Source: Senegalimassilia sp.
GTDB lineage: Bacteria > Actinomycetota > Actinomycetes > Actinomycetales > Bifidobacteriaceae
DNA length: 64,000 bases
NCBI GenBank assembly: GCA_963619615.1
Contig: CAVEXE010000005.1
Coordinates: 21,647-85,646, forward strand
Direction: 5' to 3'
The notes under the pieces: model-generated
What the model saw: the letters and a program-made list of their open reading frames with translations, nothing else
Database searches by the model: none
Told to the model about the DNA's origin: nothing
Position numbers and translations under genes: made by a program
In this document: positions 1-64,000 of the stretch, one piece after another
Layout of the letters: each line of letters opens with the position of its first letter
How positions within the stretch are numbered: the stretch's first letter is position 1

Positions 1-181
1 TGCCGAGAAGTACGCCGAGAAGATCGACGAGCTCGAGGCCTTCCGTCAGGAAGCCTTCCAGTTCGCTGTGGACAACGGCTACGATCACCCGGATTACACC
101 GACTGGGTCTACTCCGGTGTCAACACCAACAAGCAGGGTGCTGTTTCCGCTACCGCCGCAACCGCTGGCGATAACGAGTGA
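1..181 (+). CDS. xfp: xylulose-5-phosphate/fructose-6-phosphate phosphoketolase, C-terminal fragment (5' truncated by window)
   Basis: Frame from nt 2 reads [59 protein letters not shown] then TGA (179-181), the recognisable bifidobacterial Xfp C-terminus; directly upstream of pta-ackA. Not in the ORF track. Confidence 0.93.
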
Positions 182-211
182 GTCTAGGCTATATAGCCTG
201 ATTGCTTGAAT

Positions 212-247
212 AAAGACCTCCGGGAACTTTGTTTCCCGGAGGTCTTT
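212..247 (+). terminator. intrinsic terminator hairpin after xfp
   Basis: Perfect 15-bp inverted repeat AAAGACCTCCGGGAA / TTCCCGGAGGTCTTT. Confidence 0.8.
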
Positions 248-381
248 ACATTTCGCACGTAAGATAAATCACTAAACTCCCAGAATGAAGACGTGTGTTT
301 GCCATGAATCGCACATTAGAATTGCTGATGGTGCGAACAATGCAGTCACGCACACTGAACAAACGAATAGGAGAAGACACC

Positions 382-2052
382 GTGAGTCTTACCAGCATCA
401 CCATCATCAGCCCAGAGGCAGCAAACGGCCGCAACGTAGTGGCACTTGGCGTAACTCAAGCCCTCTCTTCCGTGAAGAAAACAGGAGTTTTCCGCCCAGC
501 GGTATGTAGGAAAGACACGTTCACCGACACACTGATCGCCGCAAGCAACGCGGGACTGACCCGCGAACAGTCCGTTGGCGTCTGCCCGAAGCGTGCTCGC
601 GCCGACAAGGAAGGCTCGAGGGCCGATATCGTGGCAGCCTACACCCAGGCCGTCGAAGCCGCCGAACCGGAGGCGATGGTGATCGTCGGTACGGACAGGT
701 CCGCCATCAACGATCCCGCCATCTTCTCCTTCAACGCCGACGTCGCGGCAGATCTGATGTCTCCGGTCGTGCTTGCCGTATGCACCATCAACCGCACTCC
801 GGAACAGGTCAAGGCAACCGTCGAGGCGTCCACGGTCATCATCGAAGAGGCCGGAAGCAAGGTGCAGGGCGTGTTCATCACAGGATGTGACGGTGAGCAG
901 ACCGAGCCGCTCAAGGTGGAATTCGCGGATTACGCGGTGCCGGTCTGGACCCTGCCCGCCGTTGATTTCGATGAGGAAGGCGCCGTGGAAAAGGCGACCG
1001 CCGTGTTCGCCGAGAACGTCGACACCTCCGAACTGGTGGCAGCCATCGAAGCCCCGTTCGAAGCCCCTACCACTCCGTATGCGTTCCAGTACAGTCTGCT
1101 GGGCAAGGCGAAGGCCGACAAGAAGACCATCGTTCTGCCGGAAGGTGCGGAAGACCGCATCATCAAGGCGGCCGATTACCTGCTTGAGCGCGATATCGTG
1201 GACCTGATCATCGTCGGCGACGAGAACACTATTCTCGCCCGCGGCGAGGAGCTCGGACTCAAGTCCCTTTCCAAGGCGAAGTTCCAGGCCAAGGACGACG
1301 AGGAAGTGCTCGCTCCAATGGTGGCCAAGCTGTGCGAGCTGCGCGCCAAGAAGGGCATGACCGAAGAGCAGGCGCGCAAGCAGCTGACCGACGACAGCTA
1401 TTTCGGCACCATGCTGGTGGTGCTCGGCATGGCCGACGGTCTGGTATCCGGTTCCGTGAACTCCACCGCGAACACGGTACGTCCCGCGCTGCAGGTCATC
1501 AAGACCAAGCCCGGCACGTCCTTGGTTTCCGGCGCGTTCCTCATGTGCTTCAAGGATCATGTGGCCGTGTTCTCGGATTGCGCCATCAACCTGAACCCGT
1601 CCGCCGAACAATTGGCCGAGATCGCCATTCAGTCCGCCCAGACCGCGCAGGCGTTCGGCCTCGATCCGAAGGTCGGCATGCTGTCGTACTCCACCCTCGG
1701 CTCCGGCAAGGGTCCGGACGTCGATCTCGTTGAGGAAGCCACCGCCATCGTGAAGGACAAGGCCCCCGAGCTTTCGGTGGTCGGCTCCATCCAGTTCGAC
1801 GCCGCATGGTCGCCGACCGTCGCCGCTACCAAGGCCAAGGGCGACGCCGTGGCAGGACACGTCAACGTGTTCGTCTTCCCGGATCTGTGCGCGGGCAACA
1901 TCGGTTACAAGGCGGTACAGCGCTCTTCCGGCGCGGTCGCCGTCGGCCCGGTGCTGCAGGGTCTGAACCGCCCGGTCAACGATCTGAGCCGAGGTGCCAC
2001 CGTGCAGGACATCATCAACACTGTTGCGCTGACGGCCATCGAAGCCCAGTAA
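382..2052 (+). CDS. pta: phosphate acetyltransferase
   Basis: IVLPEG, SGAFLM, DCAIN, FVFPDL..GNIGYK, GPVLQGL..PVNDLSRG motifs; GTG start at 382 after AGGAG; between xfp and ackA. Confidence 0.96.
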   Translation: MSLTSITIISPEAANGRNVVALGVTQALSSVKKTGVFRPAVCRKDTFTDTLIAASNAGLTREQSVGVCPKRARADKEGSRADIVAAYTQAVEAAEPEAMVIVGTDRSAINDPAIFSFNADVAADLMSPVVLAVCTINRTPEQVKATVEASTVIIEEAGSKVQGVFITGCDGEQTEPLKVEFADYAVPVWTLPAVDFDEEGAVEKATAVFAENVDTSELVAAIEAPFEAPTTPYAFQYSLLGKAKADKKTIVLPEGAEDRIIKAADYLLERDIVDLIIVGDENTILARGEELGLKSLSKAKFQAKDDEEVLAPMVAKLCELRAKKGMTEEQARKQLTDDSYFGTMLVVLGMADGLVSGSVNSTANTVRPALQVIKTKPGTSLVSGAFLMCFKDHVAVFSDCAINLNPSAEQLAEIAIQSAQTAQAFGLDPKVGMLSYSTLGSGKGPDVDLVEEATAIVKDKAPELSVVGSIQFDAAWSPTVAATKAKGDAVAGHVNVFVFPDLCAGNIGYKAVQRSSGAVAVGPVLQGLNRPVNDLSRGATVQDIINTVALTAIEAQ

Positions 2053-2141
2053 TACGGCAATTTGTAGCAAGCAAAGAGTAATCTAAGGTTTTGGAAAGTC
2101 GCGAAAGCGGCACATCGATTAACACATGGAGGATGCCCACA

Positions 2142-3371
2142 ATGGCGAAAACCGTCCTTGTCATCAATTCCGGTTCCAGCTCTATCAAGTACCAGCTGGT
2201 TGATCTTGAAACCGGTGAAGGTATCGCTTCCGGCCTGGTCGAGAAGATCGGCGAGCCGGTTGACGGCCACTACAAGCACGAATTCAACGGTGAGAAGCAC
2301 GAGCTGGAAGAGCCGATTCACGACCACGAGCAGGGTCTGAAGCGCGTTCTCGGCTTCTTCGACGAGTTCGGCCCGAAGCTGGATGAAGCCGGCATCGTGG
2401 CTGTCGGCCACCGCGTGGTTCAGGGCGGCTCCCTCTTCCCGAACCCGGCACTGGTCACAGACAAGACCATCAACCAGGTCAAGGACCTCGCCGTCCTCGC
2501 TCCGCTGCACAACGGCCCGGAGGCCAAGGGCGCCGAAGTCATGCGTGCCCTGCTGCCGGACGTTCCGCAGATCTTCGTGTTCGATTCCTCCTTCTTCTTC
2601 CAGCTGCCGAAGGCCGCCAGCACCTACGCGCTGAACAAGGAGATCGCCGAGCAGTACCACATCCGTCGTTATGGCGCCCACGGCACCTCCCACGAGTTCA
2701 TCTCCTCCGTGGTCCCGTCCGTCGTCGGCAAGCCGGCCGAAGGCCTCAAGCAGATTGTTCTGCACGTGGGCAACGGCGCTTCCGCTTCCGCCGAAGTCTC
2801 CGGCAAGCCGGTTGAGACCTCCATGGGTCTGACCCCGCTGGAAGGCCTCATGATGGGCGGCCGTACCGGCGACATCGACCCGGCAGTGGTCTTCCACCTG
2901 ATTCGCAACGCCCACATGAACGTGGACGAGCTGGATGCCCTGTTCAACAAGCGCTCCGGCATGATGGGCATGACCGGCTACGGCGATCTGCGTGAAGTGC
3001 ATCGCCTGATCGCCGAAGGCAACGAGGACGCCAAGCTGGCCCTCGACGTCTACGTGCACCGCATCGTCGGCTACATCGGCAACTACACCGCCCAGATGGG
3101 TGGCGTCGACGTGATCACCTTCACCGCAGGCGTTGGCGAGAACGACGACATCGTGCGTAAGGAAGTGTGCGACAAGCTCGCTCCGTTCGGCGTCAAGCTG
3201 GACGAGGAGAAGAACGCCACCCGTTCCAAGGAACCGCGCATCATCTCCACTCCGGATTCTGCGATTACCATCTGCGTCATCCCGACCAACGAGGAGCTGG
3301 CAATCGCCCGCAAGTCCGCGGCCATCGCAGAAGCCGGCGAAGACAGCTACGGCAACGTCTTCTCCAAGTGA
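2142..3371 (+). CDS. ackA: acetate kinase
   Basis: LVINSGSSSIK, GHRVVQGG, APLHN, RRYGAHGTSH, TSMGLTPLEG, PTNEE; ATG 2142 after GGAGG. Confidence 0.97.
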   Translation: MAKTVLVINSGSSSIKYQLVDLETGEGIASGLVEKIGEPVDGHYKHEFNGEKHELEEPIHDHEQGLKRVLGFFDEFGPKLDEAGIVAVGHRVVQGGSLFPNPALVTDKTINQVKDLAVLAPLHNGPEAKGAEVMRALLPDVPQIFVFDSSFFFQLPKAASTYALNKEIAEQYHIRRYGAHGTSHEFISSVVPSVVGKPAEGLKQIVLHVGNGASASAEVSGKPVETSMGLTPLEGLMMGGRTGDIDPAVVFHLIRNAHMNVDELDALFNKRSGMMGMTGYGDLREVHRLIAEGNEDAKLALDVYVHRIVGYIGNYTAQMGGVDVITFTAGVGENDDIVRKEVCDKLAPFGVKLDEEKNATRSKEPRIISTPDSAITICVIPTNEELAIARKSAAIAEAGEDSYGNVFSK

Positions 3372-3418
3372 GAACGATCTGAACGGTAATCGCGACAGGT
3401 GATTTCGTTCGAAAAATG

Positions 3419-3483
3419 AGGAGCCGCTTCCTTCGATCGCGAAGTTGAGGAAATCAGCCAACCGATCAAAGGAAGCGGCTCCT
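3419..3483. terminator. long hairpin between convergent ackA and xpt (probable bidirectional terminator)
   Basis: AGGAGCCGCTTCCTT ... AAGGAAGCGGCTCCT inverted repeat. Confidence 0.7.
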
Positions 3484-3513
3484 TAGTATATTCGTTTTCA
3501 GTGTGGAGTCGAA

Positions 3514-4095
3514 TCAGTCGCGGAACTCGATCGTTCCGGCCTCGCAATCCATCGATTCCACAATCGCCAGCGAATCAATGTCATAACCCTCGCCGCGCAG
3601 TTCGTCCCCGCCGCTCTGGAAACCCTTTTCCACGGCGATGCCGATGCCCTCCACCACGGCACCGGCGGCATCGCACAGTTCGATCAGACCACGAAGCGCC
3701 TTGCCATTGGCCAGAAAATCATCGATGATCAGCACATGGTCGCCTTCATTAAGGAAACGTTTGGCGACGATGATCGGATACGTTTTCTGCTTGGTATAGG
3801 AATACACGGTTGTGGCATACTGATCGCCGTCGAGGTTGATGGACTGTGTCTTCTTGGCGAACACCACCGGCACGTTGCCGAAATGCCGCGCCGCCACACA
3901 GGCGATGCCGATGCCCGACGCCTCAATGGTCAGAATCTTGTTGATCGGCTTACCCCGGAAGTGCTCGGCCCAAGCCGCGCCCATGCGGTCATACAGAGCA
4001 ACATCGCACTGCTGGTTAAGAAACGCATCCACTTTAAGCACATTGCCCACCCCGACGATGCCCTGGGTTTTGATACGCTCTTCGAGTTCCTTCAT
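3514..4095 (-). CDS. xpt: xanthine phosphoribosyltransferase
   Basis: [42 protein letters not shown]-binding motif; ATG at 4095 preceded by AGGAG on minus strand. Confidence 0.92.
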
Positions 4096-4270
4096 GAATC
4101 TCCTTAATCGATATGCCTTGCGAAGGTTGCAATGGATTGATTTTCGCAAAGCCACATAGGATTCAGCGTACGCTTTTCGATTGACCGGGTACGCGAATAC
4201 TGACCGGCGCGTATGGTAAACATGGACTTCGCGAACGAACGACTTCTTACTATGCAGGAAAGAGGAACCA

Positions 4271-6874
4271 GTGGGGCAGAACATGGGACCGGTTTTATGC
4301 GACCCTCAAAGTCTGATCGAGGATCTCAACCCGCAGCAGAAAGAAGCGGTCAAGTATTACGGACAGGCATTGCTCATCGGCGCGGGAGCCGGCTCGGGCA
4401 AGACCCGCGTGCTGACCCGACGCATCGCATGGCTCCTGGCGCATGGTTTCTGGGCCAGCAGCATCCTCGCCATCACCTTCACCAACAAGGCCGCGGCGGA
4501 AATGAAGGAGCGACTCGCCGCACTCGTAGGCCCGGAAGCCGAACGCATGTGGATCTCCACCTTCCACTCCGCATGCGTGCGCATCCTGAGAAGAGACGGT
4601 GACCAGATCGGCCTCAAATCGGGCTTCTCCATATATGACACGGCTGATTGCGAACGACTGCTCAAACTCATCGGCGCCGATCTGAATGTTGACATGAAGC
4701 GGTATACGCCGCGTATGATCCTTGGCAGGATTTCCGATTGCAAGAACGCGTTGACCGGCTGGAGAGACCAGTTGAAGGCCGTGAACTGCGATTATCAGCC
4801 CGGTGTCCGCGGTTACAGGGTCACGGATGGCGCCGTCGAGGAACTGGTCGCCGTGATGTATGCCGAGTACCAACATCGCCTGGCCATGGCGAATGCGGTC
4901 GATTTCGATGATTTGATCATGCGTACGGTGGAGCTGTTCCAGCGTTGCCCACAGGTGTCCGAGTATTACCGACACAGGTTCCGCTACATTTTCGTCGACG
5001 AATACCAGGACACGAATCATGCGCAATATGTGCTGGTACGTGAGCTGAGCGGTATCGATTCGGGCGAGGAACCCGATCCGAGAATGAGGGGCGCGGGAAC
5101 GGTCGGCCCGTCGTGGATCACCGTCGTCGGTGATTCCGACCAGTCCATCTACGCGTTCCGTGGCGCGGATATTCGCAATATTCAGGATTTCGAAAAGGAT
5201 TTCCCGAACGCGAAGACCATCATGCTTGAGCAGAACTATCGTTCCACACAGACGATTCTGGATGCGGCGAATGCGGTGATCGCAAAGAACGAGAATCGCA
5301 AGCCGAAGAAACTGTGGACCGCATTCGGCGTGGGAGACAAGATCGTCGGCTATGCCGCGGACAATGCGCAGCAGGAGGCCGGCTGGATCGCGAACGAAAT
5401 CAGCCGTATCCACAGTGAGGAATCAGTGGCCTATCGCGACATTGCGATCATGTATCGCGCCAATGCGCAATCTCGCTCGCTGGAGGAAGCGCTGATCAAG
5501 GCCGATCTGCCATATCAGCTGGTCGGCGGAACCAAGTTCTACGAACGCAGGGAAGTCAAGGATGCTCTCGCGTATCTGCAGGCGATTGTGAATCCTGCGG
5601 ATAACGTGAACATGCGGCGTATCCTCAATGTGCCGAAGCGTGGCTTGGGCGCTCGCGCCGAGGGGTTGGTCGCCTCGTATGCGGATGCCCATGGTACGAC
5701 GTTCTTCGATGGCGTGGAGCATATGGAGCAGATCGAAGGCATGACGGGGCGCACGGCCAAGCCGTTGGGCGCTTTCCGTGATTTGATGCATGAGCTTTCG
5801 AATTTTGCCCGAGAGCATGATTCCAAGCCGTCCGAGGTGGTTGCCGAGGTGCTTTCCAAGACCGGTCTTTTGGAGGAATTGCAACGTTCCGAGGACCCGC
5901 AGGACGCATCACGTGTCGATAACCTCTCCCAGCTGCAGTCCGTGGCCGCCGAGTTCGAACAGAACACTCCGGACGCCACGTTGTCCGCGTTCCTCGAGAC
6001 GACCGCACTGGTGGCGGATTCCGACCAGCTGCCGGGAGAGCATGAGGATTTCGGCAAGGTCACGATGATGACGTTGCATACTGCCAAGGGTTTGGAATAT
6101 CCATACGTGTTCCTTACCGGAATGGAGCAGGGCACGTTCCCTCATCAACGTGCCATGGAGAACGCGAGCGAGCTTTCCGAAGAGCGTCGCCTGGCTTATG
6201 TGGGCATTACCCGAGCCAAGAGGCGTCTGTATGTTACGAGATCCGCGGTACGCGCGCAGTGGGGACAGTCCGCCGATATGCTGCCGAGCCAGTTTTTGGA
6301 TGAGATCCCGGACGAACTGATCGATTGGAAGAGACGCGAGGCCGGGGTGGAGCGAATGCGTTCCACCTGGCAGAGTGGTCTCGATGATGATGAATTCGGC
6401 GGCTGGTCGGATGATGACGATTTCGGCTCGACATCGTTCGGAGGATCCATGTATGGCGGTTCTTCGTACGGCTCATCCTCCTACGGTTCGTCGGGACGGG
6501 GAAGGAGATCGTCGTATGGTTCTTCATACGGTTCCGGCAAATCATCCTCATATGGCTCGTCCTCTTACGGTTCGTATGACTCATACAGGCACGGTTCGAG
6601 CGGAAAAACCACAGGCGAATCCGGCAAGGTGAGCACGCGTCAAACCAAACCAAGGGACTTGACGAAGGGCACTTCGTCAGGTTCGTTGAGAAAGAACAAT
6701 GGTCTGGATATCGCCGACTTCCATGTCGGAGACAGGGTCACGCATGCTACATACGGAAGGGGCGCCATCCTCGATACGCAGGACAAAGGCGCGAATTCAG
6801 TGATCACCGTCGACTTCGGCGGAGGCAATATCAAACGGCTGTTGCTGCGTGTGGCTCCCATCAATAAACTGTGA
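4271..6874 (+). CDS. pcrA: ATP-dependent DNA helicase PcrA/UvrD
   Basis: [69 protein letters not shown]-terminal Tudor-like domain ([12 protein letters not shown]). Confidence 0.95.
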
Positions 6875-6983
6875 TATCGGCCGTTCGGTGGCTTTATAGC
6901 ATAAGCAGTGCGGAAAATCAAGACTTTTCTTTTGTCGGCAACACTGTAATAATCGCCGTGTTCGTTGTAACAGAGAGGAAGTC

Positions 6984-7382
6984 ATGAACAAGAAGCTTTT
7001 TGCGGCCGTTCCGCAGATCGTATTCGGCGTGCTGATCGCCATCGGACCGCAGACATTCGCCCATGTGTGCGAGGTCGGTGATACTCCGATGGCCTGCCAC
7101 TATACGGCACAGGCCGAGTTGGGCATCGGCGCCGCGATCGCGGTGCTGGCCGCGATCGGACTGTTCGTTGACGGTAAAATCCGTGCCGGAATCAGCATCG
7201 CCAACGTAGCGCTCGGTGTGTTGACGATCGTGGTGCCGACCACGCTGATCGGCGTGTGCAAAGGTGCCATGATGCACTGCCACATGGTGACCATGCCCGT
7301 GCTGATCGTACTTGGCGCACTGCTGATCGTGGTGTCCGCGATCGCGGCGTATCTGGATGCCAAGCCATCGAAGCGTGCCTGA
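6984..7382 (+). CDS. small membrane protein, DUF4418-like
   Basis: Four hydrophobic segments with HVC..PMACH and GVC..MMHCH motifs; RBS GAGAGG; first gene of an ABC cassette. Confidence 0.7.
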   Translation: MNKKLFAAVPQIVFGVLIAIGPQTFAHVCEVGDTPMACHYTAQAELGIGAAIAVLAAIGLFVDGKIRAGISIANVALGVLTIVVPTTLIGVCKGAMMHCHMVTMPVLIVLGALLIVVSAIAAYLDAKPSKRA

Positions 7383-7383
7383 C

Positions 7384-8595
7384 ATGCCGCATATCACCCT
7401 TGCCGGATTGCCGTTGGCCAATCTTCGACGCAAACCTTTCCGCACGACTGCGCTGGTCATCGTCGTCACCATGCTTACGGTGGCCTTCTACGGTGGTTCG
7501 CTGCTGTCCATGAACCTCAAAGCCGGACTCAACAGCATGCAGGAACGCATGGGCGCGGATCTCATGGTCACCCCGCAGAACACCAAAACCGAAGCCGAAG
7601 CGCTGCTCACCGACGGATCGGCCAGCACCTTCTACTTCACCAACGACATCGAAACACAGGTCGCCGAAGCGGACGGCATCGAGGAACTCACCGTACAGAC
7701 CTACATTTCCTCGCTGACCGCGGCATGCTGCGACGAGAAAGTGCAGATCATCGGGTTCAATCCGGACACCGATTTCGTAATCACCCCGTGGATATCCTCG
7801 CAATTCGACGGAACCTTGGAACGCGGGCAGATCATCGCCGGATCGGGCATCAACGTGTCGAGCAACAACACGGTCAAACTGTACGGACATGAATTTCCCG
7901 TGGCTGCGCAGCTGGCGAACACGGGAACATCGTTGGACAATTCGGTCTTCGTGAACATGGACACGGTGCCGGACGTCGTCAGCTATTCAGCCAAGGTCGG
8001 GCATCCCGCGATTCCGACCGAATATGCCGACAAAGCCGTCTCATCAGTGCTCATCAAAGTCAAAGACGGCTATTCGGCACAGCAGGTGGCCTCCAACATA
8101 GAGAAGACCACCGGACTCGAAGGACTCGGATACGTGTATCCGGGAGGAATCACCGCCACCACAAAATCAAGCCTGAACAGCATCGTCAAATACGTGACCC
8201 TGTTTGTGGCGGTGTTCTGGATGATGGGCCTCATCGTACTCATCGCGGTGTTCTCATCGGCCATGAACGAACGCAAACGCGAATTCGCCGCATACCGTAT
8301 CATGGGCGCCGACCGTGCCACACTGGTAGGAATCATCGTCAAGGAATCCGCACTGATCGGCGTATCGGGAGGAGTGGTCGGCGTAGCCGCGGCCTCACTG
8401 GCCATATTCCCGTTCAGCACGCTCATAGGAAAACAACTCCAGCTACCGTACCTGCAAACCAATGCGTGGAACGTAATCGGGCTGATTGCGGTGAGCCTCA
8501 TATTCGCGGTGTTCACAGGCGTGCTCGCATCGATCGCCACGGCGGTGAGATTGTCCACCCCGGAAACCTATCTGACACTCAGGGAAGGGGAGTGA
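7384..8595 (+). CDS. FtsX/MacB-type ABC transporter permease
   Basis: NLRRKPFRT N-terminus, one TM, large extracytoplasmic domain, NERKREFAAYRIMGA, three C-terminal TMs. Confidence 0.85.
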   Translation: MPHITLAGLPLANLRRKPFRTTALVIVVTMLTVAFYGGSLLSMNLKAGLNSMQERMGADLMVTPQNTKTEAEALLTDGSASTFYFTNDIETQVAEADGIEELTVQTYISSLTAACCDEKVQIIGFNPDTDFVITPWISSQFDGTLERGQIIAGSGINVSSNNTVKLYGHEFPVAAQLANTGTSLDNSVFVNMDTVPDVVSYSAKVGHPAIPTEYADKAVSSVLIKVKDGYSAQQVASNIEKTTGLEGLGYVYPGGITATTKSSLNSIVKYVTLFVAVFWMMGLIVLIAVFSSAMNERKREFAAYRIMGADRATLVGIIVKESALIGVSGGVVGVAAASLAIFPFSTLIGKQLQLPYLQTNAWNVIGLIAVSLIFAVFTGVLASIATAVRLSTPETYLTLREGE

Positions 8596-8596
8596 C

Positions 8597-9415
8597 ATGA
8601 CCGACGATACCGTTCTTGAAGCAAAAGACCTAACCCGTGAATTCACCAGAAGAGGCAAACCGTTCGCAGCGGTGGACCATGTGGATCTGACACTGAAAGC
8701 AGGCGAATTCGTGGCCATAGTCGGACGCTCCGGCAATGGAAAAAGCACCCTGCTCAATCTCATCACAGGACTGCTCAAACCAACATCGGGCAACGTCACT
8801 CTTGACGGCAAAGACGTTGAGACATTGAACGACCGCGATATGTCCCGGATGCGCAACCGTACAATCGGATTCGTCACCCAAAGCCAAACACTGCTGGCGA
8901 ACCTCACCGTACTCGACAACGTGATCCTGCCATCGGTGATGCAACCATCGAACCGTTCCGAAAATACGTGCGGAGACGACATCGACGCGGCAAATACGCA
9001 ATCATCCGACACGGACGCCGTGCCAACGCAGACCGACGACGAACTCCCCGACGTCATAGCCGCGCCGCCGAAACCGGAAAAGAACATCCAAAGCGACCAC
9101 TTGACGGAACGAGCGCACAAACTGCTTGCCAAACTGCAGGTGGACGACCTATCGGACTGCTATCCGAAGGAACTGTCGGGAGGCGAGATGCGACGCGTAT
9201 CAATCGCACGCGCGCTGATGAACGATCCGAAACTCCTGATAGCGGACGAACCCACCGGAGACCTGGACATGCAGAGCACGGCCATCGTCATGGAACTGCT
9301 GCAACAGGTGGCGCGTAACGGGACGGCCGTGCTGATGGTCACCCACGACCCTGACGCGCTCGCGTACGTGGACCGCACATACCGCATGGACAGGGGAGTG
9401 CTGAGCGAAGAGTGA
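8597..9415 (+). CDS. ABC transporter ATP-binding protein (LolD/MacB type)
   Basis: GRSGNGKST Walker A, LSGGEMRR signature, ADEPTGDLD, VTHD; carries an acidic insert of about 45 aa before the signature. Confidence 0.92.
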   Translation: MTDDTVLEAKDLTREFTRRGKPFAAVDHVDLTLKAGEFVAIVGRSGNGKSTLLNLITGLLKPTSGNVTLDGKDVETLNDRDMSRMRNRTIGFVTQSQTLLANLTVLDNVILPSVMQPSNRSENTCGDDIDAANTQSSDTDAVPTQTDDELPDVIAAPPKPEKNIQSDHLTERAHKLLAKLQVDDLSDCYPKELSGGEMRRVSIARALMNDPKLLIADEPTGDLDMQSTAIVMELLQQVARNGTAVLMVTHDPDALAYVDRTYRMDRGVLSEE

Positions 9416-9489
9416 GCGGGAATGGCCGCATGACATGCCGATGGAGGGCGAGACTTGCTGATAGTCCCGCCCTCATGTGTATTATTGAC

Positions 9490-9691
9490 GACTGGTGTGC
9501 GCTCGAAGGGGCATACGCCGTCTGGAGCCTTGGCCCATCAGTGGGTCGGCGACGGACCCGGGTCGAAAGATGCGGGTCCAAGTCGTTCGTGCCATGCACG
9601 AAGAAGCACTGGAGAGGCTGGCTCAGCGCATGTCGGGCAACCGATATGCGTTCCGTTCAGACAACGACAGAACAAACAAAGGATTAAACCA
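9490..9691 (+). promoter_or_regulatory. candidate structured 5' leader of rpsD
   Basis: TATTAT -10 candidate at 9480-9485; hairpins capped by GAAA (9549-9586) and GCAA (9626-9651) tetraloops. Confidence 0.5.
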
Positions 9692-10318
9692 ATGACGAAC
9701 GTTCAGCGTTCTCGCCGCCAGGTGCGCCTTTCCCGCGCCCTCGGCATCGCTCTGACCCCTAAGGCTCAGCGCATTTTCGAAAAGCGTCCGTACGCTCCGG
9801 GTGAGCACGGCCGCACCCGCCGTCGCACTGAATCCGATTACGCAGTGCGTCTGCGCGAGAAGCAGCGTCTTCGCGCTCAGTATGGCGTCTCCGAGAAGCA
9901 GCTCCGTGCTGCCTACGAGAAGGCCACCCACACCGCCGGCCAGACCGGTAATGCCATGCTGACCGACCTCGAAACCCGTCTCGACGCCCTGGTTCTGCGT
10001 GCAGGCTTCGCCCGCACCACCGCCCAGGCCCGCCAGTTCGTGGTCCATCGTCACATCCTCGTTGACGGCAACATCGTCGACCGCCCGTCCTACCGCGTCA
10101 AGCCTGGCCAGACCATTCAGGTCAGGGCCAAGAGCCAGACCATGGTTCCGTTCCAGATTGCTGCCGAAGGCGTGCACCGCGACGTGCTGCCGGCGGTTCC
10201 GGGCTACCTGGACGTCAACCTGCCTTCCCTGAAGGCCACCCTGACTCGCAAGCCTGAAGCCGAGGAAGTTCCGGTGCAGGTCAACATCCAGTACGTGGTC
10301 GAATTCTACGCCCGCTGA
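9692..10318 (+). CDS. rpsD: 30S ribosomal protein S4
   Basis: PYAPGEHG, SDYAVRLREKQRLR, LETRLD, ARQFVVHRHI, VVEFYAR; ATG 9692 after AAAGGA. Confidence 0.97.
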   Translation: MTNVQRSRRQVRLSRALGIALTPKAQRIFEKRPYAPGEHGRTRRRTESDYAVRLREKQRLRAQYGVSEKQLRAAYEKATHTAGQTGNAMLTDLETRLDALVLRAGFARTTAQARQFVVHRHILVDGNIVDRPSYRVKPGQTIQVRAKSQTMVPFQIAAEGVHRDVLPAVPGYLDVNLPSLKATLTRKPEAEEVPVQVNIQYVVEFYAR

Positions 10319-10364
10319 TCTGGATTCACATACTGTAAGAACATACAGTATAAGGACATACAGC

Positions 10365-10398
10365 AAGAGCCTCGCAATCATTTGGTTGCGAGGCTCTT
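10365..10398. terminator. hairpin terminator between rpsD and the convergent holin-like gene
   Basis: AAGAGCCTCGCAA ... TTGCGAGGCTCTT. Confidence 0.75.
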
Positions 10399-10436
10399 CG
10401 CTATTCTGGAACCGCCCGGACGGTGATGCAAGACGT

Positions 10437-10802
10437 TCAATCGCCGAGGATTCCTCCGACGATGCCGGACACGATCGACATAATCAGCGAACCGATCACT
10501 GACCACCAGAAACCATCAATGGTGACACCCACGTCGAACAGGCTCAAAGCCAGCCATGAGGCCAATTGCATGAACATCCAGTTGATAATCAGGGCCACAA
10601 GGCCAAACGTCAGTATCGAAAACGGCAACGCGATGGCATGGACGATCGGCTTGACGGAAGCGTTAATTAACGCGAGGAACAACGAGAACGTCGCGATGCC
10701 GAGAATGGGCGGATCCCCGACGGCGTGCATGCCGGGCAGCAGCGCGACCATGACGCCGGCCGCTATGGTAAGAACCAGCCAACGAGAAATGAAATGATGC
10801 AT
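10437..10802 (-). CDS. four-TM membrane protein of the phage holin (DUF360/YvlD-like) family
   Basis: LINASVKP...LPFSILTFGL..LIIN and IDGFWW motifs; no phage genes nearby, so likely a chromosomal family member. Confidence 0.8.
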   Translation of the reverse strand: MHHFISRWLVLTIAAGVMVALLPGMHAVGDPPILGIATFSLFLALINASVKPIVHAIALPFSILTFGLVALIINWMFMQLASWLALSLFDVGVTIDGFWWSVIGSLIMSIVSGIVGGILGD

Positions 10803-10882
10803 ACCACAATCGTAGTGCATTCGATTTCGTACCTTTTCTCGAACACTGGGTTTTTCGCAGGTTCGCGGGTACCATGTAAACC

Positions 10883-11557
10883 ATGTTGCTTCATCTTCAT
10901 CTCGTCCGACATGGACAGACCTTCTTCAACCGGTACAACCGTCTTCAGGGATGGTCCAATTCGCCATTGACCGAATCGGGAATCGCGGATGCCGACAAGG
11001 CCGCCGACAAACTGAAGGATTACGACTTCGCCGCAGCCTATTGCTCCGACACCACGCGCGCGCAGATGACGGCGATGCGCATTCTCGACGTCAATGAGGC
11101 CGCGGGGCATGAGCGTCCGAAGCTGCATGACGACATGCACTTCCGCGAGCAGTTCTACGGATATTTCGAGGGACAAGACATGTCCATGGCCTGGACTGCT
11201 GCCGGAGGCCCTCACGGGGCGAAGACCTACAACGACATCGTAGCCAGGTACGGCCTGGGAGCCACACGAGACTTCCTCAAGGAGGCCGATCCGTTCCATG
11301 ATGCTGAATCGGACGCGCAATACTGGGCCCGCGTGGAGGAAGGGTTCGCGCTGATCGCATCCAATCCCGATCTCAAGGACGGCGACGACGTATTGCAGAT
11401 CTCTCACGGCAACACGTTGCTGAGTCTGATGCACCGTTTCGCGCCGGCCGGATACGATCTGAGCGAAAGACCGGCCAACGGATCGGTGACCAGCATCGAT
11501 TTCGACACGAGCAGGCCTCTGGATCAGGCCATCGAGATCATCGCATACAACCAGTGA
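10883..11557 (+). CDS. histidine phosphatase (phosphoglycerate mutase family)
   Basis: LVRHGQT..N, QGWSNSPLT, RAQMTA, REQFYGYFEG, ISHG. Confidence 0.9.
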   Translation: MLLHLHLVRHGQTFFNRYNRLQGWSNSPLTESGIADADKAADKLKDYDFAAAYCSDTTRAQMTAMRILDVNEAAGHERPKLHDDMHFREQFYGYFEGQDMSMAWTAAGGPHGAKTYNDIVARYGLGATRDFLKEADPFHDAESDAQYWARVEEGFALIASNPDLKDGDDVLQISHGNTLLSLMHRFAPAGYDLSERPANGSVTSIDFDTSRPLDQAIEIIAYNQ

Positions 11558-11654
11558 GATTCCGCCGTGTGATTTGCCTTCAGTCGGGGCTTTTCACTAC
11601 TGTTGTGCAGGTATTGTGTTCGCGGAACACCGCGAAGCTGAAAAGAGGTACAAG

Positions 11655-12044
11655 ATGGGTGTTGGAGAAATCGCCGGTCTGATTGCGGCGATCGCGTTCG
11701 CGATTCTCGCCGGTTTCATGATTTACCCGCTGATTCGTCTCGGAAAGCTGTTCGACCAGATCGCCGAAACCGTCAAGGACACCGGCGACCATGCGATTCC
11801 GGCGCTTGACGAAGGCGTTACCACCGTCCAGCAGGTCAACAAGTCCCTGGAGGACGTCAATAAGATTTCCGCGGCAGCATCCACTACGGCCACCAATGTC
11901 GGCGCACTCACCGACCTGTACGGGTCGTTCCTGGGCAAGCCGGTCATCAAGGTGGCGTCGACCGTCTACGCGTTGAAGTCCACGGCACAATCGTTCCTGA
12001 ACCAGCAGAACATCAACCGTTCCACGGTCAACAAGGGGGAGTGA
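11655..12044 (+). CDS. DUF948-like membrane-anchored protein
   Basis: N-terminal TM followed by coiled coil; usual position upstream of alaS in Actinomycetota; RBS AGAGG. Confidence 0.7.
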   Translation: MGVGEIAGLIAAIAFAILAGFMIYPLIRLGKLFDQIAETVKDTGDHAIPALDEGVTTVQQVNKSLEDVNKISAAASTTATNVGALTDLYGSFLGKPVIKVASTVYALKSTAQSFLNQQNINRSTVNKGE

Positions 12045-12280
12045 TGTTCAAACGTCTATTCTGGATTTCGATCGGCGTGGGCATCGGCGTGGTGGCCGTC
12101 ACCAAGGCGCAGGCCTACGTCAAAGCTAATACGCCTGACGTCGCAAGGGAGTTTCTCCTCGGTCCGGATCAGGACCATGTGACCATGCGCACGCTTGAAG
12201 GTCTGGTCAATGAGTTCAACGCCACGCGCCGAGCCCGCGAGGCTGAACTCAACACCAAGTATGCGGCCACAGTCGACTGA
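12041..12280 (+). CDS. small membrane-anchored hypothetical protein
   Basis: KRLFWISIGVGIGV N-terminus; overlaps upstream stop (GTGA coupling). Confidence 0.7.
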   Translation: MMFKRLFWISIGVGIGVVAVTKAQAYVKANTPDVAREFLLGPDQDHVTMRTLEGLVNEFNATRRAREAELNTKYAATVD

Positions 12281-12382
12281 TCCAGCCGACTGATTCGTAA
12301 GACATACAGACCATCCGGAACCATCAACGAACATGCTTGGAGGGCATAGGGCCCTCCAACAATACAAGGAGCTCAAACTCAT

Positions 12383-15061
12383 ATGCGCACTTCTGAAATC
12401 GCGAAGCGCTATCTTGACTATTTCGAAAAGCACGACCATCTTGTCGTGCCGTCCGCATCTCTGATCTCGCCGAACCCGACCACGCTGTTCACCATCGCAG
12501 GCATGGTTCCGTTCATCCCATACCTCATGGGAGAGCAGACCCCGCCGAAGAGCCGCATGGCATCCAACCAGAAGTGCGTGCGCACCCTCGACATCGACGA
12601 GGTGGGCAAGACCACCCGTCACGGCACGTTCTTCCAGATGCTCGGCAACTTCTCCTTCGGGGATTACTTCAAGGAAGAGGCGATTCACTACGCCTACGAG
12701 CTGCTGACCACCCCGCAGGACAAGGGCGGCTACGGCTTCGACCCCGAGAAGCTGTGGATGACCACCTTCACCGATGACGAGGAAGCCCGCTCGTTGTGGC
12801 GCAACGAAGGCGTCGATCCCGAGCACATCCAGATCATGGGCATGGAAGACAACTTCTGGACCACCGGCGGCCCGGGGCCTGGCGGTCCGTGCTCCGAAAT
12901 CTACGTGGACCGTGGTCCGGAATACGGCGTTGAAGGCGGCCCGATCGCTGATGAGAACCGTTACATCGAAATCTGGGATCTCGTGTTCGAGAACTTCGAA
13001 GTCGATAACGTCAAGTCCAAGACGGACCTGCATATCGTGGGCGAGCTCGAGAACAAGAACATCGATACGGGTGCGGGCTTGGAACGTCTCGCATACCTGA
13101 TGCAGGGCAAGCAGAACATCTACGAGACCGACGAGGTCTTCCCTGTGATCGAAGCGGCCCAGAAGCTGTCCGGTCGCACCTACGGCGACGATGAGTCCAT
13201 GGACGTGCGTTTCCGCATCGTGGCCGACCACGTGCGCTCCGCGTTGATGATCATGTCCGACGGCGTGCGCCCGTCCAACAACGGCCGTGGCTACGTACTG
13301 CGCCGTCTGCTGCGCCGTACCGTCAAGGCCATGCGTGAGCTCGGCGTGACCGAAGCCGTCATGCCGACGCTTCTGCCGACCTCCAAGGCCGCCATGGAGC
13401 CGAGCTATCCGGAGCTCAACGAAACCTTCCATGACGTCTCCGAAGCCGCGTACGGCGAAGAGGACGCGTTCCGCCGCACTCTTGAATCCGGTACCGAGAT
13501 CTTCGACATGGCCGTTTCCAAGGCCAAGCAGGCCGGTTCGGACTTCGTTTCCGGCGAAGATGCGTTCAAGCTGCACGATACCTACGGGTTCCCGATCGAG
13601 ATCACGCTTGAGATGGCCGCGGACCAAGGCGTGAAGGTCGATGAGGCCAAGTTCCGCGAACTCATGGCCGAGCAGAAGAGCCGCGCACGCGCCGATGCGC
13701 TTAAGAAGCGTCATAACGTGGATCTTTCCGTGTACGACGACTTCAAGAAGACCCTGCTGCGGCCGATTGACTTCCTTGGATACACTGACATGTCCGCCCG
13801 TGCCAAGGTGCTCGGCATCATGCAGGAAGGCAAGGGTTCCGTTCCCGCAGTGACCGGTCCGGCCAATATCGAAGTCATTTTGGACCGTACCCCGTTCTAC
13901 GCGCAGTCCGGTGGCCAGCTTGCCGATCAGGGCGAGATTCTGTCCGACGACGGAGCCGTGCTTGAAGTCGACGACGTGCAGAAGCCCATCAAGGACCTTA
14001 TCGTGCACCAGTGCCGTCTGACCGAAGGCACGCTGGTGGTCGGCGCCGAAGTCAACGCCAACATCGACCTCGAACGCCGTGGGGCGATCGCACGTTCCCA
14101 TACCGCCACCCACATGGTGCACAAGGCCCTGCGTGAGGAACTCGGCCCGCAGGCGACCCAGCGTGGTTCCGAAGACGCTCCGAACCGTCTGCGCTTCGAC
14201 TTCCAGTGGTCCAGCGCTCCGAGCAAGAACGCCATGAACGCAGTGGAGGCACGCGTCAACGAAAAGCTGCGCGAGAACCTTGCCGTGACCACTCAGGAGA
14301 TGAAGTTCGACGACGCCATCGCATTGGGTGCCATGCACCTGTTCGGTGAGAAATACGGCGACGTCGTGCGAGTCGTGTCCATCGGCGAGGATGGTTGGAG
14401 CCGTGAGCTGTGCGGCGGCACCCACATCGACCACGTCGGCAAGATCGGTGCGATCAACATCATGTCCGAAGCCTCCATCGGTTCCGGCGTGCGTCGTGTT
14501 GACGCGGTGGTCGGACAGAGCGCCTACGAGTTCAACGCACGTGAGCACGCCCTGGTCTCCCAGCTTTCCGACATGGTCAACGCCCGCCCTGACGAGCTCG
14601 CTGAACGAGTGAACACTCTGCTGGCCAAGCTCAAGGAATCCGACCGACGCCTCGCGGCCATGTACGAATCCCAGCTGGCGGCATCCGTTCCGGCACTTGT
14701 GGCGGATACCAAGGCCTCGACCGCCGCGGTCAAGGTGGCTGCCAAGAACGTCGACCACTTCGGTTCCTTTGATGCACTGCGCAAGACCGTTCTGGATGTG
14801 CGCGGACAGCTTGGCGAGGAATTCCCGGTCGTGGTGGCCCTCGCGGGTGTGAACGAGGAAGGCAAGCCGATGGTCGCCGTCGCCACGAATGATGCCGCGC
14901 GCAAGCAGGGCATCAAGGCGGGCGATCTGGTTCGCGGCGCATCCAAGATCCTCGGCGGCGGTGGCGGCGGCAAGCCGGACTTCGCCCAGGGCGGTGGAGC
15001 GGACGCCACGAAGATCGACGAGGCTCTCGAAGCACTGGCCAACCAGGCCATGAAGGTCTGA
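12383..15061 (+). CDS. alaS: alanine--tRNA ligase
   Basis: [42 protein letters not shown] editing motif, [21 protein letters not shown]. Confidence 0.98.
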
Positions 15062-15071
15062 TATTCCAAGC

Positions 15072-15527
15072 ATGGTTTGGCTTGGAATAGATTTGGGAGA
15101 CGCCCGGGTCGGACTGGCATTGTCCGACCCGGGGCTTGCCCTTGCCCATCCCGCAGGCAATATTCAGGTATATGGGGATTCATTCCGTGCGCTGGATGAT
15201 GTGATCGACGTCATTGAGGACGAATCGGTGGATCATGTGGTGGTGGGCCTACCGTTGCTGTTGAACGGAGATGAGGGAAAAAGCGCGAAAAAGGCCAGAC
15301 GTTGGGTCGCGAATCTGGAAAAGAGATTGCAAATCGCCGCGCAGGATGAGGAATACTCGTTCACGCAAGTCCCTTCCATCGAATTCGTGGATGAGCGACT
15401 GACCACGGTGACTGCTCATCGGCAGTTGTTTGAAGCGCAAATAGGCGGACGCAAGCATCGGCCGATGGTGGATCAGCAGTCGGCGGTAGTGATACTGCAG
15501 ACCGCACTGGACCGTAAGGAAGAGTAA
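15072..15527 (+). CDS. ruvX: Holliday junction resolvase-like / pre-16S rRNA nuclease YqgF
   Basis: LGIDLGDARVGLALSD, VVGLP, DERLTT, DQQSAVVIL. Confidence 0.93.
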   Translation: MVWLGIDLGDARVGLALSDPGLALAHPAGNIQVYGDSFRALDDVIDVIEDESVDHVVVGLPLLLNGDEGKSAKKARRWVANLEKRLQIAAQDEEYSFTQVPSIEFVDERLTTVTAHRQLFEAQIGGRKHRPMVDQQSAVVILQTALDRKEE

Positions 15528-15542
15528 AAGGAGAGAAAAACA

Positions 15543-16724
15543 ATGACCGATGATCTGAATGATTTTTTCTCCGATAACGCGCAGTGGGTCGATCAGTCAG
15601 GGAACGTGCTGAATACGGATGTGCCACCGCACCCTCCGAGGTCACGTCGCGATATGCGTATGCGCCGGGAACGCGCGCGCCGACGTCGTGTGATCAGGAT
15701 CGTCGCGATTGTGGTTGTGTTGGCCATGATTGTGGTCGCGGGCGTGTTCGGTGTGCGATTGATTAAACATTGGAAAGCCCTGGCATCCTCCAACACGCAG
15801 ATTCAGATTGCGGATTATTCCGGTTCCGGAGACGAAGATGTGACTTTCACCGTGGAAAGTGGCCAGGGCGTCGCCGAAATCGCGGAGAATCTGGTTGAAG
15901 CGAAAATCGTCAAATCCACGACGGCCTTTACCAGCGCAGTGAGCTCGGCCAGGGCCACCCTGTATCCGGGGATGTACTCGTTGAAGACCCATATGAAGGC
16001 GTCCGAAGTGGTCAAGATCCTTTCCGATCAGACGCAGGCCGGTGGTTTCGCCCAAGTTCGCGCAGGGGAGCGAGTATCCGACGTCATCGACAACGCGGCT
16101 GAAGTGTCGGGACTGGACGTTTCGCAATTCCAGGCCGTCATAGATGGCGGTGGCTCCGGCATTCTGCCAAGTGAGGCCGGAGGAAAGTTCGAGGGTTGGC
16201 TGGAACCGGGAACCTACAACGTGCAGGGCAAAACCGCGCAGGAGATCATCAAGGAAATGGTCGACGCGCGAATCGACAAGCTCGATTCACTCGGAGTGCC
16301 GACGGGCAGTGAGCGACAGCGTATCCTCATCATCGCGTCCATCGCCGAATCCGAAGTGGGCAGTGAGCAATACTACGGACAGGTGGCCAGGGTGATCCTC
16401 AACCGCCTCGACGCCGATATGGCCCTTGGTATGGATACCACGGTGGCCTATGGTCTGGGCATTTCGGCGAGCCAGCTGACCGACGAGCAGCTTGCCGATA
16501 CAAGCAACGAATACAACACCCGTGTTCATAAGGGCCTTACGCCTACGCCGATCAGCAATCCGGGAGACGGTGCCATCACCGCGGCCGTCAATCCTCCTGC
16601 CGGCAAGTGGTTGTACTTCGTGACCACCAACCTGCAGACAGGCGAGACGAAGTTCGTTGAAACCGAAGACGAATTCTGGCAGATTCGCGACGAGTACAAG
16701 AACAACAACGAAAACGCGAACTAG
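15543..16724 (+). CDS. mltG: endolytic transglycosylase MltG (YceG)
   Basis: N-terminal TM, EGWLEPGTY, IASIAESE, NRL, YNT..HKGLTPTPISNPG, LYFV. Confidence 0.92.
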   Translation: MTDDLNDFFSDNAQWVDQSGNVLNTDVPPHPPRSRRDMRMRRERARRRRVIRIVAIVVVLAMIVVAGVFGVRLIKHWKALASSNTQIQIADYSGSGDEDVTFTVESGQGVAEIAENLVEAKIVKSTTAFTSAVSSARATLYPGMYSLKTHMKASEVVKILSDQTQAGGFAQVRAGERVSDVIDNAAEVSGLDVSQFQAVIDGGGSGILPSEAGGKFEGWLEPGTYNVQGKTAQEIIKEMVDARIDKLDSLGVPTGSERQRILIIASIAESEVGSEQYYGQVARVILNRLDADMALGMDTTVAYGLGISASQLTDEQLADTSNEYNTRVHKGLTPTPISNPGDGAITAAVNPPAGKWLYFVTTNLQTGETKFVETEDEFWQIRDEYKNNNENAN

Positions 16725-16735
16725 GCCAAGAACAA

Positions 16736-17206
16736 TCAGAACATCACGCCGAATGCGACGCCAATCGTCCCCGCCACAACAATGGCCGGGACGAACGGCG
16801 TTCTGCCTGCGTATCTTGTGTTCCTCTGAGGATCGACCAGAGTCCACAAGGCAATCCACGCAAGGCCTACAAGGGCCATCGCAAGCCACCAGACAATCAT
16901 CGCGTCAAGACCGAACATGCCCACGGCCAGGCCGATGAGCAGTGTGGAAGTAACATCTCCGAATCCCAACGCGCCGGGTTTGACCAGTGCGAGCGCGCAC
17001 TGCAAAACGGCGGATAGCGTGGCGAACAGCAACGCCTGCAACACCAGATAAAGCGAATTGGTCGATACGGCATACACGATGTTCGCCATGATCTGGACCG
17101 TGCAGCCGGCTGCGACCCATGAGCGCGGAATCCGACGCGCACGAATGTCCTCAACGCTCAGAGTCAGTCCACACAGTAGACTCGGCAGGCAAATCAGGTA
17201 CCACAT
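16736..17206 (-). CDS. prepilin peptidase (A24 family) membrane protein
   Basis: EDIRARRIP, ALGFGD and PFVPA motifs; multi-TM; ATG at 17206. Confidence 0.75.
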   Translation of the reverse strand: MWYLICLPSLLCGLTLSVEDIRARRIPRSWVAAGCTVQIMANIVYAVSTNSLYLVLQALLFATLSAVLQCALALVKPGALGFGDVTSTLLIGLAVGMFGLDAMIVWWLAMALVGLAWIALWTLVDPQRNTRYAGRTPFVPAIVVAGTIGVAFGVMF

Positions 17207-17253
17207 ACCGTTAAGATAGTCCACTAGTTGCATCCGGCAGAAAAGGAGAGGGC

Positions 17254-18447
17254 ATGTTGCGCTGGCAGACAGCAGGCGAATCGCACGGTGAGGCGCTCGT
17301 CGCCATGATCGAAGGGTTGCCTGCGGGCGTCCGCATCACCACGGAAGACATCGTCGGCGCATTGGCGCGCAGGCGTCTTGGATACGGCCGTGGCGCCCGT
17401 ATGAAGTTCGAACAAGACAAGGTGCGCATGCTTACAGGCGTGCGTTTCGGTGAGACCATCGGATCTCCGGTGGCCATTGAAATCGCGAACACCGAATGGC
17501 CCAAATGGACGGAAGTGATGAGCGCAGATCCGCTCGACCACGAAATCGCTCGTGAGGGGCGCAATGCGCCTTTGTCCCGTCCTCGGCCAGGACATGCTGA
17601 TCTGACCGGCATGCGCAAATACGGTTTCGACGACGCACGCCCGGTGCTGGAACGTTCCAGCGCCCGTGAGACCGCATCGCGCGTGGCATTGGGCGAAGTG
17701 GCGGGTAAATTCCTTGAGCAGGCGCTTTCGGTGCGCACCGTCTCCCATGTGCTGTCCATCGGCGGCGCGGGAATCTGCGACCCGCAGCAGTCCGTGTTGC
17801 CCAAGCCGGAAGATCTTGAAGCATTGGACGCGTCTCCAGTCCGTACCCTCGACAGGAACGCCGAGAAGGCCATGGTCGAACACATCGACGAAGCCAAGGA
17901 AAACGCCGACACCTTGGGCGGCGTGGTTGAAGTGGTGGTGTACGGCATGCCGGCCGGTGTGGGAACGTATGTGGAATCCGATCGCCGACTCGATGCGGCA
18001 TTGGCCAGCGCGGTGATGGGAATCCAGGCCATCAAAGGTGTGGAAATCGGCGACGGCTTCCTCGAGGCCATGCGTCCGGGATCGCAGGCTCACGATGAGA
18101 TGGTGGTTGGTGATGATGGCCGAATCGAACGTTTGACCAATCGCGCCGGAGGCATCGAAGGCGGCATGTCGAACGGACAGCCGATTGTGATCCGCGCGGC
18201 GATGAAGCCGATTCCGTCCATTCCGAAGGCGTTGCGCACGGTTGACGTGGCCACCGGAGAGGCCGCCCAGGCCATCAATCAGAGGTCCGACAACACCGCG
18301 GTTCCGGCGGCGGCGGTTGTGGCCGAAGCGATGGTGAGGCTTACCATCGCGCAGTACGTGCTGGAGAAGTTCGGTGGAGACAATGTGGCCGAAACCAAGC
18401 GCAATGCGGAAAACTATGTGGCTTCCTGGCCGGAACACATGAGGTGA
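17254..18447 (+). CDS. aroC: chorismate synthase
   Basis: [36 protein letters not shown]. Confidence 0.97.
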
Positions 18448-18454
18448 TTCGGCT

Positions 18455-20083
18455 ATGAGCGGCATGCGTAGGCCTTTTGCGGTGATCATCGGCATGATGG
18501 GCGCCGGCAAGACGCGCGTCGGCAAGGAAGTGGCGCAGATGATGAACCTGCCTTTCGCCGATGCGGACAATGAGATCGAACTGGATGCGGGAATGAGGAT
18601 TCCCGAATATTTCGAAAGGTACGGCGAACCCGAGTTCCGTAAGCTGGAAAGCGATGTCGTACTCGACATGCTTGAGGACTTCGACGGCATCTTCTCCCTG
18701 GGAGGGGGTGCCCCGATGACTCCTTCCATCCAGGAGGGTCTGGCGGAATACATTTCCGACGGTGGCAAGGTCGTGTACTTGATGGCCGACGCGGAGGAAG
18801 CCATGGAACGCGCCAATCGTTCGGGTGGCAGACCGATGCTCAACGGGGACGCCAACGAACGGTGGAAGAAGCTCTACAAGGAGCGTGATCCGGTGTTTCG
18901 CGAGGTGGCCAACGTATATGTGCGTACGCACGGACAGACGCCGCGGGCCGCGGCGAGAAAGCTGATGGAAATGATCGACCAGAGAATCGTGCACGTCACC
19001 GGTTCCACCATCGAACCATACGATGTTCGTATCGGCGAGGGCTCCATGAACCAGTTGGCGCAGATACTGGGAAGCAAGCCGTCGAAGGTTGCGTTGATCC
19101 ATACGCAGCCGGTGCAGCGCCATTGCGATCGCGCACGTACGCTGTTGCGTCAAGGGGGGTATGACGTATATGACATCGTCATTCCCGATGCCGAAGCCGG
19201 CAAGACCATCGAGGTGGCCAACGGCATATGGCAGCGCCTTGGAGAAGAAGGGTTCACCCGTTCCGATGCGATCGTCGGACTCGGTGGCGGAGCCGCGACC
19301 GATCTGGCCGGGTTCGTGGCCGCCACATGGATGCGAGGCATCCGTTATGTGAATTGCCCGACGTCGCTGCTCGCCATGGTCGATGCTTCCACAGGCGGTA
19401 AAACCGGCATCAACACCCCTCAGGGGAAGAACCTGGTCGGTTCCTTCTATACCCCCGCGGGCGTGCTGGCGGATATGAAGACGTTGTCCTCCCTGCCGAA
19501 CGACATCTTCGTCGAGGGCTTGGGTGAGGTGGCGAAGTCCGGATTCATCAAGGATTCGGAGATTCTGCGCATTCTGGAACGCCACGCCGATGAGCTGCGC
19601 GGATTCGACGGAGAGCTTTTCCTCGATTCCGACCTGAAGGACGTGGTTGGAGAACTGATAGAACGCACCGTCACGGTGAAGTCCTACCATGTGTCCGCCG
19701 ATCTCAAGGAAGCCGGGTTGCGTGAGTTCCTCAACTACGGCCATACGCTCGGCCATGCCATCGAAAAGCTGGAGCATTTCCGCTGGAGGCATGGCAATGC
19801 CGTGGCCGTAGGCTGCGTATACGCGGCGGAACTGGCGCATCTGCTCGGATACATCGATCAGGATCTCGTGGATTACCATCGTCGTCTGCTCGGATCATTG
19901 GGACTGCCGACATCGTGGAACAACGGAAGCTGGGACGACGTGCTCGCCCTCATGCATCGAGACAAGAAAGCCCGGGGCAACAAGCTGCGCTTCGTGGTGC
20001 TTGACGGCATCGGACATCCGACCCATCTCGAGGATCCACCGGCGGACGCCGTCGAGGAGGCGTTCCGCCGCATTCAGCGGTAG
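18455..20083 (+). CDS. aroKB: bifunctional shikimate kinase / 3-dehydroquinate synthase
   Basis: N-terminal [20 protein letters not shown]-terminal [38 protein letters not shown]. Confidence 0.95.
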
Positions 20084-20143
20084 CGCGTCTGCCGGATCGA
20101 AGCGATAGCACGGAAGAACAACGACAACGCAAAGGAAAGAGAC

Positions 20144-20593
20144 ATGACCAAAGTAGTGGTGGTAAACGGGCCGAATCTCGGCCGTCTCGGCGTGCGGCAG
20201 CCGGACGTATACGGCAAGCAGGATCTTGAGACCTTGCGCAAGCTGTGCTCCGAGTGGGGCGAGGAGCTCGGTCTCGACGTGGAAGTCCGCCAAAGCGACG
20301 ACGAAGCCGAAATGATCGGCTGGATGCATCAGGCGGCCGACGAGAAGACTCCGATCGTCATGAACCCGGCGGCCTTCACCCATTATTCCTACGGTTTGGC
20401 CGATGCCGCGCATATGGTGATCGACGAAGGACTGCCCCTCATGGAGGTGCATATCTCCAACCCTTCAGCGCGAGACGAGTTCCGCAAGCGCTCCGTCATC
20501 TCTCCCGTGGCCACCGGAACCATTACCGGCATGGGCTTCTACGGCTACAAGATGGCGCTCGATGCCGTGGCGCATCTGGTCGCAGAACGGTAG
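20144..20593 (+). CDS. aroQ: type II 3-dehydroquinate dehydratase
   Basis: [31 protein letters not shown]. Confidence 0.95.
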
Positions 20594-20699
20594 GAAAACG
20601 GTTTCTCATATATTGAGGTCGGGCATGACGATTCGTCGTGCCCGATTTTTCATATCCCGAAACACGCCGCGTCATAGACCGATGATAGGCTGGAGTTCC

Positions 20700-22361
20700 A
20701 TGGTTAGAAGACAACATGGCAATTCTCAAGAGCACATCACCAAGCATATTTTCGTCACCGGTGGTGTTGTTTCCTCTCTCGGCAAGGGCCTGACCGCCTC
20801 CTCTCTCGGCCGCCTGCTTCGTAGCCGCGGCATCAGGGTTTTGCAGCAGAAGCTCGACCCGTACATTAACGTCGACCCGGGTACCATGAACCCGTTCCAG
20901 CACGGCGAAGTCTATGTGACCGAAGACGGAGCCGAAACCGATCTCGACATCGGCCACTACGAGCGCTTCCTCGACGTGTATCTGAGCCAGAAGGCCAACG
21001 TGACCACCGGCCAGATCTATCAGGAGGTTCTGCGCAAGGAACGTGCGGGCGAATATCTTGGCCAGTGCGTGCAGGTCATTCCGCACATCACCAACGAAAT
21101 CAAGTCCCGTATGCGCGCCCAGGCCTCCGACGACGTCGACGTGATCATCACCGAGATCGGTGGTACTGTCGGCGATATCGAATCGCAGCCGTTCCTGGAA
21201 GCGGCACGTGAAGTGCGTCGCGATCTCGGTTCCGAGAACTGCATGTTCGTGCATGTCTCCCTGGTGCCGTACATCGCGGCCGCGCACGAGCTCAAGACCA
21301 AGCCGACCCAGCACTCCGTGATGATGCTGCGCCAGCTGGGCATCTCCCCGGACGCGCTCGTGCTGCGTTCCGACCGTACCCTCAACCAGTCCATCAAGGA
21401 CAAGATCTCCCTGATGTGCGACGTGGATTCCGAAGGCGTGGTCAACTGCGTGGATGCTCCGAGCATCTACGATGTGCCGAAGACCCTGTTCGACGAAGGC
21501 CTCGACGCATACGTGGTGCGTGAGCTGGGATTGCCGTTCCACGACGTCGATTGGGACGAGTGGGAGGATCTGCTCGAACGAGTGCATCATCCGAAGCACG
21601 AGGTCAACGTGGCCATCGTCGGCAAGTACATCGATCTGCCGGACGCCTATCTGTCCGTCACCGAAGCCATCAAGGCCGGCGGTTTCGCCAACTGGGCCAA
21701 GGTCAACGTCAAGTGGGTGGCCGCCGACAAGTGCGCCACCGAAGAAGGCGCCGCAGCGGCGCTCGACCAGGTGGACGGCATCGTGATTCCGGGCGGTTTC
21801 GGCATCCGCGGCATCGACGGCAAGATCGGCGCCCTGCGCTACGCCCGTGAGAACCAGCTGCCGGCACTCGGTCTGTGCCTCGGCCTGCAGTCCATGGTCA
21901 TCGAATACGCACGCGACGTCCTCGGCATCGAAGACGCGAATTCCTCCGAATTCGAACCGGATTGCGCGAATCCGGTGATCGCGACCATGGAAGAGCAGAA
22001 GGACATCGTCGCAGGCAACGGAGATATGGGCCACACCATGCGCCTTGGCTCTTACCCGGCCGAGCTCGAGGAAGGTTCCATCGTCGCCGAACTGTATGGT
22101 TCCACGCACGTCACCGAACGTCACCGCCATCGTTATGAAGTGAACGTGGCCTACAAGGACCGCCTGCGCGAGGCGGGTCTGCGCATCTCCGGCCAGAGCC
22201 CGGACGGCGAACTCACCGAATTCGTGGAGCTGCCGCGCGAAGTGCACCCGTTCTACGTGTCCACCCAGGCCCATCCTGAGTTCAAGTCCCGCCCGACCAA
22301 GCCTCATCCGCTGTTCGCGGGGCTGGTCAAGGCGGCCATCGACCATCAGCAGGCCCGCTGA
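20700..22361 (+). CDS. pyrG: CTP synthase
   Basis: [51 protein letters not shown]. Confidence 0.97.
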
Positions 22362-22424
22362 ACGGGGGGAATGGGCGGATATTCTGAACGTTGACAGTTC
22401 GGATTTCGGCTGATTCATTGACTG

Positions 22425-22461
22425 CATGGCCATGAATTCCACGGGGGAGTTCATGGCCATG
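22425..22461 (+). terminator. hairpin after pyrG
   Basis: CATGGCCATGAATTCC / GGAGTTCATGGCCATG inverted repeat; weak U tract. Confidence 0.55.
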
Positions 22462-22531
22462 TTGCATAATTGGTCAGAGTCAACAAGTGATGAATGGTTG
22501 AATCTCAGATAGCATCGGAAGGGTTGCGAGG

Positions 22532-24205
22532 TTGAACGACAATAATGCTTCGGGAATGAACGGTCAAGGCAATGCATTCCCGGAAACGGGTGATTCGACA
22601 ATGATCGTGCCGAAAATCGACATGGAATCTTTCGCCACGATCGAGGATTTCGAACAGGAGCCATCAATCGCGCTGAAGAAGAAGCGCGGTCTGGGGTGGC
22701 CATGGATCGTTCTTGTTGTGTTGGTGTTGCTCGGAGCCGCGGCCGGAGGCGGATACTGGTTCTTCCAGTCCCATGCGCTGCCCGGAGTCAAACTGTGGGG
22801 GCATTCCATGATGGGACGCACCCAGCAGCAGATCGCCGACGAGATTTCGCAGAAGGCATCCGAAATCGAAGTGCCCGTCTCCTACAATGGAACGACGAAA
22901 AAAATCACATTGCAGGATCTGGGCATCAGCGCGGACAGCGAAGCGATCGCCGAGGAAGTGTACAACGCCAAAAGGAACGACTCCTTCATCGACCGATACG
23001 CTTTCTGGAACGTCAAGGACATCACGACTGAACCGTTCGATGTGAAGGCCGTCGATGCGCAGACGGTCGGCAGCATGCTGGGAGTGCAGTCATCTTCCGC
23101 AGTCGATGCCTCGCTGAAGCTCAATGAGGACGGCACGGCTTTCGATGTCGTCGCAGGTCAGCAGGGAACCGGCATCAGCGTCGCCACCGTCGCCCAAGAA
23201 GCCGAACGCGTGCTTGAATCGCTCGGTGAAGAAGACGCGAGCACAATTGCCCTCAAGGAGGACCAGACCGACCCGGACGTCACCGACGAACAGGCGCAAC
23301 AGGCGAAAACCGTCGCCGACGCGCTGATCGCCAAGCCCATCGCCATCAACATCGGCGACCACAAAGTCGCTGAATTCAATGCTTCGGCCATCGCCTCGGC
23401 CATAACCGTCAGCGCGCAGCGTAACAATGAGAAACTTGCCGACGGACAGTTCCGCAAGGATCTGTTGGTGATCGACGGAACCAAGTTGCAGGAATACTAC
23501 GAGGCATCCATCAAGACGAACTTCCATAAGGACCGTGTGGACGGCGACGTGATCGTCAACAGCGTGGGTGACGTTCTGCAGACCAACATCGAAGGCCATG
23601 ACGGAATCACCGTGAGCAGTGGCGGCGATACGAACGTAGGCGCCGACGCGGCGAAGGCCCTTGCGCAAGGTGGAGAATCGGTGGCGATTCAGGGAACCTG
23701 CGACCAGCAGAACGAGAAGAAAACCACAAGAACGGTGGTGGTCAGCCTCTCGGGTCACACCGTTTCCGCGATTGAGAACGGACAGGTCGTTCGCGTGATG
23801 CACATGTCCGCAGGCCAGGGCAACGACTATCAGACCGGTCAGTGCCAGCCGAGCGGTGATCTGTGCACCCCGACCTATTGCGATCCGAACACGTACGACA
23901 ACTGCACGCCTGACGGTGATTTCAAGGTCTGGCTCAAATACCAGTCGCAGAACATGAGCGGCACACTGACGCTGTCCGACGGCAGTTCGGAGAATTGGGA
24001 TGTCAAGAACGTCGGGTTCGTGAACTATTTCTCCAAAACCGGTTGCGCCATCCACCGAATCGCAACGCAGAGCGCATTCAACGACTCCAGCATAGAGGCC
24101 ATGGCCAGCAACACGTCGCATGGATGCGTGGGCATCGGCTGGGATCAGGCGGAATGGTTCTACAACTGGTGTCTGATGGGAACCACCGTGCATGTGCAGG
24201 CCTGA
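22532..24205 (+). CDS. membrane-anchored L,D-transpeptidase (YkuD domain) with peptidoglycan-binding region
   Basis: TM near aa 55-77, C-terminal VVVSLS..H, TPDGDF, AIH, SHGCV catalytic motif, GTTVHV; TTG start uncertain. Confidence 0.85.
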   Translation: MNDNNASGMNGQGNAFPETGDSTMIVPKIDMESFATIEDFEQEPSIALKKKRGLGWPWIVLVVLVLLGAAAGGGYWFFQSHALPGVKLWGHSMMGRTQQQIADEISQKASEIEVPVSYNGTTKKITLQDLGISADSEAIAEEVYNAKRNDSFIDRYAFWNVKDITTEPFDVKAVDAQTVGSMLGVQSSSAVDASLKLNEDGTAFDVVAGQQGTGISVATVAQEAERVLESLGEEDASTIALKEDQTDPDVTDEQAQQAKTVADALIAKPIAINIGDHKVAEFNASAIASAITVSAQRNNEKLADGQFRKDLLVIDGTKLQEYYEASIKTNFHKDRVDGDVIVNSVGDVLQTNIEGHDGITVSSGGDTNVGADAAKALAQGGESVAIQGTCDQQNEKKTTRTVVVSLSGHTVSAIENGQVVRVMHMSAGQGNDYQTGQCQPSGDLCTPTYCDPNTYDNCTPDGDFKVWLKYQSQNMSGTLTLSDGSSENWDVKNVGFVNYFSKTGCAIHRIATQSAFNDSSIEAMASNTSHGCVGIGWDQAEWFYNWCLMGTTVHVQA

Positions 24206-24225
24206 TTGAGGCGAAAACGGCACGA

Positions 24226-24274
24226 TGCATACCAAAACGGAAGGCCACATGCTGGTCTTCCGTTTTGGTATGCA
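24226..24274 (+). terminator. long hairpin between the L,D-transpeptidase gene and sufB
   Basis: TGCATACCAAAACGGAAG ... CTTCCGTTTTGGTATGCA. Confidence 0.7.
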
Positions 24275-24382
24275 GGACGTTCAATCTGATTCATCGCCGA
24301 ATTTCGAATAATCCACTAGTAATTCGACGGTCATTCTGTTAGGTTGTCATAGGTACGAATGAGTGAATGGAGGCAGCGTAAG

Positions 24383-25879
24383 GTGTCAGAGAACCAAGCG
24401 CCCAATGCCGCGGCTGACGTGGAGATGAGCCAGTACGTGGCTGACCGCACGCGAGTGAACGAAGACAAGATCAAGCAGGACGATGAGATCATCCAGCAGT
24501 TCGGTGACTACACCTACGGCTGGCATGATACCGACTTCGCCGGGGAAGCGGCGAAGAAGGGCATCGATGAGAGCGTCGTGCGCGCCATCTCCGCCGACAA
24601 GAACGAGCCGGAATGGATGCTGGAAAAGCGGTTGGAAGGATACCGCGACTTCATCAACCGTCCGATGCCGCAATGGGGCGTCGACCTGAAGGATTTCGAC
24701 GCCGACGATTTCAAGTATTACGTGAAACCGATCGACAAGCAGGCCACCACCTGGGAGGAACTGCCTGATGAGATTCGTTCCACCTACGACAAGCTGGGCA
24801 TCCCCGAAGCGGAGAAAAGCCGCTTGGTGTCGGGCGTTGCCGCGCAGTATGAGTCCGAGGTCATCTACAACTCGATTCAGAAGGATCTCGAAGACCAGGG
24901 CGTAATCTTCGTCGATACTGACACCGCGGTACAGAAGTATCCGGAAATCGTGCAGAAGTATTTCGGAAAATGCATCCCGAGCAACGATAACAAGTTCTCC
25001 GCGCTGAACACGGCCGCATGGTCGGGCGGATCGTTCGTGTACGTGCCGAAGGGCGTGCATGTGGACATTCCGCTGCAGGCCTATTTCCGCATCAACACCC
25101 CGAACATGGGTCAGTTCGAACGCACACTCATCATCGCGGACGAAGGATCCTACGTGCATTACGTGGAAGGATGCACCGCTCCGATCTACTCCACGGATTC
25201 GTTGCATTCCGGTGTGGTCGAGATTTTCGTCGAACCGCATGCGCGAGTGCGTTACACCACCGTGCAGAACTGGTCCAACAACGTGTACAACCTGGTGACC
25301 CAGCGCGCATACGTGCGTGAGGGCGGCACCATGGAATGGGTCGATGGCAACATCGGTTCCAAGGCGACCATGAAATATCCGGCATGCATCCTCGCCGAGC
25401 CGTACGCCAAGGCGAGCACCATGTCTTTGGGCTTCGCGGGCAAGGGACAGTACCAGGACACCGGCGCGAAGATGATTCATCTTGCCCCGCACACCAGTTC
25501 CACCATCGTGGCCAAATCCATCTCCCGCGGCGGCGGACGCTCCGCATACCGCGGACTCGTCAAAATCGTGGAAGGCGCCGAAGGATCGTCGAACTCCACC
25601 GTATGCGACGCGCTGCTGGTCGACGAATTCAGCCGCTCCGACACGTACCCGCATGTGGATGTTCGCGAGGATGACGTGTCCATGGCCCACGAAGCCACCG
25701 TTTCGAAGGTGTCGGAAGACCAGCTGTTCTATCTGATGAGCCGCGGTCTTTCAGAAGACGAGGCCATGGGCATGATCGTGCGGGGATTTGTGGAGCCGAT
25801 CAGCCGTGAGCTGCCGATGGAATACGCGCTCGAACTGAATCGTTTGGTTGAATTGCAGATGGAAGGATCGGTGGGCTGA
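24383..25879 (+). CDS. sufB: Fe-S cluster assembly protein SufB
   Basis: [47 protein letters not shown] start after GGAGG. Confidence 0.96.
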
Positions 25880-25884
25880 TCACC

Positions 25885-27105
25885 ATGGCACAGACTCAGG
25901 AAATCAATATTCCGGTTGCGGACCCCAACGATCCGTATGCGAATCCCGCGGCGATGCCGTCATCGGCAGATCGCGCGCCGCGCTCATTCGATGTGGCGGC
26001 GTTCGCCAGGCCGGATCGCACGCAGGAGGACTGGCGTTACACCCCGGTGGAGCGCATAGAGGAATTCTTCGACGTGTTCGAGCCGTCCCTCGAAACCGAG
26101 ATTAATGTCTTGATGATCGACGGTTCCGATTTGGCGGAAGGCGTCACCTATAGCGAATGCAAGCCGGCGGATCCCGGTACCGGCGTCGTGTCCAAGCCGA
26201 GCGACCGCGTGTCCGCCGTCGCGTGGAACTCTTCGAAGCGTGCCGGCGTGCTTACCATCGAAGGTGAGATCGAACAGCCGATATTGGTCAAGGTGCACGG
26301 CAACGGCATGGACCTTGACGCGTTCCACCTGGTGATCAACGCGGCGGATCGCGCCCATGCGGATGTGGTAGTCGAGCATGACGGAGACGCGCGGGTCGCC
26401 GAAGGCGTGGAGATCATCACGGGCAAGGATTCCCATGTGTCCACCACCTTCATCCAAGAATGGGGCAAGGGCTCCAAGCACGTTGGAAACCAGCGTATCC
26501 ACCTCGGCGAGGGTGCATCCCTGCGCCATTCCGTCGTGACCCTTGGCGGAGACGTAGTCCGCATTCGTATGGATCAGGATTTCGGTGGGGATCGTGGCGA
26601 TCTCAACATGCTGGGCATCTACTTCGTGGATCCGGGGGAGCATATCGAGCACCGCACCATGATCGTCCACAACCATCCGGAATGCAAAAGCCGTGTGGTC
26701 TACAAGGGTGCGCTCGACGGCAAGGGCGCCCATTCCACATGGGTCGGCAACGCGTTGATCGCTCCGAGCGCGCCGGGCACCGATTCCTATGAGCTCAATC
26801 GCAACCTCGTGCTCACGCCGGGGGCGATCGCGGATTCCGAGCCGAATCTCGAAATCGAAAACGGCAATATCGTCGGAGCGGGCCATGCGTCGTCCGTCGG
26901 CCGTTTCGACGACGAGGAGCTGTTCTACCTGCAGTCGCGTGGAATTTCGCAGACCGAAGCACGCAAGCTTGTGGTCCGCGGATTCTTCGGCGAACTGGTC
27001 GAAGAGATTGGAATCCCGGCGATTTCCGAACACCTCATGAACGTCATCGATAAGCGTCTGACCCGCGGTGAGGCCGAATCCGCCGCACAAGCCGAGAACG
27101 AGTAA
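25885..27105 (+). CDS. sufD: Fe-S cluster assembly protein SufD
   Basis: EDWRYTP, YKGAL, DSEPNLEI, AGHASSVG, LFYLQSRGI. Confidence 0.94.
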   Translation: MAQTQEINIPVADPNDPYANPAAMPSSADRAPRSFDVAAFARPDRTQEDWRYTPVERIEEFFDVFEPSLETEINVLMIDGSDLAEGVTYSECKPADPGTGVVSKPSDRVSAVAWNSSKRAGVLTIEGEIEQPILVKVHGNGMDLDAFHLVINAADRAHADVVVEHDGDARVAEGVEIITGKDSHVSTTFIQEWGKGSKHVGNQRIHLGEGASLRHSVVTLGGDVVRIRMDQDFGGDRGDLNMLGIYFVDPGEHIEHRTMIVHNHPECKSRVVYKGALDGKGAHSTWVGNALIAPSAPGTDSYELNRNLVLTPGAIADSEPNLEIENGNIVGAGHASSVGRFDDEELFYLQSRGISQTEARKLVVRGFFGELVEEIGIPAISEHLMNVIDKRLTRGEAESAAQAENE

Positions 27106-27125
27106 TAAACCGGTAGGAGCAAACC

Positions 27126-27905
27126 ATGTCAACACTTGAAATCAAAGATCTTTACGCGCACGTCGAGACCAAGGACGGCGTCAAGCCGATCCTCAAAGGT
27201 GTGAACCTGACGGTCAACTCGGGTGAGACCCATGCGATCATGGGTCCGAACGGTTCCGGAAAGTCCACGTTGGCCTACACGCTGGCAGGTCATCCGAAGT
27301 ACATCGTCGACTCCGGACAGGTGCTGCTCGACGGTGAGGACGTGCTCAAAATGACCCCGGACGAGCGTGCCAAGGCCGGACTGTTCCTTGCCATGCAGTA
27401 TCCGGTCGAGGTGCCGGGCGTGTCCATGACCAACTTCCTGCGTACCGCAAAGACCGAAGTGGATGGCAAGGCACCGGCCATCCGCACCTGGACCAAAGAA
27501 TTGACCGAGGCGATGAAGCGTCTCAAGATGGATCCGAAGTTCGCCACCCGTTCCGTGAACGAAGGCTTCTCCGGCGGTGAGAAGAAGCGTGCCGAAGTAC
27601 TCCAGCTTGAACTGCTTAAGCCGAAGTTCGCCATTCTTGACGAGACCGATTCGGGACTCGACGTCGACGCGTTGCGCATCGTTTCCGAAGGTGTGAACCG
27701 CGCCAAGGAAGCCAACCAGTTCGGCATTCTCATGGTCACGCACTACACGCGCATCCTCAAGTACATCAAGCCGGACATCGTGCATGTGTTCGCGGGCGGC
27801 CACTTCGTCAAGACCGGAGGCCCGGAGCTGGCCGACGAGCTTGAAGAGTTCGGTTATGATGCCTATCTGCCCGAAGGAGCCGATTCCGAAAGCGCGTTGG
27901 CATGA
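27126..27905 (+). CDS. sufC: Fe-S cluster assembly ATPase SufC
   Basis: MGPNGSGKST, FLAMQYPVE, NEGFSGGEKKR, LDETDSGLD. Confidence 0.96.
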   Translation: MSTLEIKDLYAHVETKDGVKPILKGVNLTVNSGETHAIMGPNGSGKSTLAYTLAGHPKYIVDSGQVLLDGEDVLKMTPDERAKAGLFLAMQYPVEVPGVSMTNFLRTAKTEVDGKAPAIRTWTKELTEAMKRLKMDPKFATRSVNEGFSGGEKKRAEVLQLELLKPKFAILDETDSGLDVDALRIVSEGVNRAKEANQFGILMVTHYTRILKYIKPDIVHVFAGGHFVKTGGPELADELEEFGYDAYLPEGADSESALA

Positions 27906-29176
27906 TCGATTTTGAAAAGATCCGTTCCGAATTCCCGATTCTCGACCAGCAGATACATGGGCATCCGCTCGTATATCTGGACTCCGCCGCAACCTCCCAA
28001 AAACCCCGGTGCGTGATTGACTCCGAAGCCGACTTCTACCGTACGATCAACGCCGGCGTTCACCGCGGCGCGCATGAGCTCGCCGCGCGTAGCACCATGG
28101 CGTTCGAACAGGCACGCGCGTCGGTGGCGAAACTGGTAGGCGCGAACGCCGGTGAAGGCGAGGAGGAACTTGTCGTGACCTCCGGCGCGACGGCCGGACT
28201 GAACCTGTTGGCCACGGCTTTCGGCAATGCATCGCTCGGACGCGGGGGAGAGGCCGCCAAACGCTTCTCGCTGCACCCGGGCGATGAAATAGTCGTGTCG
28301 AAGGCGGAACACCACTCCGTGCTGCTGCCGTTCCAAGAGCTTGCGGCGCGAACGGGGGCCACGCTCACATGGTTCGATCTGGACGAGGACGGCCGCGTGC
28401 GTACCGACCTCGCCGAAGAGGTGATCACCGAACGTACGAAGATCGTAGCTGTGACCCATGTGGGAAACACGACCGGAGCCATCACCGACATCGCGCCGAT
28501 CGTGCGTCGCGCGCATGAGGTGGGTGCCGTGTTCGTGCTCGACGCATGCCAGTCGGTTCCGCATCTGAGCGTCGATTTCCATGCCATGGATGTTGACTTC
28601 GCCGCCTTCAGCGCGCACAAGATGTATGGTCCGACCGGCGTCGGATTCCTGTATGGCAAGCGCGAACTGTTGGAAGCCCTTCCTCCCGCGAATTTCGGAG
28701 GATCGATGGTCGAACTTGCCTGGATGGACCAGGAAGCGCAATATATGGCTCCTCCCGCACGTTTCGAGGCGGGAACGCAGCCGGTCGCACAGGTCGTCGC
28801 GGCGGGAGTCGCTGCGCAATGGCTGATGGACATCGGTATGGTCAATCTCGAATCGCATGAAAAGGCCATCACCGAAGAACTGCTGAAGATGGGCGAGATC
28901 GAAGGCATCCGCATCCTCGGTCCAACGTCGGCGCACGACCGCATCGGTACGGTCGCGTTCGACGTCGAAGGGGTGCACCCGCATGACGTCGGCCAGTTCA
29001 TCGATGCGCAGGGCATCGCCATCCGCGTGGGTCACCACTGCGCGCAGCTGGTGCACCGTCATTTCGGAGTGTACGCGTCCAACCGTGCGTCCAGTGGCAT
29101 ATACAACAGCGTCGAGGACGTTCAGGCGCTGCTTGCGGCGCTCCGTAAGGTCCGTTCGTTCTTTGGAGTTGAGTGA
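27902..29176 (+). CDS. sufS: cysteine desulfurase SufS
   Basis: YLDSAATSQKP, EHHS, FSAHKMYGP, RVGHHCA. Confidence 0.95.
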   Translation: MIDFEKIRSEFPILDQQIHGHPLVYLDSAATSQKPRCVIDSEADFYRTINAGVHRGAHELAARSTMAFEQARASVAKLVGANAGEGEEELVVTSGATAGLNLLATAFGNASLGRGGEAAKRFSLHPGDEIVVSKAEHHSVLLPFQELAARTGATLTWFDLDEDGRVRTDLAEEVITERTKIVAVTHVGNTTGAITDIAPIVRRAHEVGAVFVLDACQSVPHLSVDFHAMDVDFAAFSAHKMYGPTGVGFLYGKRELLEALPPANFGGSMVELAWMDQEAQYMAPPARFEAGTQPVAQVVAAGVAAQWLMDIGMVNLESHEKAITEELLKMGEIEGIRILGPTSAHDRIGTVAFDVEGVHPHDVGQFIDAQGIAIRVGHHCAQLVHRHFGVYASNRASSGIYNSVEDVQALLAALRKVRSFFGVE

Positions 29177-29733
29177 CCGATATGAATGATTTTGCAATGT
29201 CCGGAACCGACCTGGAACAGATGTATCAGGAGGTTATTCTCGAAGCTTCGAAGAATCCTCATGGCAAGGAGCGTTTCGCTCCCGACTTGGCGCGGGAAGA
29301 CGCGTCGGGAAACGCAACGACCACGCTGAGGGCGTCTCACGAATACTGCACTCCCGGTGAATCGCATCAGTTCAATCCGACCTGCGGCGATGAGGCCACC
29401 GTGCATGTGGAGGTCTCCGACAGTGAACCGCACGTCATCGAACGGCTGGTGTGGGACGGCCACGGTTGTTCCATCTCACAGGCCAGCCTGTCCGTCATGG
29501 TCGATCTTGTCGAAGGGAAAAGCGTCGACGAGGCCATGGAGCTTGCCTCAACGTTCCATAGACTCATGGAATCCAGGGGCAAAGGTCTTGACGACGAGCA
29601 GGCCGAGGAATCGTTGGAGGACGGCATCGTCTTCCAAGGGGTGTCCAAGTATCCGATGCGCATCAAATGCGCGCTGCTCGGATGGGAAGGCATGAAGGAT
29701 TCCGTGGCCAAGGCATTGGCCGCGAAACGCTAG
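29173..29733 (+). CDS. sufU: SUF system NifU-family scaffold/sulfur transfer protein
   Basis: YQEVIL, NPTCGD, GCSISQAS, RIKCALL; start may be GTG 29173 or ATG 29182. Confidence 0.93.
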   Translation: MTDMNDFAMSGTDLEQMYQEVILEASKNPHGKERFAPDLAREDASGNATTTLRASHEYCTPGESHQFNPTCGDEATVHVEVSDSEPHVIERLVWDGHGCSISQASLSVMVDLVEGKSVDEAMELASTFHRLMESRGKGLDDEQAEESLEDGIVFQGVSKYPMRIKCALLGWEGMKDSVAKALAAKR

Positions 29734-29815
29734 ACGATCCCTATGCCGCATGATATGCGGTATAGGACACGCGCTAATCTACACAACAAAACACGCAAGC
29801 GTATATGGAGCGACA

Positions 29816-30400
29816 ATGAGCGATAATCTGGTACCTGAACCGCAGGCTTCGGTGTTCGATTCCGTGGCCAAGGCATTGGGCAATGACGAGAACGCGGCGC
29901 GGCGCGTGATGCTCAACCCCAATCTGGCCAAAGGATTCAAGGACGGCAAACCAGTGGAGATCGAACACAAGGAAACCGAAGTCGATGGCTGTGGTTGCGG
30001 AAATCATGGGTCCTGCGGCTGCGAGGACACGCAGGACGACGGCATCGCTTTGAAGGCCGTTGACGAGATCGGTCGCGCCACTGCGGCCGATGTGAAGGAA
30101 GCGTTGCATCAGGTCATCGACCCGGAGCTCGGTATCGACGTCATCGATCTGGGTTTGGTATACGGCATCGAGATCGACGAACTGGGTCGTGCCATCATTA
30201 CCATGACCTTGACTACGCCGGCATGCCCGTTGACCGATCTGATCGAAGACGAATGCGCCAGTACTCTGGCCGGTCTCGTTGAGGAATTCCGCATCGATTG
30301 GACTTGGCAGCCGCGCTGGACCATGGAGAAGATCACTCCGGAAGGCCGCGAGCAGTTGGCCGCTCTTGGATTCAACTTCGATAATCTGCCGAAATACTAG
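29816..30400 (+). CDS. sufT: metal-sulfur cluster assembly factor (DUF59/SufT)
   Basis: VIDPELGIDVIDLGLVY, MTLTTPACP, W.PRW; Cys-rich N-terminal extension; ATG after GGAG. Confidence 0.88.
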   Translation: MSDNLVPEPQASVFDSVAKALGNDENAARRVMLNPNLAKGFKDGKPVEIEHKETEVDGCGCGNHGSCGCEDTQDDGIALKAVDEIGRATAADVKEALHQVIDPELGIDVIDLGLVYGIEIDELGRAIITMTLTTPACPLTDLIEDECASTLAGLVEEFRIDWTWQPRWTMEKITPEGREQLAALGFNFDNLPKY

Positions 30401-30469
30401 ATCTCGTAGCGTCATCTCGAAGCGTTGTATTGTGTGATACTTCGAAATGACCGATAATTCGGCGACAAA

Positions 30470-30505
30470 AAAGCCGTGCTTCCGTTCGATTGGGAGCACG
30501 GCTTT
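30470..30505. terminator. bidirectional terminator between the suf operon and glgC
   Basis: AAAGCCGTGCTTCC ... GGGAGCACGGCTTT. Confidence 0.75.
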
Positions 30506-30525
30506 GTTCTGTGTGCGGCAGAACG

Positions 30526-31770
30526 TCAGTCGTCGACGACGGTGCCCTTCGGCACAACGGTGATACCTTCAGGCGTGACGGTGAAGCCACGTGCCAGATC
30601 ATGCTCGGTATCAATGCCGACGGTGGAATTCTCGGTCAGCACGACGTTCTTATCAAGGATTGCCTTGTAGACGCGTGCTCGGCGGTTGATGGTCACGTTG
30701 TCGAACAGGATGGAGTCGACCACCTGCGACCACGAATGGATGCGCACGTTCGGGGAGAGCACGGAATGGTGCACTTCGCCGCCCGACACGATGACGCCCG
30801 GAGAGACGATCGAGTCGGTGGCATGTCCGAGGCGGTCGCGTCCGGCATGAACGAACTTCGCCGGCGGCAGGTTGCCGGACAGCGTATAGATCGGCCATTC
30901 GGTGTTGTACAGGTTGAATTCCGGCACATAGGAAATCAGATCCATGTGCGCATCATAGAACTGCTTCAGAGTACCCACGTCACGCCAGTAGGCATGATCG
31001 GTCGGAGTGGCTCCAGGAATCTCGTTGGAGTTGAAGTCGTAGACGCCGGCTTCGTTTCGTGCCGCGAAGTACGGTGCGATGTCGCCACCCATGTCGTGCT
31101 TGGTGTCTTCGGCCTTCTCATCGAGTGCCAACGCCTCGAACAGGGCGTCCGTGTTGGCCACGTAATTGCCCATGGATGCCAGAATGGAGTTCGGATCATC
31201 CGGCAGTCCGGTGGTGGTCTGCGGCTTCTCCTGGAAGCTCTTGATCATGGTCGGATGGTCCGGATCGACCTCGATCACGCCGAACTGGTTCGACTGGCTG
31301 ATGGGCTGGCGGATACCGGCGACCGTAAACTCGGCTCCGGATTCGATGTGCTGCTGAACCATCTGCTGGAAGTCCATGCGATACACATGATCGGCGCCGA
31401 CGATCACGACGATGTCGGGTTGAACGTCCTCGATGATGTTGATGGTCTGGTAGATTGCGTCAGCGGAGCCCAGATACCAATGCTTGCCAAGACGCTGCTG
31501 CGCAGGAACAGGGGAGACGTAGTTGCCCAGAAGCGGCGAGAAACGCCATACGGTGGAAATATGGCGGTCAAGCGAATGGGACTTGTACTGGGTGAGCACA
31601 ACGGTCTGCATATAGCCGGAATTGACCAGATTGCTCAACGGGAAATCAATAAGACGGAACACGCCTCCGAACGGGACGGCCGGCTTGGCCCTGTCCCTGG
31701 TCAAAGGCATTAGTCGTGTACCTTCACCGCCAGCAAGTACGATGGAAAGAATTTTTGGATTCTTCGCCAT
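30526..31770 (-). CDS. glgC: glucose-1-phosphate adenylyltransferase
   Basis: [46 protein letters not shown]. Confidence 0.97.
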
Positions 31771-31914
31771 GAGAACTCCTCTCCTAGAGCGTCATTTCGA
31801 CACCGCACACATTCGGTCTGCTTCCTCGCAAACCGCTTACGCACTCAATAATTGCATATTTTGCGAAACACGCAAGGAGATTGCCCCGCGAGTCTTGAGT
31901 TTTTTCAAGACTTT

Positions 31915-32781
31915 TCAGTGGACCGCGGTTGAATAGAACGCCACGGCGCTCGACGCAGCCACGTTGAGGCTGTCGACGCCATGGCTCATGGGAATCTTCA
32001 CGGTAAGGTCGGCGCGCGAGATGGTGTGGTGAGACAATCCGTCGCCTTCGGTGCCGAAAATCAGTGCGAGTCTGCTGATGTGATCGCTCTGCTCGGGACT
32101 GTTGTTCAGCCGTCGCACCAGTTCATCCAAGGAAATCGAGTCGTCCTGCAGAGCCATGGCCACGGTCGTGAATCCAAGATCATGGAGTTCGTCCATGCCT
32201 TTGAACGGCCAATAGTGTTTGTCGTCGCCGCCGATGCGCGTCCAAGGAATCTGGAAGACGGTTCCCATTGACACGCGTGCGGCGCGACGGTACAGCGGAT
32301 CGCCGCATGACGGGGTCACCAGAACCGCATCCACGTCCAGCGCGGCCGCGGAACGCATCAACGCGCCGACATTCGTATGGTCGACGATGTTCTCCATGAC
32401 CGCGATGCGTCGGGCCCCGCGACATACTTCCTCGACGCTGGGCAGAGGCCAGCGCTTCATCGCGGACAGCGCTCCACGGTGGAGTCTGTAGCCGGTCAAC
32501 GACTTCAGTTGTTCGGGGGAAGCCACGTATACGGGAACGTCTATGCCCCAGTGCTCGTCAATAAATGAGAACGTTTCGCCCATGCCGTCGATCCAAGGTT
32601 CTTCCACGAGGAGTGAGATGGGCTCGCGTCCGGCGGCAAGGGCCCGGTCTATGACTTTGGGTGATTCCGCGATGAACAGCCCTTTGCTCGGCTCCAACTT
32701 GTTGCGCAGTTGAATCTCCGTGAGATTCGTATACGCGTATACGCGTTCGTCGTCGATGGAATCAAGATGGATGAAACGCAT
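31915..32781 (-). CDS. TrmH/SpoU family RNA methyltransferase
   Basis: [42 protein letters not shown]. Confidence 0.92.
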
Positions 32782-32823
32782 GATCTGTCTTTCACTGTGG
32801 AGCCATATGCATGGAGATACAAG

Positions 32824-32851
32824 AAAACCCCTTGTTTCCAAGGGGTTTTTT
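32824..32851 (-). terminator. terminator downstream of tRNA-Leu
   Basis: AAAACCCCTTG-TTTC-CAAGGGGTTTT. Confidence 0.75.
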
Positions 32852-32855
32852 CCAG

Positions 32856-32942
32856 TGTCCGGAGCGGGACTTGAACCCGCACGCCTGTATAAATAGGCAC
32901 TAGCACCTCAAGCTAGCGCGTCTACCATTCCGCCACCCGGAC
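32856..32942 (-). tRNA. tRNA-Leu (anticodon GAG)
   Basis: Minus strand GTCCGGGTGGCGGAATGGTAGACGCGCTAGCTTGAGGTGCTAGTGCCTATTTATACAGGCGTGCGGGTTCAAGTCCCGCTCCGGACA: D arm, GAG anticodon, long variable arm, GTTCAA T loop; CCA not encoded. Confidence 0.95.
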
Positions 32943-33062
32943 AGGTGACGTTGCTCAGCGGCAACAGAAGAAAACTATACCAGCTTGTCTCCACGATGCA
33001 AATCTCGGCGTGTCGCGCATGATTCCGCCATTGATGTGCGGGTGATGATAGGCTCGGAAGCT

Positions 33063-33860
33063 ATGACTGATGCCCTTTTTCTGCTTGATACGGAACATGA
33101 TGACGTACCTGTGAACAGTGACGAACTCAATGCCGGATGGAGACTGGCGTTGCCGTCTTCCGTGCGTCGGCACGCGATCCAGGCCATGCGACTCAAGGAA
33201 GGCGACGAAATGCAGCTTTCCGACGGAATGGGATTGCGCATCCACGTGGTGTTGCGTGACGCGCAGCAGGGCATCGCCGAAGTGCTGCGGTTCGGCAGGG
33301 AGCCCCAGCCGACCGTACGACTCGCATTGGTGCAGGCGCTGGCGAAGAACGGCCACGACGAGCAGGCGATCGATGTGGCCACGCAGATCGGCGTGGATGA
33401 GATAATCCCGTGGCAGTCCGACCGTTCCATCGCCAAATGGAAATCCGGACGCACCGACCGCAAGTGGACCCAGGTGCTGCAGGCCGCCACCGAGCAATCG
33501 CGCAGATCATGGACGCCGCGATTGGGTGAGTGCGTGACCAGCAAGCAGGTGGTGGCGATCTGCCGCCGCGCCTGTGTGCATGGCGACATGGTGATCGTGC
33601 TGCATCAGGATGCCACGAAAACGTGGGACCAGTTGGAGTCCGACATTGCCGGTCTTTCCGACAGATGCCTCGAAGACGGGCGTGTGCGGACCATATACGT
33701 GGTGGTCGGACCCGAAGGCGGCATCAGCGACTCGGAGGTGGAATCCTTCACCGATGCGGGCGCGCAGGTCTGTGTGCTGGGAACGAACATTCTGCGCGCA
33801 TCCACCGCCGGACCCGTGGCGTTGTCGCTGCTTTCCCGCGCATTGGGCCGTTACGCCTGA
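33063..33860 (+). CDS. rsmE: 16S rRNA m3U1498 methyltransferase
   Basis: HAIQAMRL, ATQIGVD, ATEQSRR, VGPEGG, LGTNILRASTA. Confidence 0.93.
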   Translation: MTDALFLLDTEHDDVPVNSDELNAGWRLALPSSVRRHAIQAMRLKEGDEMQLSDGMGLRIHVVLRDAQQGIAEVLRFGREPQPTVRLALVQALAKNGHDEQAIDVATQIGVDEIIPWQSDRSIAKWKSGRTDRKWTQVLQAATEQSRRSWTPRLGECVTSKQVVAICRRACVHGDMVIVLHQDATKTWDQLESDIAGLSDRCLEDGRVRTIYVVVGPEGGISDSEVESFTDAGAQVCVLGTNILRASTAGPVALSLLSRALGRYA

Positions 33861-33942
33861 CGACATGGCGATCCAATACGGGTAATTATCCCGGTTGGGC
33901 AATAGCATGGTAGGGAACGTTTCCCAGCATAGAAGGAGCATC

Positions 33943-34278
33943 ATGAGCGACCAGGATTGCCTGTTCTGCAAGATCATCGCCGGCGAGATTCCGAGCGAGA
34001 AGGTGTATGAGGACGATACCACCTATGCGTTCAAGGACATCAATCCGAAAGCCAAGGTGCATGTGCTGGTCGTGCCGCGCGACCACTACGGCAACGTATC
34101 CGAACTCGCGGCGGCCGATCCCGTGCAACTCGCCCACATGTCCCAGGTCGCGCAGAAGATCGCCGACGACGAATTCAACGGAGCGTTCCGCCTGATCTTC
34201 AACACCGGACTCGACGCGGGACAGACCGTGTTCCACGTGCACGCGCACGTGCTTACCGGCGAGAAGCTCGACGAGTAA
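33943..34278 (+). CDS. HIT family nucleotide-binding protein
   Basis: CLFCKI, DINPKA, GQTVFHVHAH histidine triad; RBS AAGGAG. Confidence 0.93.
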   Translation: MSDQDCLFCKIIAGEIPSEKVYEDDTTYAFKDINPKAKVHVLVVPRDHYGNVSELAAADPVQLAHMSQVAQKIADDEFNGAFRLIFNTGLDAGQTVFHVHAHVLTGEKLDE

Positions 34279-34345
34279 CTGGACGGACTCGCATCCGACA
34301 CGCATTTCGACATATTCGAATATCTCGATTACCAGAAGAGGTTTT

Positions 34346-35518
34346 GTGGCCACCACAACACGTACCATCGCCATCCCGCAGCAACTTGACCCGGTAGCCG
34401 TTCTCGGACCCGTGGACGAAGTGCTCAGAGAAGTGGAACGGGCGTTCCCCGACCTGACCATCATCGTCAGAGGCAACCGCATCGCGATCATGTCTCGTTC
34501 CAGCAAATCCGAATCGCAGGCGGCACAGGCCGAACATGTGATCGCCGACATCATCCAGGCCGCGTACACCGCGCCGATGGACGCCGATACGGTACGACGC
34601 ATGCTGGAACAGAACGTGCTGAAGAACAGCGTGAGGGCCACCAGACCCGGACATGGACGGATCGTGGAGGAACTGCGGATCGCCGACCAACAGCAATCCT
34701 CCGTGGCCAATCGGGAAGCGAAGGCGGACCGTCGCAAGCCGCATGTGCCCGGAGTCATCACGTTCGCCCTCGGAAAACCGGTACGCGCGAAAACCGCAGG
34801 ACAGATCGCGTACATCAACGCCATCGAGTCGCACACGATCACCTTCGCAATCGGCCCGGCGGGAACCGGAAAAACGTATCTCGCCGTGGCGAAAGCCGTG
34901 CGCGCGTTCCAAGACCACCAAGTACGACGCATCATCCTGACCAGACCCGCCGTTGAAGCGGGGGAGAACCTCGGATTCCTGCCCGGAACGCTGAACGAGA
35001 AGGTGGATCCGTATCTGCGACCGCTTTACGACGCGCTTTCCGACATGCTGGGAGCCGAACAGCTCAAACGATACATGGACGACGGCGATATCGAAGTGGC
35101 GCCCCTCGCATACATGCGAGGACGCACCCTCAACGACGCGTTCGTAATACTCGACGAAGCGCAGAACACCACGGAACAGCAGATGAAGATGTTCCTGACG
35201 CGCCTTGGATTCAATACCAAAATGATCATCACCGGCGACGTGACCCAGGTGGATCTGACCGTGCCGAGATCGGGACTGGCCACCATCGAACGCATTCTCG
35301 GCGGCATCGACGGCATAGCCTTCGCGCACCTGAACCCACAGGACGTGGTCCGTCACGAGCTGGTGGGCAAAATCGTGGCCGCCTACGACAAGCACGCGGC
35401 CATCGCGGGAGACCACAGCAGGCAGGCGCGCGGCAAAACCTCCGCCGTGAGCAACGAACAAGGTGCTGAACAGCCGGTCGCCGACGAACATCTTGAAAGG
35501 AACGCCGATGAGCGTTGA
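34346..35518 (+). CDS. phoH: PhoH family ATPase
   Basis: [41 protein letters not shown]. Confidence 0.94.
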
Positions 35519-36053
35519 AGTGACCAATGAAACCGCTTGGCAGATCGACGCCAAGATATTCTCCGACCTCGGCATATGGGTCATGGACCAGATGCGCGTA
35601 AGCACGCAATCCGACCTGACCATCATGTTCGTGGATCCGGACCCGATCGCACAACTGCACATGCGTTGGATGAACCTTGAAGGACCGACCGACGTGATGA
35701 GCTTCCCCATGGACGAACTACGCCCCGGAGACGGACGCACCGTCATGGAAGGCGTGCTCGGAGACATCGTGATCTGCCCATGGGTGGCCGCACAGCAGGC
35801 GCTCGCGGCCGGACACAGCACCATGGAGGAAATGATGCTGCTGACCATCCACGGAACACTGCACCTACTCGGATACGACCATGTGACACCCGAACAGGAA
35901 CGGCAGATGTTCGGGCTGCAACGCCAACTGTTGCTCACCTTCTTCGCATTGAGGCAGGGCGCGCAGGCGCAGGCAGTGCTGCCGGCAGGCACGACGGACG
36001 CGCTCGCCGAGTGGGACCGCGAGCACGGTTCCGGACGTCAGATCGCCAAATAA
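35508..36053 (+). CDS. ybeY: rRNA maturation endoribonuclease YbeY
   Basis: [25 protein letters not shown]. Confidence 0.94.
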
Positions 36054-36073
36054 GCATTGAAAACGGGGAACGT

Positions 36074-37498
36074 ATGACAATGGCAACGACTATTGCGATG
36101 ATTGTGGTGCTGGGCGTCGTGGCGTTGCTGCTGGTCTGGCTCTCGCTGTCGATGGCGGCCACGGAAGGCGCGGTCGGCCGCGTGACGAGGGCGAGCCTGA
36201 ACAATCTCATTCTCGAAATCCAAACGGATTCGGAAATCTCGCAGTTCATACGTGAGAAGAAGATCAAGCGCATCCATAACGTACAGAAACTGGTGGCCGA
36301 TCGTTATGCGACGGCGGGATCCTGTGCGTTCTTCCGTATTACCTGCAATGTACTCGACGGCGTGCTGGTGGCTGCGATCGTGGCGCTGTTCGAGGCTCCG
36401 CTGTGGGCGGAACTACTCGTCGGATTCGTTTTCGCGCTGGTGGTGGCGGTGGTCTCCCTGATGGTGCGGCCAAGAAGCGCCGGTGCGGCCAAACCGGTCG
36501 ACATCATGTTGCAGCATGCCAATGCGGTTGCGGTTGCGGTGGCGATGACTCCGTTCGCGAAGATCGGGAGCCAAAAGGATTCCAAACGTCATGGCGGCGA
36601 TCTGTCGGACGATGAGGAATTGGAGAAGATCCAGCTTGAACAGGGACGCGCCGCCATCGACCGTCTCGTCGAAACGAACGATTTCGATCCGGAGGTCTCC
36701 GAAATGCTGCGCAGCGTGCTCACGCTGTCGGACACCCTGACGAGGGAGATCATGGTGCCGCGCACCGACATGATCTGCATCGAACGCGATGAGACGTTGG
36801 AGAACATGCTGAAGCTGTGCTCCCGTTCCGGATTCTCCCGCGTTCCCGTCATCGGGGATGACGTGGACGATCTGGTGGGCGTTGCCTATCTGAAGGACGC
36901 TGTCCGTTCCACCGCGTTCAACCCGGCAGCACTGACACGCGAAGTCGAGTCGGTGGTGCGCGATCCGATGCTCGTCCCGGAATCCAAACCGGTCGACGAT
37001 CTGTTCCACCAGATGCAACGCACCCGCCAGCATGTGGCGATCGTCGTGGATGAATACGGTGGCATCGCCGGCATGGTGACCATCGAGGACGCCATAGAGC
37101 AGATCGTCGGCGAACTCGAGGACGAACACGACCGCACCCAGCATGCCGATCCCGAACGAATCGGCGAGAAGAAGTGGAGTCTGCCAGCCCGCACTCCGAT
37201 CGCCGATTTGGAGGAGATCTTCGAAATCGACATCGACGAAGACGACGTGGACACCATCTACGGATTGCTCACCAAACTGCTCGGCAGGGTTCCGATCGTC
37301 GGATCCAGCGCGGTGACCCGGGGACTGCGTATGACCGCGGTCGATTCCGCAGGGCGCAGAAAGAAGGTCTCCACCATCGTGGTGGAACCGGCCCACGTCG
37401 AGGGCGTGGACGAAACTGAAACACAGCAAGAAGACCATAACGACGGCGCCGAACAGACGCCTGACCATGACAAGGATTCCAAAGACAAGCATGACTGA
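36074..37498 (+). CDS. HlyC/CorC family (CNNM + CBS + CorC) membrane protein
   Basis: N-terminal TMs, REIMVPR, FSRVPV, VDEYGG.AG.VTIED..EQIVGE. Confidence 0.9.
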
Positions 37499-38489
37499 TG
37501 CAGACATGAACCAGACGACATCCGAACATTCCGATTCCGTGGCACCCGTTGCGTATCGTTCTGGATTCGTTGCCGTGGTGGGCCGCCCGAATGTAGGCAA
37601 ATCCACGTTGATCAACGCGTTGATCGGCACGCAGGTGGCCATCGCGTCCTCCCGTCCGGAAACCACCCGTAAAGCCATCCGAGGCATTCTCACCACCGAG
37701 AACGCGCAGATCGTGTTGGTGGACACTCCCGGCATTCACCGCCCGCGTACGTTGCTGGGACAGCGTCTGAACGATGTCGTGGACGAATCGCTGTCCGATG
37801 TGGACGCGATCGCGTTCCTGCTTCCGGGAGATCAGGAAATCGGCCCGGGAGACAAGCGCATACTGAGCCGTTTGCGTTCGGAATTCGCGGTCAAGCGTGA
37901 TGATGGCACGTTCAAGTGGAAGGTGCCGCTCATCGCGGTCGTCACGAAGATCGACGAACTGAGCCGTAGCGGCCTAATCGACAAACTCATCGAAATCAAC
38001 GAATTCGCCGACTTCACCGACATCGTCCCCGTCAGCGCGTTGAAGCACGACAATCTGTCGGAGGTCCGCAACGTCCTGATCGAGAACATGCCCGAAGGCC
38101 CGCAGATGTACCCTGCCGAGCAGATCACCGAGGAACGTCCGGAAGAGACCATCGCGGAACTCGTGCGTGGCGCATTCCTGGAGGAATTGGACGATGAGCT
38201 GCCTCACTCGCTGGCGGTCGTGGTCGACTCCATCGAATATCCGGAAGACAACGAAAGCGGCCAGTCGTATGATGGCAAGGCGCATGTGATCGTCTCCATT
38301 TACGTGGAACGCGATTCACAGAAGCCCATCATCATCGGTAGGGGAGCGGAGCATCTCGTTCGCGTCAAGAAGAAACTGCGCACCGCGGTGAACCGCATCG
38401 TCGGGCAGAAAGCGAAGCTTGACCTGCATGTCAAAGTCGCCAAGGGATGGCAGTCCGATCCCAAGCAGCTGGAGAAGCTGGGATTCTGA
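37491..38489 (+). CDS. era: GTPase Era
   Basis: GRPNVGKSTL, PETTR, DTPG, TKID, KH domain ERDSQKPIIIG. Confidence 0.96.
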   Translation: MTDADMNQTTSEHSDSVAPVAYRSGFVAVVGRPNVGKSTLINALIGTQVAIASSRPETTRKAIRGILTTENAQIVLVDTPGIHRPRTLLGQRLNDVVDESLSDVDAIAFLLPGDQEIGPGDKRILSRLRSEFAVKRDDGTFKWKVPLIAVVTKIDELSRSGLIDKLIEINEFADFTDIVPVSALKHDNLSEVRNVLIENMPEGPQMYPAEQITEERPEETIAELVRGAFLEELDDELPHSLAVVVDSIEYPEDNESGQSYDGKAHVIVSIYVERDSQKPIIIGRGAEHLVRVKKKLRTAVNRIVGQKAKLDLHVKVAKGWQSDPKQLEKLGF

Positions 38490-38506
38490 ACTTCCCCGAT
38501 CCAATG

Positions 38507-38551
38507 ACAATGGCCGTTCCCACGTGATGATTGCGTGGGAACGGCCATTGT
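38507..38551. terminator. bidirectional terminator between era and fadD
   Basis: ACAATGGCCGTTCCCACG ... CGTGGGAACGGCCATTGT. Confidence 0.78.
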
Positions 38552-38583
38552 ATTAGACCCTCATCGCTGCTTTCGCGCGGGGC

Positions 38584-40620
38584 TTACTTCTTCTTTGTGT
38601 ACATCTGCGTGTTCAGCAGAGTGGAGTAACGCTGGATGACCTTCGGACGGATTACCTTCATGGATGCGGTCATCAAGCCGTTTTCCTGGGTGAACTCTTC
38701 CGGAAGAATGATGAACTTACGGACGGATTCGGCACGGGAGACGCCTTCATTGGCCTGATCCACCCACTTCTGCACCTCGGCACGCACCGCGGCGTTCCCG
38801 GCAGCCTCGTCCAAAGGCATGTCGCGATTCAATCCCTTGGCCGCCAACCACGGACGCAACGCATCCTCGTCAAGCGTTACCAAAGCGGAAATGAACGGAC
38901 GCTTGTCTCCGAGGACCAGGGCCTGCGAGACAAATTCGCAACGCTTGATGACTTCCTCGATGGGACCGGGGGAAACGTTCTTGCCACCTGCCGTGATGAT
39001 GAGATCCTTCTTCCTGCCGATGATATACAGGAAGCCTTCATCGTCGATTCGTCCCAGATCGCCGGTCTTGTACCAGCCATCCTCAGTGAACGAATCCTCG
39101 GAAGCCTCTTCGTTCTTATGGTACTTCGGGAACACTGCGGTGCCTTTGACCTGAATCTCGCCATCCTGCGCGATACGCAGTTCGAATCCGGGGAACGCGA
39201 CGCCCACGGAACCCTGATGGTACGGCACTCCAAGCGGGTTGAATGCGCATGGCGCGGTGGTCTCGGTTAGGCCGTACCCCTCATACACCGGAACGTTCGC
39301 GCCGCGGAAGAACGCCATGAGTTCCGGATCGAGCGGCGCTCCGCCGGCCACGATCCACTTGGCGCGTCCGCCCAGTACCTCGCGCAGCGAGGAGTAGACG
39401 ACCGGGTCGAACGCCGCGCGGCGGGCCTTCGTGATTGCACTCGCCTTGCCCTTGGCGCTGATCTCCTTCATATAGTTCTGCGCTGCCACCACGGCTGCCG
39501 CGAACGCCACGCCCTTTGCTCCATGACCGGCCTTCTGGGAAGCCGCGTTATAGACCTTCTCAAGAACACGGGGAACCACGATCATGATGGTCGGCTTGGC
39601 CACCTGCAGATCGGAAATGAGGGTCTTGATGCCCTGGGCGATGTAGATGCGCATCTCGCTGGCCACGCAAATATAGTTGATGGCCCTCGCAAAAGAGTGC
39701 GCCTGCGGCAGGAACAGCAACACGGTGTGGGACTTCTCATGCAGCAGCTGCGGCATGTACTCGGGCAGATTCAACGCGGTGGTGCAGTAGTGCTCGTGCG
39801 TCATCTCCACGCCCTTCGGCGCAGCGGTGGAACCGGACGTGTACACGATGGAGCACAGGTCGGTCTTTTTGACCGATGCGATGCGCGCGTCGAGGTCCTC
39901 ATCGCTTACGCCGGAACCGTACGCCTGAATCTCATCCAAACCGCCGTTCTCGAAGCAGATGATATGCTCCAGCGTCGGACAGTCCGATTCCGCGCCGTCC
40001 GCTTTGGCCTGCATATCCTTGGTCTCGACGACAAGCAGACGTGAATCGGAATTATTGACGATGTTGCGAATCTGTTCGGCGGAATCGGTGTCGTAGATCG
40101 TGGCCAGCACGCCGCCGCATGCCAGAACGGCGGCATCGAACACATTCCACTCATAGGACGTACGGCACATGAAGGCCACGCCGTCGCCCTTCTTCAGACC
40201 ATAATGCAACAGACCCTTCGCGGTCTTGCGGATATCGGCAAGCACTTCGTTGCCGGTTTTCGTGACCCATTCGCCGTTCTGCTTGAATGTGTAGAGCGGT
40301 TCGTCTCCCATGCGTTCGGCTCGGTCGGCGTAGATGTCGTAGAGGGTGGTGCTCTCGTCCAACGAAGGACGGCCTTGCGTACCGGTGGTCAGCAGGCCGG
40401 TCTGCGGGTCGAGGAAGGTGGTCGAAGGGAATTCCGGCCCCCACTCCTCGGTATGAGGAAGCTCGATATGCTCGTCGGGGGAGAGGAATGCGTCCGGATC
40501 GTTGTAATCCGGGGTGTTGCCGGAATCGTCGCTGACGGGATGGACGAAGTCACCTCCCAACCGCAGCGCCTTCTGCGCAAGATTGGCGGCTTGATTGTTC
40601 AAAGAGGTGAAGATAGACAC
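38584..40620 (-). CDS. fadD: long-chain-fatty-acid--CoA ligase (AMP-dependent synthetase)
   Basis: YTSGSTAAPKG, YEGYGLTET, WYKTGDLG, GRKKDLIITAGGKN; GTG 40620 after GGAG. Confidence 0.9.
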   Translation of the reverse strand: MSIFTSLNNQAANLAQKALRLGGDFVHPVSDDSGNTPDYNDPDAFLSPDEHIELPHTEEWGPEFPSTTFLDPQTGLLTTGTQGRPSLDESTTLYDIYADRAERMGDEPLYTFKQNGEWVTKTGNEVLADIRKTAKGLLHYGLKKGDGVAFMCRTSYEWNVFDAAVLACGGVLATIYDTDSAEQIRNIVNNSDSRLLVVETKDMQAKADGAESDCPTLEHIICFENGGLDEIQAYGSGVSDEDLDARIASVKKTDLCSIVYTSGSTAAPKGVEMTHEHYCTTALNLPEYMPQLLHEKSHTVLLFLPQAHSFARAINYICVASEMRIYIAQGIKTLISDLQVAKPTIMIVVPRVLEKVYNAASQKAGHGAKGVAFAAAVVAAQNYMKEISAKGKASAITKARRAAFDPVVYSSLREVLGGRAKWIVAGGAPLDPELMAFFRGANVPVYEGYGLTETTAPCAFNPLGVPYHQGSVGVAFPGFELRIAQDGEIQVKGTAVFPKYHKNEEASEDSFTEDGWYKTGDLGRIDDEGFLYIIGRKKDLIITAGGKNVSPGPIEEVIKRCEFVSQALVLGDKRPFISALVTLDEDALRPWLAAKGLNRDMPLDEAAGNAAVRAEVQKWVDQANEGVSRAESVRKFIILPEEFTQENGLMTASMKVIRPKVIQRYSTLLNTQMYTKKK

Positions 40621-40827
40621 GTGACACTCCCACAGGTATGAAAACAAGGTATCTGAGTAGGAATGATAGACCACCGAGCGCGACACGTCACCTTACGGTA
40701 GCGTAGGGAAGAGGCGCCTGCTCGACTCAATAGATGAACGTTTCTCCTGTGAAAGGTGTGACCTACGTTACACTGGTTCGCTGTATCTGTTCATTAGATT
40801 TTCTTTGAAGAGGAAGAAAGGGCACCT

Positions 40828-41973
40828 ATGGCTGAAACAGCTGAAGCCACCGTGGTCTTCGGAGTTCTCAACGAGACGTCCGAACACGAGTCCCGCGTTG
40901 CTCTGACACCGGATATCGTAACGAGATTGCGTAAATCGGGTGTTAACTGCCTGATCGAGTCCGGTGCGGGTGTGGCGTCGCACTATGTTGATGAGGCTTA
41001 CGTCAAGGCCGGAGCGCAGGTCGTTTCCGCGGACGATGTGATCGCGCGCGCCGACGCGCTCGGTTTCGTCGATCGTCCGAGCGATGCACTGCTTGCCAAG
41101 GTCAAGCGGGGAACCTGGATTATCGGTATGCTCGGTTCGTTCACCGATGCCGGCTACGTGGCCGCTCTCGAAAAGGCGGGACTGGTCGGTGTGGCGATGG
41201 AGAAGCTGCCGCGTCAGTTGAGCTCCGCCCAATCCATGGACGAGATGACGTCCCAGAATTCCGTGATGGGCTACAAGGCGGCCATCGTGGCGGCCGACGC
41301 CTACGGTTCCTTCCTGCCGATGATGACCACCGCCGCCGGTACGATCCGACCGGCGAAGGTGCTCATCCTCGGTGCCGGCATCGCAGGCCTTCAGGCGATC
41401 GGCACGGCGAAGCGCCTGGGTGCCGTCGTCACCGCATACGACGTCCGTCCGGCATCCAAGGGAGAAGTCGAATCCCTGGGCGCCAAGTTCCTGGATCTTG
41501 GACTCGACTTCTCCAAGGGACAGGGCGAAGGCGGCTATGCACGTGCGCTGAGCGCCGAAGAACAGGCTCAGCAGCAGGCCGCGGTCGACAAGAAGGCCGC
41601 CGAATTCGATATCGTCATCACCACAGCCAAGGTTCCGGGACGCAAGCCTCCGGTCCTGCTGACCAGCGCAGGCGTGGCCGGACTGCATCGTGGCGCGGTG
41701 ATCGTGGACTGCGCGGCCAGCGACCTCGGTGGCAACGTCGAAGGCTCCGCCATCGGCACCCAGGTGACCGAAAACGGCGTGACCATCATCGGCGCTCCAT
41801 ACCTGGCCAGTGGCGTGTCCACGACCGCATCCAACCTCCTCAGCCGTAACGTGGCCGATGTGCTCGCGCATTTCGTGCGTGATGGCAAACTTGCCGTCGA
41901 CCTGAACGAGGAGCTCGATAACGCCATGGTCGTGGCCGGCCGTGGCGAAGAAGCCAAGAAGGAAGAGAAGTAA
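40828..41973 (+). CDS. pntA: NAD(P) transhydrogenase subunit alpha part 1 (domain I)
   Basis: ESRVALTP, GYKAA, GAGIAGLQAI, YDVR, EGGYA, GGNVE. Confidence 0.93.
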   Translation: MAETAEATVVFGVLNETSEHESRVALTPDIVTRLRKSGVNCLIESGAGVASHYVDEAYVKAGAQVVSADDVIARADALGFVDRPSDALLAKVKRGTWIIGMLGSFTDAGYVAALEKAGLVGVAMEKLPRQLSSAQSMDEMTSQNSVMGYKAAIVAADAYGSFLPMMTTAAGTIRPAKVLILGAGIAGLQAIGTAKRLGAVVTAYDVRPASKGEVESLGAKFLDLGLDFSKGQGEGGYARALSAEEQAQQQAAVDKKAAEFDIVITTAKVPGRKPPVLLTSAGVAGLHRGAVIVDCAASDLGGNVEGSAIGTQVTENGVTIIGAPYLASGVSTTASNLLSRNVADVLAHFVRDGKLAVDLNEELDNAMVVAGRGEEAKKEEK

Positions 41974-41976
41974 GCA

Positions 41977-42282
41977 ATGGATATCGTCGTTGCCATCACA
42001 CTGTTCGTCCTCGCGCTGCTCATCGGCGTCGAGGTCATCGGCAAGGTGCCAGCCACCCTGCATACCCCGCTGATGTCGGGCGCGAACTCCATCCACGGCA
42101 TCGTCATCGCCGGCGTGGTAATCGTCGCCGCGCATGCCACCAGCCCCCTCGCATGGGTGTTCATTTTCCTGGCTGCCGTTCTGGGCACCATGAATGTTGT
42201 CGGCGGCTATGTGGTGACCGACCGCATGCTGGAAATGTTCAAGTCCGACAAGGGCAAGAAGAAGGAAGAGGAGGCCAAGTAA
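41977..42282 (+). CDS. pntA: NAD(P) transhydrogenase subunit alpha part 2 (membrane)
   Basis: LHTPLMSGANSIHG, NVVGGYVVTDRML. Confidence 0.92.
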   Translation: MDIVVAITLFVLALLIGVEVIGKVPATLHTPLMSGANSIHGIVIAGVVIVAAHATSPLAWVFIFLAAVLGTMNVVGGYVVTDRMLEMFKSDKGKKKEEEAK

Positions 42283-43728
42283 ATGGGTACCCTGGCCGAA
42301 ATGCTGAGCACTCCGCTCGGCGTCGTCGAATGGTTCGTCTATCTGCTGGCCGCGGTCATGTTCGTCGTCGGTCTGCATTTGATGAACTCTCCGAAGACCG
42401 CACGCAAGGGCAATACGGTCTCCGCCATCGGCATGGTGATGGCCGTGGCGATGGCCTTCATCGTGTTGTTCGCGGAAGAGGTCTCCAACGGTTTCCAGCA
42501 TGCCGTGGCCGTCGTGCTGCTGATCGTCGGCATCGCCATCGGTGCCGTCGCGGGCGTGGTCTCCGCCAAGAAGGTGCAGATGACCGATATGCCGCAGCTG
42601 GTCTCCGTGTTCAACACTGTGGGCGGCGGTGCGGCCGCGCTTGTGGCGTTGAACGACATCCTGACCTCCGACGGCACGCCGTCCCTGGTGGTGCTGATCA
42701 CCGCGGGATTGGGCATCGTCATCGGCTCCGTCACCTTCTCCGGCTCCCTCATCGCCGCGGGCAAGCTGCAGGGCATCAAGTTCATCAAGAATCTTTCCCT
42801 GCCCGGCAAGAACATCTGGAACGTCGCGTTCATCGTGCTGACCGTCGCATCGTTCGTCATGCTGTGCGTGCAGCCGGAGCAGCGTCTTCTGTGGTCGATT
42901 CTCTCCACCGTGTTCGCACTTGGTTACGGTCTCGTCTTCGTCATTCCGATCGGTGGCGCGGACATGCCCGTCGTCATCTCCGTGCTTAACGCATGCACCG
43001 GCACCGCAGTGGCCATGTCCGGCCTGGCGATCAACAACATCGCGCTGATTGTGGCAGGCGCGCTCGTCGGCGCGGCCGGCGTGACCCTGTCCATCGCCAT
43101 GTCCAAGGCCATGAACCGACCGCTGCTGTCCGTGCTTGCGGGCGGCTTCGGCGGATCCAACTCCGCTGCGGGCGCGGGCGAAGGACCGGAAGGTACGATG
43201 AAGGAAACCTCCGCCGACGATCTGGCGGTGCAGCTGGTCTATGCCGAAAAGGTCATTTTCGTTCCTGGCTTCGGCCTTGCCCAGGCGCAGGCCCAGCGTG
43301 AACTCGCCGACCTTGGCGAACTGCTCAAGGGTCATGGCGTCGAGGTCTCCTACGCCATCCACCCGGTGGCAGGTCGTATGCCGGGCCATATGAACGTGCT
43401 GCTTGCGGAAGCCAACGTGCCGTACGAGGAACTCGTGGACCTCGACGATATCAACCCGCAGTTCCCCCAGGCCAACGTGGCACTTGTGGTCGGCGCGAAC
43501 GATGTGACCAATCCGGCCGCGCGCAAGCCGGGCACTCCGGTTTCCGGCATGCCGATCCTCGATGTCGACAAGTCGCAGAACGTGGTGGTCATGAAGCGTG
43601 GCCGTGGTACCGGCTATGCGGGCATTCAGAACGAACTGTACTTCGAAGACAACACGCAGATGCTTTTCGGAGACGCGAAGTCCAGCCTGCAGGGCGTCAT
43701 CGCGGCGGTCAAGGAGCTGATCGACTAA
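42283..43728 (+). CDS. pntB: NAD(P) transhydrogenase subunit beta
   Basis: MPQLVS, IGGADMPVVIS.LN, AMNR, HPVAGRMPGHMNVLLAEA, GANDVTNP, GDAK. Confidence 0.96.
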   Translation: MGTLAEMLSTPLGVVEWFVYLLAAVMFVVGLHLMNSPKTARKGNTVSAIGMVMAVAMAFIVLFAEEVSNGFQHAVAVVLLIVGIAIGAVAGVVSAKKVQMTDMPQLVSVFNTVGGGAAALVALNDILTSDGTPSLVVLITAGLGIVIGSVTFSGSLIAAGKLQGIKFIKNLSLPGKNIWNVAFIVLTVASFVMLCVQPEQRLLWSILSTVFALGYGLVFVIPIGGADMPVVISVLNACTGTAVAMSGLAINNIALIVAGALVGAAGVTLSIAMSKAMNRPLLSVLAGGFGGSNSAAGAGEGPEGTMKETSADDLAVQLVYAEKVIFVPGFGLAQAQAQRELADLGELLKGHGVEVSYAIHPVAGRMPGHMNVLLAEANVPYEELVDLDDINPQFPQANVALVVGANDVTNPAARKPGTPVSGMPILDVDKSQNVVVMKRGRGTGYAGIQNELYFEDNTQMLFGDAKSSLQGVIAAVKELID

Positions 43729-43777
43729 GCGTGCCATCCCATGGCGCGGCCCTGTCTGAGGCATCGTCGAAAAGCGG

Positions 43778-43808
43778 AAAAGTCCTTCCTTCGGGAAGGG
43801 CTTTTTTA
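43778..43808 (+). terminator. intrinsic terminator after pntB
   Basis: AAAAGTCCTTCC-TTCG-GGAAGGGCTTTTTT, UUCG loop and U tract. Confidence 0.85.
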
Positions 43809-43852
43809 TTTCTTCCTTCTTCGGCAAACGGAATCATTGGATGACCGCAAAG

Positions 43853-43909
43853 TTGTGCACAATGGACTCCCCTCCGGTGGATAATCATTCGTTTATCCAC
43901 TTATCCACG
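43853..43909. promoter_or_regulatory. cluster of DnaA-box-like 9-mers
   Basis: TTGTGCACAA (43853-62), GTGGATAA (43877-84), TTATCCAC (43893-900), TTATCCAC (43901-908). Confidence 0.55.
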
Positions 43910-43983
43910 GATTTGAGAGGGGCGGTGGCGTGAGGCGCATCGGCTATGCGACAGTGGTAGATGCCTACAACGAAGGAGTTGCC

Positions 43984-45351
43984 ATGGAAAACAACAGAAT
44001 CGTCCCTTTCAACATGGATGAGCAGGGTCTGCTGAAGGTGCTGGACCGACTGATTGACCGCCTCAACGGATGTGGTTCGTCTGAATGCGATGCGGGTCCG
44101 GACGGGAGCCATCCGGAGTGTGCCGAATGCGATCTGCTGTTCGGTATGAGCGAAGACACGTACACGTTGATCCATGAGGCCTTCGGGAACTCTCCTTGGA
44201 CGCCGGATCTGATCGCGGCCTTCCTCATGGACGATGTCGAGATGAAGCGACGGAACATGTGCTTCCTTATGGGCAGTCGCAATGTGATCCGCAAATACGG
44301 GATGGTCGTCTGGCTCTATGAAATGGTCAACGATGCCTCCGCGGCCATGATGACGGGCAGGCCAAGCGACAGGATGCCGATCCTGCTCGGATTGTTCGAC
44401 ACCAGGGAGGTCTTCCGCAAGAGCGGCGGCAAGGGGAGGAAATACGCGGGTGGGAAGAAGAAAAGGCACGAATGCCTTGAAGGATATCTTCGGGGCGTGT
44501 ATCGGTTCGCGGCGAGCTGCCTGCTTCAATGGGGGCCGGATGAGCCTCGTGCCGCCGACGCCGCGTTGATGCTGTTGGCCTATGGCGGATTGGGTATATG
44601 CGCGTTGCGTGAGGACGCCAACGTGACGGATTTTGGCTGCAATCCAGACCGTGGATACCGCAATGTATGCGACCAGCTGCGCGATCTCAAGGTCTCGTCG
44701 GATTTCGATTATGCGTGCAACGCGAATTTCGGTGATGGACAATTCGCGGAGTATCCCGAATGCATGGATGCCAGATATCTGTATGACGCCCGCAAATTGG
44801 TGGAATCCTATCGCGCGCTGTGGGAACGGGACCCCCGTTCGGCCGCGTCGATGTTGGATGAGATCGAGCGATCGGGTACGTACGAGGTTGAAGACATCTG
44901 GGAGGACCCCGTGTACCTGTACGATCTGGCGATTTCCCTGCTTGGACCGAACGGCGCGTGCCTGTTGGATGATGGATTCCGCATGCGAGACGCCGAATTG
45001 TTCGAGAAAGGCGTCCGCGAGGTTGAGAAGATGGCCGGAAATGTTGAAAGGATGGGTCTGCTGATGACCTTGGCGGGCTACATCTTCTTCTGCGGGCCGG
45101 AAAACAGAATGGACGTGCTGACGATGTCGCGCACGGAGAAAAGACGCATGCTGGACTATTCCGAACGACTCGGGGAGGCTGCCGCCTTGATCGCGTTGTA
45201 CCGCCTTCCCCGCGATGCACGGTCATTGCGTTCCGTTCGGGCCCTGTTGAACCGTGATAAAGGAGCGTACGTGGACGAAATGGGAGCGCTCATGGGTCTC
45301 GCCGACTGGTCGGATGGGGGTATGGAGGAATCCGTGCCGATGCCAAGTTGA
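43984..45351 (+). CDS. hypothetical protein (about 455 aa), no recognised family
   Basis: Long ORF with AAGGAG RBS before ATG 43984; fills the gap between the pntB terminator and the GH31 promoter. Confidence 0.7.
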   Translation: MENNRIVPFNMDEQGLLKVLDRLIDRLNGCGSSECDAGPDGSHPECAECDLLFGMSEDTYTLIHEAFGNSPWTPDLIAAFLMDDVEMKRRNMCFLMGSRNVIRKYGMVVWLYEMVNDASAAMMTGRPSDRMPILLGLFDTREVFRKSGGKGRKYAGGKKKRHECLEGYLRGVYRFAASCLLQWGPDEPRAADAALMLLAYGGLGICALREDANVTDFGCNPDRGYRNVCDQLRDLKVSSDFDYACNANFGDGQFAEYPECMDARYLYDARKLVESYRALWERDPRSAASMLDEIERSGTYEVEDIWEDPVYLYDLAISLLGPNGACLLDDGFRMRDAELFEKGVREVEKMAGNVERMGLLMTLAGYIFFCGPENRMDVLTMSRTEKRRMLDYSERLGEAAALIALYRLPRDARSLRSVRALLNRDKGAYVDEMGALMGLADWSDGGMEESVPMPS

Positions 45352-45391
45352 GCAAGCTTGCCGATGTGCCTGCGGAGAATTGTGACACATC

Positions 45392-45410
45392 GGTTTTTAG
45401 CGCTACAATT
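45392..45410 (+). promoter_or_regulatory. LacI-type operator overlapping the -10 element of the GH31 gene
   Basis: TAGCGCTA palindrome (45398-45405) with central CG, overlapping TACAAT (45404-45409); LacI gene two genes into the same unit. Confidence 0.55.
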
Positions 45411-45453
45411 TCAGTGTCGGTATTATTTCGCACCACCACAAAGGAGTGTCATC

Positions 45454-47511
45454 GTGACGAAGAACGTCAATTTCACCACTGACGGCAAAGCGTTGAACTG
45501 GACCAGCGACGGAGAATATCTCCGCATCGAACCATGGGGAAGAAACAGCGTGCGCATCAGAGCCCGGCTCATGCAGGACGTGGCCGATGCGGACTGGGCC
45601 CTGCTGGAACCGAAGGATTCGGACGACGAGCATGTGGAAATCGACATCAACGAATCGACGGCCACTTTGACGAACGGATTGGTGAGGGTTCTGGCCGAGC
45701 AGTATGAGCAGTCCGCGGAAACAAGCATCTGCAGACTGACCTTCATGAACGCCAGCACAGGAACGATCCTGCTGCGCGAATGCACCGATGGGGGAGCCTT
45801 GCGACTGAGGGCCCGCGCCCACAATCCACGCATGGACGGTGCGGAATCGCCGGTGGTCATGTTCGAGGCGAATGACGGAGAGCACATTTACGGAATGGGC
45901 GAGTATCAGCAGTCCGTCATGGACCTTAAAGGGTCCACGCTGGAACTTGCCCACCGCAATTCCCAAGTATCCATTCCGTTCATGCTCTCCAGCAGAGGGT
46001 ACGGATTCCTTTGGCATAATCCGGCGGTGGGATCCGTGACGTTCGGCAACAACCGGACGGAATGGAAGGCGGGAGTCTCTGACCAGATCGACTACTGGAT
46101 CACCGTCGGAACCAACGCGCAGATCGAACGCCAATACGCCGACGCGACCGGACACGCGCCGAACATGCCCGAATGGGGACTGGGATTCTGGCAATGCAAG
46201 CTGCGCTACTGGAACCAGGAAGAACTTTTGAACGTGGCCCGCACGTTCAAAAACAAGCGCATTCCCATCGACCTCATCGTCATCGACTTCTTCCACTGGC
46301 CACTCATGGGAGATTTCCGATTCGATGAGGAATTCTGGCCGGACCCGAAAGCGATGGCACAGGAACTGCACGACATGGGCATCAAACTCATGGTGTCCAT
46401 CTGGCCGCAGATTGACCTGCAATCCGAAAACTACGACGAAATGCGTCACCATAACTACCTGGCCAAAACACGCCAAGGCAAGGACGTGGGCATGTGGTGG
46501 CCTCGGGACAACCAGTTCTTTGACGCCACCAACCCGGCCGCACGTGACTTCGTATGGAACCTATGCCGTAAGAACTATGCCGACCTCGGCGTGGACGCGT
46601 TCTGGCTCGACGAAGCCGAACCGGAATGGGGCGGAGACTACGACTACGCGCACTACCTGTACCATATCGGCCCGGTCGGCAAGGTAGGCAACGTGTATCC
46701 GCAGCTATACAACAAAACCTTCTACGACGGACAGCTCTCCATCGGGCGCGAAGGAGACATCGTGAACCTCACGCGTGCCGGATGGGCAGGTTCGCAACGT
46801 TACGGCTCGCTCATCTGGTCGGGCGACGTGCACTCCACCTTCGAAGACCTCAAGGCGCAGATCACCTGCGCCATCCACATGGGTGTGGCGGGAATCCCGT
46901 GGTTCACCACCGACATGGGCGGATTCAACCCGGGCGGCCTGGACGACGAATCCTTCAAGGAACTCTATGCACGCTGGTGCGAATTCTCCTGCTTCTCACC
47001 GGTCATGCGCAACCATGGCAACCGCGCGCCATACACCAGAATCGAAGGGAAACCGGCATTCGACCGCATCGGCAATCCGATAGACCACATCACCACGGGC
47101 TCGGACAACGAACCATGGAGCTACGGTGAGACCATCGAGAACCTGATGGTCAAATACATCACCATCCGCGAAACCATGAGGCCATACACCCGGAAACTGT
47201 TCGCATCAGCCCACGAGGACGGCCAGCCAATCGTACGAGGACTGTTCTTCGACTTCCCGCAAGACGACCAGGTCGCGAACATAGCCGACGAATACCTGTT
47301 CGGCCCGGACCTGCTGATAGCACCGGTCACCGACCTTTCGGCACGCTCCCGCACGGTCTACCTGCCGGGCGGCGAAGAAACGCGATGGACCGACCTCCAT
47401 ACCGGACAAACCTTCAACGGAGGCAGGACAGTCACCGTCGAAGCACCGCTGGACGTCATACCCGTATTCGCCCGCAACGGCGCAGATCACGGGCTGAACG
47501 GTATGATCTGA
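45454..47511 (+). CDS. glycoside hydrolase family 31 (alpha-xylosidase/alpha-glucosidase-like)
   Basis: YGMGE, GFWQCKLRY, IVIDFFHW, FWLDEAEPE nucleophile region, WSGD, TDMGGF, YLFGPDLLIAP; GTG after AAGGAG; no signal peptide. Confidence 0.9.
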   Translation: MTKNVNFTTDGKALNWTSDGEYLRIEPWGRNSVRIRARLMQDVADADWALLEPKDSDDEHVEIDINESTATLTNGLVRVLAEQYEQSAETSICRLTFMNASTGTILLRECTDGGALRLRARAHNPRMDGAESPVVMFEANDGEHIYGMGEYQQSVMDLKGSTLELAHRNSQVSIPFMLSSRGYGFLWHNPAVGSVTFGNNRTEWKAGVSDQIDYWITVGTNAQIERQYADATGHAPNMPEWGLGFWQCKLRYWNQEELLNVARTFKNKRIPIDLIVIDFFHWPLMGDFRFDEEFWPDPKAMAQELHDMGIKLMVSIWPQIDLQSENYDEMRHHNYLAKTRQGKDVGMWWPRDNQFFDATNPAARDFVWNLCRKNYADLGVDAFWLDEAEPEWGGDYDYAHYLYHIGPVGKVGNVYPQLYNKTFYDGQLSIGREGDIVNLTRAGWAGSQRYGSLIWSGDVHSTFEDLKAQITCAIHMGVAGIPWFTTDMGGFNPGGLDDESFKELYARWCEFSCFSPVMRNHGNRAPYTRIEGKPAFDRIGNPIDHITTGSDNEPWSYGETIENLMVKYITIRETMRPYTRKLFASAHEDGQPIVRGLFFDFPQDDQVANIADEYLFGPDLLIAPVTDLSARSRTVYLPGGEETRWTDLHTGQTFNGGRTVTVEAPLDVIPVFARNGADHGLNGMI

Positions 47512-47513
47512 CC

Positions 47514-48539
47514 ATGACTACTTTAGATGATGTGGCACGCCTCGCCGGAGTCTCCCGCATGACGGCGTCCAACGCGATACGCGGCAAGGCAATCGTCAAA
47601 CCCGAAACCGCGAAACGGGTATTGACGGCCGCCGCGCAACTCGGATACAGGCCCAACCTTGCGGCAAGACAACTCAGCTCAGGCAAAAGCCACATCATCG
47701 GAGTGACGGTCAGCGACTTCGACCTGATCTACCCCGCGGCGGTGGCGGCATACGCGTCGGACATGGCACAGCGCCGCGGATACCAGACCATCTCGCAACA
47801 AACGAGATTCTCCAGCGACTTCGAACAGCGCATAATGTCCAGCGCCGCGATGCAGGTATGCGACGGCACCATCATCTGCTGGCCCAGCGGAGCCGGAGAA
47901 GCCATCCTGGAATTCGGAAACAACCACCCGCTGGTCGCGGTCGACGGATTCGCGCTCAAAGGCAAAGTGGACTGCGTCTTCACCCCATGTCTGGAAGGCT
48001 CCGCCGCCGCCATCAAACATCTTCACGCCCACGGGCGCTCGCGGATACTTCTGCTGGGCATGTGGCCCAACGGCCTCGAACAGGCCGAAGCCGAACCGAA
48101 TTCCGCGGCGCTCCGTCTGCGTGGCGCGGTCGATGCCATGGAAGAACTTTCGATTCCATACGATCTGCGAAACGATGCGATTCCATGCAAGTGGACCCGT
48201 CAAGCCGGATATGAGGCCATGCTACGAGTATTGGGGGAGCGGTCGGACTTCGACGCGGTGTTCTGCGCCACCGATCCGATAGCATTCGGCGCCATGAGGG
48301 CATTGTCCGAACACGGATTCAGCATCCCCGACGATGTGGCAGTCATCGGATTCGACGGACTGGAAGACGGCGCCTACGCCAGTCCAGGATTGACCAGCGT
48401 TGCCGTCAGTCCGCGCGATATGGCCGCGGCAAGCCTCGACATGCTGTTCGACCGCATCGATTCGGATGCAAAAACGAACGATGTCGCCCGATCCGTGACC
48501 GTGGACTTCCGAATCGTGGAACGGGGCAGCGCGGAATAG
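47514..48539 (+). CDS. LacI family transcriptional regulator
   Basis: TLDDVARLAGVSRMTASN HTH, YRPNLAARQL hinge, IPDDVAVIGFD. Confidence 0.94.
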   Translation: MTTLDDVARLAGVSRMTASNAIRGKAIVKPETAKRVLTAAAQLGYRPNLAARQLSSGKSHIIGVTVSDFDLIYPAAVAAYASDMAQRRGYQTISQQTRFSSDFEQRIMSSAAMQVCDGTIICWPSGAGEAILEFGNNHPLVAVDGFALKGKVDCVFTPCLEGSAAAIKHLHAHGRSRILLLGMWPNGLEQAEAEPNSAALRLRGAVDAMEELSIPYDLRNDAIPCKWTRQAGYEAMLRVLGERSDFDAVFCATDPIAFGAMRALSEHGFSIPDDVAVIGFDGLEDGAYASPGLTSVAVSPRDMAAASLDMLFDRIDSDAKTNDVARSVTVDFRIVERGSAE

Positions 48540-48618
48540 CTGGGCCACGGAGTAGCCTAACCATGAAAAAGCCAATAATCGCGGCGATGAGAGAGATACG
48601 GGTAATCGAGCGGAGAAC

Positions 48619-49959
48619 ATGGAAAAGAACCTGACGGACGGCAACGTATTCAAAATCATCGTCACGTTCGCCATGCCATATTTCCTCTCGTACTTCCTAC
48701 AAACCCTGTACGGCATGGCCGATCTGTTCATCGCCGGACAATTCATCGGTGTGGACGGCATCACCGCGGTGGCCAACGGCAGCCAAGTGCTGTACATGCT
48801 CACCGTGGTGATCGTCGGCCTCGCCATGGGAGCCACCGTGAGCATCGGTCGCTGCGTCGGTGCGAATCGGCTCGATGACGCGGCCGAAGCCATAGGCAAC
48901 ACCATCACGTTGTTCGCGGGCGTGGCCCTTGCGCTCACCGTGGTACTGCTGGCCAACGTCAACGGCATCGTATCGCTCATCGGCACACCATCCGAAGCAG
49001 TGACGGGCACCACGCAATATCTGACGATCTGCTTCATCGGCGTTCCCTTCATCGTGGCCTACAACATCATCAGCTCCATCTTCCGAGGACTGGGAGATTC
49101 GAAAAGCCCGATGTATTTCATCGCCGTGGCATGCGCAGGCAACATCGCGCTCGACTACCTGTTCATGGGATATATGGACATGGGCCCTTCCGGAGCCGCG
49201 CTCGGCACCACGCTCGCACAGTCGTTCAGCGTGTTGGTGGCATTCGCGACCATACGGCGAAGGCGTACCGGTATACATCTGAACGTGACGATCCTGCGTC
49301 CGCAACGCGCCATACTTGGCGGAATTCTCAAAATCGGCGTACCGACCGCAGTGCAGGACGGATGCATCCAGGTGGCGTTCATCATCATCACCGTCATCGC
49401 CAACTATCGCGGACTCAACGACGCCGCGGCGGTCGGCGTGGTCGAAAAAGTAATCAGCGCGCTGTTCCTGGTGCCATCGTCCATGCTTGCCACGGTCTCG
49501 GCAGTTTCCGCGCAGAACATCGGTGCAGGCAAATACGACCGCGCCACGAAGACGCTCCGGTATGCCACCGGCATCACCGTGGCGTACGGCATTGTGATTT
49601 CCGTCATCGTGGAGCTCACCGCGGCGCCCATAGTCGGACTGTTCACCACCGACGCCGCGGTGATATTGCTCGGCACCCAATATTTGAGCAGCTACATCGT
49701 GGACTCTATCTTCGCCGGAGTGCATTTCTGCTTCTCCGGCTTCTTCGCGGCCTATGGTCGCTCCTACATCGGATTCATCCACAACATCATCGCCATCACA
49801 CTGGTTCGCGTGCCCGGGTCGTACATAGCGTCGAAGATGTTCTCCGACACCTTGTTCCCCATGGGCATCGCCGCGCCGGCAGGATCGTTCCTGTCCGTGC
49901 TCATATGCATTGGCTTCTACGCGTGGATGAAACGTGAAGGCGTGCTCGCGGTGAAGTGA
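48619..49959 (+). CDS. MATE family efflux transporter
   Basis: LQTLYGMADLF, RGLGDSKSP, NIALD, GAALGT, AQNIGAG; about 12 TMs. Confidence 0.92.
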   Translation: MEKNLTDGNVFKIIVTFAMPYFLSYFLQTLYGMADLFIAGQFIGVDGITAVANGSQVLYMLTVVIVGLAMGATVSIGRCVGANRLDDAAEAIGNTITLFAGVALALTVVLLANVNGIVSLIGTPSEAVTGTTQYLTICFIGVPFIVAYNIISSIFRGLGDSKSPMYFIAVACAGNIALDYLFMGYMDMGPSGAALGTTLAQSFSVLVAFATIRRRRTGIHLNVTILRPQRAILGGILKIGVPTAVQDGCIQVAFIIITVIANYRGLNDAAAVGVVEKVISALFLVPSSMLATVSAVSAQNIGAGKYDRATKTLRYATGITVAYGIVISVIVELTAAPIVGLFTTDAAVILLGTQYLSSYIVDSIFAGVHFCFSGFFAAYGRSYIGFIHNIIAITLVRVPGSYIASKMFSDTLFPMGIAAPAGSFLSVLICIGFYAWMKREGVLAVK

Positions 49960-50002
49960 GGTTAAGCGAGAACCGGCTGGTTCTGTCGGTTTCCAATGAC
50001 TT

Positions 50003-51028
50003 CTAACGGCGTTTCGGTGCAAGTGTGCCGGCAAGGGCGCGCTCTCCTGGGCGGGCCAGCGGGCCTACCAGTTCATGCGCCGAATAGGGTTCCTCGATGT
50101 AGGAGATGTCTTCGGCCGTGAGCTCCAGACCGAGCGCCGTGATGGCATCGTCCACGCGTTCCGGTTTTGAGCAACCGACGATTGGCGCGGTCACGCCCTT
50201 GGCCCAGTGCCACGCCAATGCGACGCTGGCCATCGGAACGCCAAGACGTTCGGCCACTTCATGGACGTGCCTGACGATCGGCATATCCTGTTCCATATCA
50301 CGGTCGTATTTGTTGCGCATGGTATTGTCAGTGACGCTTCTTGTCGAATCCGAATCCCAGGTCGGTCGTGTCAAATGGCCGGAAGCCATGGGGGAGTATG
50401 GCGTCAAAGCAACGTCATATTGACGGCAAACCGGAATCATCTCACGCTCGTCCTCACGATAGAGCAGATTGTAATGGCACTGCATGCTGGTGAATTTCGT
50501 CCATCCGTTCGCATCCGCCACGGCCTGCATATTATGGAATTGATAGGCGTACATCTCACTGGCGCCGAGCGCGCGCACCTTGCCGGATTTGACGAGCGCA
50601 TCCAGCGTCTCCATGGTTTCTTCGACGGGTGTGCCATAGTCGAATCTGTGGATGATGTACAGGTCCAGATAGTCGGTGCCCAACCTTGTGAGTGTGCCTT
50701 CGATTTCACGGTTGATGGCGTCCTTCGATAGATGTCCCTCGTTGAAATACACCTTGCTGGCCAGAACCACTTTGCCGCGATCGACGTTCAGATGCTTGAG
50801 CGCGCGTCCGATATACGTTTCGGAAGTGCCGAACGCATAGCAATTGGCGGTGTCGATGAAGTTGACGCCATTGTCGAGCGCATGGCCGATGACGCGTTCG
50901 GTGGCATCCTGATCGATGGTCCACTGGTGGAAGTCCGGTGATGCCTCGCCGAAGCTCATACCACCGAGACAGACTTTGGAGACCTGAATTCCGGACCAGC
51001 CCAGAGGCGCATACTGCATGTCTACCAT
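50003..51028 (-). CDS. aldo/keto reductase
   Basis: LGGMSFG, FIDTANCY, LGTDYLDLYIIHRFD, GKVRALGAS, YNLLYRE, PYSPMASG. Confidence 0.93.
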   Translation of the reverse strand: MVDMQYAPLGWSGIQVSKVCLGGMSFGEASPDFHQWTIDQDATERVIGHALDNGVNFIDTANCYAFGTSETYIGRALKHLNVDRGKVVLASKVYFNEGHLSKDAINREIEGTLTRLGTDYLDLYIIHRFDYGTPVEETMETLDALVKSGKVRALGASEMYAYQFHNMQAVADANGWTKFTSMQCHYNLLYREDEREMIPVCRQYDVALTPYSPMASGHLTRPTWDSDSTRSVTDNTMRNKYDRDMEQDMPIVRHVHEVAERLGVPMASVALAWHWAKGVTAPIVGCSKPERVDDAITALGLELTAEDISYIEEPYSAHELVGPLARPGERALAGTLAPKRR

Positions 51029-51192
51029 ATTGGCTCCTTCTTTCTGACGTGAAAGGTATGGCTTGAAGCTATCACGTTCGCCCGGAGGAAACCAATGCCT
51101 TGCATATCATCGGTTTCCATGCAAAAAAACTATGGAAGAACATGTCGTACACTCATTGGACATTCTTTTCGTATGGGCGTTGAATACGGCGT

Positions 51193-51600
51193 ATGAACAA
51201 TCCAAGTGCATTTCCGATGGGTGATCCGAATGACGGTTTCGCACAGTATTTCGTTGGACGGAGCTATCTGGCACCGGTGCTTGATGCTCCGGAAATCGCC
51301 ATCCACAATGTAACCTTCGAGCCTGGGTGCCGCAATAACTGGCATATCCATCATGGTGGCGCGCAGGTGCTCATCGCGGTAGGTGGACGTGGTTATTACC
51401 AGATTGACGGGCAGGAACCGAAGGAGCTCAGGGCGGGTCAGGCCGTGTGCATTCCGGCCGATACCAAGCACTGGCATGGTGCCGCTCCGGGTGAGGCGTT
51501 CTCGCACCTCGCATTCATGGTGCCCGCCGGTGACACCTCCGCCATGAGCAACGAGTGGCTCGAACCGGTCGACGCAGTGGCATACGGGCGTCTCGACTGA
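51193..51600 (+). CDS. cupin domain protein
   Basis: NVTFEPGCRNNWHIH, GRGYYQ, HWHGAAP, EWLEPV. Confidence 0.88.
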   Translation: MNNPSAFPMGDPNDGFAQYFVGRSYLAPVLDAPEIAIHNVTFEPGCRNNWHIHHGGAQVLIAVGGRGYYQIDGQEPKELRAGQAVCIPADTKHWHGAAPGEAFSHLAFMVPAGDTSAMSNEWLEPVDAVAYGRLD

Positions 51601-51732
51601 TCGTTTTGCCGATGAAATCGTCTTCACCAGTGGACTGGCTTCGCGGATCGGAACTGGCCTCGGCGCGAGACCATGTAAGCGACACCCGTGTCGGCGACAA
51701 ACTAAAACAAAAGACACTTGCAACGGCTGATC

Positions 51733-52896
51733 CTACATCATGTCCATCAACATGAAGGCGAGCAGCAACTGCAGTCTGCTGTCCAGTCTGGATAGGTCCA
51801 TGCACAGGATTTCCGCTGCTTTGGCGATTTTGTAGTTCACCGTGTTGCGGTGTACAAACAGCTCGTCGGCGGTCTCCTTCACGCTGCCGTTGTGGTTGAG
51901 ATAGCAGCGGAGCACGTCCAGCAGGTCGGAACTGGATTCCTTGTCGTACTCGATCAGAGGCCCCAGAACCTGTTCGTAGTATTCATGCGAGATTTCCGGA
52001 TCCTCGATGCCGAGCAGCACGCGGTATGCGCCGAGGTCGTCGAAGAAATTGATGCGGTCTTTCAGCTTCCTGCGTGACTGCAATTTCAGGATGGACGCCG
52101 CCTGACGATGGCTCTTGCTGACGCAGCGGATGCTTTTGGTGAGTTTCCCCACGCCTATGGATGCGGTTTCCTGCATGCGCAACGCATGCTCGACGATGGT
52201 GAGTATGCCGCGTCCCCATGCGCGCAGCTGCTGCGGTTCGTCGCAGTGCATCACGATGATGATCTGTTTCCAGGCGCTGAACACGGCGCTGAAACGTACG
52301 TTCCTGTGCAGATATTTTTGAATCTGCGTTGCGATGGATTCCAATCTTTCATACGGATCCGCCGCATAATGCTCCACCTGCACGATGGCGACGGCGTAAC
52401 GCCATTCGATTTCGAAGTGGAATTCCGAAAGCGTCGCCGTATACAGTTCCTGCTGGTCCGGGAATGAGATGGCGTTCTGGAACGCCGTGCTCACCATGCG
52501 TTCCTTGGTTTCCTCCTCGATGATGCGTCGACATAGCGGACGCGCGATGTTCTCGAACGACGCGTCTTTGGGAATGGTGAACAGCGCGAAGCCATGCTCT
52601 TCGCAGAAGGTCATCACCTCGACGGGCGGTTCCATGAAGAAATGTCCGATGTCGAGCGCTATGCCGGCCGCATGATGCTCATATAAGGATTTGACGTGGT
52701 TGAGCAGCGCGCCGTCTTCCTGCAGGGCGATGCCGGTGACGAGTATCAGTTCGTCGCCCGCAAGATAATTGATCATCAGTGTAGGCTCCAGCACATGAAC
52801 CCAGGTAACGTGATGTCCAAGCCCATCTTTTCCTGCGACCAGCTGAAGCGGAACGTCCGGACAGTCCTCAATCAACTCATGTAATTCCAAAGTCAT
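51733..52896 (-). CDS. PucR family transcriptional regulator
   Basis: N-terminal LVAGKDGL...VTWVH.LE, ELILVTG; C-terminal HTH TADELFVHRNTVNYKI; divergent from the aminotransferase operon. Confidence 0.9.
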   Translation of the reverse strand: MTLELHELIEDCPDVPLQLVAGKDGLGHHVTWVHVLEPTLMINYLAGDELILVTGIALQEDGALLNHVKSLYEHHAAGIALDIGHFFMEPPVEVMTFCEEHGFALFTIPKDASFENIARPLCRRIIEEETKERMVSTAFQNAISFPDQQELYTATLSEFHFEIEWRYAVAIVQVEHYAADPYERLESIATQIQKYLHRNVRFSAVFSAWKQIIIVMHCDEPQQLRAWGRGILTIVEHALRMQETASIGVGKLTKSIRCVSKSHRQAASILKLQSRRKLKDRINFFDDLGAYRVLLGIEDPEISHEYYEQVLGPLIEYDKESSSDLLDVLRCYLNHNGSVKETADELFVHRNTVNYKIAKAAEILCMDLSRLDSRLQLLLAFMLMDMM

Positions 52897-53208
52897 ATGT
52901 AATCCCAACGAAACATAACGTTAACTGCGTATTTCGAGATGTTTTGGACATCTTTGGCGCAGCGTCGTGACTGAAGGACATCATAGCGGCCCGATATTAC
53001 GGTTTTTCGCGAATCATCCGTCCGTCTCTTTGCATCGCCTGCAATGTTACGACAAATCGATTGTGCTGGAGCCTAATCGAATTTGGGCTTGCATGGCTGG
53101 AGAAACCGTTTTGGAAGGCAACATAATGAGTCCCAGTTCCGACTGGAGATGACGGCCGGGCAATTTGTTTCAGGATATTCCGTCATGAGAAGCAAGGAGA
53201 CATGCATT

Positions 53209-54426
53209 ATGAAGCTGCAGGACACCGGACTGACGTTCGAAGACATCAAGGGCAAGGTCGACACCTACATGGTCGAAACCTACGAGCGTTTCGACTTCCT
53301 CGCCGACCACGCCAAGGGTGTCTATATGTATGACGAGAACGATACCCCGTATCTCGATTTCTACGCAGGCATCGCAGTGAACTCCGTCGGCAACTGCAAC
53401 GAGAAGGTGGTCGAGGCCGTGCAGGATCAGGCCGCCACCTTGATGCAGACCTTCAACTATCCGTACACCATCCCGCAGGCGCTGCTCGCCGAGAAGATCT
53501 GTACTTCCATCGGCATGGACAAGATCTTCTTCCAGAACTCCGGCACCGAGTCGAACGAGGCCATGATCAAGATGGCCCGCAAGTACGGCGTCGAGAAGTA
53601 CGGTCCGAACAAGTACCACATCGTCACCGCCCGCGAATCCTTCCACGGCCGCACTTTCGGCGCCATGTCTGCAACCGGCCAGCCGGACAACGCATGCCAG
53701 ATCGGTTTCGGACCGATGACCGGAGGCTTCTCCTACGCGCCGTTCAACGATCTTGAGGCGTTCAAGGCAGCATGCAACGAGAACACCATCGCCATCATGG
53801 TCGAGCCTGTTCAGGGCGAAGGTGGCGTGCACCCGGCAACCCAGGAATTCCTGCAGGGCCTGCGTGAATTCTGCGATGAAAAGGGACTGCTGCTGCTGCT
53901 CGATGAAGTGCAGTCCGGCTGGGGCCGTACCGGTGCGCTCATGTCGTACATGAACTATGGCATCAAGCCCGACATCGTCTCCATGGCGAAGGCCATGGGC
54001 GGCGGCATGCCGATTGGCGCCATCTGCGCCACCAAGGAAGTCGCCGAAGCCTTCACCATGGGCTCCCACGGTTCCACTTTCGGCGGGCATCCGGTCTGCT
54101 GTGCGGCATCGCTTGCCGCGGTCACCGAAATCATCGACCGTGATCTGGCCGGCAACGCCAAGAAGGTCGGTGCCTATTTCATCGACAAGCTTTCCAAGCT
54201 GCCGCATGTCAAGGAGGCCCGCGGCCAAGGCCTGTTCGTCGGCGTCGAATTCGACGGCAGCGTCAACGCGGTCGACATCAAGCACGGCTGCCTCGACCGC
54301 AAGCTGCTCGTTACCGCCATCGGCAAGGACGTGGTCCGTATGGTACCGCCGCTGATCATCACCGAGGAGGACGCCGACAAGGCCGTGTCGATCATCGCGC
54401 AGACCGTCGAAGCATTGTCCGCGTGA
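53209..54426 (+). CDS. class III PLP-dependent aminotransferase (ArgD/omega-amino acid type)
   Basis: YLDFYAGIAVN, NSGTESNE, FHGRT, EPVQGEGG, DEVQSGWGRTG, MAKAMGGG (PLP lysine), HGSTFGG; RBS AAGGAG. Confidence 0.9.
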   Translation: MKLQDTGLTFEDIKGKVDTYMVETYERFDFLADHAKGVYMYDENDTPYLDFYAGIAVNSVGNCNEKVVEAVQDQAATLMQTFNYPYTIPQALLAEKICTSIGMDKIFFQNSGTESNEAMIKMARKYGVEKYGPNKYHIVTARESFHGRTFGAMSATGQPDNACQIGFGPMTGGFSYAPFNDLEAFKAACNENTIAIMVEPVQGEGGVHPATQEFLQGLREFCDEKGLLLLLDEVQSGWGRTGALMSYMNYGIKPDIVSMAKAMGGGMPIGAICATKEVAEAFTMGSHGSTFGGHPVCCAASLAAVTEIIDRDLAGNAKKVGAYFIDKLSKLPHVKEARGQGLFVGVEFDGSVNAVDIKHGCLDRKLLVTAIGKDVVRMVPPLIITEEDADKAVSIIAQTVEALSA

Positions 54427-54478
54427 CCCGGGCGAACCTACGGGAATCGTAACCACAACCAAGAAAGAGGGGAGCGGC

Positions 54479-55069
54479 ATGAAACACATGGTCATAACCA
54501 TCGGTTGCGAATACGGCGCCGGTGGCCCTGAAATCGGAAAGATGCTCGCCAAAGCGCTTGGCATCGAATACTACGACCGCGATCTCGTCGACAAGATCAT
54601 CAACGATCTCGACGTAGACAAGGAACTCGTCGAAAAGGCCGATAAGGGAGCGAACGTTCCCTACACGTTCGAAACGACGCTCGGCCCGCGCTACGCGAAC
54701 CTGACGAACAAGGTCATTTCCCTGCAGTATCAGGCCATGCATGAGATGGCCGAACGCTCGTCCTGCGTCATCATTGGCCGTAGCGCCAACTATCTGCTGC
54801 AGGACAGGGACGACCTGGTCAACATCTTCATCTACGCGCCGGAAGAGGAACGAGTCCGCGCGATCATGGAGAAGCAGTCCGTGAACGAGAAGCAGGCGAG
54901 GGAAATCGTCGGTTACAACGACGAGAAGAACCGCAGCAGGCATCAGTACATCACCGGTATGGACCGCGGCGATCGCAGACAGCGCGACATTCTGATCGAC
55001 AGCAGCATGCTCGGCTGGGAGAAAACCTGCCAGTATCTGCTGCTGCTTATCGAAATGATGAACGAATAA
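54479..55069 (+). CDS. cytidylate kinase-like family protein
   Basis: VITIGCEYGAGG degenerate P loop, YYDRDL, CVIIGRSANY, IFIYAP..ER, IDSSMLG. Confidence 0.85.
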   Translation: MKHMVITIGCEYGAGGPEIGKMLAKALGIEYYDRDLVDKIINDLDVDKELVEKADKGANVPYTFETTLGPRYANLTNKVISLQYQAMHEMAERSSCVIIGRSANYLLQDRDDLVNIFIYAPEEERVRAIMEKQSVNEKQAREIVGYNDEKNRSRHQYITGMDRGDRRQRDILIDSSMLGWEKTCQYLLLLIEMMNE

Positions 55070-55075
55070 CGGACG

Positions 55076-55110
55076 AAAGGGCCGTGGCTCGGGGGAGCTC
55101 GGTCCTTTTC
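55076..55110 (+). terminator. intra-operon hairpin before the permease-ADH fusion gene
   Basis: AAAGGGCCG..GCTC-GGGG-GAGC.CGGTCCTTTT. Confidence 0.45.
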
Positions 55111-55156
55111 CATTCTTGAACACCATCGCAGAGCTTACGTGAGGAAGGAACTTTCG

Positions 55157-57829
55157 ATGGAAACTCCAACTAAGAAAACATCAGAATTTAAGAAATCATT
55201 CAGTTCGCTCGACATCCTGATGATCGCCTTCGGCGCGATGATCGGTTGGGGATGGGTGGTCTCCACGGGCGATTGGATCGGAACCGCAGGCGTGATCGGC
55301 GCCATGCTCGGCTTCATCCTCGGCGGCGTGATGATCTTCTTCATCGGCATGACCTACGCCGAACTGACGCCGGCGATGCCTGAATGCGGCGGCGAACATG
55401 TGTTCAGCATGAGAGCCATGGGTCCGATCGGATCATTCGTCTGTACCTGGGCCATCATCCTCGGCTACGTGAGCGTCGTCTGCTTCGAGGCATGCGCGTT
55501 GCCGACCATCATCACCTACATCTGGCCGAGCTTCCTGCAGGGCTACCTGTATTCCGTGGCGGGATTCGACATCTACGCCACATGGCTGGGCACCGCCGTG
55601 CTGTTCGCGGTCTTCATCACCGTGATCAACATCATGGGTGCGCAGATCGCCGCCAAACTGCAGAACATCCTGACCATGTGCATCGGTGCCGCGGGCATCC
55701 TGCTGATCGCCGCGTCCGTTGTCACCGGTGACGTCTCCAACCTCGAGAACCAGCTGTTCGAAGGCTCCGGCATGGCCGGTATGATGTCGACCATTGTCAA
55801 GGTGGCGGCCATCAGCCCGTTCTTCTTCATCGGCTTCGACGTGATTCCACAGGCCGCGGAAGAGATCAACGTGCCGCTTAAGAAAATCGGCAAGATCCTC
55901 ATCCTCTCCATCATCCTGGGCACCAGCTTCTATGCGCTGGTCATCTTCTCCGTCGGCTATGTGATGACCGGAGACCAGATCGCGGCATCCAGCAGCGGAA
56001 CCGGTTTGGTGACCGCGGACGCCATGGCGGCGGCATTCCACAGCACCATCATGGCGAAGGTATTGATCCTCGCGGGTATGTGCGGCATCCTCACCAGCTG
56101 GAACTCGTTCATGATCGGCGGCAGCCGCGCCATGTACTCCATGGCCGAGTCCTACATGATCCCGCGTTTCTTCACCAAGCTCCATCCCAAGACCAACTCG
56201 CCGTACGTCGCGATCATCGTCGTCGGCGTGCTGAGCGTGCTCGCTCCGTTCGCCGGACGCAAGATGCTCGTGTGGGTCGTGGATGCAGGCAACTTCGGAT
56301 GCATCCTCGCGTATTGCATGGTCGCGCTGTCCTTCCTCATCCTGCATGTGAAGGAGCCGAACATGGTTCGCCCGTACCAGGTGAAGCACTGGAAGCTGGT
56401 CGGCGTAATCGCAGTGCTGATGTCCGGCATCATGATCATGCTGTACATCCTGCCCGGCACCGGCGTGACCCTGGCCCCGCAGGAATGGCTCATGGTCGCC
56501 GGATGGTCCGCGCTCGGCGTCGTGTTCTTCATCTTCAGCAAGCTGGTCTACAAAGACAAGTTCGGCTACTACGCACAGCTGTACGTCAGCGAATTGCACG
56601 ATGGGGCCGAGGAGGAGAAGGAAATCCCCGAATCCGCCACCGTCGTCAACCCCGCGGCCGCCGAAGCCAGCGTTCCGGACGAATGGTCCAACGGCTTCAA
56701 TTACTTCCTGCCGGTGAACCTCGTATTCGGCAAGGGCAAGGTGCAGGAGATCGGCAAGCTCGCATCCATGCACGGCTCCACCGCGATGATCGTCACGGGC
56801 GGCAACTCCGTGAAGGCCAACGGCACCTACGACAAGGTCCGTGCGCTGCTTGAAGAAGCCGGCATGACCACCGTGCTCTTCGACAAGGTCACGCCGAATC
56901 CGTTGACCACCACCGTTGACGAAGGCGGCAGAATCGCCAAGCAGCAGCATGTCGATGTGGTGATCGGCCTCGGTGGCGGCAGCGCCATGGACTCCGCCAA
57001 GGGCATCGCGTTCATGGCCGAGAACGAGGGCGGCGTCAGCGAATACATCTATGGCGAACGCGCCTCCAGCAAGGCATTGCCGCTCATTCTCGTGCCGACC
57101 ACCTTCGGCACCGGATCCGAAGCCAACGGCTTCTCCGTCATGACCAATCCGGCCAACGGCGACAAGAAGTCGCTGCGCAGCCCGGCACTCGTGGCGACCG
57201 CGTCCATCGTCGACCCTGACCTGATGCGCACCATGCCGAGCAGCGTAATCGCAGCCAACGGATGCGACATGCTGTGCCACTGCATCGAGGCGTACACCGC
57301 CAACAACGCCCAGCCGTTCACCGACGCCCTCGCACTGTATGCGATCCCGCTCATCGCCAACAACATCGTGAGCCTGTACCGCGGCGAGGGAACCGACGAA
57401 CAGTGGGCCAAGGTCTGCCTTGCGGGCACCATCGGAGGCATGATCATCAACACGGCGGGAGTCGGCCTGGGCCATGCCATGGAACACCCCGTCAGCGGAC
57501 TGAAGAACGTCACCCACGGCAAGGGTCTGGCCGCCATCGAACCGGCCACCATCGAAGCGACCTACCAGTACAACCGCTTCAAGTACGGCCGCATCGCAAG
57601 GGTGCTGGGAGGCTTCACCGCAGAGGATTGCGCTCCGCGAATGAAAACCCTGCTGCGCGATCTCGACCTCGACGTGACCCTGAGCGACCTGGGCATCGAG
57701 AAGAAGGACATTCCGTGGCTCGCCCAGAACACCCACAAGGTCTCTCCCGGAAACCTCGTGAACACGCCGGGCTCCAAGCTCGTCACATCCGAGGAATCCC
57801 TGGAGAAACTGTACGAGGCCATGCTCTAA
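55157..57829 (+). CDS. fusion protein: APC family amino acid permease (N-terminal) + iron-containing alcohol dehydrogenase (C-terminal)
   Basis: GAMIGWG, YAEL.PAMPECGG, FIGFD, AEE, SRAMYSMA and about 12 TMs up to about nt 56560; acidic linker; then FNYFLPVNLVFGKG, GLGGGSAMDSAK, PTTFGTGSE, DMLCHCIE, GHAMEH, THG. One uninterrupted frame. Confidence 0.9.
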   Translation: METPTKKTSEFKKSFSSLDILMIAFGAMIGWGWVVSTGDWIGTAGVIGAMLGFILGGVMIFFIGMTYAELTPAMPECGGEHVFSMRAMGPIGSFVCTWAIILGYVSVVCFEACALPTIITYIWPSFLQGYLYSVAGFDIYATWLGTAVLFAVFITVINIMGAQIAAKLQNILTMCIGAAGILLIAASVVTGDVSNLENQLFEGSGMAGMMSTIVKVAAISPFFFIGFDVIPQAAEEINVPLKKIGKILILSIILGTSFYALVIFSVGYVMTGDQIAASSSGTGLVTADAMAAAFHSTIMAKVLILAGMCGILTSWNSFMIGGSRAMYSMAESYMIPRFFTKLHPKTNSPYVAIIVVGVLSVLAPFAGRKMLVWVVDAGNFGCILAYCMVALSFLILHVKEPNMVRPYQVKHWKLVGVIAVLMSGIMIMLYILPGTGVTLAPQEWLMVAGWSALGVVFFIFSKLVYKDKFGYYAQLYVSELHDGAEEEKEIPESATVVNPAAAEASVPDEWSNGFNYFLPVNLVFGKGKVQEIGKLASMHGSTAMIVTGGNSVKANGTYDKVRALLEEAGMTTVLFDKVTPNPLTTTVDEGGRIAKQQHVDVVIGLGGGSAMDSAKGIAFMAENEGGVSEYIYGERASSKALPLILVPTTFGTGSEANGFSVMTNPANGDKKSLRSPALVATASIVDPDLMRTMPSSVIAANGCDMLCHCIEAYTANNAQPFTDALALYAIPLIANNIVSLYRGEGTDEQWAKVCLAGTIGGMIINTAGVGLGHAMEHPVSGLKNVTHGKGLAAIEPATIEATYQYNRFKYGRIARVLGGFTAEDCAPRMKTLLRDLDLDVTLSDLGIEKKDIPWLAQNTHKVSPGNLVNTPGSKLVTSEESLEKLYEAML

Positions 57830-57855
57830 GCGCCGAACGCTAAGAACGCCGATTC

Positions 57856-57903
57856 ATAGGGGTGTGTTGTTCCGTCGATACCATCGGAACAACACACCCC
57901 TAT
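57856..57903. terminator. bidirectional terminator hairpin closing the aminotransferase operon
   Basis: ATAGGGGTGTGTTGTTCCG ... CGGAACAACACACCCCTAT. Confidence 0.8.
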
Positions 57904-57962
57904 TCGTCATATGAGTCGCATACGCAAAGAATCACACGCAAAAGATGTATGGGACCGTCGAA

Positions 57963-58958
57963 CTACAGTTCGAACACACGCCTGATGAAGCCCTCCACCT
58001 TACGCCAATAAACATCAGGAGCCACACCCGCGCTCTCCATATGATTGGCACCGGGAACCAGCAGCTTCTCGCGGTCCATGCTCGCGCAGGCATTGTAATT
58101 GATCTCAAGGAACCGCGGATTGACCATATGATCATCCCCGCCATGAATGAACAGCATCGGAATGACCGCACGCCTCAACGACTTCACGCACGACGCCTCC
58201 GTGAAATCATATCCGGCACGCCACTTGCAGATAAGCCCTGCGGTATCCACACAGGCGGCGGCGAGCGGACGAGGAAGATGGAACATGGTACGGGCGCTGT
58301 CGATAAACGCGGAACGAACCGACGTATAGCCGCTATCCTCAATGGCCGCGACCACATTACGAGGCAACCTCGGATCCCCGACCGTCATCATCACAGTCGT
58401 CGCACCCATCGACCCGCCATACAGCAGAATGCGGGCCTGGCTATCACTGGAAACGATCAAATCGATCCAATCCAACAAATCGTTACGCTCCAGCCAACCC
58501 ATACCGACGTAACGACCCTCGCTCAAATCCGCCGTCCTCTGCGACGGCGCAAGCACGGTGAACCCCAAGCGCGCATACCGGTGCGCCCACACCGCGGTCT
58601 CCTCCGCATGCCCCGTATACCCATGCATGCAAATCGCGTACAAATGAGGTTCGGGATCAACGCAATCCGGATCAAACAGCCAGCCGTGCAATTTCAAACC
58701 ATCCCCGTTCGTCATCGTCACGGGCTGTTTGGTCTGCTCGAACCAGGCGGAAGCCTCCGCAGCCGGTCCGGAACTCATCTTCTCATAACGATCCGGCGCG
58801 ATTATATCCTGATGGAAAATGGAATGCTTCCACTTGGTATCAAGAGCGAAATGGAACAGAACACCGGCGCTCGCCGCCACGATTCCGGCGAATACCGCCA
58901 CGGAGGTACCGGTGGCGATACGTATGTTGCGGACGATATCGGAATGGTTTTGCTTCAT
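57963..58958 (-). CDS. alpha/beta hydrolase with N-terminal membrane anchor
   Basis: HGY oxyanion motif, GGSMG nucleophile elbow, IEDSGY, FIHGGDD, GANH. Confidence 0.88.
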   Translation of the reverse strand: MKQNHSDIVRNIRIATGTSVAVFAGIVAASAGVLFHFALDTKWKHSIFHQDIIAPDRYEKMSSGPAAEASAWFEQTKQPVTMTNGDGLKLHGWLFDPDCVDPEPHLYAICMHGYTGHAEETAVWAHRYARLGFTVLAPSQRTADLSEGRYVGMGWLERNDLLDWIDLIVSSDSQARILLYGGSMGATTVMMTVGDPRLPRNVVAAIEDSGYTSVRSAFIDSARTMFHLPRPLAAACVDTAGLICKWRAGYDFTEASCVKSLRRAVIPMLFIHGGDDHMVNPRFLEINYNACASMDREKLLVPGANHMESAGVAPDVYWRKVEGFIRRVFEL

Positions 58959-59249
58959 TGCTGCCTCGATTCCCGCCTGTCGGCGTTGATTGCTTCCGCC
59001 TACGATTGTACGTGGTGCGGGCGCGCAGCGGACATCGGTTTCGTGTTGCGCCCGCGGTTATGCGCAAGCCTGTTGAAAGTAGCGTCGGCATTGGCGATGT
59101 CAATGCCGTCTGTATACTGGATGACTGTTGTCTTGGCGAGGGAGGTTCCGCCTCCGTAATCGACTCGGCGCGTGAATGCACTCCTTGTGCGTCCTCACGG
59201 CTCGTTGATGCGCCGAAACAGAAGAACGAATATCAAGGAGATATTGATT

Positions 59250-59822
59250 ATGGCTACCACCATTACCCTCGAGGGTGAAGTCCGCAACGAATTCGGTAAG
59301 GGCGCTGCACGCCGTATGCGCGTCGCCAAGCTCATCCCGGCCACCGTGTATGCGGGCGGCGAGGCTCCGGTCTTCGTGCAGCTGCCGATGAAGGAGACCA
59401 CCCTGGCTCTGCGCCACACCAACGCTCTGTTCACAATCAAGTTCGGCGATCAGACCAAGATGGCCGTCGTCAAGGATGTTCAGCGCAACCCGGTCAAGCG
59501 CATCGTCGAGCACGTTGACTTCTACGAGGTCAAGGCCGGCGAGAAGATCGACGTCGAGGTGCCGGTGTTCGTTGAAGGCGCTCCGAAGGGTGCCGCCGTC
59601 GCATTCGTCGACATTCAGGAGCTCAAGGTTCGCGCCGACGTGGCCAACCTGCCGGAGAAGATCGTTGTCAACGTCGACGGCCTGACCGACGGCGCCAAGG
59701 TCTTCGCCAAGGACGTCGTTCTGCCGGAAGGCGTCGAGCTCGACGTTGAGGATCCGGAAGAGTCCGTCGTCTCCGTCGTGGTGCCGGAAGACGCCGCTGC
59801 CGAGGCTCCGGCCGCTGAGTGA
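59250..59822 (+). CDS. rplY: 50S ribosomal protein L25 / general stress protein Ctc
   Basis: GKGAARRMR, IPATVY, KDVQRNPV...HVDF; RBS AAGGAG. Confidence 0.95.
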   Translation: MATTITLEGEVRNEFGKGAARRMRVAKLIPATVYAGGEAPVFVQLPMKETTLALRHTNALFTIKFGDQTKMAVVKDVQRNPVKRIVEHVDFYEVKAGEKIDVEVPVFVEGAPKGAAVAFVDIQELKVRADVANLPEKIVVNVDGLTDGAKVFAKDVVLPEGVELDVEDPEESVVSVVVPEDAAAEAPAAE

Positions 59823-59856
59823 ACTCAGTTCTCTGACTGACGAATCTCGAGTCTGG

Positions 59857-59905
59857 AAAACGTAAGAGTCCACGTGTGGTTGCACGCGTGGACTCTTACG
59901 TTTTT
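59857..59905 (+). terminator. intrinsic terminator after rplY
   Basis: AAAACGTAAGAGTCCACG ... CGTGGACTCTTACGTTTTT. Confidence 0.85.
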
Positions 59906-60059
59906 CGCCGGAAATCATGCCATCTCATATCGCGAACGCAAGTAATCGAAAAGCAATCGCTGTGTGAGAGAGTACATACCAGAAACCGGTGCCACAAGCG
60001 CCGAAAACACAATAACCGCATGCCGTTCAACACGGCTGATGCAACAGAAGAAGTTAGAA

Positions 60060-61187
60060 ATGACTGAACAGAATCATCATGATCCGGCGGAGCTGGACAA
60101 GCTCACCGACAAGTTCACCGTGCTTCCGAACGAAAACCCGGCATCCGACGCCAAGCGCGCCGAACTCATCGACAAGCCGGCTTTCGGACAGCTGTTCTCC
60201 GACAACATGGCCCACATGACCTGGACCAAGGGAGAAGGTTGGGGAGACCGCCGTATCGAGCCGTACGCGCCGCTGAAGATGGATCCGGGCGCATCCGTGC
60301 TGCATTACGCCCAGGAATGCTTCGAAGGCCTGAAGGCATACCGTCATGCCGATGGCTCCACCTGGCTGTTCCGTCCGGATGCGAACGCCGAACGTTTCCA
60401 GAATTCCGCAAAGCGTCTGTACCTGCCGGAACTGCCGATCGACGACTTCATCGGTTCCGTGGCCGCGCTCGTCAAGCGCGATGTGAACTGGGTTCCGACC
60501 CGTCGCGAATACACCCTGTACATGCGTCCGTTCATGTTCGCATCCGAACCGTTCCTTGGAGTGCGCGCCCCGCATGAGGTGGATTACTGCGTGATCGCAT
60601 CCCCGTCCGGCCCGTACTTCCCGGGCGGCGTGAAGCCGGTCAGCATCTGGGTTGAAGACAAGTGGTTCCGTACCGGTCCTGGCGGCACCGGCTTCGCCAA
60701 GTGTGGCGGCAACTACGCGGCCTCGCTGCTCGGTGAGTACACCGGTATCGACCATGGCTGTGAGCAGGTTTGCTTCGTTGACGCCGCGACCAAGACCTAT
60801 CTCGAGGAGCTCGGCGGCATGAACATGATGGTCGTGCACAGGGACGGCCATGTTGAAACCCCGTCCCTGACCGGCAACATCCTGCCGGGCGTGACCCGCC
60901 GCTCCCTGATCCAGCTCATCCAGGACAACGGCCATGACGTGGTCGAGACCATGATCGCGCTGGACCAGCTGCTCGAAGACATCAAGTCCGGCGAGGTCAC
61001 CGAGGTGTTCGCCTGCGGCACCGCCGCCATCATCACCCCGATCGGCCGTTTCAAGTCCGAGAAGTTCGATGTGACCGTGGCCGATGGCGGTTCCGGCGAG
61101 TTCACCGTGAACCTGCGCAACCAGCTGCTGGGCATTCAGCTCGGCGAGATCGAGGACCCGCACAACTGGATGTGGAAGGTTTGCTGA
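60060..61187 (+). CDS. ilvE: branched-chain amino acid aminotransferase
   Basis: LHYAQECFEGLKAY, LYMRP, AKCGGNYA, EELGGMN, ILPGVTR, FACGTAA. Confidence 0.96.
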   Translation: MTEQNHHDPAELDKLTDKFTVLPNENPASDAKRAELIDKPAFGQLFSDNMAHMTWTKGEGWGDRRIEPYAPLKMDPGASVLHYAQECFEGLKAYRHADGSTWLFRPDANAERFQNSAKRLYLPELPIDDFIGSVAALVKRDVNWVPTRREYTLYMRPFMFASEPFLGVRAPHEVDYCVIASPSGPYFPGGVKPVSIWVEDKWFRTGPGGTGFAKCGGNYAASLLGEYTGIDHGCEQVCFVDAATKTYLEELGGMNMMVVHRDGHVETPSLTGNILPGVTRRSLIQLIQDNGHDVVETMIALDQLLEDIKSGEVTEVFACGTAAIITPIGRFKSEKFDVTVADGGSGEFTVNLRNQLLGIQLGEIEDPHNWMWKVC

Positions 61188-61366
61188 TTCGTACAGCTGA
61201 TTAGTGCCATATGATGGGCGCCGGAGAGGTGGAGGATTCCGCTTTTCCGGCGTTTTTCGTCATATTGGCAACGATTCATGTTTGGTTTCCCTTCATGATT
61301 CCGGGCGATGTTCCGCCCCGGCAAGGAAGATGGTAGGCTCTCTTTGGTCGTTGGATTGGAGGGATT

Positions 61367-62113
61367 ATGGAAGTGGCGCTGGAAAGCAATGATTTCCTCA
61401 TGGGCGTCGAATATCTGGCCACCTTCTGCTGCGGTATGGTGGGAGGCCTTGCAGCGGTGCGCAAGGGATATGACATTTTCGCGATTCTTGTCACCACATG
61501 GCTGACCGCATTGGGAGGTGGCATAATCCGCGATGTGCTTCTGGGTGTGGTGCCGCCGGTCGGTGTTTCCGACAAAGGCTTGGTGATCACCGCATTGCTG
61601 GCCTCCATCACCGTCGCGGTCATCCATCCGGAAATCAACAGGCTGAAATGGTCGATGCTCGCTCTGGACGCCTTGGCCTTGGGACTATATGCGGTGAACG
61701 GCACATCGAAGGCGATGATGTACCACATGTCCGGAACCACGGCGGTGTTCCTTGGCATGTTCACGGCTCTCGGTGGAGGTCTGATTCGGGATATGCTCAT
61801 CAACGAGGTGCCGATGGTGATTCGAGACAGACATTGGTATGCGGTGCCATCCATCGTCGGATGCGTGCTGACTGTGCTGGTGTGTAAAGGCGTCGATGCC
61901 GGAGTCGTGGGATTCGCCGCCGAAGTGACGCTTGACGTGCTGATCGTCGTTCTTATGGTCGCCATGAGGCTGCTGTCCGTCATATTCGACATTCAGCTGC
62001 CAGGTGCTCTCGTACGGCATAATACATATCTGCCGGGGGAGTCTCGTTATCTGAAACGTCCGGTCATCCATCCCGACTCCAGGGATGACAAATCCGATGA
62101 TGGCCGCAGTTAG
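61367..62113 (+). CDS. trimeric intracellular cation channel family (UPF0126) membrane protein
   Basis: Two repeats TALGGGIIRD / TALGGGLIRD; about 7 TMs. Confidence 0.88.
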   Translation: MEVALESNDFLMGVEYLATFCCGMVGGLAAVRKGYDIFAILVTTWLTALGGGIIRDVLLGVVPPVGVSDKGLVITALLASITVAVIHPEINRLKWSMLALDALALGLYAVNGTSKAMMYHMSGTTAVFLGMFTALGGGLIRDMLINEVPMVIRDRHWYAVPSIVGCVLTVLVCKGVDAGVVGFAAEVTLDVLIVVLMVAMRLLSVIFDIQLPGALVRHNTYLPGESRYLKRPVIHPDSRDDKSDDGRS

Positions 62114-62183
62114 ACGCTGATACGTTCGGAGAACTGGATTACTCAACGGAGGGACAAGAGAACAAAAGCTCCTGAAACGATAA

Positions 62184-62215
62184 GAGGCTCCGCAAGACGA
62201 ATCTTGCGGAGCCTC
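62184..62215. terminator. hairpin between the convergent UPF0126 gene and rpsT
   Basis: GAGGCTCCGCAAGA-CGAA-TCTTGCGGAGCCTC. Confidence 0.75.
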
Positions 62216-62239
62216 GATAAGCTGTGAGCTTTATAAAAC

Positions 62240-62500
62240 TCAGAGAGCGTTGATGGCCACAGCGAGACCGGACTTGCGGTTTGCAGCCTGGTTCTTGTGG
62301 ATCACGCCGGCGCCAGCAGCCTTGTCGAGCTTCTGAGCTGCGACCTTGTAGGCGGCTTCGGCAGCGGACTTATCGCCAGCGGCGATGGCTTCGCGGGTAG
62401 CGCGGACGGCGGTCTTCAGACCGGACTTCACGGCCACGTTACGCTTGTGGGCCTTCTCGTTGGTGAGAACGCGCTTCTTCTGCGACTTAATGTTTGCCAC
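62240..62500 (-). CDS. rpsT: 30S ribosomal protein S20
   Basis: [30 protein letters not shown] start after GGAG. Confidence 0.96.
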
Positions 62501-62656
62501 TATTACTCCAAACGACGTTTTCTATAAGGACATACAAACGAAGATGATAACATGGCACGCGGATAAATCGCCAACGGGCCTGTGAGTGTCGCGGCACGCA
62601 CTGCCGACGGTAACGGATAGAATCGTTTGCGTTGAATATTTCAGGAGGAGGTTGGC

Positions 62657-64000
62657 GTGGGCCAGCAGCATAACCAGCCCGGTTTCACCGATCAGTCGTT
62701 GATTCGCAATTTCTGCATCATCGCGCATATCGACCACGGAAAGTCGACGGTGGCGGACCGTATTCTGCAGCTCAGCGGCATTGTACCGGAACGTGAGATG
62801 CGTGACCGATTCCTCGACCGCATGGACATCGAGCAGGAACGCGGCATCACCATCAAGTCGCAGGCCGTGCGCGTTCCCTGGACGTTCGACGGCGTCGAAT
62901 ACACGCTCGGCATGATCGACACTCCGGGGCATGTCGACTTCACCTATGAGGTCTCCCGTGCCCTTGCGGCATGCGAGGGAGCGGTGCTGCTCGTCGACGC
63001 CACGCAGGGTATCGAAGCGCAGACGCTGTCGAACCTGTATATGGCCATCGACCATGACTTGGCCATCATCCCCGTGCTGAACAAAATCGATCTTCCCAGC
63101 GCCGAGCCCGACAAGCATGCGGAGGAGATCGCCGGTCTGATCGGCTGCGATCCCTCCGAGGTGCTGCGTGTGTCCGGCAAGACGGGAGAAGGGGTCGCCG
63201 AGCTGCTCGACCGCATCGTGACCGACATTCCCGCGCCGAAAGGAGATGCCGACGCGCCCGCCCGCGCGCTGATCTTCGACTCCGTCTACGACTCCTACAG
63301 GGGAATCGTCACCTACATCCGTATGGTCGACGGTGAACTGCGTTCCCGTGAGAAGCTGCACATGATGGGCATCGGCATGACGCATGATCCGATTGAGATC
63401 GGCGTGATTAGCCCGGATATGATGCCCACCAAGGCCCTTGGCGCGGGCGAGGTCGGATACGTGATCACCGGCGCGAAGGACGTAAGCCAGTCCAAGGTGG
63501 GCGACACGATCACATCCGCCGTGAAATCGGCCACGGAACCGCTCAGTGGTTACAGGGATCCGCAGCCGATGGTCTACGCGGGCCTGTTCCCGATCGACAA
63601 CGCGCAATATCCGGAATTGAGGGAGGCGCTCGACAAGCTCAAGCTCAACGATGCCGCGCTCATCTACGAGCCCGAGACCTCCGTGGCGCTAGGATTCGGT
63701 TTCCGGTGCGGCTTCCTCGGACTGCTGCACATGGAGATCGTGACCGAGCGTCTGAGCCGTGAATTCAATCTTGACCTGATTTCCACGGCTCCGAACGTTC
63801 CTTACGAGGTCACCGCGGAAGACAACAGTGTGCACCGTGTGACCAATCCGAGCGAATTCCCGGAAGGCAAGATCAAGAAGATCGTGGAGCCCATGGTGGC
63901 GGCCGACATCATCACGCCGAAGGAATTCATCGGCGCGGTCATGGACCTGTGCCAGGACCATCGTGGTCAGATGGGAACCATGGAGTATATCTCCGCCGAC
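62657..64000 (+). CDS. lepA: translation elongation factor 4 (LepA), 3' truncated by window
   Basis: From GTG 62657 (after AGGAGGAGG): [46 protein letters not shown]; missing from the ORF track because no stop codon falls in the window. Confidence 0.96.

Follow-up and report, generated by a model that had tools for sequence, protein, structure and literature searches.

The locus described here is, with a probability that we put at about 50%, a horizontally acquired, PucR-controlled unit that imports an amine, transaminates it and reduces the product, keeping the nitrogen and releasing an alcohol. It lies in a stretch of 64,000 nucleotides from Senegalimassilia sp., the whole of which we call the window. 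In the proposed mechanism, an APC permease would import the amine, a class III aminotransferase (AT1) would pass its amino group to an acceptor that is presumably 2-oxoglutarate, and an Fe-dependent alcohol dehydrogenase (ADH) domain fused to the permease would reduce the aldehyde formed by AT1. The nitrogen would be kept as glutamate and the alcohol released, with export possibly occurring by antiport through the same permease, and the PucR protein would serve as an amine-responsive activator acting at a conserved palindrome. The direction of flux, from import through transamination to reduction, is likewise putative. The overall logic is plausible because related loci combine a core of a Cytidylate_kin2 protein (CK2), permease and ADH with a swappable amine enzyme, and no aldehyde dehydrogenase is present in the loci that were annotated.

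As Table 1 shows, a PucR regulator is divergent from the gene row AT1, CK2 and permease::Fe-ADH fusion, and a strong hairpin closes the locus. This is the anatomy given in the initial annotation, and the Pfam and NCBIfam domains of all four genes agree with it. The annotation had also reported that the locus has neither an aldehyde dehydrogenase nor an arg neighbor, and indeed neither is found among the annotated ORFs at 47.4–61.2 kb of the window, where the neighbors are LacI, MATE, an aldo-keto reductase, two unknowns, L25 and IlvE. The four-gene arrangement is far beyond chance, since the gene order is repeated in 59–78 of 80 independent loci, and the core recurs elsewhere without any aldehyde dehydrogenase, as expected of the self-contained unit that had been claimed. 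Neither a riboswitch nor a leader that could point to a ligand turned up when the window region and eight related loci were scanned with Rfam.

Table 1. Features of the locus, in positions of the window, with the evidence for each.
Feature	Position	Strand	Evidence
PucR-family transcription regulator	51733..52908	-	Pfam PucR N-domain 90.3, GGDEF_2 37.1, HTH_30 70.3 bits
Candidate operator, palindrome ATTGTGCT-N2-AGCACAAT	53060..53077	.	left half and spacing conserved in Bifidobacterium PucR-AT intergenic alignment
Promoter-like site TGGAGA-18-CATAAT	53098..53127	+	consensus match only
AT1, class III (ArgD-subfamily) PLP aminotransferase paralog, 405 aa	53209..54426	+	PF00202 373 bits
CK2, Cytidylate_kin2 (PF13189), 196 aa, kinase fold	54479..55069	+	PF13189 158.7 bits vs cut-off 28
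Stem-loop between CK2 and fusion gene, then UUUU	55076..55109	+	101-nt fold z = -2.6
APC permease::Fe-ADH fusion, 890 aa	55157-57829	+	length agrees with database records
APC-superfamily permease domain, residues 1-~470	55157..56570	+	AA_permease_2 126.5 bits
Fe-dependent alcohol dehydrogenase domain, residues ~513-890	56690..57829	+	Fe-ADH 174.9, ADH_Fe_C 126.6 bits
Terminal hairpin, perfect 19-bp stem	57858..57903	+	101-nt fold -47 kcal/mol, z = -7.7

The comparison of loci (80 kept out of 584 confirmed matches) carries much of the argument. In 78 of the 80, CK2 immediately precedes the permease, and in 59 AT1 immediately precedes CK2; the permease is directly followed by an Fe-ADH domain or gene in 69, and none is seen in five loci with room for one. 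Crude ORF calls show the ADH as part of the fusion in 41 loci and as its own neighboring gene in about 30, a pattern that is a Rosetta-stone link between ADH and permease. Loci without AT1 have instead either a GabT-like transaminase (AT2, held by 24/80 loci) or an OCD/mu-crystallin enzyme (5/80), so that in every case the variable member of the unit is an enzyme attacking an amino group. No PF00171 aldehyde dehydrogenase occurs among 74 neighbor proteins of 12 loci. The OCD-like substitute carries the NCBIfam label "tyramine oxidase subunit B" (534 bits); a literature search on the "tyramine oxidase subunit" label, also with ornithine cyclodeaminase/mu-crystallin, gave nothing relevant among the papers listed, and we draw no conclusion from the label. 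PDB look-ups of a GNAT protein and the OCD-like protein provided no clue to the substrate.

The core with its swappable amine-attacking enzyme is conserved in many gut and rumen Firmicutes, and the fusion is patchy in Bifidobacterium, where it is found in 18 of 151 species genomes. AT1 is 74–78% identical to its Clostridial orthologs, while the housekeeping ArgDs are only 34.5–39% alike, which argues that the unit probably reached Bifidobacterium by inter-phylum transfer. These identities and the patchy distribution back the horizontal link to gut Firmicutes that had been suspected. A second Bifidobacterium lineage carries the GabT-like AT2 in place of AT1.

The AT1 ORF was called at 53083-54426(+), but translation most probably begins at the ATG at 53209, where the PDB and ortholog alignments begin; the orthologs are 403–410 aa in length. 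The protein retains the catalytic motifs SFHGRT, DEVQSGWGRTG, STFGG and the lysine of SMAKAMGGG, as well as the carboxylate-binding Arg. Its likeness to ArgD extends to the fold, the motifs and the subfamily models, with scores above cut-off for TIGR00707 (434.2 vs 410.05 bits) and PRK01278 (414 vs 372), and its best solved relatives are the Aquifex and Thermotoga acetylornithine aminotransferases (334 and 329 bits), which align end-to-end. In contrast to ArgD, AT1 lies outside the arg operon and falls short of the acetylornithine transaminase equivalog models (NF002874, 384 vs 457; NF002797, 379 vs 496); indeed, it passes no equivalog-level NCBIfam model. The genome holds five class III genes in all. 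A separate argD, proposed as a check, is found in argB-argD-argF on contig 17 and scores 594.8 bits on NF002874 (cut-off 457); AT1 is 38% identical to it. The accompanying phylogeny, a quick tree with SH-aLRT support only in which the antisense ORFs L088_Bif_AT2 and L089_G011_AT1 were ignored, places AT1 in a clade of its own, distinct from the housekeeping ArgD. Four of five Clostridial genomes checked likewise have both an AT1-clade and a distinct ArgD-clade gene, and the fifth an ArgD only. As judged from these sequence data, AT1 is a paralog apart from the housekeeping ArgD and not the ArgD of the cell. Since it resembles the biosynthetic enzyme at the subfamily level, however, AT1 might act on an arginine-pathway intermediate instead of a scavenged amine.

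For the fusion gene, the GTG at 55139 is simply the start taken by the ORF caller. Both domains lie in one reading frame with full-length homologs, and the alignment of 14 homologs has a mean column identity of 71%. The protein belongs with those named [quoted passage not shown] at NCBI; its homologs under that name, of 860–950 aa and at 60–100% identity, include B. dentium, Chordicoccus and Bilifractor records. That name is descriptive only. The fusion itself is already known to databases, but a literature search found no study of its function. No NCBIfam transporter model reaches its cut-off on the permease domain. A hydropathy scan gives 12 merged peaks (about 12 hydrophobic segments) and a K/R-rich N-terminus, on the basis of which the fused C-terminal ADH domain is predicted to be cytoplasmic.

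The ADH domain has an intact catalytic motif set, its NAD(P)-binding and metal-ligand motifs being kept, with GGGS, GTGSE and the D/H/H/H metal ligands all present. It passes no NCBIfam equivalog model, the best match being regulatory ErcA (229 vs cut-off 550). At the Rossmann position, where NAD-specific Fe-ADHs have Asp, the domain has Gly (IVTG), and Gly at this position is associated with NADP in Fe-ADHs (PMC13495136); our own mapping of the position onto IVTG thus suggests that the domain uses NADPH. The situation differs in Megasphaera (L045, L066), where GGGS, GTGSE and every metal ligand are gone from the fused ADH, which is catalytically dead, while AT1, CK2 and the permease are kept. 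Reduction is therefore not obligatory everywhere, as the permease and AT1 would function there without it, and the ADH domain may additionally serve some non-catalytic purpose.

CK2 is the most tightly linked partner of the permease, yet it has no place in the three-step model. The Walker A consensus of P-loop NMP kinases is GxxGxGK[ST]; in CK2 the motif reads GCEYGAGGP, without the Walker lysine and the following Ser/Thr. Describing it as cytidylate-kinase-like is right as to family, since PF13189 is passed, but not as to the motif or the (d)CMP kinase model TIGR02173 (34.1 vs 102.1 bits). It is the only PF13189 copy in the genome, and the only solved relatives, 3hdt and 3fdi, are both of unknown function. 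Most likely, CK2 is a non-kinase ligand-binding partner of the permease. A complex prediction with permease residues 1-480, run without controls, gave no support for such a pairing (score 0.01, mark 0.32) and weighs neither for nor against it.

The regulator has the N-terminal PucR domain and C-terminal HTH_30 of its family, and its start is likely the ATG at 52896. Its orthologs are 88–89% identical in B. moukalabense and genome G036, 65–66% in other Bifidobacterium and 47% in locus L009. The left half of the upstream palindrome, ATTGTGCT, and its spacing are kept in 6/6 aligned Bifidobacterium PucR-AT intergenic regions; in the window the right half is degenerate, reading AGCCTAAT instead of AGCACAAT. 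The palindrome, a putative PucR site, lies ~30 bp upstream of the −35-like hexamer of the promoter-like site, which is the sole sigma-70-like match in 51500-58100 (shuffles average 2.3) and whose −10 block is conserved in the Bifidobacterium alignment.

Between CK2 and the fusion gene, a stem-loop occurs in the equivalent position of 6/6 Bifidobacterium orthologous spacers with differing sequence, and it may act as a partial terminator or stabilizer. Given this internal stem-loop and its U-run, full co-transcription is not assured; a look-up of sequencing runs covering 51700-57950 listed none. None of 200 shuffles folds as well as the terminal hairpin, a putative terminator that has no U-tract and occurs once in the genome. 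The possibility that it belongs to a repeat family was rejected, as the BLAST self-hits are palindromic self-matches.

Several known systems resemble this unit in part. Corynebacterium glutamicum reportedly has a PucR-type activator, GabR, with gabTDP. There, as here, a PucR-family regulator lies beside an amine catabolic operon with a class III transaminase and a permease; however, gabD oxidizes the aldehyde, in contrast to the permease-fused reductase of our locus. A precedent for the logic is the conversion of taurine to isethionate by Toa and TauF of Bifidobacterium kashiwanohense, in which a class III transaminase yields an aldehyde, a metal-dependent ADH reduces it, the alcohol is waste and the nitrogen is kept (PMC6616044). 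The metal site of BkTauF is Asp/Gln/His/His with an atypical Gln, where the ADH of the window has His as the second ligand (PMC6616044). The parallel that had been drawn with taurine holds as an analogy of logic, but the ADH domain scores only 139.7 bits against TauF (6JKO) and is not orthologous. Further differences are the fusion of the permease with the ADH, the added CK2 gene and an ArgD-like transaminase. Unlike AT1, Toa is presumably GabT-like.

The abt-hbd clusters of Clostridium viride convert GABA to 4-hydroxybutyrate, and one of them includes a pucR (PMC13495136). The host genome has a cluster of this kind on contig 9, with PucR, APC permease, GabT and a 4-hydroxybutyrate-dehydrogenase-like enzyme. 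Its GabT passes its model (665 > 639), its Fe-ADH scores 356 bits against the genuine 4-hydroxybutyrate dehydrogenase Cvir-Hbd2, and close homologs of this ADH (75–95%) occur in 4/5 other carrier genomes checked. The regulator family, APC permease, class III transaminase and Fe-ADH are common to these clusters and to our locus. In contrast to the GABA transaminase and 4-hydroxybutyrate-dehydrogenase-type ADH there, our locus has an ArgD-subfamily transaminase (AT1 is 32% identical to the contig-9 GabT, and no GABA-transaminase model is among its best 25 matches), another Fe-ADH type fused to a different APC permease (173.7 bits vs 500 on the 4-hydroxybutyrate dehydrogenase model NF058672) and an added CK2.

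These comparisons bear on the substrate. The carboxylate-binding Arg of AT1 and the OCD substitution point to an ornithine-, N-acetylornithine- or lysine-type amine, and we tentatively rank such carboxylate-bearing diamino acids first, at somewhat better than one chance in three. For free ornithine or lysine, however, the aldehyde would cyclize, and on chemical grounds a simple reductase step sits uneasily with the top-ranked substrates. 5-Aminovalerate, beta-alanine or similar omega-amino acids come second with about one chance in four, and diamines or N-acetyl-diamines are somewhat less likely still. GABA, which the initial annotation had listed, is unlikely and ranks low, because the same genome has the canonical contig-9 cluster.

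An explanation without a reductive step would see in the locus a transport unit of the arginine/ornithine family; the permease and AT1 would be its only metabolic parts, and CK2 and the ADH domain would be cytoplasmic regulatory or sensor appendages. AT1 would then be a second acetylornithine/ornithine transaminase for salvage or catabolism, for example from ornithine through glutamate semialdehyde/P5C to proline or glutamate. The passing of TIGR00707 and PRK01278 by AT1, the missing Walker lysine of CK2, the ErcA match of the ADH domain (far under cut-off) and the dead yet retained ADH of Megasphaera are all in line with this, as is the replacement of AT1 in 5/80 loci by a member of the family that includes ornithine cyclodeaminase. 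Those five loci also hold a four-gene Fer2_4/Pyr_redox_2/BFD/DAO set, which resembles proline or opine dehydrogenase complexes. A mere appendage is harder to reconcile with an ADH domain that is well conserved in the window and in 44/80 loci with the same ADH type, that has intact catalytic motifs in the window and in two same-type loci checked, and whose place in unfused loci is taken by separate, intact Fe-ADH genes. The GabT-like AT2 of the second Bifidobacterium lineage is also a poor fit to an arginine-only role, and we hold this explanation to be unlikely, at perhaps one chance in five.

It is less probable again that the locus serves omega-amino acid fermentation as an electron sink, of the GABA to 4-hydroxybutyrate or 5-aminovalerate to 5-hydroxyvalerate type, with NAD(P)H re-oxidation and not nitrogen as the main gain. 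The gene layout matches that of the abt-hbd clusters of C. viride (PMC13495136) and that of contig 9; the AT2 partners fall just below the GABA transaminase cut-off (470–492 vs 506.65), and the 4-hydroxybutyrate dehydrogenase model gives the ADH domain 174 bits. That score is far under cut-off, however, AT1 is ArgD-like and not GabT-like, and the genome already has the contig-9 GabT with its adjoining Fe-ADH, the ADH also having its homologs in 4/5 other carriers checked. A kinase-fold gene between a class III enzyme and a permease that weakly resembles an ethanolamine permease (131 bits vs cut-off 382) would also suit a route in which CK2 phosphorylates an amino alcohol, the class III enzyme yields aldehyde, ammonia and phosphate, and the ADH reduces the aldehyde. 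Kinase/phospho-lyase pairs of this sort are known in animals and mycobacteria. Nevertheless, we rejected this reading as highly improbable, since CK2 lacks the Walker lysine and next Ser/Thr and AT1 is of the ArgD subfamily, aligning end-to-end with solved acetylornithine aminotransferases. The PRK06148-like class III proteins of the genome, which presumably match the transaminase end of a long, kinase-linked fusion family, are other genes, on contigs 1 and 12.

A more far-reaching version of the import, transaminate and reduce reading, which we offer as a speculation with low odds, is a gut-wide "transport metabolon", in which one polypeptide joins an APC exchanger to an NADPH aldehyde reductase and a Walker-less kinase-fold protein is its constant partner. 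Such a unit would take in an ornithine-, N-acetylornithine- or lysine-type amine, an ArgD-derived transaminase would take the nitrogen, and the permease would expel a hydroxy-amino acid or hydroxy acid not yet recognized as a microbial gut metabolite. At least two phylum crossings into Bifidobacterium would have occurred, including into the lineage of the GABA producer B. dentium.

The CK2-permease-Fe-ADH core occurs in hundreds of species-level gut and rumen Firmicutes genomes, and AT1 homologs at ~80% identity number in the thousands; a literature search found no paper giving the unit a substrate or product. The comparative data make the model directly testable, with one transaminase, an excisable ADH domain and few candidate amines. 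If the model is correct, the unit would give fermenters a common way to obtain nitrogen from a luminal amine and discharge an alcohol, and it would bear on the turnover of amines and neuroactive metabolites in the gut. The Cytidylate_kin2 family would also gain a first functional context, and the fusion would offer a natural case for studying a transporter joined to an enzyme.

Gene calling by ORF listing, with domains assigned from Pfam and NCBIfam scans, recovers all four proteins of the initial annotation: a PucR regulator divergent from a class III aminotransferase (AT1), a cytidylate-kinase-like protein (CK2) and a permease–alcohol dehydrogenase fusion. The ATG listed for AT1 is the most likely start, because solved homologs and orthologs (403–410 aa) align from that codon. 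AT1 and CK2 are separated by 52 nt, and CK2 and the fusion by 87 nt. The hairpin that closes the unit is indeed strong, with a fold z of -7.7 and 0/200 shuffles equally stable, and it occurs once in the genome. The flanking genes encode LacI, MATE, an aldo-keto reductase, two unknowns, ribosomal protein L25 and IlvE; as first described, the annotated neighbours (Pfam/NCBIfam) include neither an aldehyde dehydrogenase nor an arg gene.

Features of the unit (window positions)
Feature	Position	Strand	Remarks
PucR-family regulator	51733-52908	-	PucR, GGDEF_2, HTH_30 domains
Candidate operator palindrome	53060-53077		ATTGTGCT-N2-AGCACAAT; in the 312-bp PucR-AT1 spacer
Promoter-like match	53098-53127		~30 bp downstream of palindrome; only one in the region
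AT1, class III aminotransferase, 405 aa	ORF from 53083, probable ATG 53209, end 54426	+	domain scans
CK2, Cytidylate_kin2, 196 aa	54479-55069	+	domain scans
Stem-loop then UUUU	55076-55109		between CK2 and fusion gene
APC permease joined to iron-type alcohol dehydrogenase, 890 aa	55157-57829	+	domain scans
Terminal hairpin	57858-57903		perfect 19-bp stem; closes unit

Six Bifidobacterium orthologous spacers upstream of AT1 share the left half of the palindrome without change, and the right half is degenerate in the window, with two mismatches. A stem-loop is present at the CK2–fusion position in 6/6 Bifidobacterium orthologous spacers, in differing sequences, and may attenuate or stabilise the transcript. 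An Rfam scan of the window region and eight related loci found no known RNA families.

The host genome (2.40 Mb, 46 contigs, 58.1% GC), which its closest relatives place in Bifidobacterium, contains five class III aminotransferase genes. A separate argD in the arg operon, a check proposed at the outset, is found on contig 17, where the gene between argB and argF scores 594.8 bits on the acetylornithine transaminase equivalog model, above its cut-off of 457. AT1 passes subfamily models only (TIGR00707, 434 versus 410 bits; PRK01278, 414 versus 372), lies below the cut-off of every equivalog model in the NCBIfam scan, and is 38% identical to the host's own ArgD. The proposed phylogenetic comparison with ArgD and GabT-like enzymes, made here as a quick maximum-likelihood tree built on 67 rows, two mis-extracted ones being disregarded, places the AT1 sequences in one clade (32 rows, SH-aLRT 99), with the housekeeping ArgDs and the GabT-like group outside. 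Four of five Clostridial genomes with related loci carry an AT1-clade gene (421–441 bits, TIGR00707) plus a separate ArgD-clade gene (408–500 bits); the fifth, which has an ornithine cyclodeaminase (OCD)-type locus, carries ArgD only. By sequence, then, AT1 is distinct from the cell's ArgD. AT1 is expected to be an active transaminase: it keeps the SFHGRT, EPVQGEGG, DEVQSGWGRTG and STFGG motifs and the SMAKAMGGG lysine, and its full length aligns with the acetylornithine aminotransferases of Aquifex (334 bits) and Thermotoga (329 bits). The FHGRT arginine serves, in this family, to bind the carboxylate of the substrate. Two more class III proteins, on contig 1 (L004, 1363–2727) and contig 12 (L005, 1303–2757), have as their best match the transaminase end of the long PRK06148/PRK06149 fusions, a kinase-linked family of the phospho-lyase kind (421 and 341 bits, respectively; neither reaches the cut-off).

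A prokaryote scan, with one genome per species and an alignment of 14 fusion homologs as the query, gave at least 600 matches; 584 were confirmed among the matches listed, and the best 80 of these 584 loci were analysed, with neighbours counted by tblastn. All counts out of 80 refer to this set. Three of the 80 are from Bifidobacterium (B. moukalabense at 90%, B. pongonis and B. erythrocebi at 84%), and nearly all the rest are from Lachnospiraceae, other Clostridia, Megasphaera and Selenomonas, apart from a few contigs whose bins belong to other phyla. CK2 lies immediately upstream of the permease in 78/80 loci; of the other two, one has it 466 bp off and the other is truncated by the end of its contig. 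In 69/80 the permease is immediately followed by an Fe-ADH domain or gene, which is of the window type (at least 45% identity) in 44 and of a divergent type in 25; five of the 80 have none despite room. Crude ORF calls show a fused ADH in 41 of the 80 and a separate adjoining ADH gene in ∼30. AT1 (at least 65% identity) is immediately upstream of CK2 in 59/80 and missing from 11 of the 80 despite room. Also recurrent are a second, GabT-like transaminase (AT2, 24/80), an XRE-cupin regulator (31/80), PucR (14/80) and a small GNAT (7/80). An OCD/mu-crystallin enzyme takes AT1's place in 5/80 loci; on NF004848, a model bearing the label "tyramine oxidase subunit B", it scores 534 bits, and a literature search found no paper behind that label. 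The neighbour counts point to CK2–permease–ADH as the fixed core and to a variable partner that, as predicted from these families, is always an amino-group-attacking enzyme. The 74 neighbour proteins annotated in 12 loci included no aldehyde dehydrogenase. The OCD-type loci (L010–L013 and L022) are from Lachnospiraceae, and the two that were annotated, L010 and L012, have an AraC regulator and a Fer2_4/Pyr_redox_2/BFD/DAO four-gene set nearby.

The suggested search of gut Firmicutes neighbourhoods argues for a horizontal origin. AT1 shares 74–78% identity with its orthologs in Lachnospiraceae and Megasphaera, whereas the host's housekeeping ArgD reaches only 34.5–39% with Clostridial ArgDs. 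The distribution of the fusion is patchy: 18 of 151 Bifidobacterium species genomes carry it, host included, 11 at 83–100% and seven at 63–66% identity, and the carriers include B. dentium and B. angulatum. Nine randomly drawn relatives from the same genus gave no match to the cluster DNA; in several of these the right flank (hyp404–L25–ilvE) is syntenic, and the left flank is elsewhere. The GC3 of the cluster genes (0.73–0.85) is host-like, and the transfer is therefore not recent. Its direction, from Firmicutes to Bifidobacterium, we infer from the distribution; the tree leaves it unrooted. Three inspected genomes of the seven at 63–66% fusion identity have the layout CK2–fusion–AT2 without AT1, which suggests a second, independent acquisition in Bifidobacterium. 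These second-lineage loci (L086, L087 and L088, in genomes G022, G139 and G141) have a GabT-like AT2, and only in L086 does a GNAT separate it from the fusion.

One locus, L009, also has the order PucR–AT1–CK2–fusion, with 84% identity in AT1 and 47% in PucR. It is a 6.5-kb contig of 36.7% GC titled Segatella copri; the contig is possibly mis-binned and seems to represent the lineage closest to the donor. The MATE exporter and aldo-keto reductase of the window (48619–51028) also lie upstream of the unit in B. moukalabense and B. pongonis (79–87% identity). Only the reductase is upstream of the unit in B. erythrocebi, and only MATE in another genome, G011; the reductase is located elsewhere in relatives without the unit.

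CK2 passes PF13189, of which it is the only representative in the host genome, and falls below the cytidylate kinase model (34 versus 102 bits). Its P-loop reads GCEYGAGGP, or GCEYGAKGN in one ortholog subclade, with neither the Walker lysine nor the Ser/Thr after it. Across 23 orthologs, YDRD, IGR and two arginines further along do not vary; the sole solved relatives, 3hdt and 3fdi, are without assigned function. In the ADH domain, GGGS, GTGSE and the Asp/His/His/His metal ligands are present and invariant in 14 homologs. The fusion's hydropathy profile has 12 hydrophobic peaks after merging and an N-terminus rich in K/R, which predicts that this domain faces the cytoplasm. Among solved structures the domain is closest to generic alcohol, methanol, 1,3-propanediol and butanol dehydrogenases; it is no ortholog of TauF (140 bits to 6JKO), nor is it of the 4-hydroxybutyrate dehydrogenase type (174 versus a cut-off of 500 bits). 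By our own position mapping, NAD-specific members have Asp at a Rossmann position that Gly occupies in this domain (IVTG); according to PMC13495136, Gly there goes with NADP. In Megasphaera, the fused ADHs of L045 (9498–10592) and L066 (9501–10502) are without GGGS, GTGSE or any metal ligand, and AT1–CK2–permease synteny is retained despite this loss.

GABA had been listed among the candidate substrates, and it is an unlikely one, since the host holds a canonical module for it on contig 9 (L091, 4839–11688). There, a PucR-domain regulator is divergent from an APC permease and GabT, followed by an Fe-ADH. The GabT passes its model, NF004714 (665 versus 639 bits), and the ADH scores 356 bits to Cvir-Hbd2 of C. 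viride, which PMC13495136 shows to be a genuine C4-restricted 4-hydroxybutyrate dehydrogenase from abt-hbd clusters, one with pucR. Close homologs of this ADH (75–95% identity) are present in 4/5 other carrier genomes checked, three of them second lineage.

Considering these results, import, transamination and reduction, as first proposed, is the best fit for the unit, at roughly even odds: an amine would be imported, its amino group transaminated off and the product reduced. By analogy, such logic has precedents in the Toa/TauF and abt/hbd systems. A carboxylate-bearing diamino acid (N-acetylornithine, ornithine or lysine) is the favoured candidate substrate, ahead of a 5-aminovalerate-like compound and then diamines, given that the pocket motif is of the ArgD type, that OCD-family and GabT-type enzymes substitute for AT1 elsewhere and that GABA has a cluster to itself. 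The model gives CK2 no place, however, and does not account for the motif-dead ADH retained in Megasphaera; a reading in which CK2 and the ADH domain may instead regulate the transporter thus stays viable.

The fusion already carries a name in NCBI records, and a literature search found no functional study of the unit or its parts. Through the contig-9 module, this Bifidobacterium may convert GABA to 4-hydroxybutyrate; with that module, the PucR/permease/transaminase/Fe-ADH design is seen to recur.

Follow-up and report, generated by a model that had tools for sequence, protein, structure and literature searches.

In Clostridium viride, gene clusters combine a 4-aminobutyrate transaminase with an Fe-type alcohol dehydrogenase (FeADH) that is a 4-hydroxybutyrate dehydrogenase (Cvir-Hbd1/2/3), a pucR gene and an amino acid permease, according to the available part of PMC13495136, in which Cvir-Hbd2 is a selective 4-hydroxybutyrate dehydrogenase and Cvir-Hvd a 5-hydroxyvalerate dehydrogenase. 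The same part of that paper gives Tyr at the position corresponding to 256 and Asn at that corresponding to 34 as marks of the clostridial 4-hydroxybutyrate dehydrogenases, and contains (section 2.3) a cofactor rule by which Asp39 favours NAD and Gly favours NADP. For Bifidobacterium kashiwanohense, nitrogen scavenging from taurine via sulfoacetaldehyde to isethionate by Toa and the FeADH TauF has been proposed (PMC6616044, in its available part; PDB 6JKO). Proteins in which a permease and an FeADH are joined are named 'bifunctional amino acid transporter/iron-containing alcohol dehydrogenase' by NCBI/UniRef and 'alcohol dehydrogenase class IV/amino acid transporter' by JGI. These names are labels for the architecture only, and our literature search found no paper characterising any member of the fused family.

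The window (the whole 64,000-nucleotide stretch of DNA that was analysed) encodes a protein of the same two-domain, full-length layout, which aligns to proteins so named with 99–100% coverage and 61–84% identity and is therefore a member of this family. The first-pass annotation had implied that the fusion was novel; the architecture turns out to be widespread and named in databases, its prior description being by annotation only. The fusion architecture itself is already known, and the gene context is what is new. Table 1 lists the features of the locus.

Table 1. Features of the fusion gene and its neighbours (coordinates in the window).
Feature	Position	Strand	Basis
PucR-family regulator (PucR + GGDEF_2 + HTH_30), divergent from the operon	51733..52908	-	Pfam
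AT3, class-III aminotransferase, ArgD/ornithine-AT family	53083..54426	+	Aminotran_3 1.8e-111
PF13189 'cytidylate kinase-like' (CK-like) protein, 196 aa (P0121)	54479..55069	+	Cytidylate_kin2 2.2e-46
Weak GC-rich hairpin with following T-run, CK-like/fusion spacer	55086..55102	+	Pattern scan
Fusion ORF (890 aa + stop)	55157..57829	+	Window translation: 0 internal stops
Fusion ORF aa 1-482, APC-superfamily permease, 12 TM helices	55157..56602	+	Pfam; hydropathy; AlphaFold2 helices
Fusion ORF aa 483-515, acidic Ala/Pro-rich disordered linker	56603..56701	+	AlphaFold2 pLDDT <50; hypervariable in 26 relatives
Fusion ORF aa 516-890 + stop, Fe-type (class III) alcohol dehydrogenase	56702..57829	+	Pfam; ligand invariance; alignments

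Translation and Pfam confirmed the single frame read at first pass as an APC permease joined to an FeADH. The same frame is also listed from an upstream GTG at 55139 (896 aa); the ATG at 55157 follows AGGAAGGAA and gives 890 aa, the length seen in relatives. Pfam places AA_permease_2 at aa 16–450 (1.7e-36), Fe-ADH at aa 519–687 (1.4e-51) and ADH_Fe_C at aa 699–860 (1.3e-36), and the AlphaFold2 model has two confident domains with a low-pLDDT segment between them. The ORF is an intact gene for a 12-helix APC permease, a disordered acidic linker and a complete FeADH.

The linker has a mean identity to the window protein of 0.19 among aligned relatives, as compared to 0.51–0.92 for the permease and 0.55–0.76 for the dehydrogenase (whose last 20 residues, at 0.38, fall below the rest of the domain), and the aligned junction region (49–106 residues) is hypervariable in both length and sequence. 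A codon scan bore out that the linker has no in-frame ATG or GTG; it has one in-frame TTG (Leu480), with no Shine-Dalgarno-like sequence 5' of it. Hypervariability across relatives and the AlphaFold2 disorder back the earlier idea of an evolved flexible tether. There is practically no chance that an error in sequencing or assembly, or the loss of a stop codon in one strain, joined two adjoining genes here. Some metagenome ORFs of 376–541 aa do resemble separate ADH genes, and locus L126 has a stop codon at the permease/ADH junction; however, in the tree the short ORFs fall within the fused clade, often near-identical to fused proteins (they are probably fragments or broken alleles), and the ADH part of L126 is itself broken too. 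The identical 890-aa frame occurs at 97–100% identity in several assemblies and at 61–90% identity in hundreds of clusters. Because both domains are present in all of the best 120 full-length relatives (61–100% identity), which thus keep the fusion rather than two genes, and because the fusion recurs in 27 independent loci, it is not the read-through of a spacer, as the first-pass annotation had judged; these relatives and loci, together with our surveys of Bifidobacterium and Lachnospiraceae-type genomes, refute an artefact.

In these surveys, 18 of 151 Bifidobacterium species genomes carried the fusion, one of them as a fragment at a contig end and the other 17 at full length, and so did 12 of the 401 genomes of the Lachnospiraceae-type family sample. 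It is kept across Bifidobacterium, Lachnospiraceae and other Firmicutes, and is common in gut bacteria. A quick ADH tree (our trees are quick trees with SH-aLRT support only) places two Bifidobacterium clades separately among Firmicutes fused forms, and the Lachnospiraceae locus L120 has the layout of the window (identities: PucR 38%, AT3 81%, CK-like 67%, permease 68%, ADH 62%). Bifidobacterium likely acquired the cluster from Firmicutes, at least twice.

Over aa 16–450, the permease scores 126.5 bits to AA_permease_2 (threshold 27) and 113.3 to AA_permease (threshold 24.6); it has 12 hydropathy peaks and 12 long AlphaFold2 helices ahead of residue 468, and its juxtamembrane motif K-x-x-Y-K-x-K-F-G is conserved. 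The full-core profile and the 12 TM helices identify an APC permease, the sidedness of which is a prediction: given the 12 helices, the Lys-rich N-terminus and the Lys-rich stretch after TM12, the ADH domain would have to be cytoplasmic, in agreement with the cytoplasmic-face placement made at first pass. The permease subfamily is tight and far from other APC permeases, with GkApcT (5oqt, 92.5 bits) as the closest solved permease. Neither GabP (TIGR01773, 47.8 bits vs cut-off 678.1) nor the ethanolamine permease (TIGR00908, 130.6 bits vs cut-off 381.75) was accepted as its identity.

The dehydrogenase half matches PF00465 (174.9 bits, threshold 31.3) and PF25137 (126.6 bits, threshold 27). All motifs named in the first-pass annotation were found, namely GGGS (606–609), PTTFGTGSE (647–655) and the metal ligands D704 and H708 (DMLCH), H773 (GHAMEH, which also holds H777) and H787 (THG), and each of them is invariant in the 26 aligned family members, as is VTG. 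With every ligand and cofactor motif conserved in this way the domain is complete, as had been claimed, and, judged from its sequence, catalytically so. Its ligand positions match the His3Asp motif described in the available part of PMC13495136. Residues were mapped by alignment to 5yvm, with the neighbouring clade aligned to Z. mobilis ADH2; since the cofactor-specificity position is occupied by Gly (Gly548), the domain probably uses NADPH or both cofactors. It exceeds the cut-off of no curated equivalog tested, including ErcA (the best, 229.5 bits vs 550), choline dehydrogenase GbsB (210.2 vs 550), the lactaldehyde reductase FucO (195.6 vs 523), SarD (NF050025, 189.1 vs 700), the Cupriavidus-type 4-hydroxybutyrate dehydrogenase (NF058672, 173.7 vs 500) and EutG (139.6 vs 556). 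The Cvir-Hbd2/C. kluyveri type (cd14860) was also rejected (77.2 bits to 30sm; His777 and Gly548 instead of Tyr and Asn), as was TauF (137 bits to 6jko; His708 where TauF has Gln).

The aminotransferase AT3, whose true start is probably about 30–40 codons downstream of position 53083, scores 434.2 bits to TIGR00707 (cut-off 410); among solved structures, acetylornithine aminotransferases are closest to it. The biosynthetic argD is a different gene, the housekeeping copy that adjoins argB on contig C17, and AT3 belongs to the ArgD family rather than to GabT: the sole match over the TIGR00700 cut-off in the genome is on contig C9 (548.9 bits, cut-off 506.65). There, GabT is part of a canonical permease-GabT-Hbd cluster whose ADH is of the Cvir-Hbd2 type (356 bits to Cvir-Hbd2, HALSY motif). 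AT3 orthologues with 71–81% identity lie upstream of CK-like and permease genes in Lachnospiraceae. The PucR gene is conserved in position in the Bifidobacterium loci L002–L008, and a 38%-identical PucR is likewise placed in L120. The hairpin upstream of the fusion could be a partial terminator or attenuator; the region has seven hairpin/T-run sites, no more than shuffled sequences (mean 6.6).

The PF13189 gene is directly upstream of the fusion in all 27 fused loci, a constant partner that was missing from the first-pass account. Its AlphaFold2 model (pLDDT 87) is nearest by Foldseek to 3hdt (E 9e-15; a Clostridium symbiosum 'putative kinase') and 3fdi (E 1.5e-13; Eubacterium ventriosum), both uncharacterised structural-genomics entries, with TM 0.75–0.9, whereas true CMP kinases match only at TM of about 0.5–0.64. 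An identity as cytidylate kinase was rejected (TIGR02173, 34.1 bits vs 102.1; P-loop GCEYGAGGPEIGKM, with the Walker Lys unconserved in 74 aligned members). In the P0392 cluster (Ruminococcus-type 'amino acid permease', 700 aa, 314 members), the same permease subfamily is fused to PF13189: the permease is 57–58% identical to that of the window and the PF13189 domain about 51% identical to the separate gene of the window, but the C-terminal partner of the permease is PF13189, not ADH, and the ADH is a separate Hbd-type gene. Of 80 such loci, seven were examined for their operon (PucR, GabT-like, permease, FeADH); PucR, GabT-like and permease::PF13189 genes are present in all seven and are followed in six by an FeADH of the 4-hydroxybutyrate dehydrogenase type (327 bits to Cvir-Hbd2, PDB 30sm). 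The permease C-terminus in the family accepts either an ADH or a PF13189 domain, and fusions of PF13189 domains to MATE and DUF6198 membrane proteins also exist. We propose, from gene fusion and linkage only, that the PF13189 protein attaches to the permease in the cytoplasm, as an accessory or regulatory subunit. In the Rosetta-stone sense, the two alternative fusions, permease::ADH and permease::PF13189, hint at a physical complex; they also hint at what PF13189 may do, a large family that has solved structures but no known function.

Among the 27 fused loci, 19 contain a class-III aminotransferase, in most cases accompanied by a regulator of the PucR or HTH-cupin type. It is of the AT3 type in the window, L001–L008 and L119–L123, while a GabT type is the only aminotransferase in L020–L023 and L117 and is also present in L119–L122. 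Seven loci have no aminotransferase and instead carry an OCD/mu-crystallin enzyme, an AraC regulator and an HcnABC/proline-dehydrogenase-like set; in three genomes of this OCD type no GabT was found over the cut-off. Unfused loci have a separate, complete FeADH gene after the permease. Three of the five stand-alone relatives of the ADH domain that were found (44–50% identity) adjoin GabT: the order in L031 is PucR, ADH, permease (51% identity) and GabT (TIGR00700, 550 bits vs cut-off 507), GabT in L029 scores 518 bits, and L032 has a PotD-like ABC transporter, an aldehyde dehydrogenase, a putrescine aminotransferase, ADH and GabT, with the ADH taking the place of succinate-semialdehyde dehydrogenase.

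The window has the parts for transamination followed by reduction (class-III aminotransferase, FeADH, permease and PucR), and they recur in relatives. We predict, with slightly better than even confidence, that the fusion imports a GABA-like omega-amino compound, which an aminotransferase converts to an aldehyde and the tethered ADH reduces to a hydroxy acid. The permease would bring an omega-amino acid or an amine into the cell (in order of preference, GABA, 5-aminovalerate or putrescine); AT3 would move the amino group to 2-oxoglutarate, giving glutamate (a gain of nitrogen) and an omega-oxo acid or aldehyde; and the ADH domain would reduce the latter to 4-hydroxybutyrate or 5-hydroxyvalerate. 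In the genome, which is 99.96% complete, neither the HpaB_N family nor Pyridoxal_deC has a match. HpaB_N is presumably the family of 4-hydroxybutyryl-CoA dehydratase, and since it is missing the hydroxy acid would be a waste product that has to exit the cell. The fusion would keep reductase and carrier in a constant 1:1 ratio at the membrane, the site of aldehyde formation, and an ADH dimer formed through the N-terminal strands could bring two permeases together. The chemistry suggested at first pass, 'amine in, hydroxy compound out', fits the conserved aminotransferase and ADH; the direct channelling between carrier and reductase is unlikely in the form then given, because transamination by a separate protein divides the permease substrate from the ADH substrate.

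Several observations speak against a GABA-like substrate. The local aminotransferase is ArgD/ornithine-AT-like, not GabT-like, and is absent from the seven loci noted above; the ADH passes no equivalog cut-off and the permease is far below the GabP model; and the genome already has the canonical cluster on C9, so the window module may serve a different amine. One rather unlikely candidate is a diamine: putrescine (or cadaverine) would be imported, AT3 would be a putrescine-type aminotransferase, and the ADH would reduce 4-aminobutanal to the amino alcohol, or else the GabT modules adjoining in relatives would finish a route from putrescine to GABA to 4-hydroxybutyrate. AT3 reaches 251 bits with the putrescine aminotransferase model, and its solved relatives include such enzymes, but the PatA cut-off is, at 612, far higher. 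An HTH_3 + Cupin_2 regulator (which we take to be the architecture of E. coli PuuR) precedes the AT3-permease unit in many Lachnospiraceae/Clostridia loci, although the regulator in the window is PucR. AT3 modules often adjoin GabT modules (L119–L122, L126, L129, L024–L026), and L032 is a full putrescine cluster with a relative of the fused ADH; however, it alone has an aldehyde dehydrogenase for 4-aminobutanal to GABA, which is found in no fused locus.

That a basic amino acid is imported, with AT3 as ornithine delta-aminotransferase (and an OCD-family enzyme instead in Lachnospiraceae) and the ADH acting on glutamate semialdehyde or oxidising a hydroxy amino acid in reverse, seems quite improbable. 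For ornithine (or lysine/arginine) speak the TIGR00707 assignment of AT3 and its 297 bits to ornithine aminotransferase, the OCD/mu-crystallin gene in the place of the aminotransferase, the proline-dehydrogenase-like genes near these loci (with a ProC gene in one locus) and GkApcT, a cationic amino acid transporter homologue. However, glutamate semialdehyde cyclises to P5C, on which ProC normally acts, so that a fused ADH for this purpose would be superfluous; the model that best fits the OCD-family gene is labelled 'tyramine oxidase subunit B' and is not that of ornithine cyclodeaminase; the ADH domain has relatives that go with GabT rather than ornithine genes; and the permease subfamily recurs in the Ruminococcus operon with GabT and 4-hydroxybutyrate dehydrogenase. 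We give still little credence, and consider it very unlikely, that the ADH domain mainly reads the NAD(P)H or aldehyde level to regulate the transporter, with PF13189 as a second regulatory module. The interchangeable C-terminal partners would suit such a role, and PF13189 on MATE and DUF6198 proteins suggests a general function as a transporter appendage, but neither the four metal ligands nor the NAD(P)-binding motifs vary among the 26 aligned members, and the complete separate FeADH in unfused loci fits a metabolic need better than a purely regulatory domain.

Extending the GABA-like reading, we put forward, tentatively and with the balance of probability against it, that permease, PF13189 and FeADH (with the aminotransferase) form a membrane metabolon in gut Bifidobacterium and Lachnospiraceae, which would convert luminal GABA/5-aminovalerate to 4-hydroxybutyrate (GHB)/5-hydroxyvalerate, and that PF13189 is a hitherto unrecognised class of cytoplasmic domains that assist or regulate secondary transporters (APC, MATE, DUF6198). 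If true, this would be the first functional context for the 'cytidylate kinase-like' PF13189 family. On the GABA-like reading, should it hold, a widespread human-gut and rumen cassette would remove neuroactive or abundant amines (GABA, 5-aminovalerate, perhaps putrescine) and give back the corresponding hydroxy acids, among them 4-hydroxybutyrate, which is neuroactive too, adding a consumption branch to the much-studied microbial production of GABA.

As far as the available part of their description goes, the C. viride clusters have the parts and chemistry of the window (permease, class-III aminotransferase, omega-oxo-acid-reducing FeADH and PucR). In the window, unlike C. viride, the reductase is fused to the permease and comes from a different FeADH clade (its score to Cvir-Hbd2 is 77 bits, its identity to Hbd-type enzymes about 25%), the cofactor-specificity position is Gly rather than Asn or Asp, and there is a PF13189 partner and an ArgD-like aminotransferase; at H777 the fused ADH has the His of Cvir-Hvd and most FeADHs, where Cvir-Hbd2 has Tyr256 in the same source. 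Because the genome has no 4-hydroxybutyryl-CoA dehydratase, the window module would not be a fermentation pathway. The taurine route, in the same genus and as given in the available part of its source, follows the same logic: an amine is transaminated for nitrogen and an FeADH reduces the aldehyde to an excreted alcohol. TauF is there a stand-alone protein of 375 residues with Gln196 as a metal ligand (His708 in the window), and the fused ADH is remote from both TauF and SarD in score. If the GABA-like reading holds, the fusion is a clear-cut natural example of a carrier joined covalently to the enzyme that ends a short pathway.

The fusion is confirmed in full. The first-pass annotation had described a single 890-aa frame joining an APC permease to an iron-containing alcohol dehydrogenase (ADH), and the translation indeed runs for 890 residues plus stop without interruption. 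Pfam matches far over threshold are AA_permease_2 (aa 16-450), Fe-ADH (519-687) and ADH_Fe_C (699-860). The ORF list also offers a GTG start upstream (55139); AGGAAGGAA precedes the ATG at 55157, and a start there gives 890 aa, the length common to close relatives. Every motif named beforehand is found in the ADH domain (GGGS 606-609, PTTFGTGSE 647-655, D704/H708, H773/H777, H787), and its four metal ligands, GGGS and VTG (546-548) are invariant in 26/26 diverse family members; among NCBIfam-type profile scores of this domain, no curated equivalog cut-off was passed. By hydropathy the protein has 12 membrane segments, all ahead of residue 465, and both the N-terminus of the permease domain and the stretch after its last helix are Lys-rich. 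According to an AlphaFold2 model built on a 23-sequence alignment (mean pLDDT 82.8), residues 483-515 are the only long low-confidence segment. This linker has, as had been claimed, no in-frame ATG or GTG; its one in-frame TTG comes with no ribosome-binding-like sequence. In the 26-sequence alignment the hypervariable linker averages 0.19 identity to the window sequence, with the permease at 0.51-0.92 and the dehydrogenase at 0.55-0.76 (0.38 in its last 20 residues), and the junction region of the aligned relatives measures 49-106 residues. A terminator-like hairpin between the fusion and the 'cytidylate kinase-like' PF13189 gene directly 5' of it is no more than chance.

The fusion gene and its neighbours in the window
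Feature	Position	Strand	Remarks
GH31 glycosidase, LacI regulator, MATE transporter, aldo-keto reductase	45358-51028		aldo-keto reductase YdjG-like, 152 bits vs 550; genes syntenic in Bifidobacterium relatives, outside the transferred cassette
197-aa ORF	51130-51723	-	no Pfam or NCBIfam match; not linked to the cluster outside the genus
PucR-family regulator	51733-52908	-	divergent
Class-III aminotransferase (AT3)	53083-54426		TIGR00707 (ArgD subfamily) 434 bits vs cut-off 410
PF13189 'cytidylate kinase-like' protein	54479-55069		196 aa
Permease::ADH fusion	55157-57829	+	890 residues + stop
404-aa ORF	57945-59159	+	no Pfam or NCBIfam match; 39-77% identity among Bifidobacterium relatives, adjoins L25 gene; not linked to the cluster outside the genus

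The implied novelty of the architecture did not survive the database search. A homologue search restricted to proteins of 489-1558 aa (7994 candidates scored) returned 2161 proteins at E <= 0.001, and the best 120 of these 2161 all contain both domain sets (identity 61-100%, coverage 86-100%). The name 'bifunctional amino acid transporter/iron-containing alcohol dehydrogenase' is already in use at NCBI for MAGs of Chordicoccus and Bilifractor and in UniRef for a Bifidobacterium, and JGI calls the same architecture 'alcohol dehydrogenase class IV/amino acid transporter'. The permease::ADH architecture is thus annotated already and, as far as the literature is searchable, uncharacterised: searches of the full-text literature outside subscription journals found no paper on the fusion and nothing relevant on the cluster beyond PMC13495136 and PMC6616044.

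The source of the window is a Bifidobacterium, with related loci in B. moukalabense (90% identity) and in B. pongonis, B. merycicum and B. erythrocebi (84%). Among 151 Bifidobacterium species genomes, 17 carry a full-length fusion and 1 a contig-end fragment, and the copies in this genus form two sequence clades (83-100% and ~63% identity). The 401-genome sample of the Lachnospiraceae-type family of L011 (one of the compared loci) includes 12 genomes with the fusion and 9 with an unfused permease orthologue (63-68% identity); in the class sample of 399 genomes the fusion occurs only in the centre genome. Quick trees were built for both domains. In the ADH-domain tree (quick ML, midpoint-rooted) all fused forms fall in one clade (SH-aLRT 99), true stand-alone ADH relatives fall outside it, and the two clades from Bifidobacterium fall at separate places among those of Firmicutes; the single fused clade and this separate nesting suggest, as far as a tree of this kind goes, that the fusion arose once and entered Bifidobacterium by at least two transfers. 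Short 'stand-alone' metagenome ORFs (376-541 aa) lie inside the fused clade, often near-identical to fused proteins, and are probably fragments or broken alleles. Four contigs 97-99% identical to the window locus (L001, L002, L003 and L008) sit in MAG bins titled Anaerovoracaceae, Dysosmobacter segnis, 'bacterium' and Acidaminococcaceae, titles that most likely reflect binning contamination. One locus (L126, genome G801, 4086-6754) looks like a decaying copy, because its permease stops at the junction and its ADH part is interrupted (ORF of only 288 aa). In another (L124, genome G704, 7040-9826) one reading frame holds both the permease and, as a gene of its own, an FeADH from a different clade, with a single stop and 24 nt between them; the open frame 929 had suggested a second, independent fusion, which we rejected since these are two ORFs parted by one stop.

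We compared 27 ADH-fused loci: the window, L001-L008 (Bifidobacterium clade A), L020-L023 (clade B), and L009-L014 and L116-L123 (Lachnospiraceae). The PF13189 gene is directly upstream of the fusion in all 27, and 19/27 have a class-III aminotransferase. This is of the AT3 type in the window, L001-L008 and L119-L123 (71-81% identical in the last five); a GabT-type enzyme is the sole aminotransferase in L020-L023 (NF005376 490 bits; TIGR00700 471 vs 507) and L117, and an additional one in L119-L122. L120 repeats the window's layout (PucR 38%, AT3 81%, PF13189 protein 67%, permease 68% and ADH 62% identity), with GabT downstream. In 7/27 loci an OCD/mu-crystallin-family gene and a divergent AraC regulator replace the aminotransferase; the gene was assigned by Pfam in L009, L011 and L013, and by tblastn in L116 and L118, and is presumed in L010 and L012 from no more than an ORF of equal size and place (L014 was outside this check). 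Its 378-aa product scores 539 bits vs 362 against NCBIfam PRK06199 'tyramine oxidase subunit B' (L009, L011, L013, L116 and L118), and the flanks examined in these same five loci have four oxidoreductase genes (Fer2_4 / Pyr_redox_2 / BFD / DAO) that as a set are similar to HcnABC, proline dehydrogenase or opine oxidase, near the PF13189 gene and the fusion. A profile search of three genomes with OCD-type loci found no GabT over cut-off.

Unfused relatives agree with the fused loci on context. Around the unfused permease orthologue of Lachnospiraceae, the PF13189 gene precedes the permease in 8/8 loci, which led us to reject the idea that it occurs only with fused forms; AT3 lies ahead of it in 6/8, an HTH_3 + Cupin_2 regulator is often found, and in 4/8 (L124, L127, L129 and L130) a separate FeADH gene comes after the permease. 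These FeADHs belong to another clade and share 63-69% identity with the 381-aa ADH of L024; among solved structures, Z. mobilis ADH2 is the best relative of that L024 enzyme. The PF13189 gene is absent from five other stand-alone permease loci (L024-L027 and L031). Three of these (L024-L026, Clostridia genomes) have two adjacent modules, one with PucR, GabT (TIGR00700 507.8 vs 506.65) and an FeADH of the 4-hydroxybutyrate dehydrogenase (Hbd) type, the other with an HTH-cupin regulator, AT3 (75%), the permease (60%) and the 381-aa FeADH. L027 (genome G431, 2453-10541) has a permease of the same subfamily (59% identical) in a surface-glycan-type context of glycosyltransferase, ATP-grasp-like ligase and Ldh_2-type dehydrogenase. 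The 399-genome class sample yielded five stand-alone ADHs related to the fused domain (44-50% identity), and GabT lies beside three of them (L028 and L030 are uninformative): the orders are PucR - ADH - permease (51%) - GabT (550 bits) in L031, ADH - another APC permease - PucR - GabT (518 bits) in L029, and PotD-like ABC transporter - aldehyde dehydrogenase - putrescine aminotransferase (598 vs cut-off 612, with the query N-terminally cut) - ADH - GabT (485 bits) in L032, where the ADH takes the place expected of succinate-semialdehyde dehydrogenase.

The PF13189 partner has fusions of its own. With the window protein as query, a full-library search found 5906 relatives at E <= 0.001, and among the best matches are 700-aa proteins (P0243/P0392) in which a permease of the same subfamily (57% over 467 residues) carries a PF13189 domain (51%) at its C-terminus. 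P0392, named 'amino acid permease [Ruminococcus sp.]', belongs to a 90% cluster of 314 members and occurs on 61 contigs. In the metagenome loci taken (7 of 80), the order PucR - GabT-like - permease::PF13189 is found in 7/7, followed in 6/7 by a 373-aa FeADH with 327 bits to the 4-hydroxybutyrate dehydrogenase of Clostridium viride (Cvir-Hbd2, PDB 30sm). This fusion is a Rosetta stone for the partner protein. PF13189 is also fused C-terminally to MATE transporters (P0285, whose cluster has 201 members, P0288 and P0340) and to a DUF6198 membrane protein (in the fusion set P0285, P0288, P0340 and P0338), which suggests a cytoplasmic module associated with transporters in general. For the window's PF13189 protein, the AF2 model (pLDDT 87.1) has close structural matches only to 3hdt and 3fdi, both uncharacterised structural-genomics entries; CMP or shikimate kinases are distant matches, and the Walker lysine is missing from the family consensus. 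We infer that PF13189 would serve the transporter as an accessory or regulatory subunit in the cytoplasm, not as a kinase.

The recurrent parts (the tight-subfamily APC permease, PF13189, class-III aminotransferase, FeADH, and a PucR or HTH-cupin regulator) match the known logic of omega-amino acid use, i.e. import, transamination to the omega-oxo acid and reduction to the omega-hydroxy acid. The permease would import an omega-amino compound, the aminotransferase would yield the omega-oxo acid with glutamate nitrogen as the gain, and the ADH domain would reduce it to the omega-hydroxy acid. A profile search of this genome (99.96% complete), which has a GabT cluster on contig C9, gave no match to Pyridoxal_deC (GadB-type) or to HpaB_N, which we take to be the family of 4-hydroxybutyryl-CoA dehydratase; since HpaB_N is not matched, the hydroxy acid would be the end product. 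An alternative with an ethanolamine kinase (the PF13189 protein), a phospho-lyase (AT3) and EutG was dropped because PF13189 has no conserved Walker lysine, AT3 is a typical ArgD-family transaminase, and an OCD enzyme replaces the aminotransferase in some relatives.

As to which omega-amino compound is used, the C9 cluster (~73710-77684, locus L017) encodes an APC permease (25% identical), a GabT over its cut-off (TIGR00700 548.9 vs 506.65) and an Hbd-type FeADH (356 bits to Cvir-Hbd2; HALSY Tyr signature), and these genes predict that this Bifidobacterium turns GABA into 4-hydroxybutyrate without need of the window module. Because that cluster is canonical and the window aminotransferase is ArgD-like, the window module may handle another amine. 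The best solved relatives of AT3 are acetylornithine aminotransferases, and AT3 is distinct from the biosynthetic argD, which adjoins argB on contig C17 (38-41% identical). To us 5-aminovalerate is an attractive substrate, since ArgD-type enzymes would work on C5 chains at the delta-amino group; putrescine and ornithine are possible as well.

Channelling from carrier to reductase, which the first-pass annotation had raised as one possibility, does not explain the fusion in its simple form, because the substrates of the permease and the ADH are one enzymatic step apart. More likely, the tether would keep the stoichiometry fixed, place the aldehyde sink at the membrane complex, or let the product leave by the same carrier. 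Gly548 stands at the cofactor-specificity position of the ADH domain (a positional match that rests on alignments to 5yvm and, for the neighbouring clade, to Z. mobilis ADH2); according to Begic et al. (PMC13495136), Asp at this Rossmann position favours NAD and Gly favours NADP.

The cluster leads to the prediction that gut Bifidobacterium and Lachnospiraceae consume amines and release hydroxy acids, and the permease linkage and fusions provide a first functional lead for PF13189. The permease-tethered reductase with its PF13189 partner sets the cluster apart from those known, although the fused architecture is already catalogued. The predicted pathway resembles the taurine-to-isethionate route that PMC6616044 proposes for B. 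kashiwanohense; taurine itself was rejected as a reading, as ligand identity differs from that of the sulfoacetaldehyde reductases TauF/SarD and scores are low. In the system described in PMC13495136, the gene for Cvir-Hbd2 clusters with pucR and with genes for 4-aminobutyrate transaminases and an amino acid permease, and the GABA and 5-aminovalerate routes consist of transamination and then reduction by an FeADH. The fusion is real, and it is best filed among these known omega-amino-acid transaminate-and-reduce clusters.
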